Shown here: positions 1 to 22,694 of the stretch, one piece after another
Layout: the number at the start of each line of letters is the position of its first letter
Numbering within the stretch: position 1 is the first letter of the stretch
From: Candidatus Thorarchaeota archaeon
GTDB lineage: Archaea > Asgardarchaeota > Thorarchaeia > Thorarchaeales > Thorarchaeaceae
DNA: 22,694 nt
Reading direction: 5' to 3'
Assembly: GCA_048882485.1 (NCBI GenBank)
Contig: JBHLRP010000040.1
Location: forward strand, 6,004-28,697
Translations under genes and position numbers: made by a program
The notes under the pieces: model-generated
What the model saw: the letters and a program-made list of their open reading frames with translations, nothing else
Databases searched by the model: none
What the model was told of the DNA's origin: nothing

Positions 1-330
1 TTCCACGGGAGTAAAAGCTGACTCAATATTGGAGGAGAGTGGAAGAAATAGGACCATCATTATGATGTAAAGGAAAAAGTATGGAATCAGGAATTGCTTT
101 CCTCGAGATACGGCGAAGTATCGTAAATTTCCCCTATATCGATAGTTATTGTAGGTGAAACCAGCCAGGACGAAGAAGATGGCTATTGTAAAACTGCTCA
201 GATGAATCGTAGCAGGATTGAGCCATGGTATCATGGAATGGACTAGTATGACGAAAGTGATTCCGATGCCTTTTGTCACCTCAATCCATTCAAGCCGAGG
301 TAGTTGGGGCTCACCTTCCATACCTTCCAT
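1..330 (-). CDS. Acyltransferase family 3 (Acyl_transf_3, OafA/YeiB-like) membrane protein, 3' end runs off the window
   Basis: Not in the ORF track. Manual translation from ATG at 330 (or 321) gives MEGMEGEPQLPRLEWIEVTKGIGITFVILVHSMIPW...FTIAIFFVLAGF...RGKQFLIPYFF, open to position 1. This matches the R-x-W-I-[DE]-x-x-KG-x-x-I-x-x-V-x-x-x-H, FF-x-x-[SA]G and R-x-x-x-x-x-x-PY motifs of the family. Confidence 0.85.
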   Translation of the reverse strand, partial: MEGMEGEPQLPRLEWIEVTKGIGITFVILVHSMIPWLNPATIHLSSFTIAIFFVLAGFTYNNYRYRGNLRYFAVSRGKQFLIPYFFLYIIMMVLFLPLSSNIESAFTPVE

Positions 331-430
331 GAGTATATTCTCCGCCCTTGTTCCTCTACAAAGTTTTCATTCTTTTAGGGCTTCATCCTGAAGAGTCTTT
401 AGGCGCCCCTTCAGTTGTAGATTGATTCTC

Positions 431-1426
431 ATGTCAGAAGTACTGATTCTTTCACAGAATGAAGTGCAATCCTGTCTTCCCATGGGAAAGACGATCGAGG
501 CAGTACGCGAGGCATATATTGCATTCGCCAAGGGCAGAGTGCAGCTAGCACCAGTTGCACATCTGGATGTCAAGCAGTATAACGGAGAGGTCGATATCAA
601 GCCCGGGTATGTCGAGGACTTTGGAATCATCGGGACAAAGATTGCCAGCGGATACTACGACAACCACAAACTCGGACTGCCGCCAGGAGTTGCCGTCATT
701 GTACTTATGGATCTGAAAACGAGTATGCCCATCGCTATAATGGATGGGACCTACATCACTGCCTACAGAACTGGTGCTGCTGGTGCTGTTGCAGCCGATG
801 TCTTGGCCAGGAAGAATTCAAAGATTGTAGGGGTTGTAGGCACCGGAACCCAAGGAAGAATGCAGATTATGGCCCTGAGAGAGCTCTTCAATATAGAAGA
901 GATTCGGGCTTGGGACATCGTCGGAGAAGTAGCTGAGCGCTATGCAAAGGAGATGGCTGAGAGTCTGGGGATAGAAGTAAATGCGTTTTCAGATGTGGGG
1001 GATGTCGTTCGAGATGTGGATATCGTCGTGACAGTGACTCCGTCTAGAGAGGCATTAGTCAAGAGTGATTGGATAGGAGAGGGCGTCCATATCAATGCAA
1101 TAGGAGCAGATGGCCCAGGGAAGCAAGAACTGGACCCCAAGATTGTGGCGAATGCAGACAAAATTGTGGTGGACAGCCTTGTCCAGTGTCGAAGGATTGG
1201 AGAGATTCAACATGCTTTAGCACAGAACCTCATTACTGAAGACAATGTGCATGCCGAGATAGGCCAGATTCTGATTGGTGACAAGTCTGGTCGGGAGTCA
1301 GACGAGGAGGTAACCATGTTTGATTCAACTGGTCTAGCAGCTCAGGATATTGCTGCTGCATACCTGGTCTATAAGGAAGCCAAGGAAAAGGGACTGGGAC
1401 TGACTACAAATCTACTAGACGTCTAA
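431..1426 (+). CDS. Ornithine cyclodeaminase / mu-crystallin family NAD(P)-dependent enzyme (EutC-like / archaeal alanine dehydrogenase family)
   Basis: Motifs GEVDIK, K-x-ASG-YY-DN-x-x-LGLP, T-x-x-RTGAAGAVA, GTGTQG Rossmann loop, HINAIGAD-x-PGK-x-E and FDSTG-x-A-x-QD. ATG at 431 preferred over TTG at 422. Confidence 0.92.
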   Translation: MSEVLILSQNEVQSCLPMGKTIEAVREAYIAFAKGRVQLAPVAHLDVKQYNGEVDIKPGYVEDFGIIGTKIASGYYDNHKLGLPPGVAVIVLMDLKTSMPIAIMDGTYITAYRTGAAGAVAADVLARKNSKIVGVVGTGTQGRMQIMALRELFNIEEIRAWDIVGEVAERYAKEMAESLGIEVNAFSDVGDVVRDVDIVVTVTPSREALVKSDWIGEGVHINAIGADGPGKQELDPKIVANADKIVVDSLVQCRRIGEIQHALAQNLITEDNVHAEIGQILIGDKSGRESDEEVTMFDSTGLAAQDIAAAYLVYKEAKEKGLGLTTNLLDV

Positions 1427-1438
1427 GGTGAGTGTGTC

Positions 1439-2401
1439 GTGGAAGAAATCAGCTTGGAGAGCATTCGGAGGGCGCAAAAGACCATCAAGAAATATGTCAA
1501 AGCCACACCGATTGTCCGTTCATATTCCCTCAGTCAACGGTGCAAGGGCGAAGTCTATCTTAAGCTGGAAAATCAGCAGCACACTAACTCGTTCAAGGTT
1601 CGCGGTGCACTAAACAGAATGTCACAGCTGAAAGCTAGAGAGAGGAAGAAGGGAGTTGTCACCGCCTCGTCTGGAAATCATGCACAAGGCGTTGCATATG
1701 CCGCGCAGCAGCTCGGCATACCTGCCACAATAGTCGTACCAAATGAGGTCTCCAAGGCCAAGTTGAAGAAGGTCAAGGAGTTTGATGTTGATGTTGTTTT
1801 GGGCGGAGGGTTCGATGAGGTAGAGGCAAAAGCTAGGGAGATGGCCAAGACCGAGAAACTGACCTATGTAAGCCCCTACAATGACTACGCGGTAATGGCT
1901 GGACAGGGCACTATTGGCCTAGAGATTATTGAGGAAATCGACTCCTTTGACTCGATTGTCGTACCTGTTGGGGGAGGCGGATTGATTGCAGGCATCGCTG
2001 TGGCTGTCAAGAGCACTAGACCTGATACTCAGGTGATAGGAGTCCAGACACCGGGGTCAGCCACAATGTATGAGTCATGGCTCGCAGGCGAGGTCGTTGA
2101 GATAGAAGAGTCAGACACCCTTGCAGAGGCATTTTTGGGAGGGGTTGAAAAAGGGTCTCTGACGCTGGATGTCATAATGAATTATGTCGACGATATTGTG
2201 CTAGTCGATGAAGAAACCGTGGGAGATGCAATCCGCCTTCTTTGGATTGAGGAGAAACAGGTGATTGAGGGAGCGGGAGCGACTGCCATAAGCCCCCTGC
2301 TAGAAACGCCTGACCGATTCAACGGACTTACTGTTGTCTGTGTTGTAAGTGGAGGCAATATCGAACAGCCACTATTTGACCGAATTGTTGGAAGAACTTA
2401 G
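1439..2401 (+). CDS. PLP-dependent serine/threonine dehydratase (short form, no ACT domain; EutB/TdcB-like)
   Basis: LKLE-x-x-Q-x-T-x-SFKVRGA (PLP lysine), [15 protein letters not shown] and SGGN motifs. AGGTGA RBS upstream, 12 nt after the previous stop, so probably co-transcribed. Confidence 0.93.
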
Positions 2402-2421
2402 CGAATCATGTAAATTCGGTC

Positions 2422-2462
2422 AATAGAGTCATCGGCTCAGGAATGCGCTCGTTGTCATTCTT
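2422..2462 (-). repeat. Inverted att-like site; contains an exact 12-bp copy of tRNA-Gly(GCC) nt 1-12
   Basis: Plus strand 2445-2456 GCGCTCGTTGTC equals 3759-3770. The minus strand reads AAGAATG-ACAACGA-GCGCATTC-CTGAGCCGATGACTCTATT, which aligns with the tRNA 3' end and trailer TCGAATC-CCGGCGA-GCGCACCA...TTCAGCCCTATGACTCAATT. Confidence 0.7.
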
Positions 2463-2514
2463 ATTCCTAATGTAGTTTCTAGGAGCGCGGACGAAAGGGA
2501 ATCATTCCTCTGAA

Positions 2515-3543
2515 TCATTGATATCGATTTATCCTCCAGAGGACTGATGCCAACAGCTGGTATTGATTCCAAACATGTCCTGGTCTTATTTCAAAGCCTT
2601 TTTCCTTCAGACCTAGACTGTAGGCGATTGATGATCTTAATTTCTTGAACTCTCTGAAGACTACGAAAGCATACACTCGATGCTCAACATATACACTCGA
2701 TTCAGCACTGGAAATCTCCTGAATAAACTCTCGAAGCTTTGTTCTATTGCACTGCTTATCCTGTAGCCATTGAGTCTTGAAACGTTCGATCGATTTTGAT
2801 GGTTCACCCCAAGGAGTTCGTTTTCCTTTATGCTTTTTTTCAAATTGTTTGCGAAAGAGAGAGAGTTGCTTGAAGTGTTCTTTGACTTCCTTATTGGTGA
2901 GTTCACAGAACAATTGATCGAAAGATTTTGGATATGGTGGTTCAAGTACTAACACACGAGTTTCATTCCTTAGCAGTCCATCCAACAGAGTGATGATTTC
3001 ATCTTCTAGAGTTTCGACAGCTATTATCCAACGCAATGGATTGGATACAATCTTGGTCAAACGTGTCACATCCTCTATGTCTATGTTGAAACCACGCCCC
3101 AAAAGATAACGTTCAATGTCCTTAACAATCGTATTTCTGTGCCTCTCAATAAATGGTTGAATTTCAAGTACAGGTGGACCCTCCCATTGAAAACTGCTAT
3201 CATCAGTTGCTTCAAGTGCTGTTTCTATCCATTCTACCTCGATTGCTCTCAATTTCCTGAGTGCACGAATATAGTATTTGTTACACATGGCATGTTCTAC
3301 ATAGAGTAATTCTGGAAGAATAGATTCCAAGTAGTTGTGTTTGGTTTTTGAAGCTCCTGAACGTATGCTTCTGAATCGCATAATGGATTTGGGAAGTCGT
3401 ATAGTAGTGGAGTATTCTACGCCCATGACCTGAGGAATTCTTTTTTCATCTTGGTCTGTCCATGTAATTTCAAAACATGTTCCACTGACTGAGAAGTCTT
3501 TCAATTCATTTGACCTTTTCTTCCCATCTTCTTTACTAACCAC
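2515..3543 (-). CDS. Hypothetical protein (orphan, AT-rich, 342 aa)
   Basis: Long ORF with protein-like composition, visibly more AT-rich than the flanking housekeeping genes. No family recognised and the start codon is uncertain. Confidence 0.7.
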   Translation of the reverse strand: MVSKEDGKKRSNELKDFSVSGTCFEITWTDQDEKRIPQVMGVEYSTTIRLPKSIMRFRSIRSGASKTKHNYLESILPELLYVEHAMCNKYYIRALRKLRAIEVEWIETALEATDDSSFQWEGPPVLEIQPFIERHRNTIVKDIERYLLGRGFNIDIEDVTRLTKIVSNPLRWIIAVETLEDEIITLLDGLLRNETRVLVLEPPYPKSFDQLFCELTNKEVKEHFKQLSLFRKQFEKKHKGKRTPWGEPSKSIERFKTQWLQDKQCNRTKLREFIQEISSAESSVYVEHRVYAFVVFREFKKLRSSIAYSLGLKEKGFEIRPGHVWNQYQLLASVLWRINRYQ

Positions 3544-3725
3544 TCCTATTTTCCCTCCGTTCTTAAGTTGTTATGCATCGTTATGAAAGAACTACCACTT
3601 CCTCTAATCAAGACTTATCTTGGAGTTGTGTTCTAGAAGGGGAGTCATTGCTGTTTCTTCTGTTGATGTTCCTTAATTGTATATTGACAATAAGGGGTCG
3701 TGCGTAGTGGCACCAAAGCAGTATC

Positions 3726-3732
3726 TTTAAAA
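3726..3732 (+). promoter_or_regulatory. TATA-like box of tRNA-Gly(GCC)
   Basis: TTTAAAA lies 27-33 nt upstream of tRNA position 1. The TCC tRNA has TTTAAAT at a similar distance. Confidence 0.55.
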
Positions 3733-3758
3733 CAATCCCAGATAGGAAAATCCTCTAA

Positions 3759-3896
3759 GCGCTCGTTGTCTAAAGAATGTCAGTTTCTGATGTTCTGACT
3801 AAGGGGCTATGATGGATCCCTGCCAATGCGCGGGGGTTTATCCCTCGGAACCGTAGAACGGATCCGGCCCGGGTTCGAATCCCGGCGAGCGCACCA
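3759..3896 (+). tRNA. tRNA-Gly(GCC) with two introns (3773-3802 at position 14/15; 3826-3858 at 37/38), CCA encoded
   Basis: Removing both introns gives GCGCTCG TT GTC TAGGGGCTAT GAT G GATCC CT GCC AC GGATC CGGC CCGGG TTCGAAT CCCGG CGAGCGC A CCA, a clean cloverleaf colinear with the intronless tRNA-Gly(TCC) at 16552. Both introns show bulge-helix splice geometry. Confidence 0.93.
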
Positions 3897-3996
3897 CTTC
3901 TTCTTCAGCCCTATGACTCAATTCTTCTAAAGGCAAGTCTTAGGAAGCCCTTATCAACAACTACCAGGAATCAAACACAAAATCTTGGTGAAGCTG

Positions 3997-4173
3997 ATGA
4001 GCCACAAAAGAGCAATAGTTTGGGCAGTAGCGGGAGTCTTCATAATGTTCTCGTTCTTCGAGCTAATGAATTTGGCATTCAGTAGTGGAGACATCCTTAT
4101 AGGACTCGTATTGACACTAATAGCAGCGGGAATTGGCTTCTATATACTAGGATACGGCTTTGACATAGAATAG
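3997..4173 (+). CDS. Small two-TM membrane protein (cassette 1)
   Basis: Two hydrophobic segments. GGTGA RBS before ATG 3997 (the track starts at TTG 3985). Confidence 0.65.
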   Translation: MSHKRAIVWAVAGVFIMFSFFELMNLAFSSGDILIGLVLTLIAAGIGFYILGYGFDIE

Positions 4174-4194
4174 ATAGGCTAAATGAATTCATAG

Positions 4195-4216
4195 TCGATT
4201 CCCAACCAGCGCACTA
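4195..4216 (+). repeat. Degenerate tRNA-Gly 3'-end repeat R1
   Basis: TCGATTC-CCAACCA-GCGCACTA, 17/22 identical to 3875-3896. Confidence 0.7.
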
Positions 4217-4234
4217 TTCCCCTAATTGTGGTTT

Positions 4235-5317
4235 CTATTTTACCAGACTCTCAAAAAGCCGAGCTGATCTATTATCCTGAGGATCAGTTTCAACTGCCTG
4301 CTTCAATGCTTCCCGTGCTTCCTTGATGCGGTTCTGCTTTAGCAGGGCAATTCCAAGGTCACACCAGGCAGCTGTGAGTGACGGGTCAATTCCAATTGCC
4401 GATCTTATTGCAATTTCCGCTTCTTCGTATTTGCTTTGAGCGAGCAAGCATTTGCCCAATGTGTGGGGGAAGCCAGCATATTCAGGGGACTCTTCAGCCA
4501 GTTTCCTATACTTGGCTTCAGCTTGGGGCATGCTTCCCAAACCACTCAATGAGATAGTGAACAACTGCCTAGCTCTAGGATTAATTCGACCCAGTTCTGC
4601 TCGTTTAGTCGAGAGGTCTATTAACCCCATCTCTTCAAGCTTTACCCCAAGTCTATCGATTGCAAAGTCAGTAAGTGGCTCAATGCTTATTGCTTTCTCA
4701 TATGCCTCAAGGGCTTCATCCAACATGCTTTGCATGAGCAGGACAACTCCTAGTTTGACCCACACTACGTAGCTCCGGCTGTTGAATTGAAGGGCTTTCT
4801 GATAACTATGGATAGCTTCTTCGTATTTCTGGTCGCGTTGTTGAAAATCGGCCAACTTCTCCCACTGAAATGAATCATCTGGATGGGTTCTCACGCTTTC
4901 TTCATAGGCTTCCTCTGCTGATACTTCAAGACCTAGCTCAGCAGATAGCTCAGCAATGTGGTTCCATGATGATGTGTCATCTGGTTTTCTAGAAACTGCT
5001 TCGCGAAAGCATTCTATTGCCTCAATCTTGAGGCCTTCTGACATCAAGAAGAAACCTAGCTGCCTCAGGGCGTTGGGACTCGCTTCATGAGTCCGAGCAG
5101 CCTCTCTTAGCATGGTCTTGGCAGCCTCTCTTTTACCATGATTGTAAAGGAATATTGCGTAGGAAGTCAAACCCGCCTCGAATTCCGGATAAATAGATGT
5201 CAATTCTATATAGGTATCCTCAGCTGCTCTGTGATCTCCTTTCTGTTCAAACTCAATGGATTTGGTCAAGAGTCCAAATGCTCTTTCATGTCGTATCCAA
5301 TTCCGAATCCTACGCAA
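4235..5317 (-). CDS. Tetratricopeptide repeat (TPR) protein (cassette 2)
   Basis: Recurrent roughly 34-aa units such as WVKLGVVLLMQSMLDEALEAYEKAISIEP and WCDLGIALLKQNRIKEAREALKQAVETDP. Confidence 0.9.
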   Translation of the reverse strand: MRRIRNWIRHERAFGLLTKSIEFEQKGDHRAAEDTYIELTSIYPEFEAGLTSYAIFLYNHGKREAAKTMLREAARTHEASPNALRQLGFFLMSEGLKIEAIECFREAVSRKPDDTSSWNHIAELSAELGLEVSAEEAYEESVRTHPDDSFQWEKLADFQQRDQKYEEAIHSYQKALQFNSRSYVVWVKLGVVLLMQSMLDEALEAYEKAISIEPLTDFAIDRLGVKLEEMGLIDLSTKRAELGRINPRARQLFTISLSGLGSMPQAEAKYRKLAEESPEYAGFPHTLGKCLLAQSKYEEAEIAIRSAIGIDPSLTAAWCDLGIALLKQNRIKEAREALKQAVETDPQDNRSARLFESLVK

Positions 5318-5403
5318 GGCCTATTCTTCCAGTGATAGCATTGGATTAGTAGCATATAGATTATTGTGAGCGGAACTTGATGCATCCGTTACAAGCCTAT
5401 GAA

Positions 5404-5430
5404 CCGGGTTGGAATCTAGAGGGCGCACTA
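5404..5430 (+). repeat. Degenerate tRNA-Gly 3'-end repeat R2
   Basis: CCGGGTTGGAATC-TAGAGG-GCGCACTA, 21/28 versus 3869-3896 with one gap. Followed by ATTCTCCTTCAGTTGAGTCAAT, which resembles the tRNA trailer CTTCTTCTTCAGCCCTATGACTCAAT. Confidence 0.8.
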
Positions 5431-5456
5431 ATTCTCCTTCAGTTGAGTCAATCCGC

Positions 5457-6098
5457 TCAAGTTGATTGAAGTGACAAAGTTATTTCATAGAACTCTGGCA
5501 TCAAGCCGGTTTGCCAAATCCGAATCTCCTGAGGGATTCCCGTGTCTAGCTCTACTTCTCCCTCCCAGCCATATCCACCATCATAATAGAAAGACAGGAA
5601 CCCAATAACGAATAGATCATTCTGAAAGTAGGAGAAATGCGTGTCGCACGAATACCCGTAGTCACCAGGGTCTGATTGATCAGGATAGAACCTATCCAGT
5701 GTGAACCAGCCACCAATAGGCAGAAAGCACCGTGAAATGGCCTCGTTGATGAAATCCGTTGCATTGCTGCCAATGGTAGTTCCATTCTGATGAACAATCG
5801 GAAGGACTATTGTCGACTTTGATGAGTCCAATACCTCGTCGATGAATTCCGTTTCATTCCAATCATTAGACAAGTCAGGAAGTTCGGTTATCTCAACAGT
5901 CACGAGCGTGTTGTTCAATTCGATGTAGGGGGAAGATGTCCGTAGAACAGTGACTAGGAATGTAAATGTGTTTCCAGTTTGGACATTCCATTCGAATGAG
6001 GGAGTCGGCGGGTAGCTGGTCATAGCAAGCCAAGAGGCCACAAGAATAATGGCTATCAAGCCAGCTGCAAAGGCTTTCCTGTAATTTCGATTCTGCAC
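5457..6098 (-). CDS. Hypothetical secreted or membrane-anchored protein (cassette 3)
   Basis: Basic N-terminus followed by a hydrophobic helix, then a beta-rich acidic domain with several N-x-S/T sequons. GGGAG RBS upstream of the GTG start. Confidence 0.8.
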   Translation of the reverse strand: MQNRNYRKAFAAGLIAIILVASWLAMTSYPPTPSFEWNVQTGNTFTFLVTVLRTSSPYIELNNTLVTVEITELPDLSNDWNETEFIDEVLDSSKSTIVLPIVHQNGTTIGSNATDFINEAISRCFLPIGGWFTLDRFYPDQSDPGDYGYSCDTHFSYFQNDLFVIGFLSFYYDGGYGWEGEVELDTGIPQEIRIWQTGLMPEFYEITLSLQST

Positions 6099-6170
6099 GC
6101 GACACTCCCTCTGTAAATAGTCTATTTGAGAACAGTGTTTTCTGTATTTCTAATCGAAAGCATTACTTTC

Positions 6171-6193
6171 TTCGAATCAGGGCTTGCGCACAA
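6171..6193 (+). repeat. Degenerate tRNA-Gly 3'-end repeat R3
   Basis: TTCGAATC-AGGGCTT-GCGCACAA, 18/23 versus 3874-3896. Followed by CCTCTT (tRNA: CTTCTT). Confidence 0.8.
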
Positions 6194-6297
6194 CCTCTTG
6201 TTTTCCTAGAATCATCGATACGTTATTTTCATCTTCGAATGAGTGCCTAATTTGTAGCAATAATAAGCCTTCAAAATCCAATGGGGATTGAAGTGAG

Positions 6298-6780
6298 ATG
6301 TCTTTTCGGTATACTGTGAGAGTAGGATATTTCCTGCTTGTTCTAACCCTACTATCGCCCTTCAGCGCAATGATCCAAGCCATAACTGAAGATAATACCA
6401 CAATTGTGCTACTTGCGCCCTTGTGGCAGTACATATGGCACAGCACATTGCCAGTTTATTTTGTATTCTCTCCATACGGTTTGCTATACTTTCCATACTA
6501 TGGTTTGAGTGTGTATATCTCGTGGGTAGCTTACAATACAGCCCGTAGGCAGAATATTGAAAGAAAACAGTATGCATGGAGATTAGTCATCATAATAGCT
6601 CTTCAGATTGCAGTGATACTGCTAATTCCACCCTTTAGTGGGGACCCTCAGCCCGTGAATATTCCACTGCCTATAATGGGCGTACTGGGACTTCTTCTTA
6701 CAAACTATACTGTGAGAAAGCTAACTAGTCCATGGGAAAATCAAGAGGTCTTTTCTGAATCAGAGAAAACTCATGCATAG
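6298..6780 (+). CDS. Hypothetical multi-pass membrane protein (cassette 4)
   Basis: About four hydrophobic segments, with an IPLP motif before the last TM. Confidence 0.8.
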   Translation: MSFRYTVRVGYFLLVLTLLSPFSAMIQAITEDNTTIVLLAPLWQYIWHSTLPVYFVFSPYGLLYFPYYGLSVYISWVAYNTARRQNIERKQYAWRLVIIIALQIAVILLIPPFSGDPQPVNIPLPIMGVLGLLLTNYTVRKLTSPWENQEVFSESEKTHA

Positions 6781-6786
6781 CAAGTA

Positions 6787-6810
6787 GTTCGAATCTCTGT
6801 GAGCGCACCA
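6787..6810 (+). repeat. Degenerate tRNA-Gly 3'-end repeat R4
   Basis: GTTCGAATC-TCTGTGA-GCGCACCA, 21/24 versus 3873-3896. Followed by ATTCTCATTCACCGTCCTATG (tRNA trailer: CTTCTTCTTCAGCCCTATG). Confidence 0.9.
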
Positions 6811-6862
6811 ATTCTCATTCACCGTCCTATGCAGGATAACACGTATATCATGAGAGCGTGAG

Positions 6863-7312
6863 ATGTCTGTTATGAATAAGCATCTTCTCCACATGGCTGC
6901 TCGTGTGTGGCTGATTGAAACGCTGTTCTCGATATTGAATTTCTTCGTTCTCATGAATCTCGTCTATGAACCAGCGTGGGGTGAATTGGTAGCACACCAG
7001 ATAGGGATGTCGACAAGAATTGTAGTTATCGCTATTCTCGCATATATGCTACTTCGATATGTCCAGGAATACGAAACGAGAGACCTTGTTCATGTAGGGT
7101 TGCTCTGGGTTGGACTGGAGCTATTGTTCGAATGGGGTGGCAGTCTATTGGTTGGGCGATCTGTAGAAGAAATTCTCATTGGATGGAACATCTTTGCGGG
7201 CTACATTTGGCCCTATGTACTACTCACCTACCTTCTATCCAATCTTGTAATAGGTTTAGCTTTCCATCCAGGGAAGAGAACAGCTGGTCATAGCTCCGAG
7301 ATAAGAGATTGA
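6863..7312 (+). CDS. Conserved hypothetical four-TM membrane protein (cassette 5)
   Basis: Four hydrophobic helices with AHQIG, GLLW-x-x-L-x-L-x-FEW and WNI-x-x-G-x-IWP motifs, reminiscent of a widespread uncharacterised prokaryotic family (recognised from memory, not searched). Confidence 0.8.
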   Translation: MSVMNKHLLHMAARVWLIETLFSILNFFVLMNLVYEPAWGELVAHQIGMSTRIVVIAILAYMLLRYVQEYETRDLVHVGLLWVGLELLFEWGGSLLVGRSVEEILIGWNIFAGYIWPYVLLTYLLSNLVIGLAFHPGKRTAGHSSEIRD

Positions 7313-7342
7313 CGATGACTTGATACGAACTTCTTGTAGCTC

Positions 7343-7364
7343 TCGAATCCCGATGAGGACACCG
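7343..7364 (+). repeat. Degenerate tRNA-Gly 3'-end repeat R5
   Basis: TCGAATC-CCGATGA-GGACACCG, 17/22 versus 3875-3896. Followed by TTTCTCACTTCATTTGATTC. Confidence 0.75.
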
Positions 7365-7475
7365 TTTCTCACTTCATTTGATTCGTCAACCAACCAATAT
7401 GGGTAGATTGTGATTGCTAGGGCGATCCTATGCAAGATTGAAAAGGAAGTTGGCATCTAGTGCTCTTTTGGCGAG

Positions 7476-8603
7476 TTGAGTCGAATGCAAAAGGGCACTT
7501 CTGGACCCAGTTCTAAGATGCACCCGGTAGTAGGTGTGCTTTCAAGAGCACCAATGAAACTCATCTATACAATAATCCTCGTTGGTATACTTACCTATGC
7601 TGGGTTTCTTGTACTCACTCTCTTGACAGGACAGATGACACAGGTCTTCTTCTCATTTATGCATCTGGTGCAATTGGATTTCTCCTTATTGATTACTGTT
7701 GGACTCTTCTTCTTGGACAATTACTACAAGACATTGGAGAGGAGGCTCAGAGAGATACGCTATGTCTTCTTGATCGATGATGGTGAGTTTGAGAGATATC
7801 TCGAGAATCTGACCGGCAAGATGAGCAGTGCACGGGGCTTCTTGCTAAGCCTTCCATTTATTGTTCTAGCAGTAGCGTCTATTTTTCTCTTTGTGATGCC
7901 AACAATGCCTAATCTTCTATTCCCTGTGGACCAGCTATCACTTGTCTGGCTATACCTGTCGATAGTCGAGTTCAGTTTCATTATGCTTCCATTATTTGGC
8001 GTGGCAATCTGGCTTGGTGTCGTAGTAATGTCTGTTTCAAAAGATATTGGACGAAAGCTGAAGATTTCATTGGAACCGATTTCGCCGGATCGTGCGGGCG
8101 GACTAGTTTCGTTCTCAGAGGTGCTCTTAAGAGGCGTGTTCATGTTTTCTCTTTTGCTGGTACTGTTGATACCCCTGTTCGTTTATCTTGTGAACAGTCT
8201 GAGCGCAAGTAGCCCCTTATTGGCGCTAATACCCACAGCAGGCCTAGTATTGGCAATTATGACCATTTCCGTATTCTTCCTGGTCCCTCAATACCACATT
8301 CATAACATCCTAGAAGTAGAGAAAAAGAAGCACTTATCCCAAGTCAGCGACGAAGTCAATGCAGTCCTTTCTAACATCCGAAGCATTCTCTCCGCATCGC
8401 CTACAAGATCTGACATTCCATCTCAGCAACTTACTCTCGTGAGCCTACAGCTTACTATGCTCTTTGATCAAGTAGAGAAAATGAAGACATGGCCCTCCAC
8501 TCTGTGGATAGCCGCTAAGGCAATCAGCTCTCTAAGTCTCATTCTGCTAACATTCTTCATCAATCAGTTTCTCTTGATTTATATAGAATCAATTATCGGC
8601 TGA
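7476..8603 (+). CDS. Hypothetical polytopic membrane protein (PD-x-x-GGL ... WP motif family)
   Basis: About seven TM segments, with SPDRAGGL, PQYHIH and MKTWP motifs. The true start may be the downstream ATG at 7518. Confidence 0.8.
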   Translation: MSRMQKGTSGPSSKMHPVVGVLSRAPMKLIYTIILVGILTYAGFLVLTLLTGQMTQVFFSFMHLVQLDFSLLITVGLFFLDNYYKTLERRLREIRYVFLIDDGEFERYLENLTGKMSSARGFLLSLPFIVLAVASIFLFVMPTMPNLLFPVDQLSLVWLYLSIVEFSFIMLPLFGVAIWLGVVVMSVSKDIGRKLKISLEPISPDRAGGLVSFSEVLLRGVFMFSLLLVLLIPLFVYLVNSLSASSPLLALIPTAGLVLAIMTISVFFLVPQYHIHNILEVEKKKHLSQVSDEVNAVLSNIRSILSASPTRSDIPSQQLTLVSLQLTMLFDQVEKMKTWPSTLWIAAKAISSLSLILLTFFINQFLLIYIESIIG

Positions 8604-8685
8604 CGGTACTCAATGTGCGCTTTGAAATATTGCATTGTTCAAATCATGACAAAAGGTATACGTTCTAGTCGATGCAATCTGAAAT

Positions 8686-9174
8686 ATGGTGAGAAACAAA
8701 CGCATACGAACACGAATAGTTTCGATTCTCCTTTCTATTTCCATCATGGTCCCAGCTACTTGGGAGGCCCAAATTTGGGGTGTAGGGGAACATATAGTTA
8801 CTGATGCGGGATTTTCTCAGATTATATTCGCAGGTGCATTCTACGCTATTGAATGGAATAGCTCAAACGCAATGGGCCATGTACTTAATACCTTCGAACT
8901 AATGATTCCGCAAGTCAATCCCGTCGCTCTGCTAGTATGGACGATTGGGATTCTTTCATTATTAGTATCAGTGCTGGTTCTAAACAATAGACTTGGCTCT
9001 GGAAAGGGCTTTCTAATGATTTTCCTAAGCGCGGCTCTTCTCATGCTTGCGCCGCCTATCAATACATCCATCGTAGAAGAGGTCTATACCTATCGGATGC
9101 GACCACTTCTCGTGCCTCAGATTGTTAATTCACTGGTACTCATTTGGTATGCTAGAACCCGAAGCCTTGAGTAA
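8686..9174 (+). CDS. Hypothetical multi-pass membrane protein
   Basis: About four hydrophobic segments. Overall layout resembles the 6298-6780 product. Confidence 0.75.
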   Translation: MVRNKRIRTRIVSILLSISIMVPATWEAQIWGVGEHIVTDAGFSQIIFAGAFYAIEWNSSNAMGHVLNTFELMIPQVNPVALLVWTIGILSLLVSVLVLNNRLGSGKGFLMIFLSAALLMLAPPINTSIVEEVYTYRMRPLLVPQIVNSLVLIWYARTRSLE

Positions 9175-9328
9175 AACACGCCGCTCAAGGTTTAAGTACG
9201 GAAAAATCCAATATTCAAATGACTGTGGGAGAGTTAGCATTCATTGCCGCCACCTCAATACACTGTTTCTACGTCCTAGTTTTCCTAAGGTCTACTCTCA
9301 TAGTCAATTGCCTAATTGAGGAGAAAAA

Positions 9329-10759
9329 ATGGAAGATATCAGACGGATACGATTAGGAATAATGGTTTCATTTACCATTGTGATACTATTCATGACGGTT
9401 TCTGTCACGCCCGTAGCCGCATATGGCAACTCGAGTGGAGTCCGCTCTAACAAGACAGGAAATGACCCTCATGACTGGATTACATTCCGGGCTATCAGTA
9501 TACTTGGCTCGGATGGATATTCGAAAATCAGCGCCGAGGTTAACACTTACTTCGCGAAGATGCAGGAGGGATCTTATGATGCTGACTGGGGAGAAGGAGT
9601 CATTGCAGACCTGCCTGTTGCCGCCAGTGGACACTATTGTGACCCAACTACTGGTTTAGGTTTCAATCTCATTTTCCAAGGTGCTGGGAGCTATGCTCAG
9701 GGATACTTCGACAAAGCTGTAGAACAATACGAAGGCGGGAATAAGGAAGAGGCATATTATAACCTAGGAGCTGCAATCCATGTGCTCCAGGACCTCACGG
9801 TTCCCCATCATGCACATATTTGGGCTTGGGAACAGGCTGGGCATACAACCTACGAAAGCTACATCAACGGAAAAGAGTCCTTCATCAAGGGAATAGGTGG
9901 CCCTGGTTACTATGAAATAGCCACAACTGCAAGTGGCTGGGTCCGCTACAACGCAAAGCAGAGTTATGGATACCACACATATGTGAACGGTGCTTCAACT
10001 TCAGGCAACAACGATTACTGGCATGCGGCCCGGAATCTCTTGCCTATAGCTGTAAAGACGACTGCTGGATTCCTCCGCTTCTTCTATGAGGAGGCCAATC
10101 AGGGGAGAAAAGAAGCCGAGTTCTCTGGAACTCTATACAGTACAGGGACATCATATGTCAACTATTTCGATGTGCCCTTTGGCGATCATACAATTGTACT
10201 GGTCGGCAATGAGCCTGGTGCAGATGTTGACCTCTATGTGAAATGGGGGGCAACGCCCTCTTACCCCTACACTGCATCTAGCTTGACAGGAGATTCAATG
10301 GAGAAGATCACTATACGAGGGAAAGGTCGACTATATTTCAAGGTCTACTCTTGGAAAGGTAGTAGCAGCTGGAAACTAGCTGTCATCTACGGAAAGCCAG
10401 ACAAGTCAAAATCGATCACCGATTCACTCAGCTATTCTTCTGATCGCACAGACACCTTCAGCCTCAAAGGAGGACTGACTGAAGGCTACATGATTGGCTG
10501 GGCATTCATGGCTGGGCCTGATGGCAACGACTTCGATCTCTATGTACGATGGGAGAGAGCCCCTACGACTTCCACCTATTACGACAGAGGCTATACATCG
10601 AAACCTCAGGAGATATGTGATGCTAGGTCACCCAAGTACGCACCTTCCTCTGGATACCAAGTGAAGGGCTATATCTATAGCTACAACTATCTCTTCTATG
10701 TGATGGCGAGGGCATACAGAGGCTCAGGCGACTACATGCTCCTGATTCTCATATTTTAG
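9329..10759 (+). CDS. Secreted zinc-dependent phospholipase C / S1-P1-nuclease-fold protein with two C-terminal PPC-like domains
   Basis: Signal peptide ending V-A-A. Tri-zinc ligand pattern H(DWI)...DAD...HY-x-DP...LG-x-A-x-H-x-LQD-x-x-x-PHH...H-x-x-YE. C-terminal DVDLYVKWG-x-x-P and DFDLYVRW-x-x-APT motifs are typical of pre-peptidase C-terminal domains. GAGGAG RBS. Confidence 0.85.
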   Translation: MEDIRRIRLGIMVSFTIVILFMTVSVTPVAAYGNSSGVRSNKTGNDPHDWITFRAISILGSDGYSKISAEVNTYFAKMQEGSYDADWGEGVIADLPVAASGHYCDPTTGLGFNLIFQGAGSYAQGYFDKAVEQYEGGNKEEAYYNLGAAIHVLQDLTVPHHAHIWAWEQAGHTTYESYINGKESFIKGIGGPGYYEIATTASGWVRYNAKQSYGYHTYVNGASTSGNNDYWHAARNLLPIAVKTTAGFLRFFYEEANQGRKEAEFSGTLYSTGTSYVNYFDVPFGDHTIVLVGNEPGADVDLYVKWGATPSYPYTASSLTGDSMEKITIRGKGRLYFKVYSWKGSSSWKLAVIYGKPDKSKSITDSLSYSSDRTDTFSLKGGLTEGYMIGWAFMAGPDGNDFDLYVRWERAPTTSTYYDRGYTSKPQEICDARSPKYAPSSGYQVKGYIYSYNYLFYVMARAYRGSGDYMLLILIF

Positions 10760-10778
10760 TGATGCTTTAGTTTGATGA

Positions 10779-10826
10779 GGGCATAGCAGGCTGTGAAATG
10801 CTGCTGTGCCCCTAGCTTCTTTTATT
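10779..10826 (+). terminator. GC-rich hairpin followed by a T-rich tract downstream of the PLC-like gene
   Basis: GGGCATAGCAG (10779-10789) pairs with CTGCTGTGCCC (10801-10811), 11 bp with one G-U, followed by CTAGCTTCTTTTATT. Confidence 0.55.
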
Positions 10827-10919
10827 GACTTGTGAAAACGGGCAGCTTCTTCCTCGTTGACACAAAGCCCAAACTATATTTCGGATTGTTAGTATCCTGA
10901 CTTAATGAGATGACCAAAC

Positions 10920-11162
10920 ATGATGAACAAGTTCCAAGACCTGATGAATGCCAAAGTTCCTGTACAGCTAGTAGTGGACGCAATAACCGATAGAGCGCAT
11001 CACAAGGTTGTCAAGGGCAGAATAAAACTTGTAACCAGGAACTACATCGAAATAGGCAGGGCGGCCACAGGAGATGAAAAATCCCAGTTTGGTACCGAAG
11101 AAGTCAGAGTCATAATTCCAATAGAGAAGATTGCCGAGGTAATATACTCACAAAGTGAATAG
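10920..11162 (+). CDS. Small hypothetical protein, probable Sm/Hfq-like fold
   Basis: N-terminal helix, then VPVQLVV / VKGRI / YIEI / VIIPIEKIAEVI strand pattern comparable to the Sm1 and Sm2 motifs. Confidence 0.6.
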   Translation: MMNKFQDLMNAKVPVQLVVDAITDRAHHKVVKGRIKLVTRNYIEIGRAATGDEKSQFGTEEVRVIIPIEKIAEVIYSQSE

Positions 11163-11180
11163 GCGTAAGCAGGAATGTGC

Positions 11181-12122
11181 TTAATCCGGAATCCCGTGAA
11201 TCCTAACGGCGTTCTCCCAATAGAGCTTGCTAAGGACTGATACAGGCAAATCTAGACCATTGATGAAGGTCCCACCAGTATCTTTTGTGTCTGCATCATC
11301 GAATGGGAGGGGTCTTTCTCGGACATTGGTTTCCCATAGAAGCCTCTGGGCAAGATATCTTCCGGCAAAGTAGTCCTCACTCCCCCTGTTGGTCGACAAA
11401 TCCGTACCAAACATGATTCTATCAGAGTACTTGAGCAAGAAATCACGAGCCTTTTCGACATCCTTGCTGAGCTCTCTTGCCATCCATCGGGAAGATGCCG
11501 TATCAATGATTACATTTGGAAATCTATCCAACCATCTGGCAAGGTTTGATAGGTGATGTATCTCTGGCTGTGAGCCAAAGTGGGGAAGCTGAAAGACAAG
11601 GCGGGGATGGCGTTCAATAACATTCTCAAGTTGTGCAAGACTATCAGTCTTTGTTCCGTATTTCGTTTTATCTTGATAATGTAAGTCATAGTATGTATCA
11701 GGATCGGCAACATGAAGCAGAAGAGGGACGTTATGGTCCTCGAGGGCTTGAAAGATTGGGTCTAGGCGGAGATCATCAATTCTGAAGTCATCAGGGACCT
11801 CTTGGTAGTAGTCCCTCCAACGAGGACCAAACCACATCTTTGCAAGTCCATAGCCCTCTGCCTCAATTCTCTCAATAACTGCTATGACCTTGTCCACCTC
11901 AAAATTCGCAACATCACTAAGAGATAGATACTTGGCAAAAACGAACCGATTCGGGAACCGCTTTCTTATTGGTTTGAGATTACCCTCTCCATGCACAATA
12001 GCGACCTGAGATGCTACGTCAAACTCCTCTTCGATCTTCACCATCTGCATCAGATCATCTGAATGACCGATATGCGTGTGCGCATCGAAAATTTGCCCTT
12101 TGTATTTCCACTCTTCCGTCAA
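11181..12122 (-). CDS. Amidohydrolase superfamily metal-dependent hydrolase (Amidohydro_2-like)
   Basis: FDAHTH, LLLHVAD, PHFG, IDTA and RIMFGTD motifs, with C-terminal Y-x-ENA. Confidence 0.9.
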   Translation of the reverse strand: MTEEWKYKGQIFDAHTHIGHSDDLMQMVKIEEEFDVASQVAIVHGEGNLKPIRKRFPNRFVFAKYLSLSDVANFEVDKVIAVIERIEAEGYGLAKMWFGPRWRDYYQEVPDDFRIDDLRLDPIFQALEDHNVPLLLHVADPDTYYDLHYQDKTKYGTKTDSLAQLENVIERHPRLVFQLPHFGSQPEIHHLSNLARWLDRFPNVIIDTASSRWMARELSKDVEKARDFLLKYSDRIMFGTDLSTNRGSEDYFAGRYLAQRLLWETNVRERPLPFDDADTKDTGGTFINGLDLPVSVLSKLYWENAVRIHGIPD

Positions 12123-12190
12123 AATTGACCAATTCTGCGATATTATAGGTATTGAAAAGCGATTCCGTTTAGGTCCTTTTCCACGCTGAG

Positions 12191-12877
12191 CTAATCCCAG
12201 AGCTTCTCTTTGACTGTTGTTTTGCGTTCAGGGCTTAAGGAGGCATAGCCAGAGAGCTTCTCATCAGGAATACCCCAGATGGTATCCGCGATGCAATCGA
12301 AATGATGCCATTTGTAGTTCAGATGATCTTGAAAATATGTAGGCTCACCTATTCTCAGTGAGTCCTTAGGAATAGTACTGTTGCATGTCTTGCAGGATGC
12401 TCGACCTGACACTGCTGGCTCTATCTTCCAAGTGTCTTCTGGATTGAACTTCAGGCGGCCAGGTTCTCCAAGAGCCAGGAGGAACTCTTCAGGATCGCCT
12501 CCAACAATAGCGGGTGTAAATCGAAGAGTGAACTTGTCATAATCAGATCCGATGTATAGAACGTCGACATTCCTATTCTTGAACGTCTTCTTGATGCTTG
12601 TACCCGGGGCAAATGTTCCATGTTTCCTCATGAAAGCAAGCAGCTGCTTTGCAAGAAGCTCGCCTGCCTCTTTTTTCCCCGTAAGATCCACTAGGCCATC
12701 ATCCTTTGCTAGCTTATAGGTTGTGACGACAACGGTCATGCCTGTGTCTATTGTTTCACGTCCCTTCTCTAGCACAATCGATCCAACAGGCACCTTCGAA
12801 CGAGCCTTTGGCATTTCGAAGGTTTCTGGGTCTACGTAGTACGCCCAATCTGCTTCATACGGAACCCAATCAGTCAT
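12191..12877 (-). CDS. Protein with a C-terminal PARP-type zinc finger (zf-PARP) and an unknown N-terminal domain
   Basis: IEPAVSGRASCKTC-x-x-x-IPKDSLRIG...KWHHFDC...LSGY-x-SLS matches the C-x2-C...H-x2-C zf-PARP consensus (E-x-AKSGRA-x-CK-x-C...I-x-K-x-x-LR...W-x-H-x-x-C). Confidence 0.85.
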   Translation of the reverse strand: MTDWVPYEADWAYYVDPETFEMPKARSKVPVGSIVLEKGRETIDTGMTVVVTTYKLAKDDGLVDLTGKKEAGELLAKQLLAFMRKHGTFAPGTSIKKTFKNRNVDVLYIGSDYDKFTLRFTPAIVGGDPEEFLLALGEPGRLKFNPEDTWKIEPAVSGRASCKTCNSTIPKDSLRIGEPTYFQDHLNYKWHHFDCIADTIWGIPDEKLSGYASLSPERKTTVKEKLWD

Positions 12878-13020
12878 TTAACATGCACCTCAATTCCTCT
12901 GTTCTCGATGATTCATAAAAAACCCACGCTTGACTTCACATCGCAGTCTTTGAGTATGTCTTCTACATGACTCAATTCTTAAGATGACCTTTGATTCTGG
13001 CGAGTTGAGAGAATTCAATT

Positions 13021-13851
13021 ATGACATCAGTAGCGCTTGTGAAATTCAAGGATAGCCTGAAGAGCACACTCAGTGCGGGCTTGGACTTTATTGGTGGGTT
13101 TTCAAGTCTGAAATCACCAATACTCATTAAGCCTAACATCTGCACGATTTCTGATGCTACTGGCTCGTCAGTCACAGACGTGAGAGTCGTTGAGGCCATT
13201 ACTAGACTCATTCTTGAGGAAGACCAAGGATTAGTCGTTAAGATAGTTGAATCAGACAGTCAGAGTAAGTACGCAGAAGCCGCCTTTGAGAAGTTTGGAT
13301 ATGCGGACTTGGAAAGGTCAATGAAGAAGGAGGGGTTCGATGTGTCTGTGGTCAATCTCAGCAAATCACCTCTGATCAAAGCAGATTTCAAAGGTAGATA
13401 TTTCGACAAGCCCGAGCTGCCAGGACTGCTAGTCAATCCCCACTATTTTGTTTCAGTCGCTGCATCTAAGACGCATTATCTTACTACAATCACTGGATCT
13501 TTGAAGAACCAGTTCGGAGTTCTTCCCAGAAAGGACCAAGCCTTCTATCATTCGGATATTGATAATGTGGTTATCGACCTGAATAGTTTCATACAACCAG
13601 ACCTGTGCATCGTTGATGCAAGAGTTGGTGTGGAGGGCTGGAACGGACCCAAAACGCGACGACTTGATGCATTCATCATTGGGCGCAAGCCTGCTTCAGT
13701 CGATGCCACAATGGCTCGGATCATGGGCTTCGAGCCAGGTGAGATTCCACATATACTGGAATCTAGTCAGCTAGGTCTTGGCAACATTAATCCAACCGTC
13801 TTGGGAGAAGCCATTGAATCAGTGCAGGTCGCGTTAAATCTGCCTAAATGA
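13021..13851 (+). CDS. DUF362 domain protein
   Basis: LIKPN, TD-x-RVV, KTH-x-x-T-x-x-TG-x-LKN-x-FG, IVD and VDA-x-x-A-x-x-MG motifs. Confidence 0.88.
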   Translation: MTSVALVKFKDSLKSTLSAGLDFIGGFSSLKSPILIKPNICTISDATGSSVTDVRVVEAITRLILEEDQGLVVKIVESDSQSKYAEAAFEKFGYADLERSMKKEGFDVSVVNLSKSPLIKADFKGRYFDKPELPGLLVNPHYFVSVAASKTHYLTTITGSLKNQFGVLPRKDQAFYHSDIDNVVIDLNSFIQPDLCIVDARVGVEGWNGPKTRRLDAFIIGRKPASVDATMARIMGFEPGEIPHILESSQLGLGNINPTVLGEAIESVQVALNLPK

Positions 13852-13916
13852 CTATGTTTCTTATGCAACCCACTTAAATGACCAATACAGCTCGAACTGC
13901 AAGGAATGAAGAAATA

Positions 13917-14366
13917 GTGAAAAGAGTCCTATTCTTGTGTACTGGAAATTCAGCACGCAGTCAGATATCCGAGGCCCTGTTAAGACTACTGGGCGAAGAT
14001 GGATTTGAAGCCTATAGTGCAGGTACACATCCAGCATCTGAAGTGAATCACTTTGCCCTAGAAGTCTTGAAAGAAAGTGGGGCCAGCATAGAGGGCCTCT
14101 TTCCGAAGACTATTGATCACTTTGCAGGACAGGAATTTCATCTTGCGGTGACGGTCTGCGATAAAGCGAAACAGGAGTGCCCAACTTTTCCCGGAGCGAA
14201 AGCAATGGACCATTGGTCGCTAGAAGATCCCGCAGCCTTTGAGGGGACCTATGAAGAGATTCTTCAAAAATTCAGAGAAACTAGAGATGAGATTGAGAGA
14301 AGAATCAAGACATACATTCTCCAGGACAAGCTTGCGGAGGACCCATTGACAACACTCAGGTTGTAG
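13917..14366 (+). CDS. arsC: Arsenate reductase, thioredoxin-coupled LMW-PTP fold
   Basis: P-loop CTGNSARS, the VTVCD-x-A-x-x-x-CP redox cysteine pair and HW-x-x-x-DPA. GTG at 13917 is likely the start (the track gives ATG 13878). Confidence 0.88.
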   Translation: MKRVLFLCTGNSARSQISEALLRLLGEDGFEAYSAGTHPASEVNHFALEVLKESGASIEGLFPKTIDHFAGQEFHLAVTVCDKAKQECPTFPGAKAMDHWSLEDPAAFEGTYEEILQKFRETRDEIERRIKTYILQDKLAEDPLTTLRL

Positions 14367-14375
14367 ATTGGAACA

Positions 14376-16385
14376 CTAGCCCTCCTCTACCCAAGAGAAC
14401 TTCCTCTGTAGAGTTGCAGGGTAGACTTTTCGCCAAGGATACTCCACCTTCTGACACCACTTGTAGATAGTCTTGGGATGGATGTATGACTTGAGGGCTG
14501 TTCCGAGGTTCCAAGTGCGACAATCCCGTGCGAGGGAATAATCCACCTCTATCTTTCGCTTCGCTAACTTGGCCTTTTCCAATCTATCCTTTGCGATTTT
14601 GACCGTCTTCTCAGCACGAGTTATCCGAGCAGCAGACTTCTCTTTGAAGTCTACAAGAGCTTGTTGCTTCTTCTCAAGAGTTGCCCTGCTTTTATTGTAG
14701 CGCTTTCGAGCCCTTGTAAGACCCTCCTCCGCCTTGTCCAAACGTGCCCTACTCCGTTCTATACTGGCTTGGGCATCCTCTAGACGCTGCTTCTTGGTTG
14801 TCTTACCCTTCCTTTTGCTGCCTCTTGTTCGACGTTTTCTTTCTCGAGCATTGTCCCAAGTAGTCTTGGCGTTGTTCCGCTTCTCACGCCAAGCAGCGAC
14901 TGACTGCTTGTCCTTCTCGACAATCTCCTTCTGCCTAGAAACCGCAGACTGTCGCTTGGCAATATTCTCTTTCTCTTTCTTCTTGACCGCCCTCAACCTC
15001 TTCCTTTTTTCAGCAAGTTGAGATTCAGCTTTCTTAACACGTTCTCCTGCCTTTCTGATTCGTTCCTTATAGCGGTCTGCTGATTTAGCCCATCCTTTCG
15101 GTGCTTGTTTTGTATGGTTCATCACCCGTGCAACTTCAAGGTTAGCACGCTTCACTGCCTCTTTCTTGATGAATTCCAGATCAGTTCTTTTGGCCTTGCT
15201 CCGACCAAGCTCCTCCTTCATTGTTAGAGTTGCATGAAATGTTCTAAAGACTTTGGCAGTGAGGTCTTTGTCGAATCCGCCAAGGAAACGGTTGACTTGT
15301 ACGCTTCCCACACTTGGGAAGATTTGTGCAGGTCTTTTCGGATCTACACGAGTGCTTTTGCTCTTCCGCGTCTTGAAGGACTCCAATCTCTCCACTGCAT
15401 TGCTATAGAGTTCTACGAACACCTCGTAGACGTCAGGGGGCATCTCAAGCTCCTTATGCCATGCAACACTATCCTTGCCAAGGAAGTCGAATACAACAGA
15501 GTTCGGTGTGAATGTGAGGTGCTCAGCCCTGAGAGTTGTCGCACCCACAGTATCAGCTTCATCGGGATCTTTCTCATCACCAACTCGGAGACTCAGTCTA
15601 TCAATGAGATAACATGCAGCAGCTACCATTCTTGTCCTAGAGTTGCTGGAGTGGATGCCCTCCATAATATAATCTCGAATCTCGGATATCTTTCTGGACA
15701 GTTTCATGGCCTTGTCGAACTTGGCTGCTTCACGTTCCTGTTTGATAGGAGTGCTGTCATGGAGCCAAATGTACTTTGTACTCTTGGTGAGTTCATCAGT
15801 CCATTTTGCCACCCACATACTATCTGGAGCCCACTCAATCTTAGCCCAGTCACCCTCCGGACCCTCGGCAGCGGGACTCAGGTTCAAGGTGATGTCTCGT
15901 TCTCTTGCACCCTGCTTCCATCGCCCTCGCAGGGGATGCTCCCCGCGACCCATAAAGATACCAGATGGCTCTGTCTGGTAATTGCCAAGCTCCATGCGTT
16001 CTCCATCTACGAGTGCATAACCAAACTCCTCTTTCAGCCGTTCTCGTTCGGCCTTGCGCGCCTCCCTTGCGGCTTTCTTCTCCTCCTTAGTCATAGCTTC
16101 CTTTGCTGCACGTTCTTCTTCAACGAATTGGATTACGGAAGAAAAGTCAACTTCATCTAAGTCTAGCGGAGGTTCTATCTTCAGAGCTTTACTGAAGTCG
16201 CTCATGAAGTTTTCAATGAAGACAGAATCCTCAACGTAGGGCGTACCTAGTTTTCTCACCCACGCAATCGCCATCTCTTCTTGAAGCTGATTAAGAATTA
16301 TGGATTCGCCGCGAACAACTATCTCAAAATGATGTGGCTCTGGTGGTTTTAGTACAATGATGCCTTTATGTTCAAGGGACTCCAT
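14376..16385 (-). CDS. top1: DNA topoisomerase IB, eukaryotic-like, with a long basic coiled-coil linker
   Basis: The full catalytic pentad is present: LRVGDEK (R), FLGKDS (K), KVFRTF (R), MNH (H424) and GTALKSY (Y634). Also F-x-GRG-x-HP-x-x-G-x-x-K and a terminal KF-x-W. Confidence 0.96.
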   Translation of the reverse strand: MESLEHKGIIVLKPPEPHHFEIVVRGESIILNQLQEEMAIAWVRKLGTPYVEDSVFIENFMSDFSKALKIEPPLDLDEVDFSSVIQFVEEERAAKEAMTKEEKKAAREARKAERERLKEEFGYALVDGERMELGNYQTEPSGIFMGRGEHPLRGRWKQGARERDITLNLSPAAEGPEGDWAKIEWAPDSMWVAKWTDELTKSTKYIWLHDSTPIKQEREAAKFDKAMKLSRKISEIRDYIMEGIHSSNSRTRMVAAACYLIDRLSLRVGDEKDPDEADTVGATTLRAEHLTFTPNSVVFDFLGKDSVAWHKELEMPPDVYEVFVELYSNAVERLESFKTRKSKSTRVDPKRPAQIFPSVGSVQVNRFLGGFDKDLTAKVFRTFHATLTMKEELGRSKAKRTDLEFIKKEAVKRANLEVARVMNHTKQAPKGWAKSADRYKERIRKAGERVKKAESQLAEKRKRLRAVKKKEKENIAKRQSAVSRQKEIVEKDKQSVAAWREKRNNAKTTWDNARERKRRTRGSKRKGKTTKKQRLEDAQASIERSRARLDKAEEGLTRARKRYNKSRATLEKKQQALVDFKEKSAARITRAEKTVKIAKDRLEKAKLAKRKIEVDYSLARDCRTWNLGTALKSYIHPKTIYKWCQKVEYPWRKVYPATLQRKFSWVEEG

Positions 16386-16514
16386 CTTAACGCCTCTTCA
16401 TTTGGCGGATTTGAGCAGAAGGCCGGTCAATCAGCGTGATTTTGCAGCTTGATGTCGAGAGCAGAAATGTGTAAACAAAAGGATTGTGCTAAGGGAGTCA
16501 TCCAGAGCGATTAG

Positions 16515-16521
16515 TTTAAAT
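16515..16521 (+). promoter_or_regulatory. TATA-like box of tRNA-Gly(TCC)
   Basis: TTTAAAT lies 31-37 nt upstream of tRNA position 1. Confidence 0.55.
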
Positions 16522-16551
16522 CGAATCCGTTTGGTCTGCGCTCTAGAACCT

Positions 16552-16626
16552 GCGGCCATAGTCTAGGGGTTATGATCCGAGCCTTCCAAGCTCGTAACCC
16601 GGGTTCGAATCCCGGTGGCCGCACCA
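16552..16626 (+). tRNA. tRNA-Gly(TCC), intronless, CCA encoded
   Basis: GCGGCCA TA GTC TAGGGGTTAT GAT C CGAGC CT TCC AA GCTCG TAAC CCGGG TTCGAAT CCCGG TGGCCGC A CCA. Confidence 0.97.
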
Positions 16627-16634
16627 TTCTCCTT

Positions 16635-17348
16635 CTATAGATTATATCGAGCGTTGGCTACTCCAATTTTCTTCGAGTATACCCAAAGCATTTCTGCACA
16701 CACATGCCACGCCATCATTACTTCGGGATCCAGCTCGATTTGATTCTGGAAGACAGACTTCACATCTTCACTGAAGTCACCGTGTGGAAAAGCCCCTACA
16801 CCAAGAATGACAGGAACTAGTTCATCCTCTGGAAATATTGACTCAAGCCCATCGATTGTCGTTTGTATACCACCCTCAACACACAGCACAGTAATACTCT
16901 GAGGGCTATCAGCTCTGAGTCGAAGCAAAAGGTCAGTAAGGGTTTCATCTGTTACTCGAAGAAGAGGCTCACTCTCGGGAGGCACTCTTCCCATTAGCAG
17001 AAGCTGCTCAAAGAGACCTACGAATCTATCATAGTTTCTTGGCAAACGCACAGCGGGATTGACCTCGACTACACGACCGTCCTGAAGATGTAGATGAATA
17101 CTGAGCAACCCATGCCTACAGAGAGGAGTTTCCAGTAGTGTCATTAGAGAGAGGAAAGCAATGTCTGGCCGCCCTCGACGTTCAGCATTCTCTAAATTCG
17201 TCATGACCTGGCCATGGTATGATTGATCGAGGAGAAGTTGATTTGGTTTCTTTCCCCTCCTACTGGCGTGTTTCTGGATTAGCTTGGTAGAAGTAAGATG
17301 AGTAGGAACCAATTCGATGGCTGACTCAAGAAGGATGACATGGAGCAT
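16635..17348 (-). CDS. nep1: SSU rRNA pseudouridine N1-methyltransferase Nep1 (SPOUT)
   Basis: LLD-x-S-x-H, RGRPDI, RLPRNY-x-RF-x-GL-x-EQL and VGAFPHGDF motifs. ATG at 17348 (MLHVILLESA) preferred over 17408. Confidence 0.95.
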   Translation of the reverse strand: MLHVILLESAIELVPTHLTSTKLIQKHASRRGKKPNQLLLDQSYHGQVMTNLENAERRGRPDIAFLSLMTLLETPLCRHGLLSIHLHLQDGRVVEVNPAVRLPRNYDRFVGLFEQLLLMGRVPPESEPLLRVTDETLTDLLLRLRADSPQSITVLCVEGGIQTTIDGLESIFPEDELVPVILGVGAFPHGDFSEDVKSVFQNQIELDPEVMMAWHVCAEMLWVYSKKIGVANARYNL

Positions 17349-17425
17349 GGCTGATCCACCTAATCTAGTGATGGTCACGAACGATTTAAGATGTATCGGA
17401 CAACTCATCGATTTGAGGAAGTTCT

Positions 17426-17743
17426 GTGCCCAGAAGACGGTCTAAGCAATCAGAAACCAAGCGACTAGCCAGGGCCAGGATAAAGATGCTATGGGAACAT
17501 GCTTCGAAGATAGCTAAGACTGACCGAGAAGGCGCTCGCAGACGTATGCAGGTAGCCTCCAGAGTAGCACAGAGAGCACGCATCAAGGTTCCAAAGGATA
17601 TCAAGAGAAAGATCTGTCGTCAATGCGGGATAGTACTGATTCCTGGTGAGAGCTGCCGAGTAAGAATGCGAAACAACCGAGCGAAGCATCTCACGGTGAC
17701 GTGCATTGCATGCGGCAACATCGCGAGATACTATGTCAGATAG
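17426..17743 (+). CDS. rnp4: Ribonuclease P protein component 4 (Rpp21)
   Basis: A-x-x-RI-x-x-L, KR-x-IC-x-x-C-x-x-x-L-x-PG and TC-x-x-CG-x-x-x-RY zinc ribbon. Confidence 0.95.
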   Translation: MPRRRSKQSETKRLARARIKMLWEHASKIAKTDREGARRRMQVASRVAQRARIKVPKDIKRKICRQCGIVLIPGESCRVRMRNNRAKHLTVTCIACGNIARYYVR

Positions 17744-17785
17744 GAACGCTAAAGTGGGAAATCCACTCGAACAGGGCGACCAGAC

Positions 17786-18055
17786 ATGGGACGCGCAGAA
17801 ACACCAGACAAGACGAGAATAAACATTGTATGGCAGGACCCAGCCATAATGCAGATAGGAAAGAGCGGACTCTCCGAGGGCATTATCAAGGAAACAAAGA
17901 GGCTCCTCAAGAAACACAAATACATCAAAGTCCGTCTGCTTAGGTCTGCAGTAACATCGAGTTCCAAAAAGGAGATTTTCGAGTCTCTTGCAGAAGGGAC
18001 TGGTTCTCACTTGGCCGGCATACGTGGAAACACTGCAGTTCTGTTCAAGCTGTAG
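17786..18055 (+). CDS. YhbY/CRM-domain RNA-binding protein
   Basis: IGKSGL, L-x-KH-x-x-IKVRLL and IRG-x-T-x-VL motifs, in the usual position between rpp21 and rps19e. Confidence 0.92.
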   Translation: MGRAETPDKTRINIVWQDPAIMQIGKSGLSEGIIKETKRLLKKHKYIKVRLLRSAVTSSSKKEIFESLAEGTGSHLAGIRGNTAVLFKL

Positions 18056-18181
18056 ACAATTTCCTTGGCACGTTGCGACAACCTTTTATGCGGACTAATT
18101 TTGACGAGGGCAGCCTTCTGAGGCAGGCCACTAGCTCAGTCTATGTGCGGTGACCCCCTCAAATGAAATGGTGACAGACAG

Positions 18182-18634
18182 ATGCCTACGGTCTATGATA
18201 TCCCATCTACCGTCATGATACGACGACTTGCACAGGACCTTAGGTCTCGGGATGAGATCAAGCCTCCAGAATGGGCCCTCTTTGTGAAGACTGGTGCACA
18301 TAAGGAGCGATCACCAGATGATCCAGACTGGTGGTATGTGAGATGTGCCAGTATTCTCAGAAAGATCTATCTCCGGGGTCCTATAGGAACAGAACGTCTA
18401 CGTATTGACTATGGTGGGAAGAAGCGACGCGGTGCAAAGCCGAATAAGTTCCACAAAGGAAGTGGAGCAATTGTACGGACTGCTTTGCAGCAGCTGGAAA
18501 GAGCAGGCTTCATCATGAAACGGGGAAATAAAGGCCGCGAGATGACTAACATAGGCAGGTCATACATGGACAAGCTGTCTGCAGCTCTGAAGAGGGAACT
18601 CTCGAAGGCTATACCCGAGCTGGAGAACTACTAG
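18182..18634 (+). CDS. rps19e: 30S ribosomal protein S19e
   Basis: MPTVYD, PPEWA-x-FVKTG-x-HKER, WWY-x-R-x-ASILRK and GSG-x-I-x-R-x-ALQQLE. Confidence 0.98.
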   Translation: MPTVYDIPSTVMIRRLAQDLRSRDEIKPPEWALFVKTGAHKERSPDDPDWWYVRCASILRKIYLRGPIGTERLRIDYGGKKRRGAKPNKFHKGSGAIVRTALQQLERAGFIMKRGNKGREMTNIGRSYMDKLSAALKRELSKAIPELENY

Positions 18635-18654
18635 ACGCCCTTTAGGCGTGGTAG

Positions 18655-18993
18655 GTGAGTGTGCTGAGCGACGAGGAGCTTGATGAGATTCGAAGGAGGA
18701 AACTCGCATCTCTAAGAGAAGAAGCTCTTGAAGAACAAGTCAGGGAACAGCAGATTGCTGAGGCACAGGCGCAGAAGGAGGCAATTCTACGACAGATATT
18801 GACTCCTGAGGCCCGTTCTAGGCTCACGAACATCAGAATGGTCAAGCCCCAAGTTGCAGAACAGATTGAGTTGCAGCTCATTCAGCTGGCCTCATCTGGA
18901 AGGCTGAGGGCGAGAGTGACTGATGAACAACTGAAGAAACTGCTCCAACAGATAACTGGACAGGAACGAGAGAGGAAAATATCGTTTAGATAG
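18655..18993 (+). CDS. PDCD5-like DNA-binding protein (MTH1615 family)
   Basis: DEEL-x-x-IR-x-x-x-L, ILTPEAR-x-RL-x-NI-x-MVKP, E-x-QLIQLA and D-x-QLK-x-LL. Confidence 0.95.
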   Translation: MSVLSDEELDEIRRRKLASLREEALEEQVREQQIAEAQAQKEAILRQILTPEARSRLTNIRMVKPQVAEQIELQLIQLASSGRLRARVTDEQLKKLLQQITGQERERKISFR

Positions 18994-19011
18994 CTGCGAA
19001 AGGTGAAAGAA

Positions 19012-19167
19012 ATGGCAAGGAACAAACCCCTCGCGAAGAAACTCAGGATGGCAAGAGCACTCAAGAGTAATTCCTCAGTGCCCACTTGGGCTGTAGTTAA
19101 GACTGGTGGGAAAGTAAGAAGAACACCCAAGCAGCGAAACTGGCGTGAAACCAAACTCAAGCCATAG
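19012..19167 (+). CDS. rpl39e: 50S ribosomal protein L39e
   Basis: Below the ORF track cutoff. Manual translation gives [51 protein letters not shown] (51 aa), with an AGGTGA RBS. Confidence 0.97.
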
Positions 19168-19180
19168 TCAGGTGTGCTAG

Positions 19181-19579
19181 ATGATTGAAGAGAAAGAGAT
19201 TGAGGAGCTTCCTGAACTCGAAGAGATAGAAGAGATCGGCGAGGATGAGGAGATTGAAGCCGTAGAGGATAGACCAGATGCTGAGGAAGTTGAACCCGCT
19301 GAAGTCGTCCCAGAGGAAGAAATCATCGATGAACGAATCTACACAGTACCCCTGAGAAAAGCATACTGGACAGGCAGCAGACTCCGTAGGTCTAACAGGG
19401 CCGTAAGAATACTCAGAGAGTTCGTAGAGCGTCACATGAAGCCCGAAGAGGTTGTGATTCAGCCTGAGGTGAACGAGAGAATCTGGGAGAGAGGGATCCA
19501 GAAGCCTCCACGAAGGATACGAATTCGGGCAACCAAAAACTCAGATAACCTTGTCCGAGTTTATCTGGCAGAGGGATAG
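19181..19579 (+). CDS. rpl31e: 50S ribosomal protein L31e with an acidic N-terminal extension
   Basis: ERIYTVPLR, R-x-x-RAV-x-x-LREFV-x-RHMK and VNE-x-IW-x-RGI-x-KPP motifs, preceded by about 50 Glu-rich residues. Confidence 0.96.
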   Translation: MIEEKEIEELPELEEIEEIGEDEEIEAVEDRPDAEEVEPAEVVPEEEIIDERIYTVPLRKAYWTGSRLRRSNRAVRILREFVERHMKPEEVVIQPEVNERIWERGIQKPPRRIRIRATKNSDNLVRVYLAEG

Positions 19580-19584
19580 TATAA

Positions 19585-20250
19585 ATGATCGCCCGATATG
19601 ACTTCGAGGGCGATTCAAATGTTGGAGCCTTTGGAATCGCCACTGACAGGTATGTGTTTGTTTCTCCAAATATGTCAGAGAGGTCCATAGATACTATGGA
19701 ACGTGTCTTCAATCTTCCTTTGGTACAGTCAACAGTGGCCACCCTAGACGTGATTGGTCTTGTCTGTGTAGCGAATTCAAATGGTATACTTCTCCCTTAC
19801 ACAACTAATGATGACGAGCTTGCGGCATTGAAGGAATATCCTGACATTCGGGTAGAGTGGATTGATAACAAGATGACTGCTCTGGGCAACATTATCTTAG
19901 CAAATGATAGCGGAGCTATTTGTCATCCAGATTTTGACAAGAATGCACGAACCAAGATCTCAGACGCTCTCGATATCGAGGTCATTCCAGGAACGGTGGC
20001 CAATCTACCCACCGTTGGGTCCAACACAGCAATAACAAATCAGGGTGCTATTGTCCATCCTATGGCCACAACAGCTGAAATTGAGAAGATATCACAGCTG
20101 TTAAAAGTGCACGTCGAGGTTGGCACAGTCAACCGAGGCAGTCCGTACACCAGTCTAGGTGTAATGGCGAATATGGACAGCATGATTGTTGGGTCAGAAA
20201 CAACGGGTGTGGAATTGGCCCACATCAGTCAAGTCCTAGGCTTTGTCTAA
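19585..20250 (+). CDS. eif6: Translation initiation factor 6 (aIF6)
   Basis: ANSNG, ALGNIILAND-x-GA-x-x-HP, GTVNRG and G-x-x-TTG-x-EL motifs. Confidence 0.97.
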   Translation: MIARYDFEGDSNVGAFGIATDRYVFVSPNMSERSIDTMERVFNLPLVQSTVATLDVIGLVCVANSNGILLPYTTNDDELAALKEYPDIRVEWIDNKMTALGNIILANDSGAICHPDFDKNARTKISDALDIEVIPGTVANLPTVGSNTAITNQGAIVHPMATTAEIEKISQLLKVHVEVGTVNRGSPYTSLGVMANMDSMIVGSETTGVELAHISQVLGFV

Positions 20251-20265
20251 AGAGGTGTTATTCAG

Positions 20266-20508
20266 ATGAGTTCCAAAGTATGGAGAGCAAAGGGCGAGTA
20301 TCGTAAGCTGAAACGAAAGTTCACTTTCTCAAAGGAGATGATTGCACTAAAAGAGGCTCATGTTATGGAGAAGATTTACTCTGAGCTAGGCAGTCGTCAC
20401 AGAGTGAAGAGAAAGGATATCACTGTCACTGAGCTTGTTGAGATTAAACCTGAAGAGGCTACAGATCTGGAGCTCCGAAGGATACTCGGACTGGAGAGCG
20501 AACTCTAA
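20266..20508 (+). CDS. rplX: 50S ribosomal protein LX (eL20/L18a)
   Basis: F-x-KE and EKIYS-x-LGSRH-x-x-KR-x-x-I motifs, with conserved synteny after eIF6. Confidence 0.94.
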   Translation: MSSKVWRAKGEYRKLKRKFTFSKEMIALKEAHVMEKIYSELGSRHRVKRKDITVTELVEIKPEEATDLELRRILGLESEL

Positions 20509-20945
20509 TGACGGAGGAGCAACAGAAACTCCTTCAGAAGCTCTATCGGGACCAACAACTCGTTGAGTCCAACCTAAATGCCCTCCAACAACAAATTGAA
20601 TTGACGCAGGTGCTGCTAAATCAGTACCAAAATGGATTTACCGTGCTAAAAGAGCTTGAAAGCGGAAAGGAAGGCGAAGAAACGCTGTTCAATGTTGGAG
20701 GAGGTATCTTCGTACAGGCAAGGCTGATAGACACCTCCAAAGTGACAAGAGCCCTCGGGAGCGGAGTCAGAATCGAGCAGAGTCTTGAGCAGGCCATTGA
20801 AGGGGTCGAAAAGGCCATCGAGAGTCTCGGTAAACAGTATGAGAGCCTTATTACTGAACTAGGAAAGCTCGCCAGAATGTCAGAGGAGATTGATTCGCAG
20901 ATGAGACAACTGGTGGGACAGATGCAGGGCCAGGGGGCACAATAG
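20508..20945 (+). CDS. pfdA: Prefoldin alpha subunit
   Basis: Coiled coils flanking two beta-hairpins (NVGGGIFV-x-A, LGSGV-x-IE), with a TAATG stop/start overlap with rplX. Confidence 0.94.
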   Translation: MTEEQQKLLQKLYRDQQLVESNLNALQQQIELTQVLLNQYQNGFTVLKELESGKEGEETLFNVGGGIFVQARLIDTSKVTRALGSGVRIEQSLEQAIEGVEKAIESLGKQYESLITELGKLARMSEEIDSQMRQLVGQMQGQGAQ

Positions 20946-20946
20946 C

Positions 20947-21855
20947 TTGTTTGAGAAGCTCCGGGGTGCAATGGACTCTGCGGTCACTAAAGCCACCACT
21001 AAGGAGCTAAACGAGAAGAACCTTGCAGATGCGGTATGGGACCTTCAGATGGTCCTAATTCAGAACGATGTCGCAGTAGATGTTGCTGAGCATATTTGTA
21101 ACCTGACCAAGGAGAAGCTGATTGGGACGAGAGCAGGTCGTCTGGAGAAGACTGGTAAACTGTTCAGAGCTGCAATCTATGAGTCAATAATGGAAGTCTT
21201 GACGCCCGAACATCCACTTGACCCAATTCAGTTCGCCTCTGACAAGAAGGCAAAAGGAGAACCTACCGTGATCCTCTTTGTGGGTGTAAACGGGACTGGA
21301 AAGACAACTACATTGGCAAAGCTGGCAAATCTCTACAAGAAGAACGGTTTCTCTGTTGTGATCGCAGCTGGAGACACATTCCGCGCTGGAAGCATCGAAC
21401 AGCTTGAAGAACACGCAAAAAGGCTTGGAATTCGAGTCATCAAGCAGAATTATGGCTCTGATGCAGCAGCTGTAGCATATGATGCGATATCCCACGCACG
21501 GGCAAAAGGGATTGACATTGTTTTGATAGACTCAGCAGGTAGAATGCAGAGTAACAAGAACCTCATCTCTGAGATGCAGAAGATTGCAAGAGTTACCGAA
21601 CCAGACTTGAAAATCTTCGTGGGAGATGCACTTGCAGGGAATGATGCGCTCTCTCAAGCAAAAGAGTTCAATGATGCGATAGAGATAGATGGGGCCATTC
21701 TGACTAAGGTAGATGCGGATCCCTCTGGAGGTGCCGCGCTTTCAGTGACCTTTGTTACAGGTCGACCTGTGGTCTATATCGGAGTTGGGCAGAGTTATGA
21801 TGACCTACGCAAGTTCGAGCCTGAGTGGTTTGCACAGAGACTCGTAGCTAGTTAA
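20947..21855 (+). CDS. ftsY: Signal recognition particle receptor FtsY (NG domains)
   Basis: GVNGTGKTTT, DTFRAG, DSAGR, TKVD, GGAALS and GVGQ-x-Y-x-DL. Confidence 0.97.
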   Translation: MFEKLRGAMDSAVTKATTKELNEKNLADAVWDLQMVLIQNDVAVDVAEHICNLTKEKLIGTRAGRLEKTGKLFRAAIYESIMEVLTPEHPLDPIQFASDKKAKGEPTVILFVGVNGTGKTTTLAKLANLYKKNGFSVVIAAGDTFRAGSIEQLEEHAKRLGIRVIKQNYGSDAAAVAYDAISHARAKGIDIVLIDSAGRMQSNKNLISEMQKIARVTEPDLKIFVGDALAGNDALSQAKEFNDAIEIDGAILTKVDADPSGGAALSVTFVTGRPVVYIGVGQSYDDLRKFEPEWFAQRLVAS

Positions 21856-21927
21856 ACAGGTGGACAGTTTTATTACGCGGCAGAATCTGAGACCTCAGTA
21901 TCTAATCCACTAGTCGAGGTAACCATT

Positions 21928-22694
21928 TTGGATTTCAAAGGTAGAAGTTTTGTAGATCTTTCAAATTTCAATAGGGATGAACTGAGAGCATTTCTCGATA
22001 AGGCACATGAGCTGAAACGCAAACAGAAGAATGGGGAGCCCCACCAGATTCTGAAGGGCAAGTCACTTGCGATGATCTTCATGAAGTCATCGACAAGGAC
22101 GCGTGTTTCCTTTGAAGTGGGGATGACTCAGCTTGGTGGTCATGCGCTCTACCTTCAACCTAGTGGCACACAGCTTGGCAGAGGAGAAACGATTGCGGAC
22201 ACTGCTAAGGTCCTTAGCAGATATTGTGATGTGATTATGGCCCGAGTATTTGGCCACAATGAGGTGACTGAATTAGCCGAACACGCTACAGTTCCCGTAA
22301 TCAATGGACTTTCTGACTATAATCATCCTTGTCAAATCATGGCTGACATGATGACGATTGAGGAGCACAAGGGTAAGCTGGAGGGGCTCAAGATAGCATA
22401 TGTCGGTGACTCAAACAATGTGAGCAATTCGATAATGCAAGGTTGCACCATTATGGGAATGGATGTCACGATTGGCTCGCCGAGAGGGTACACTCCCTCT
22501 GAGGAAATCATCAAGAGAGCTGACGCATTGAGCAAGACCTACAACACAACCGTTGAAGTGGTGAATGATCCTGGTGATGCCGTGAAAGGAGCTGCTGTAA
22601 TATACACTGACACCTTCTTCAGCATGGGTCAGGAAAAATCAAAAGAGAAGGAAGATGCCTTAATGCCATTCCAAGTCAATAGGGCTCTTGTTGG
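21928..22694 (+). CDS. argF: Ornithine carbamoyltransferase, 3' end runs off the window
   Basis: Not in the ORF track. TTG at 21928 after a GAGGT RBS. Translation contains SSTRTRVSFE, QLGRGE, IN-x-LSD-x-x-HPCQ, YVGDSNNV and YTDTFFSMGQE. Confidence 0.95.
   Translation, partial: MDFKGRSFVDLSNFNRDELRAFLDKAHELKRKQKNGEPHQILKGKSLAMIFMKSSTRTRVSFEVGMTQLGGHALYLQPSGTQLGRGETIADTAKVLSRYCDVIMARVFGHNEVTELAEHATVPVINGLSDYNHPCQIMADMMTIEEHKGKLEGLKIAYVGDSNNVSNSIMQGCTIMGMDVTIGSPRGYTPSEEIIKRADALSKTYNTTVEVVNDPGDAVKGAAVIYTDTFFSMGQEKSKEKEDALMPFQVNRALV

Follow-up and report, generated by a model that had tools for sequence, protein, structure and literature searches.

Archaeal tRNA genes carry non-canonical introns, can be split, and act as hot spots of gene exchange, and how these features originate is a long-standing question. 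To our knowledge, the process has been caught in the act at population level only once, at one locus in Caldiarchaeum. The locus described here, in a Candidatus Thorarchaeota genome (G000, the genome of the window), poses the question in a confined form: how did the first 12 nt of a tRNA-Gly(GCC) gene come to stand a second time about 1.3 kb upstream of the gene, with one long orphan reading frame in between? The window, i.e., the whole stretch of 22,694 nt that was analysed (contig JBHLRP010000040.1, positions 6,004 to 28,697), has the following features at this locus, given in window coordinates:

1439-2401, plus strand: PLP-dependent dehydratase-type gene (PALP; Pfam PF00291, E 3.9e-83)
2402-2444, plus strand: relic of the original tRNA-Gly promoter and leader, with a TATA relic, TGTAAAT, at 2409-2415
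2445-2456, plus strand: stub, nt 1-12 of the resident tRNA-Gly(GCC), truncated after D-stem position 12
2457-3724, no strand assigned: AT-rich insertion cargo, 38-40% GC
2515-3543, minus strand: ORF342 (P0001), an orphan protein of 342 aa
3604-3648, plus strand: 45-nt element with matches in G020:C11
3725-3758, plus strand: putatively imported promoter and leader, with a TATA box, TTTAAAA, at 3726-3732, 33 nt before the tRNA
3759-3896, plus strand: tRNA-Gly(GCC), functional, with encoded CCA (RF00005, 33.1 bits)
3897-3935, plus strand: trailer, common to G011:C36, whose site is empty

The duplication is real and exact. GCGCTCGTTGTC occurs at 2445-2456 and again at 3759-3770, where it forms nt 1-12 of tRNA-Gly(GCC), and the identity covers exactly 12 nt, with T versus A directly before the two copies and ATTC versus TAAA directly after them. 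A preliminary description of this DNA, made from the sequence alone, had reported the duplication, TATA-like sites at similar distances before both copies, and a single AT-rich orphan ORF between them. All three observations hold: TGTAAAT begins at 2409, 36 nt before the upstream copy, to be compared with the 33 nt that separate TTTAAAA from the downstream one, and the one long ORF between the copies lies in a region of 38-40% GC, against ~47-51% in the flanks. The tRNA gene itself is interrupted twice, with exon 1 at 3759-3772, a D-loop intron at ~3773-3802, and an anticodon-loop intron at ~3826-3858; Rfam RF00005 detects it with two inserts of ~35 nt each, and ARAGORN missed it at 3759-3896. 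When the 41 tRNAs of the genome were scanned within +/-10 kb on both strands, for which ~0.08 chance 12-mer matches are expected, the only match was this locus, besides one tandem pair of paralogous tRNA genes. A chance 12-mer was rejected on this expectation and because the alignments of relatives end exactly at 2456. The left junction is also spanned by an independent contig from a mangrove metagenome (2317-2562). Continuity over 3604-3648 is taken from the original assembly and from equal depth in k=31 contigs, and the stub is independent of that join.

The borders of the insertion are set exactly by empty alleles. The dehydratase gene is the conserved upstream neighbour that anchors the orthologous locus in relatives, and in seven genomes of the same genus (G001, G002, G005, G009, G011, G014, and G015) it is followed ~45 bp later by an intact tRNA-Gly(GCC), the very arrangement that had been predicted for an empty site. 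BLAST alignments of these seven relatives with the window end exactly at 2456 and restart at 3802, so that neither the 1.3-kb insert nor the 30-nt D-loop intron is present in them; the order in these genomes is leader-GCGCTCGTTGTC-T-AGGGGC..., which joins 2456 to 3771, and the old promoter is the only one that they possess. DNA identity to the seven genomes up to 2456 ranges from 74 to 94%, G011 is 96% identical over 3802-5440, and the trailer in L022 is identical throughout to that of the window. All relatives are collinear across the locus. The earlier proposal of a ~1.3-kb cassette that came to lie in the 5′ part of the tRNA gene, bringing a new promoter with it, is thus borne out by the seven empty alleles, with one correction: the point of entry is not in the acceptor strand but in the D stem, between nt 12 and 13.

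Upstream of the stub, 2402-2444 is the ancestral promoter and leader of the tRNA, now decaying. This segment is orthologous to CGAATCCTTTAAATTCGCTCACCAGAGTCATCGGCTCAGCAAT, which stands directly before the live tRNA in all seven relatives. The old leader of G000 has 6 differences from the relatives' consensus, among them a T>G change in the TATA box (TTTAAAT to TGTAAAT). In the X7 strain the T>G change is kept and the ancestral state is found at 4 of the remaining changed positions, and in a diverged strain of another study the left junction is bridged and the TATA change is common with G000. A reading of the insert as a 1.3-kb intron, spliced from a transcript of the old promoter, was rejected because the old TATA box is mutated and a complete second promoter and 5′ end are present.

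By sequence comparison, the new promoter and the D-loop intron are of another genus's type. The stretch 3725-3825 has an 87% BLAST match to the native tRNA-Gly locus of G080:C20; over 3725-3758 the identity, counted on the printed sequences, is 28/34, and in a G080-like contig from run X1 the only listed difference within 3725-3758 is at 3756. Homology to G080:C20 and to the X1 contig starts exactly at 3725 in both, at the TATA box. The D-loop intron is identical at 30/30 positions to that of G020:C82, which belongs to another genus, and is absent in the seven relatives with the same locus; it is common in genera g5, g6, and g7, and within genus g1 it is confined to G003 and G000. The second intron, in the anticodon loop, is identical to those of G005 and G011. 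Because promoter, leader, and intron match the native tRNA-Gly of another genus, the promoter, exon 1, and the D-loop intron probably arrived together with the orphan ORF as one tract. The imported DNA most likely extends past the duplication into the tRNA, covering exon 1 and the D-loop intron, which argues for replacement of the gene's start rather than for a plain insertion with a 12-bp core at its borders. The D-loop intron may instead have been gained independently of the insert, since it lies 2 nt outside the duplication.

On balance, it is probable that a site-specific break in the D arm was repaired with a foreign allele, and that the 5′ end of the gene was replaced in the process. The starting state would have been a resident tRNA-Gly(GCC) ~45 bp behind the dehydratase gene and without a D-loop intron. 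A break at the start of the D arm, separating nt 12 from nt 13, would have been repaired from foreign DNA in which the same tRNA was present as the allele of another lineage. On the right side, homologous repair would have taken place inside the tRNA, with a presumed crossover in exon 2 (3803-3825), and on the left side the broken end would have been joined to whatever stood upstream in the incoming DNA. The product would be a dead stub (2402-2456), the cargo (2457-3724), an imported 5′ region (3725-3802), and the resident 3′ part of the tRNA. The imported promoter would now drive transcription of the tRNA, the old TATA box having been lost. We infer the site-specific double-strand break that would have started the event from the ends of the stubs. 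The enzyme presumably acted in trans; a homing-type nuclease is one candidate, an unrecognised recombinase another.

Stubs that end at the same base in related genomes point to a site-specific break in tRNA genes. In the g5 clade (G063, G068, G076, G078, and G089), the native promoter is followed by the stub GCGCTCGTTGT(C), then by 14-16 nt, and then by a complete allele; in G063, G068, G076, and G078, which were read to the 3′ end, both acceptor strands are changed in a compensatory manner (GCGTCCG/CGGACGC). The 16-nt spacer of this clade could be a remnant left after deletion of a larger element. In G073:C29, which comes from one more genome of the genus with matching promoter and intron, the promoter and the same 12-nt stub run into unrelated DNA. 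With stubs ending at nt 12 in G000, the g5 clade, and G073:C29 alike, three independent events in one tRNA species have the same break point.

Two further tRNA genes of the window's genome have comparable stubs made of promoter and 5′ end, and for both of them relatives have empty alleles. On C103, a tRNA-Lys gene is preceded, 2.7 kb upstream, by a stub consisting of a promoter and nt 1-11. The orthologue of this stub in G002, G005, and G016 is the live promoter; the present tRNA-Lys and its promoter resemble those of G012, and the tRNA body beyond nt 11 is not G002/G005-like. On C58, a tRNA-Ser has a 61-bp repeat (60/61) reaching from the promoter to nt 18; the corresponding alleles of G004 and G010 are empty. 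The breaks in the three tRNAs of this genome fall at nt 11, 12, and 18, and so not at one identical position. The incoming DNA upstream of the tRNA varies in length (16 nt, 1.3, 1.4, and 2.7 kb), with the resident break point fixed. The three insertions of the window's genome have no cargo gene in common, their cargo being unrelated. The new alleles differ from the old ones beside the break, by the intron at 14/15, by an acceptor change from CT to TC in g5, and by another D arm on C103, differences that hint at most at resistance of the new alleles to cleavage. A strict link between the end of the stub and the position of the intron fails, as the tRNA-Lys stub ends at nt 11 and the D-loop intron of relatives lies near 19/20.

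Taken further, the idea of a break and repair leads to a more general reading, which we regard as tentative and rather doubtful: a trans-acting DNA endonuclease directed at the D arm of intron-less tRNA genes would spread the 14/15 mini-intron in Thorarchaeota. Clean repair from an intron-bearing allele would then amount to homing of a 30-nt intron without an intron-encoded enzyme, and repair from foreign DNA without upstream homology would yield stubs, captured genes, and promoter swaps. If this were true, tRNA introns beside the break would be immunity marks, and leader-embedded stubs, multi-intron tRNAs, and scattered tRNA fragments could accumulate over time.

Compared with 40 relatives, the insert DNA gave no match except for the 45-nt element. 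A search of 5.8 billion proteins returned one homologue of ORF342 only, the Thorarchaeota MAG protein P0003 (54% identity), and a profile search of 1.8 billion proteins returned P0003 alone. Queries with P0001 and P0003 in sets of 41 and 87 genomes gave nothing beyond the window's own copy, the locus of P0003 was absent from the scanned metagenome contigs and genome contigs, and in no other searched genome did ORF342 adjoin a tRNA. Comparison of ORF342 with Pfam, PHROG, PADLOC, and PDB sequences gave nothing above noise; a structure search gave generic helical arrangements only (Z <= 7.2), and the ESM Atlas gave eukaryotic helical-repeat look-alikes only (TM <= 0.31). No nuclease domain was found in ORF342 by Pfam, PDB sequence, or structure searches. 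The AF2 model of the protein is poor (pLDDT 46), which makes an unrecognised recombinase fold conceivable, and ORF342 itself could be the mobility enzyme. Elsewhere in the genome, matches to LAGLIDADG_3 lie within long open frames of 709 and 694 aa. The 45-nt element matches G020:C11 at 100% and 94% (L025 1513-1549 and 2860-2905), each time directly before an ORF. Since it stands just upstream of start codons in genus g5, it is probably a fragment of the 5′ region of another module. The element shows raised depth and loose ends in runs X1 and X6, and it has no further copy in G000.

The closest precedent is the tRNA-Thr(GGU) of Caldiarchaeum subterraneum, where a 5′ fragment (nt 1-27) lies ~1.8 kb upstream of the intact gene (Sugahara, 2012, PLoS One 7:e32504, PMC3293823). 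The insert there starts where the fragment ends and reaches into the tRNA, with a new intron at 24/25, and it contains a repeated 545-bp unit and, beside the tRNA and on its strand, a putative recombinase ORF; the authors concluded that the intron was gained in the same event as the insertion, and proposed integration (PMC3293823). In both cases a 5′ tRNA fragment stands as a direct repeat upstream of the intact tRNA, the insertion is absent from other genomes, and the regenerated tRNA has an extra intron (here too, we infer, through a single event). Unlike in Caldiarchaeum, neither the insert nor the genome of the Thorarchaeota archaeon has a recognisable recombinase, the ORF is an orphan on the opposite strand, the insert has no other copy in the genome, the duplication is only 12 nt long, the promoter has been replaced, and other genomes show independent events with the same break point. 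In Caldiarchaeum the duplicated part includes the intron; here the intron lies 2 nt beyond the duplication.

A second parallel comes from the WHO elements at FBA1 in Torulaspora/Lachancea, which replace the 3′ half of a protein gene (Coughlan, 2020, eLife 9:e55336, PMC7282813). These elements encode their own LAGLIDADG nuclease, for which cleavage was shown (PMC7282813; Osborne, 2026, bioRxiv 10.64898/2026.08.13.744650). As with WHO elements, an essential gene is left intact with one end swapped for an alternative version beside the cargo, and the displaced end remains as a decaying fragment that starts at a fixed position near the cleavage site, here a presumed one. Unlike with WHO elements, the part replaced here is a tRNA gene's promoter together with its 5′ end, there is no recognisable nuclease gene, and cleavage is presumptive. 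After the one in Caldiarchaeum, the locus offers a second, better resolved case, in an Asgard archaeon, with exact borders, a foreign source type, and a decaying promoter. It suggests that the promoter and 5′ end of an essential tRNA gene are exchangeable without loss of function, that genes can be captured upstream of tRNAs without a visible integrase, and one way in which tRNA introns spread. If a nuclease is responsible, the protection of tRNA genes by introns becomes testable with defined sensitive and resistant alleles.

In integrative elements that target tRNA genes (with SSV-type and pNOB8-type integrases), it is the 3′ part of the tRNA that is duplicated; the host promoter is retained, and the element encodes an integrase. 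The present insert shares with them the tRNA gene as target, the bounding direct repeat, and the regenerated tRNA, but here the duplicated part is the 5′ one, a new promoter is required, and no integrase could be found. Classical integration is nevertheless the alternative to be weighed against break and repair, and we consider it unlikely though serious. A circular element, with an att site made of the promoter and the first 12 nt of tRNA-Gly, would have recombined within nt 1-12, its integrase acting in trans or since lost and the intron being either a separate gain or part of an att-site arm. Such an event would account for the direct repeats of a tRNA segment that flank the insert and for the reconstituted tRNA; the 61-bp, 98% repeat on C58 resembles a long att identity block, and the architecture is that of Caldiarchaeum, where integration was proposed (PMC3293823). 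However, tyrosine integrase (PF00589) had no match in the insert or in the 90.5%-complete genome, the control being positive in 14/14 genomes. The att model also predicts host sequence 3′ of the 12-bp identity, where the intron and foreign-type sequence are found; the tRNA side beyond the identity block is not of host type, be it the D-loop intron here or the G012-like tRNA body beyond nt 11 on C103. For the g5 clade the model would require an 'element' of 28 bp, and there the replacement affects both acceptor strands; the cargo ends beside the stubs have no common motif.

Far less probable is a transposon-like insertion with a 12-bp target-site duplication. It would fit the 12-bp identity here and, with position -1 counted, the one on C103. 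However, none of the 25 longest inverted repeats listed pairs the ends of the insert, Pfam detected no transposase family in it, and the genome has no other copy of the insert, its non-coding parts included. Moreover, promoters are duplicated also at C58 and C103, the repeat at C58 has 61 bp, and the imported promoter has its homologue in a native tRNA promoter.

It is equally improbable that an ancestral insert was deleted in the relatives via the 12-bp repeats or that the assembly is a chimera joined via the 45-nt repeat. The k=31 contigs do break at 3604-3648, and a precise direct-repeat deletion is possible in principle. However, the insert is missing in all seven locus-sharing relatives, over a range of flank identity from 74% to 94%, the new promoter and intron resemble those of another genus, and the old promoter has decayed in G000 only. 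Against a chimera, the depth left and right of the repeat is equal in two runs (34.1/38.8 and 7.3/6.7), and the stub does not depend on the join.

The preliminary description had also taken 2409-2456 for an inverted member of a family of tRNA 3′-end repeats and had suggested that ORF and tRNA might invert together. Read on the minus strand, the site is GAAT-N5-CGAGCGCA, and the sequence after it matches the trailer at 18/23 positions (p ~0.008). The match is weaker for ancestral leaders, and weaker also in G011, where the same trailer goes with an empty site, and upstream of CGAGCGCA only 5/11 positions agree with the 3′-end repeat family. A 7-nt acceptor complement is inherent to every tRNA, and for this reason, together with the weaker match of ancestral leaders and the orthology of 2402-2444 to the live tRNA leader of relatives, the inverted 3′-end copy was rejected. 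An invertible segment, with ORF342 and the tRNA between inverted sites at the tRNA 3′ end and at 2409-2456, is scarcely credible: the minus-strand motif with its trailer match and the inverted tRNA 3′-end copies upstream of other tRNAs (e.g., C103 4875-4904) speak for it, but 2402-2444 is the ancestral leader, conserved in seven relatives with trailers that are unrelated save that of G011, the ancestral leaders and G011 score lower against the trailer, and the inverted form is absent from four metagenome runs and from every relative, all of them collinear. The same four runs contained no excision or inversion joint and no empty-site contig among their k=31 contigs, where absence is no proof. 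The same genome has candidate one-gene modules behind tRNA 3′ ends, which end in copies of the T arm and the acceptor 3′ strand, whereas the present site is a 5′ stub with its own promoter and not such a copy. A clear 3′-end copy lies elsewhere in the window, at 6787-6815 (25/29).

The 12-mer GCGCTCGTTGTC is present twice in the window, at 2445-2456 and 3759-3770, and the flanks on either side of the two copies share no identity. A preliminary description of this 12-bp copy, the tRNA, the TATA-like boxes and the single ORF between the copies proved correct as written when the sequence was re-read. The features concerned are as follows.

1439-2401: PLP-dependent dehydratase-type gene, upstream of the insert
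2515-3543, minus strand: ORF342 (342 aa), the sole long ORF between the 12-mer copies
3604-3648: 45-nt element, with further copies at 1513-1549 and 2860-2905 of L025 (contig G020:C11, genus g5)
3759-3896, plus strand: tRNA-Gly(GCC), whose nt 1-12 are the second 12-mer copy

The tRNA-Gly, which scores 33.1 bits with the Rfam tRNA model and was missed by ARAGORN, carries an insert of about 35 nt in each of two places, the D loop and the anticodon loop. TTTAAAA (3726-3732) starts 33 nt upstream of it, and TGTAAAT starts 36 nt upstream of the first 12-mer copy. GC content is 38-40% in the ORF342 region vs. about 47-51% in adjoining genes.

The allele predicted for an insertion here, lacking the 1.3-kb insert, was found in seven same-genus genomes when window 1439-4300 was searched against 40 related genomes and the window was then compared with the fetched loci by BLAST. 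In all seven (G001, G002, G005, G009, G011, G014, G015), the dehydratase alignment (74-94% identity) ends exactly at 2456, and in five of them a second alignment begins one base further on, at window 3802. For G014, whose tRNA diverges from the window shortly past the anticodon stem, the sole match on that side in a whole-genome search spans 24 nt from 3802. In the relatives (MAGs, 62-88% complete), the sequence itself runs from the dehydratase stop codon through CGAATCCTTTAAATTCGCTCACCAGAGTCATCGGCTCAGCAAT to GCGCTCGTTGTC-T-AGGGGCTATGATGG; behind their promoter and leader thus stands a tRNA-Gly(GCC) that has neither the insert nor the D-loop intron, and the dehydratase side joins the tRNA without the window's new promoter. 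The most telling empty allele is that of G011, where contig C36 begins within the old leader and continues through an intron-less tRNA into the window's own trailer and downstream genes (96% over 3802-5440). The metagenome evidence, which consists of contigs throughout and not reads, spans both junctions: a mangrove-metagenome contig of 246 nt, from another study, covers the left one (2317-2562, with five differences), and contigs of two sediment runs cover the right one. Contig continuity over the 45-nt repeat (3604-3648) is based on the original assembly and equal depths.

Identity to relatives shifts at the tRNA. G011 is 88% identical upstream (window 1-2456) vs. 96% downstream (3802-5440), and G005, 94% identical upstream, lacks the module at 3897-4194; the tRNA therefore appears to be a recombination boundary between lineages. 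Behind the dehydratase gene of G015:C150 (L005) and G014:C344 (L007), the tRNA-Gly leaves tRNA sequence past GGATCCGGC, in the T-arm region; the gene there could be split, or interrupted by a long insertion or a large intron.

The stretch 2402-2456 is the stub of the resident tRNA gene: its original promoter, leader and first 12 nt. Across the seven relatives this leader hardly varies, even at 74% identity in the dehydratase gene. The window's copy departs from their consensus at six positions, one of which changes the TATA box from TTTAAAT to TGTAAAT. A diverged mangrove strain with the insert shares the TATA change yet is ancestral at four of the six positions; loss of the TATA box was therefore an early step in the decay of the old promoter, which continued afterwards. 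An earlier reading of 2409-2456 as an inverted member of a 3′-end repeat family did not hold up, as the minus-strand 7-mer CGAGCGC simply complements the acceptor 5′ strand; upstream of it, the T arm is matched at only 5 of 11 positions. The reversed leader agrees with the trailer at 18/23 positions, a somewhat unusual score (reached by 42 of 5000 shuffles and 0.7% of genomic windows). This match is treated as coincidence because it is weaker in every ancestral leader and in G011 (same trailer, empty site), and owes part of its score to decay mutations. Inversion of the segment, also proposed, was seen in neither the relatives nor the metagenome runs examined. Far downstream of the tRNA, parts of the tRNA-Gly trailer recur as an exact 14-mer, ATGACTCAATTCTT (12967-12980), and as a 17/19 copy (11852-11870).

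Homology links the new promoter and leader (3725-3758) to their native tRNA-Gly counterparts in G080, of genus g5, with 87% identity over window 3725-3825 by BLAST and 28/34 over 3725-3758 by our own count from the printed sequences. A G080-like contig from metagenome run X1 has one listed difference within 3725-3758, and homology to both begins exactly at the TATA box. G020 and the window have identical 30-nt D-loop introns; introns at this position, frequent in genera g5, g6 and g7, occur within the window's genus only in G003 and the window. Intron 2 is identical to those of G005 and G011 and differs from those of G020 and G080. On the simplest reading of these comparisons, the promoter and leader, together with exon 1 and the D-loop intron, would have arrived with the cargo, with a crossover to resident sequence in exon 2 (3803-3825).

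Stubs of the same tRNA recur in other genomes. In five g5 genomes (G063, G068, G076, G078, G089), a promoter at the usual distance is followed by GCGCTCGTTGT(C), 14-16 nt, and a complete tRNA-Gly with the 5′ acceptor strand GCGTCCG. The 3′ strand is CGGACGC in the four genes readable to the 3′ end (all except G089, which leaves tRNA sequence in the T-arm region); the two acceptor strands thus carry compensatory changes, and what stands first is a stub of the common allele, now within the leader. The replaced allele of G076 (L072, G076:C28) has the stub but lacks the D-loop intron present in the sister genomes, indicating that the intron comes and goes independently of the stub. In G073:C29 (L076 1477-1522), a different promoter and the same 12-nt stub precede at least 670 nt of unrelated DNA, and the intact tRNA-Gly lies on another contig (L047, G073:C7); this may be a scattered 5′ fragment like that of the ‘type A’ genome of Caldiarchaeum. 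The junctions of the window, the g5 clade and G073:C29 read ATTCTT, AGTGCT and CATGTG, which makes them independent events, each ending at nt 12.

In the window's genome, 41 of whose tRNAs were scanned, two more tRNAs are affected. On contig C103, a second copy of the promoter box TTCCGAAACCTCTATAACCGAA, with a diverged leader and nt 1-11 of tRNA-Lys(CTT), lies 2.7 kb upstream of the gene. This distal copy corresponds by orthology to the promoter in use in G002, G005 and G016, while the present tRNA and proximal promoter are 93% like G012, with a D arm unlike that of G002 and G005; the cargo comprises an uncharacterized 493-aa ORF and a protein kinase. On C58, a 61-bp repeat (60/61) running from the promoter to nt 18 of a tRNA-Ser encloses 1363 bp; the stub adjoins the SRP RNA gene, and the locus is empty in G004 and G010. 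Inverted copies of the tRNA-Lys 3′ end were also observed, at 4875-4904 of L027 (G000:C103; 97%, about 3.6 kb upstream of the tRNA-Lys, beside a GNAT acetyltransferase gene) and at G005:C88:7590-7614; in G011, this acetyltransferase gene lies directly 3′ of the tRNA-Lys. This suggests past inversions around tRNA ends. In G011:C12:23301-24256, the distance between the matches to the tRNA-Ser body and to its promoter plus 5′ end exceeds that in the window's genome by about 810 nt, and the gene may contain a large insertion.

Both integration and break-and-repair fit the anatomy of the locus. We favor the latter, and consider it reasonably probable that the gene start was replaced through break and repair. 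A site-specific double-strand break in the resident tRNA gene would be repaired from a foreign allele, and one-sided homologous repair with end joining at the other side would yield exactly the observed pattern. Four lines of evidence argue for this: the resident break point stays the same, whereas the length of foreign DNA ahead of the tRNA ranges from 16 nt to 2.7 kb; foreign-type sequence extends beyond the duplicated block (the intron in the window, the C103 D arm and, in g5, the two acceptor strands); the cargoes have neither related genes nor a motif common to their ends; and no tyrosine integrase was detected in the window's 90.5%-complete genome. However, no nuclease was identified; ORF342 might be one. 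A site-specific break mended from a foreign allele resembles the WHO elements of yeast, in which one end of an essential gene is exchanged and the displaced end persists as a fragment starting at the cleavage site (PMC7282813). The att-type alternative, catalyzed by an integrase, is less likely but still plausible here; it follows the model proposed for Caldiarchaeum, where the element-borne attachment site contains the 5′ part of the tRNA with an intron (PMC3293823). The tRNA-Thr of that archaeon is the sole prior description of the same architecture, with a 5′ fragment, an insert and a regenerated tRNA with an extra intron (Sugahara et al., 2012). New here are the exact borders obtained from many empty alleles, the exchange of promoters together with the decay of the old one, the foreign affinities shown by the new promoter and intron, a break point recurring in independent lineages and, compared with Caldiarchaeum, the lack of a detected recombinase.

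The cargo protein ORF342 has one homologue (P0003, 54% identity, from a MAG named Thorarchaeota by its source) in a search of 5.8 billion proteins and a profile search of 1.8 billion representatives. It had no match in protein-family, defense, phage or solved-structure libraries, and a structure search with a poor model returned generic helical matches only. Between the window and the mangrove strain, 16 of 17 listed differences in ORF342 change an amino acid and one is silent; under neutrality (3:1), one silent difference or none has a probability of about 0.05, which, in contigs of only 3-4x depth, points to relaxed or diversifying selection. The 45-nt element at 3604-3648 (CAAGACTTATCTTGGAGTTGTGTTCTAGAAGG...) matches, at 94-100%, the G020 element found directly before the start codons of two genes, and probably derives as a fragment from the 5′ region of another module. 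In metagenome runs it shows raised depth and several different flanks, and mobile one-gene modules may share it as a 5′ UTR or promoter element.

Follow-up and report, generated by a model that had tools for sequence, protein, structure and literature searches.

Results

A tRNA-Gly gene followed by five repeat-bounded genes

We analyzed a stretch of 22,694 nucleotides from a Candidatus Thorarchaeota genome (hereafter the window). The array described here is anchored by a tRNA-Gly(GCC) gene at 3759-3896 on the plus strand, which was missed by ARAGORN and identified with Rfam RF00005 (33 bits) and by comparison with intron-less alleles. The gene contains two introns, one in the D-loop (~3773-3802) and one in the anticodon loop (~3826-3858), and encodes its CCA. 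The last 22 nt of the tRNA recur in direct orientation at 4195 (17/22), 6172 (17/22), 6789 (19/22), and 7343 (17/22); at 5410, a further copy matches at 15/22 with one deletion and spans 5404-5430 when the T-stem is counted. The distances between successive repeats are 320, 1215, 762, 617, and 554 bp, and each interval holds a single gene, the products having 62, 360 (TPR), 213, 160, and 149 amino acids, with both strands used. An initial annotation had reported five degenerate direct copies of the tRNA-Gly 3' end, one per gap, with one gene per interval in both orientations; the alignment, a matrix built from other genomes, and the identical gene calls of an independent assembly bear this out.

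Module A (3897-4216, plus strand) consists of a gene for a 62-aa membrane peptide (3985-4173) and repeat 1 (4195-4216); it is 98.3% identical in genome G011 and is missing in G005 and G010. Module B (4217-5430, minus strand) encodes a 360-aa TPR protein (4235-5317, minus) and carries repeat 2 (5404-5430, plus); just before this repeat, at ~5379-5403, lies the degraded anticodon arm of a tRNA-Gly(TCC) allele (score 24; the null reached at most 16). Module C (5431-6193, minus strand) combines a gene for a 213-aa protein with an N-terminal hydrophobic segment (5457-6098, minus) with repeat 3 (6172-6193, plus), and has a counterpart of equal length with two flanking repeats in another genus (G020, 63%). 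In module D (6194-6810, plus strand), a gene for a 160-aa membrane protein (6298-6780) is followed by repeat 4 (6789-6810); its homologue lies immediately 3' of the tRNA in G007 and after module E in G010. Module E (6811-7364, plus strand) encodes a 149-aa membrane protein (6863-7312), ends with repeat 5 (7343-7364), and is patchily distributed (17/86 family genomes); a 72% homologue of its protein bears a Chloroflexota label.

Further downstream, 7365-11162 (plus strand) encodes a 375-aa membrane protein (7476-8603), a 162-aa protein (8686-9174), a zinc-dependent phospholipase C (9329-10759), and an 80-aa protein (10920-11162). Each of these families adjoins a tRNA or sits between repeats in relatives (G013 and G011; G066 and G076; G063; G064). 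The matrix from other genomes detects no extra decayed repeats between 7.4 and 11 kb of the window, so we regard this region, on comparative sequence grounds, as probably consisting of older modules with repeats that can no longer be recognized in this genome. In evolutionary terms, the array does not end at 7386, where the initial annotation had closed it, and a further insert lies upstream of the tRNA.

The repeats are not a generic motif

Matches of at least 17/22 to the tRNA-Gly end occur at only 19 of 7.9 million genome positions, mostly tRNAs, and the Poisson probability of four of them within 3.5 kb is ~2e-10 or less. A matrix trained on 47 copies, all from other genomes, ranked the five array repeats first in the window, with scores of 9.7-30 bits versus -4.4 for the next site. 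Because the matrix separates the five sites in this way, and given their genome-wide rarity, a generic promoter or terminator motif was ruled out. An assembly artefact was likewise ruled out, as an independent assembly reproduces positions 1-13543 at 99.9%. Retro-copying of the tRNA is unlikely: copies run on into the genomic T-rich trailer, some retain introns, and no reverse transcriptase was found when such a source was sought.

Identity to the tRNA exceeds 0.8 within the repeat and reaches background some 7-10 nt to the left of the T-loop, at the T-stem dyad used by tyrosine integrases (PMC8371274). Copies lying further out tend to be more decayed (rho -0.28, permutation p 0.054). Repeat lengths range from 12 to ~90 bp, some copies taking in another 17-58 nt of the tRNA, among them a class derived from the TCC isoacceptor. 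Copies in G009 and G078 contain the T-arm intron of another lineage, and perfect 28-bp copies are present in many relatives. Comparison of module ends revealed no end motif common to unrelated modules.

An insertion at the 5' end of the tRNA gene

Comparison with relatives placed the original 5' end of tRNA-Gly(GCC), a 12-nt stub, at 2445-2456 (plus strand), preceded by the old promoter, the TATA box of which is mutated (2409-2415). In five relatives (G002, G005, G009, G001, and G011), the old promoter leads directly into tRNA-Gly. Here the two are separated by a 1.3-kb insert without assigned strand (2457-3758, 39% GC), seen in the same comparison and also present in the independent assemblies L066 and L067, which includes a new TATA-like box (3726-3732). 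Three Logan sequencing runs, SRR24270831, SRR24270834, and SRR30758836, contain the insert as well. Inside it lies an orphan gene for a 342-aa protein (2515-3543, minus strand) that has no convincing family or fold match; its sole homologue adjoins a short copy of the rps19 3' end. The new promoter and the D-loop intron came with the insert. Since the closest relatives have neither insert nor D-loop intron, this is a concrete case that fits the proposal of Sugahara et al. (2012), as relayed in PMC8371274, that integrating DNA carries tRNA introns with it. Such 5' stubs end at nt 11-12 in 6/6 cases seen, and in five genomes of one genus they are accompanied by a new acceptor allele.

Modules are gained, lost, and reordered among relatives

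The initial annotation had pointed to related genomes as a check, and across Thorarchaeota modules are indeed gained, lost, and reordered with breakpoints that fall in the repeat. The order is A-B-C-D-E-F here, A-B-X-E-F in G011, B-D-E-F in G005, and B-E-D in G010, while G004 has X alone and G013 has F alone. Module B is followed by C, X, D, or E and preceded by A or the tRNA at constant length, the junction switches being located inside the repeat. Unit sizes are similarly stable: 1192-1195 bp for B (four genomes), 532-534 bp for E (three genomes), and 741 bp for C (two genera). Contigs C71 and C132 carry two alleles of an internal stretch that switch exactly at repeats. Identity to G011 is 98% for module A and 96% for module B, versus 86.5% for the core DNA of the two species; as read from these sequences, both were recently exchanged between species. 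Relatives also carry multi-gene modules of 2-4 kb, so the description as single-gene cassettes holds for the five intervals here and not strictly for the platform as a whole.

The same layout at other genes

The initial annotation had proposed looking at other tRNAs, and the layout recurs genome-wide at roughly twelve tRNA loci, with as many as 14 copies; it is also found at the rps19 3' end, in the region upstream of rpl13e, and at other anchors. The platform is specific neither to this tRNA nor to tRNAs. Tyr copies begin at the anticodon arm. For rps19, the left edge of some 18 copies falls at the same T-loop-like TTTCA-N7-TGAAA dyad, with chance estimates, made post hoc, of ~0.02 for the dyad and 4e-4 for the motif. 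The dyad is absent from other anchor families, and a single T-loop-like motif for every anchor was ruled out, since it fits only tRNAs and rps19. Cargo families recur at different anchors.

Search for a recombinase

The stand-alone XerA-like or other tyrosine recombinase that the initial annotation had suggested looking for did not appear: profiles PF00589, PF16795, PF00239, PF07508, PF02371, PF01867, and custom ones revealed no intact tyrosine or serine recombinase and no resident XerA in the genome (90.5% complete), and a 49-sequence integrase profile found no catalytic domain in it. A frameshifted, truncated integrase remnant lies on contig C13. In the family, 30/86 genomes have a PF00589 match and 56/86 have none. 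No Gly array examined contains an integrase, in keeping with the initial view of integrase-less modules stacked on a tRNA. No integrase-bearing element was found at tRNA-Gly(GCC) in these fragmented assemblies, a tRNA gene lies near only 1/20 integrase loci (extended up to 10 kb), and none of the viral contigs has a tRNA-Gly or rps19 site. Two candidate hidden recombinases, the 342-aa orphan and a 535-aa array protein of G015, received no support. A eukaryote-type topoisomerase IB is encoded at 14376-16385; its gene keeps its place beside the locus both in genomes that have the array and in those that do not.

Discussion

The anatomy of the array, the breakpoints within repeats, the reordering, the recent interspecies exchange, and the recurrence at many anchors are established, and we consider their best explanation (probability roughly 55%) to be tandem accretion, in which visiting tyrosine recombinases stack modules that encode no integrase. 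A module would consist of a replacement tRNA 3' end with its T-rich trailer, one or a few cargo genes, and a short left arm. A single crossover in the T-arm would let it in and restore the tRNA, displacing the previous 3' end and older modules outward, and later decay of the repeats would fix the modules in place. Passing viruses or plasmids that target the same sites may supply the tyrosine recombinases for this crossover, and may also take resident modules with them or cause their excision in trans; neither an enzyme of this kind nor a circle was found. Left edges near the T-stem dyad, the Tyr anticodon arm, and the rps19 dyad argue for this reading, as do the patchy integrases of the family, the remnant on C13, and the outward decay. 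Against it stand the failure to find an intact recombinase in this genome or an integrase in any Gly array, the rarity of integrase loci near tRNA genes, the missing module-end motif, the longer and TCC-derived copies, and the viral contigs, none with a site. The other anchor families have no dyad, and therefore many different enzymes would be needed. The trans-acting recombinase of the initial annotation is still presumed, with no intact enzyme found here and Gly arrays without integrase.

The main rival, which we hold possible at clearly lower odds, is homology-driven capture without a dedicated site-specific enzyme. DNA of a relative carrying a conserved gene end and its neighbour would be integrated by RadA-type or low-specificity recombination, with one homologous and one short junction per event, and only short or decayed duplications would survive because long ones loop out. 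Such capture accommodates the diverse anchors, the variable repeat length, the decayed TCC arm closing module B, the foreign T-arm intron, the 5' stubs paired with a new acceptor allele, the cargo shared among anchors, and the failure to find a module-end motif or an intact recombinase. However, left edges are mostly clustered rather than random, the 5' stubs all end at nt 11-12, and repeats of 12-25 bp offer short homology for RecA-family recombination. A somewhat more doubtful generalization is an integrase-free gene-capture system throughout Thorarchaeota, with one host-encoded or homology-driven activity recombining short essential-gene ends.

We think it unlikely that no minimal unit moves and that the modules are inert, deletion-trimmed remains of large integrase-bearing elements. 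Trimming of this kind is the established origin of cis-mobilizable elements (CIMEs; PMC5704250) and of integrase-less archaeal elements (PMC8371274), and the decayed copies, the 2-4 kb modules of relatives, and the integrase remnant would suit it; however, B, E, and C recur as two-ended minimal units beside different neighbours, many relatives have perfect 28-bp copies, Gly arrays have no detected integrase, and the C71 and C132 alleles switch exactly at repeats. Still less probable is an unrecognised host enzyme, such as topoisomerase IB working on heavily transcribed genes, or a recombinase that has diverged beyond the reach of current profiles. Topoisomerase IB and tyrosine recombinases share a common chemistry, the anchors are housekeeping genes, and arrays are abundant although most family genomes have no PF00589 match; against this, the topoisomerase gene stays beside the locus whether or not an array is present, and the 49-sequence profile gives no catalytic domain. 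A true integron or integrase-less attC cluster hardly comes into consideration: units have a single gene in variable order and Asgard archaea are enriched in integrons (PMC9668308), but the tRNA-derived sites fold no better than shuffles on either strand (z -0.54 to 0.81), orientation is mixed (A, D, and E plus versus B and C minus), and no IntI was found. The term integron-like from the initial annotation is therefore not to be taken strictly, as there are neither attC folds nor common module ends.

Among known systems, the closest are accretion of CIMEs and additive flexible islands. As in streptococcal CIMEs, which accrete in tandem at tRNA and ribosomal-protein gene 3' ends, integrase-less units keeping both att ends are stacked at one target (PMC5704250); here too, direct copies of the target end bound the units, the target is restored, and the units have no integration and transfer genes. 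The present units differ from those CIMEs in mostly measuring 0.3-1.5 kb and holding a single gene, in stacks of up to 14 copies at many anchors per genome, and no helper element was found. Like an additive island, one locus varies among relatives by cassettes marked with tRNA-fragment repeats; fGI1 of Ca. Actinomarinales, however, is bacterial and concerns mainly one envelope island and two loci, whereas the present arrays are genome-wide in an Asgard archaeon and extend to the end of a protein gene, to tRNA 5' ends, and to alleles with introns (PMC7771536). In Prochlorococcus tycheposon islands, successive tRNA integrations also push older DNA outward and leave partial tRNAs, but tycheposons encode their own integrase (10.1101/2020.12.28.424599); the modules have none, whole or att-split, unlike autonomous tRNA-integrating elements of the tycheposon, pNOB8, or SSV type. 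Archaeal tyrosine-recombinase elements show tandem reuse of tRNA sites, pTN3-type targeting of 5' halves, and proposed attP intron transfer, and share with the modules T-arm, anticodon-arm, and 5' targets, short att sites, and a restored target gene, but they are multi-gene and mostly have an integrase (PMC8371274, PMC6563490). Integrons and CALINs, including archaeal ones, resemble the array in their small exchangeable one-gene units, the newest apparently beside the fixed site; they differ in attC hairpins, IntI with attI, and cassettes in one orientation, whereas the sites here derive from host genes (PMC9668308).

Asgard archaea have large genomes with many acquired genes, yet the elements known from them to date are viruses, plasmids, transposons, and integrons, all multi-gene. 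Published Asgard elements measure 2.5-44 kb (PMC8813620, PMC11529989). Our literature search found no report of such arrays for Asgard archaea. They represent a further route of gene gain, one that has exact breakpoints, has left dozens of modules in a genome, and escapes tools searching for integrases. Because relatives reorder modules, many anchors share the layout, and no intact recombinase was found, the arrays appear to serve the whole lineage as a means of exchanging accessory genes. With them, gene gains in Thorarchaeota can be counted and approximately dated, and the search for the enzyme has a specific target. If general capture were true, any module with a replacement gene end (tRNAs, rps19, others) could dock, which would explain much of the accessory genome and would have moved tRNA alleles and introns between lineages.

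Results

The tRNA-Gly(GCC) gene (3759-3896), an anchor whose alleles we compared among genomes, contains two introns, in the D-loop and in the anticodon loop, and is followed by copies of its last 22 nt starting at 4195, 5410, 6172, 6789 and 7343. There is one copy per intergenic gap and a single gene between each pair of successive copies, giving one-gene modules A to E, each closed by a repeat, with gene F next in line. Across the 7.9 million positions of the whole genome, a match of at least 17/22 to the tRNA end occurs at 19, mostly tRNAs. When the window was scanned with a matrix built from 47 distal tRNA-end copies, all from other genomes, the five repeats ranked first among the non-tRNA positions, the next site scoring 14 bits lower. 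The recurrence and the ranking confirm the array of tRNA 3'-end copies, one gene in each of five consecutive gaps, described in the initial annotation. Judged by the source names of homologues, the host is a member of Thorarchaeota. Decay of the copies tends to grow outward from the tRNA, a borderline trend (rho -0.28, p 0.054). Compared with the relative G011 (G, genome), repeat 1 (4195-4216) shows three changes within 4 bp (binomial p about 0.03, post hoc) even though the modules on either side are 96-98% identical; these changes possibly reflect inactivation of the site.

Modules are exchanged among relatives. The order is A-B-C-D-E-F here, A-B-X-E-F in G011 (X being a 3.8-kb regulator and ABC-transporter block), B-D-E-F in G005 and B-E-D in G010; D lies at the tRNA in G007, and X and F occur alone in G004 and G013, respectively. 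At the junctions, each flank tracks the module on its own side, and module lengths are constant for B (1192-1195 bp, four genomes), E (532-534 bp, three genomes) and C (741 bp, two genera). The gain, loss and reordering anticipated for movable cassettes are seen, with breakpoints within the repeats. Identity to the G011 counterparts is 98.3% for module A and 96.1% for module B, compared with 86.5% for core DNA, which points to recent exchange. At least one repeat copy lies behind tRNA-Gly(GCC) in 9 of the 14 genus genomes examined, and up to seven or more in a second set from other genera, picked for having matches. The genes at 7.5-11.2 kb have homologues that adjoin the tRNA or sit between repeats in relatives, and thus probably represent earlier modules that have lost their repeats to erosion.

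The module E protein (6863-7312) has hundreds of homologues, one of which (72% identity) is labelled Chloroflexota. Larger modules of Gly arrays in G015 and G074 (loci L044 and L101) encode caspase-domain, metallo-beta-lactamase-fold, radical SAM and TcmP-like proteins.

The 5' end of the anchor bears an insert (2457-3758) missing from G002, G005, G009, G001 and G011, in which the promoter (near 2410 here) leads straight into the tRNA. Here a 12-nt tRNA stub is left and the old TATA box is mutated, and there are a 342-aa orphan, a new TATA-like box and the D-loop intron. A similar tRNA-Gly 5' stub, lying 14-16 bp ahead of a 5' end that differs in sequence, occurs in five genomes of another genus (G063, G068, G076, G078 and G089; L199-L203), which may have one common origin; the different 5' end matches a changed 3' acceptor strand in all three stub genomes checked, and two of these three have the D-loop intron. 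A decayed tRNA-Gly(TCC) anticodon arm lies at the end of module B, and the copies in G009 and G078 contain a T-arm intron known from the G003 allele, indicating that modules carry tRNA pieces of other hosts and isoacceptors.

The layout is not specific to tRNA-Gly(GCC). A look at other tRNAs, as the initial annotation had proposed, showed that it recurs in the source genome (G000): own-end copies lie downstream of His, two Leu, Arg, Tyr, Asp, Phe and several other tRNAs. On the joined contigs C103 and C82 (L130, L127), one tRNA 3' end is repeated 14 times, with roughly a gene in each interval; these copies lie on the opposite strand to the C103 tRNA gene with that end. Another tRNA-end family has seven copies behind its anchor on C71. 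Contig C132 (L129) and C71 5807-11124 (L128), from one bin, hold different modules between two repeats and match at 95-99% in the outer flanks. C132 may be a sister strain, given 5.8% contamination; either way, alleles switch at repeats. The tRNA-Ser locus on C58 (1505-5943, L126) has duplications on both sides: 25 bp of the 3' end recur on one, and a 61-bp copy apparently spanning promoter and 5' end lies on the other.

Protein genes serve as well. The 3' end of rps19 anchors the same array type in G000 (C85 385-8615, L121), G015 (C84, L151), G005 (C13, L152), G014, G009 and G016; at the three loci listed, copies of its last 55-90 bp lie between one- or two-gene modules. Five copies of 21-23 bp from just upstream of rpl13e alternate with small genes (G000 C6 68760-72280, L120). 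A repeat with core GCTGAGCACCCTTTCATTTT, up to about 85 bp long, has about 16 copies between small genes (G000 C15 19500-50300, L119; C124, C143) and is present in 14/16 genus genomes; it matched nothing in Rfam, and its anchor gene was not found. Further intergenic repeat families occur in G000 (C141, C13, C34; C92, C59; C46), two of them resembling protein-gene 3' ends with stop codons.

Searches of the source genome for tyrosine, SSV-type and serine recombinases, IS110, Cas1 and reverse transcriptase found none. Apart from zinc ribbons, the only match of a 49-sequence integrase profile was an N-terminal fragment, a frameshifted and truncated remnant that resembles the N-terminal part of a tyrosine recombinase (C13 45750-46100, L177). 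PF00589 matched in 30 of 86 family genomes and was absent from the search results of 56, including 15 of 23 of high quality; a universal XerA-like gene was not found in the family. Among 20 integrase loci, extended over as much as 10 kb, a tRNA gene lay beside one and a tRNA-Gly beside none. Given a genome 90.5% complete and the poor binning of free elements, the enzyme is "not found" rather than "absent". A eukaryote-type topoisomerase IB gene (14376-16385, minus strand), kept in relatives, lies beside tRNA-Gly(TCC) (16552-16626).

Discussion

Each module would have entered by a single crossover that restores the target gene. The geometry of the array fits such integration. This mode of integration is established for tyrosine integrases, which use T-arm, anticodon-arm and 3' sites; for pTN3-like integrases the target is the tRNA 5' half (PMC8371274). 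We favor accretion by several visiting integrases, at a probability of roughly 55%, with circles, enzyme and vehicle as its presumed parts, because the left edges of the repeats cluster at the T-stem, Tyr copies start at the anticodon arm, and rps19 copies start at a T-loop-like 5-7-5 dyad (TTTCA-N7-TGAAA). Capture driven by homology is a weaker but serious contender, and it is rather unlikely that the repeats are inert scars. A single dedicated enzyme is disfavored, since no end motif common to unrelated modules was found, some repeats extend much further into the tRNA than others, and the dyad was not found at other anchors; action of an unknown host enzyme is improbable. A true integron is the least credible reading: the array does not qualify as one (PMC9668308), and "integron-like" does not hold in the strict sense.

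The array works like cis-mobilizable element accretion (PMC5704250), additive flexible islands (PMC7771536) and tycheposon islands (10.1101/2020.12.28.424599). The Asgard mobile elements described in PMC8813620 and PMC11529989 are larger than these modules, and we found no report of the same layout in Thorarchaeota in a literature search that covered few subscription journals. In summary, the array is real and belongs to a known type of process, and it is notable for its missing enzyme, its small units, its scale and the range of its anchors.

Follow-up and report, generated by a model that had tools for sequence, protein, structure and literature searches.

Single-gene cassettes between worn copies of a tRNA-Gly(GCC) 3' end in a Thorarchaeota genome: probable att-type scars of a tRNA-anchored array

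In Dehalococcoides, several islands are arranged in tandem behind a single small-RNA gene, ssrA, and are bounded by 20-bp direct repeats of the 3' end of that gene (McMurdie et al. 2011, PMC3146451). Insertion was mapped to the T-loop, and the content varies by strain; 16 islands carry a serine-recombinase (CcrB-like) module, 15 islands without an integration module were read as cis-mobilizable elements, and the islands are multi-gene, 15 of them holding 38 rdhA genes (PMC3146451). The locus described here, which lies in a 22,694-nt stretch of DNA (the window) from a Thorarchaeota MAG (G000, 90.5% complete), has the same layout: several units follow one another downstream of a tRNA-Gly(GCC) gene, and copies of the 3' end of that gene bound them (Table 1). 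It differs from the Dehalococcoides islands in that its host, an Asgard archaeon, has such arrays at several different tRNA genes, the cassettes of the window are single-gene, and no recombinase module was found in the cassettes examined or in the genome.

The locus also shares features with four other kinds of system. At the tRNA sites used by tyrosine integrases (Williams 2002, NAR 30:866, cited in PMC8813620 and PMC3146451; archaeal review PMC8371274), the identity block extends from the tRNA interior to its 3' end, which restores the gene on integration, and the displaced copy stays at the far end of the insert, as is the case here. Unlike at those sites, there is no integrase in cis, the cassettes are not flanked by the halves of a split SSV-type integrase, and the elements are far smaller than the viruses or plasmids concerned. 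Integron arrays likewise consist mostly of single-gene cassettes in a row, each ending in a copy of the site and re-ordered between strains; here, on the other hand, no IntI was found (PF00589 unmatched), the anchor is a tRNA gene rather than attI, and cassette genes lie on both strands. Streptococcal cis-mobilizable elements, which are ICE/IME relics mobilised by the integrase of a neighbour, are att-bounded segments without a recombinase of their own that form tandem accretions at a tRNA 3' end; the array is alike in this, except that no helper element is visible. The same term was applied to Dehalococcoides (PMC3146451). Finally, the Heimdallarchaeum elements (Wu et al. 2022, PMC8813620) are also Asgard elements integrated beside tRNA genes, including tRNA-Gly, but they measure 8-44 kb and have integrases, homing-endonuclease homologues or giant genes, and no mention was found in that paper of arrays in which worn tRNA ends separate single genes.

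Table 1. Features of the tRNA-Gly(GCC) array; coordinates are those of the window
Feature	Coordinates	Strand	Description
tRNA-Gly(GCC) gene, array anchor	3759..3896	+	Two introns, encoded CCA; read by eye against the tRNA-Gly(TCC) of the window
Site 1, reference 23-mer	3874..3896	+	The tRNA's own T-loop, T-stem 3' strand, acceptor 3' strand, A73, CCA
Full identity block, tRNA and copies	3869..3906	+	T-stem 5' strand (CCGGG) through CCA, plus 2-10 nt pyrimidine-rich trailer
Cassette c1	3897..4193	+	62-aa ORF, 3985-4173 (+); present in G000 and G011, absent from G005 and G010
Copy c1R	4194..4216	+	6 mismatches, 3 in spacer
Cassette c2	4217..5408	-	TPR protein, ORF 4235-5317 (-)
Copy c2R	5409..5430	+	7 differences including a 1-nt deletion; upstream CCGGG kept
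Cassette c3	5431..6170	-	213-aa secreted or anchored protein, ORF 5457-6098 (-)
Copy c3R	6171..6193	+	5 mismatches, 4 in spacer
Cassette c4	6194..6787	+	160-aa membrane protein, ORF 6298-6780 (+)
Copy c4R	6788..6810	+	3 mismatches, all 3 in spacer; two common to G005
Cassette c5	6811..7341	+	149-aa membrane protein, ORF 6863-7312 (+)
Copy c5R	7342..7364	+	6 mismatches: 2 spacer, 3 right arm, 1 left arm

The anchor gene was not called by ARAGORN or Rfam. Its introns lie in the D-loop (approximately 3773-3802) and the anticodon loop (approximately 3826-3858), and the former is absent from the same gene in relatives. The pre-tRNA folds better than 200 of 200 shuffles (z -3.97), and no second Gly-GCC gene is called in the G000 genome. 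A sequence-only reading of this DNA had described six sites made of two arms around a short spacer, and all of them are present on the + strand exactly as it listed them, with 7-nt spacers at 3875, 4195, 6172, 6789 and 7343 and a 6-nt spacer at 5410; in window order, the spacers read CCGGCGA, CCAACCA, TAGAGG, AGGGCTT, TCTGTGA and CCGATGA. The 7-nt-spacer pattern gives six matches against 0.30 expected, a count reached by 0 of 100 shuffles, and the sixth match, at 16605, is a genuine tRNA-Gly(TCC) gene. The gapped site at 5410 is weak by itself (at least one match in 28% of shuffles); relatives have a near-perfect copy at the orthologous cassette junction. Once mapped on the tRNA, the "left arm" corresponds to the T-loop and the "right arm" to the acceptor end with CCA; the "spacer" between them covers the 3' strand of the T-stem and the inner acceptor. 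What is truly palindromic at the site is the T-arm, CCGGG-TTCGAAT-CCCGG, and the proposed left arm falls in its loop; Williams reportedly treats the T-arm as a natural palindromic core around a 7-nt loop. The identity block is a 39-nt exact repeat in G011; CCGGG is kept in 12 of 20 copies from relatives, and metagenome contigs part from G000 before 3865-3871 and after 3896-3906.

The cassettes of the window span approximately 0.3-1.2 kb with one gene each, the largest in relatives being a 3.8-kb operon, and their genes are cargo, not recombinases. Among the relatives, the order of the units is tRNA-c1-c2-ABC operon-c5 in G011, tRNA-c2-c4-c5 in G005, tRNA-c2-c5 in G010 and tRNA-ABC operon-WD40 in G004, so that c2 stands beside differing neighbours in three relatives; within its genus, c3 was found in G000 only, and a homologue (65% identical) adjoins the tRNA in another genus (G020). 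Similarly, metagenome contigs show the tRNA joined to c2 (3896 to 4218) and to c4 (3898 to 6196, in contigs from two runs), a c2|c5-like joint, and many differing sequences after +2 to +10 and before CCGGG. Cassettes are gained, lost and re-ordered exactly at tRNA-end copies, among congeners and in natural populations, and the earlier suggestion of cassette shuffling is strongly supported by both sources. The units are bounded by co-oriented direct repeats of the tRNA 3' end, and they are present, absent or re-ordered between strains with breaks at the repeats, as in tandem att-bounded islands. Young junctions are perfect tRNA-end copies (0 mismatches in G011, G004, G013, G015 and G016), and old junctions decay. 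Tandem copies are not peculiar to this gene; tRNA-end copies also follow other G000 tRNA genes, including C6, C7, C20, C26, C63 and C82.

No candidate enzyme emerged from the profile searches. In the 90.5% complete G000 genome, the tyrosine recombinase profiles PF00589 and PF16795, the serine recombinase profile PF00239 and PF01797 were all unmatched. PF00589 was also unmatched in G011, G002, G005, G010 and G013, which are incomplete genomes; G004 and G016 have a single match apiece, and no tRNA was called within approximately 10 kb of either. In c1-c5, the ABC operon cassette and the WD40 gene, no recombinase domain was found. A virus-borne recombinase may be the source of the joining activity.

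Based on the results presented above, we favour, with a probability of roughly 0.55, the explanation that the five downstream sites are dead att-type scars, i.e., duplicates of the tRNA-Gly(GCC) end in a tRNA-anchored, integrase-less cassette array. The sites would be non-functional duplicates of the last 23 to approximately 40 nt of the gene, each marking a junction left by a small cassette without a recombinase, either through insertion at an identity block or through recombination between blocks; in effect, they would be attR-type scars of a tandem array. The joining would be conservative site-specific recombination by an enzyme that acts in trans or is not yet recognised, and its likely core would be the T-arm palindrome; that the searches identified no recombinase counts against this reading. 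The palindrome is intact in 0 of 5 G000 copies versus 12 of 20 in relatives (Fisher p 0.04), and at all five secondary G000 sites it was lost by substitutions in its 3' half, which is rich in G/C and CpG, and in the acceptor bases next to it. Decay may simply be fastest in this G/C-rich segment; alternatively, the survivors may be sites knocked out in the segment that matters, which would persist because live sites recombined away.

To see where the changes fall, the 23 nt from T54 to CCA were scored against the tRNA with positions unweighted. Copies c1R to c5R have 6, 7, 5, 3 and 6 mismatches, 27 altogether, and 16 of these fall within the 7-nt spacer (p 0.0018 by a binomial test; p 0.002 by permutation of the best 7-nt window). 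The contrast between conserved arms and a hypervariable spacer therefore stands in G000. It does not extend to relatives: the unbiased scan of 11 related genomes gave 20 more copies, whose 48 mismatches are spread evenly over left arm, spacer and right arm (16, 12 and 20; p 0.83), and even in the six copies with at least four mismatches only 9 of 28 lie in the spacer. This test was set beforehand, and uniform mismatches in a wider set were the outcome that the sequence-only reading itself had named as speaking against it. At copies of other G000 tRNAs, a hand tally gave no significant central excess (9 of 20, p 0.12). Because the contrast is unseen in the 20 copies of relatives, it is a property of the array in the G000 lineage only and not of recombination-site design. 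The remaining observations on decay were borne out: the fourth copy is the best conserved, and mismatches show no gradient with distance, either in the G000 array (Spearman rho -0.41, p 0.49) or in 23 pooled copies from 11 genomes (rho 0.24, p 0.27). An age gradient is lacking because inserts and deletions occur beside the tRNA and inside the array.

It is possible, though we think it unlikely, that the spacer excess is due to chance and look-elsewhere effects (many arrays and a post hoc window), helped by a G/C-to-A/T bias and multi-base mutation events, and that the sites are ordinary neutral scars. There are only 27 mismatches in five sites, p rises to 0.011 or 0.024 when G/C positions are weighted 2x or 3x, G000 alone has several such arrays, and the copies of relatives are uniform. 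In addition, neighbouring changes such as GG to AA may have arisen together in one event, so that the effective number of mismatches would be smaller. Against this, the spacer share differs between G000 and relatives (Fisher p 0.006), and at each of the four positions that G000 shares with G011 the differences lie in the spacer (combined p 6e-5). Three junctions that have the same neighbours on both sides, two between G000 and G011 and one between G000 and G005, give a combined p of 0.007; at c4R, position 6800 is T in G000 and C elsewhere. In the c1R region, G000 and G011 differ at 5 of 161 nt, 3 of them in the spacer (percentile 0.009), and the c1R of G011 has a tRNA-identical spacer within identical flanks. 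Metagenome contigs hold three allelic states of c1R at 4204/4205/4207, forming a series from tRNA-like through intermediate to the G000 state on near-identical backgrounds, and the X6 contig differs from G000 at 2 of 588 nt, one of which lies in the c1R spacer. The central excess also survives the G/C weighting, and neutral decay alone fits these clustered differences and the c1R series poorly; these points weigh against the favoured explanation as well.

The break points leave room for another role of the spacer. Comparisons bound the exchange only to the interval from the T-loop to approximately 10 nt past CCA; therefore, the 7 nt may be the exchange zone. It is improbable, in our estimate, that they are the cleavage or exchange zone of an unrecognised system, neither tyrosine nor serine recombinase, which serves several Thorarchaeota tRNA genes and makes the segment a mutational hot spot through repeated processing or selection to disarm sites. 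If true, this would account for the stepwise c1R series and the clustered differences from the nearest relative.

The model of the sequence-only reading itself, in which TCGAATC and GCGCAC(CA) are maintained recombinase-binding arms and a 6-7 nt overlap is exchanged without identity (Tn916- or integron-like), so that each recombination reshuffles or mutates the spacer, is improbable. The local spacer excess in G000, the c1R alleles with the same flanks and different spacers, and a crossover interval that includes the 7 nt speak for it, and relaxed identity is known for some tyrosine recombinases (PMC8371274). However, the uniform mismatches mean that in relatives the arms decay at the rate of the spacer, and by inspection the arms are not inverted repeats, as TCGAATC and the reverse complement of GCGCACC match at only 1 of 7 positions; maintained protein-binding arms are not supported. 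Homology-tolerant strand exchange fares no better: every young junction has the spacer of the tRNA itself, and recently formed junctions in relatives show it on either side, so that nothing points to recombination between unlike overlaps. None of the diverged spacers turns up again at another, non-orthologous site in G000 or in 251 Asgard genomes, and therefore no donor for the odd spacers is seen. The G000 genome also has no match to a tyrosine recombinase, and the five copies do not fold like attC sites, with no attC-like hairpin in 76-nt windows on either strand (z -0.15 to +0.90).

A homing or RNA-guided nuclease that cuts the tRNA-end sequence, with repair copying cassettes in, is very unlikely. 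Copies mutated in the cut zone would escape re-cutting, so that changes would concentrate there; the stepwise c1R changes would fit such escape mutations, and no site-specific recombinase was found. On the other hand, c1-c5, the ABC operon and one WD40 gene have no nuclease domain, no tRNA-end sequence was seen in the 200 nt before or the 300 nt after the three TnpB-like G000 genes, the functional tRNA keeps an intact target, and relatives keep many intact copies side by side. The suggestion that every cassette arrived with the 3' end of its own, different or foreign tRNA, which draws on the fact that real tRNAs vary mainly here while keeping the T-loop and acceptor end, is already largely refuted and was rejected, since none of the five spacers occurs in any G000 tRNA or, across 251 Asgard genomes, in any match to the frame GTTCGAATC-N7-GCGCA (a frame that fits the arms of c4R only, the other four copies being tested by spacer alone), and orthologous junctions in close relatives carry the spacer of the host tRNA.

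For the array of probable att-type scars, the consequences are twofold. The six-site architecture fails as a general rule, which is relevant before binding or recombination assays are undertaken on the proposed arms. The larger comparison, in turn, reveals that an Asgard archaeon has a live cassette system anchored to a tRNA gene, with one-gene units and no visible recombinase; its site is now precisely defined as CCGGG through CCA plus the trailer, and the natural series of intact and disabled sites provides material for finding the enzyme and mapping the exchange point.

The six sites that the sequence-only reading had described as conserved left and right arms around a hypervariable 6-7 nt spacer are present exactly as listed. 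The first belongs to a tRNA-Gly(GCC) gene, of which it forms the 3' end, and does not repeat some nearby tRNA; it is followed by five worn copies, c1R to c5R, each at the downstream end of the cassette of the same number. The gene was missed by ARAGORN and Rfam because it carries two introns. Its assignment is based on comparison with related genomes, in which the same gene lacks the D-loop intron; brute-force intron removal followed by ARAGORN gave many mutually incompatible calls. No second Gly-GCC gene was called elsewhere in G000, the genome of the window. In every tRNA gene of G000 the CCA is encoded and followed by a pyrimidine-rich trailer, and the array copies likewise carry such trailers. 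The limits of the block common to the tRNA and its copies were set where metagenome sequences diverge, since many unrelated sequences begin 2-10 nt past the CCA or stop just before the T-stem CCGGG.

The D-loop intron itself resembles a scar left by a mobile insertion, as judged from the relic 5' end, orphan ORF, replacement exon and intron arrangement in G000. In the relatives G011 and G005, an intron-less tRNA 5' half comes immediately after the end of a PALP gene. The insertion found only in G000 further holds a new promoter-like TTTAAAA and a 30-nt 'intron 1'.

Features of the tRNA-Gly(GCC) locus, its copies and the arrays of relatives (window coordinates unless a fetched locus is named)
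Feature	Coordinates	Strand	Content
D-loop insertion	2445-3802		~1.3 kb
Relic	2445-2456		first 12 nt of tRNA, then pyrimidine-rich stretch
Orphan ORF in D-loop insertion	2515-3543	minus	342 aa
tRNA-Gly(GCC) gene	3759-3896		
Replacement 5' exon	3759-3771		
Site 1	3874-3896		tRNA 3' end
Common block	~3869 to 3901-3906		
Left arm			T-loop + C61
Spacer			T-stem positions 62-65 + acceptor positions 66-68
Right arm			acceptor positions 69-72, A73, encoded CCA
Copies c1R-c5R	4194-7364		
c5R predicted fold	7343-7385		CGAATC with GATTCG ~30 nt downstream
3.8-kb ABC cassette, locus L014	1661-5431		double-HTH regulator, ABC ATPase, ABC-2 permease, two small ORFs
3.8-kb ABC cassette, locus L016	2757-6575		same
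Chimeric copy, locus L022 (G015:C120)	~4130-4180	minus	tRNA-Gly(TCC) anticodon-stem 3' strand, variable loop, T-arm + tRNA-Gly(GCC) acceptor end
G005 array			tRNA-c2-c4-c5
G011 array			tRNA-c1-c2, 3.8-kb HTH + ABC-transporter operon, c5
G010 array			tRNA-c2-c5
G004 array			tRNA, directly the ABC operon as in G011, then WD40 gene

The proposed shuffling of cassettes is borne out by the congeners, in which the same cassettes occur in other subsets and orders with the break points at the copies. The joints tRNA|c2, tRNA|c4 and c2|c5-like also occur in contigs of independent metagenomes from sediments and mangroves. Where a junction is young, it reproduces the block exactly, one example being a 39-nt exact repeat in G011. 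Insertions beside the tRNA are those of c1 (G000, G011) and, in G004, of the ABC operon; insertions within the array are those of c3 (G000) and, in G011, of the ABC operon. Near-perfect tRNA-end copies flank the 3.8-kb cassette in both of its positions. The genes within the cassettes are cargo and comprise a transporter operon as well as genes for a TPR protein, a WD40 protein, a barrel-like secreted protein and small membrane proteins. Contig joints that go back from 5371 to 3870 and from 5403 to 3869 were considered as excision circles; a perfect c2R copy fits them equally, and they were not counted.

Within G000, the excess of spacer mismatches is real. When the 23-nt stretch T54 to CCA was scored without positional weighting, 16 of the 27 mismatches of the five copies fell within the 7-nt spacer (p 0.002 in a permutation allowing the best 7-nt window anywhere; 0.011-0.024 if G/C positions mutate 2-3 times faster). 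As had been claimed, no trend with distance from the tRNA was found; a decay gradient is in fact not expected, because new cassettes have entered beside the tRNA as well as within the array. Avoidance of restriction sites does not account for the spacer loss, since G000 shows no depletion of CCGG, CCCGG, CGGCG and words like them (observed/expected 0.87-1.10). Separately, GATC is strongly under-represented (0.53, the lowest among all 4-bp palindromes), a possible sign of a restriction or repair system specific for GATC.

The contrast between arms and spacer does not extend to a larger set of sites. The regions 3' of the same tRNA were fetched from 17 related genomes and scanned by edit distance alone, with an edit distance of 7 taken as the noise level from opposite-strand matches. 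This gave 20 further copies in 11 genomes, whose 48 mismatches are uniformly distributed (16 left, 12 spacer, 20 right; p 0.83), the outcome that the sequence-only reading had itself named as refuting it. In the relatives' copies with at least four mismatches (n=6), the spacer holds 9 of 28, and in the copies after other G000 tRNA genes (contigs C6, C7, C20, C26, C63, C82 and C103) it holds 9 of 20 (p 0.12). The other refuting outcome, copies that are exact ends of different tRNAs, did not occur. None of the spacers of the five copies was found in any G000 tRNA, and all five are absent from the T-loop-N7-GCGCA matches in 251 Asgard genomes, where what fills this frame is limited to natural variants (CCGGCGG, CCGGCCG and CCGCCCG among them). 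An origin from other or foreign tRNAs is thereby largely ruled out.

Of the earlier interpretation as a recombinase site, the shuffling and a local hot spot stand, whereas the maintained arms and the homology-tolerant overlap do not. The two arms do not mirror each other as inverted repeats (1/7 positions). A palindrome is formed instead by the T-arm, whose loop contains the left arm and whose stem takes up half of the spacer; both palindrome halves are kept in 12 of the relatives' 20 copies versus none of the five in G000 (p 0.04). There is also no sign of exchange between unlike overlaps, because the spacer at young junctions is in every case that of the tRNA itself. Tyrosine and serine recombinases and Y1 transposases (PF00589, PF16795, PF00239, PF01797) are unmatched in the 90.5%-complete G000 assembly, where a XerA-type recombinase was likewise not seen. 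PF00589 is matched in only 11 of 31 family genomes and is unmatched in several relatives bearing fresh insertions. Of the integrase genes in G019, G012, G021, G004 and G016, only that of G019 adjoins a tRNA (Ser-GCT), with no exact repeat of at least 18 nt around it; no tRNA was called in the 12-20 kb fetched around each of the others. TnpB guides aimed at tRNA ends found no support, as the flanks read at three TnpB-like genes contain no tRNA-end sequence. None of the copies folds like attC; the single-strand fold predicted at c5R is no better than those of shuffled sequences.

The differences from the nearest relative, G011 (96% identity to G000 over the tRNA-to-c2R stretch), again fall in the spacer. 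It differs at 4/4 shared positions, each in the top 0.4-4.6% of 7-nt windows (combined p 6e-5 for all four; 0.007 when restricted to the three junctions whose neighbours agree on both sides, of which two are G011 comparisons and one is a G005 comparison). At c1R, three of the five differences in a 161-nt alignment are in the spacer. Metagenome contigs carry an intermediate c1R allele in a background differing from G000 at 2/588 nt; consequently, at least two separate hits occurred in the same 4 nt. A templated, quasi-palindromic origin of these changes was considered by inspection, and the 5-bp complement 20 nt downstream is too weak. T-loop G/A57 was dropped as a crossover marker, as it lies in a CpG and may be a recurrent mutation. 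We read the G000 spacer differences as loss of site function, either through decay that would proceed fastest where the core is rich in G/C and CpG, in one of its halves, or because disabled sites would be the ones that survive. Less probably, the spacer segment is where an unknown enzyme cleaves or exchanges strands.

Copying of tRNA ends is genome-wide in G000. Several other tRNA genes have copies of their 3' end, in the same orientation and with 0-6 mismatches, 0.3-5 kb downstream, in arrays on contigs C6, C7, C20, C26 (three), C63 (two), C82 and C103; those of tRNA-Leu(GAG) are at +498 and +844. The chimeric copy in L022, at which ARAGORN calls no tRNA, suggests from its sequence an exchange within the T-arm common to both Gly tRNAs. 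The array does not qualify as an integron. Among described systems it most resembles the tandem ssrA islands of Dehalococcoides, which have 20-bp 3'-end repeats, T-loop insertion and strain-specific content, many without an integration module (PMC3146451). The present case differs in that the host is an archaeon, the units hold one gene, several tRNA genes serve as anchors and no recombinase was found. In mangrove and other metagenomes, at least 12 different sequences begin within 10 nt of the CCA after this tRNA (window 3896-3906), and the cassette pool at this single tRNA site is large.
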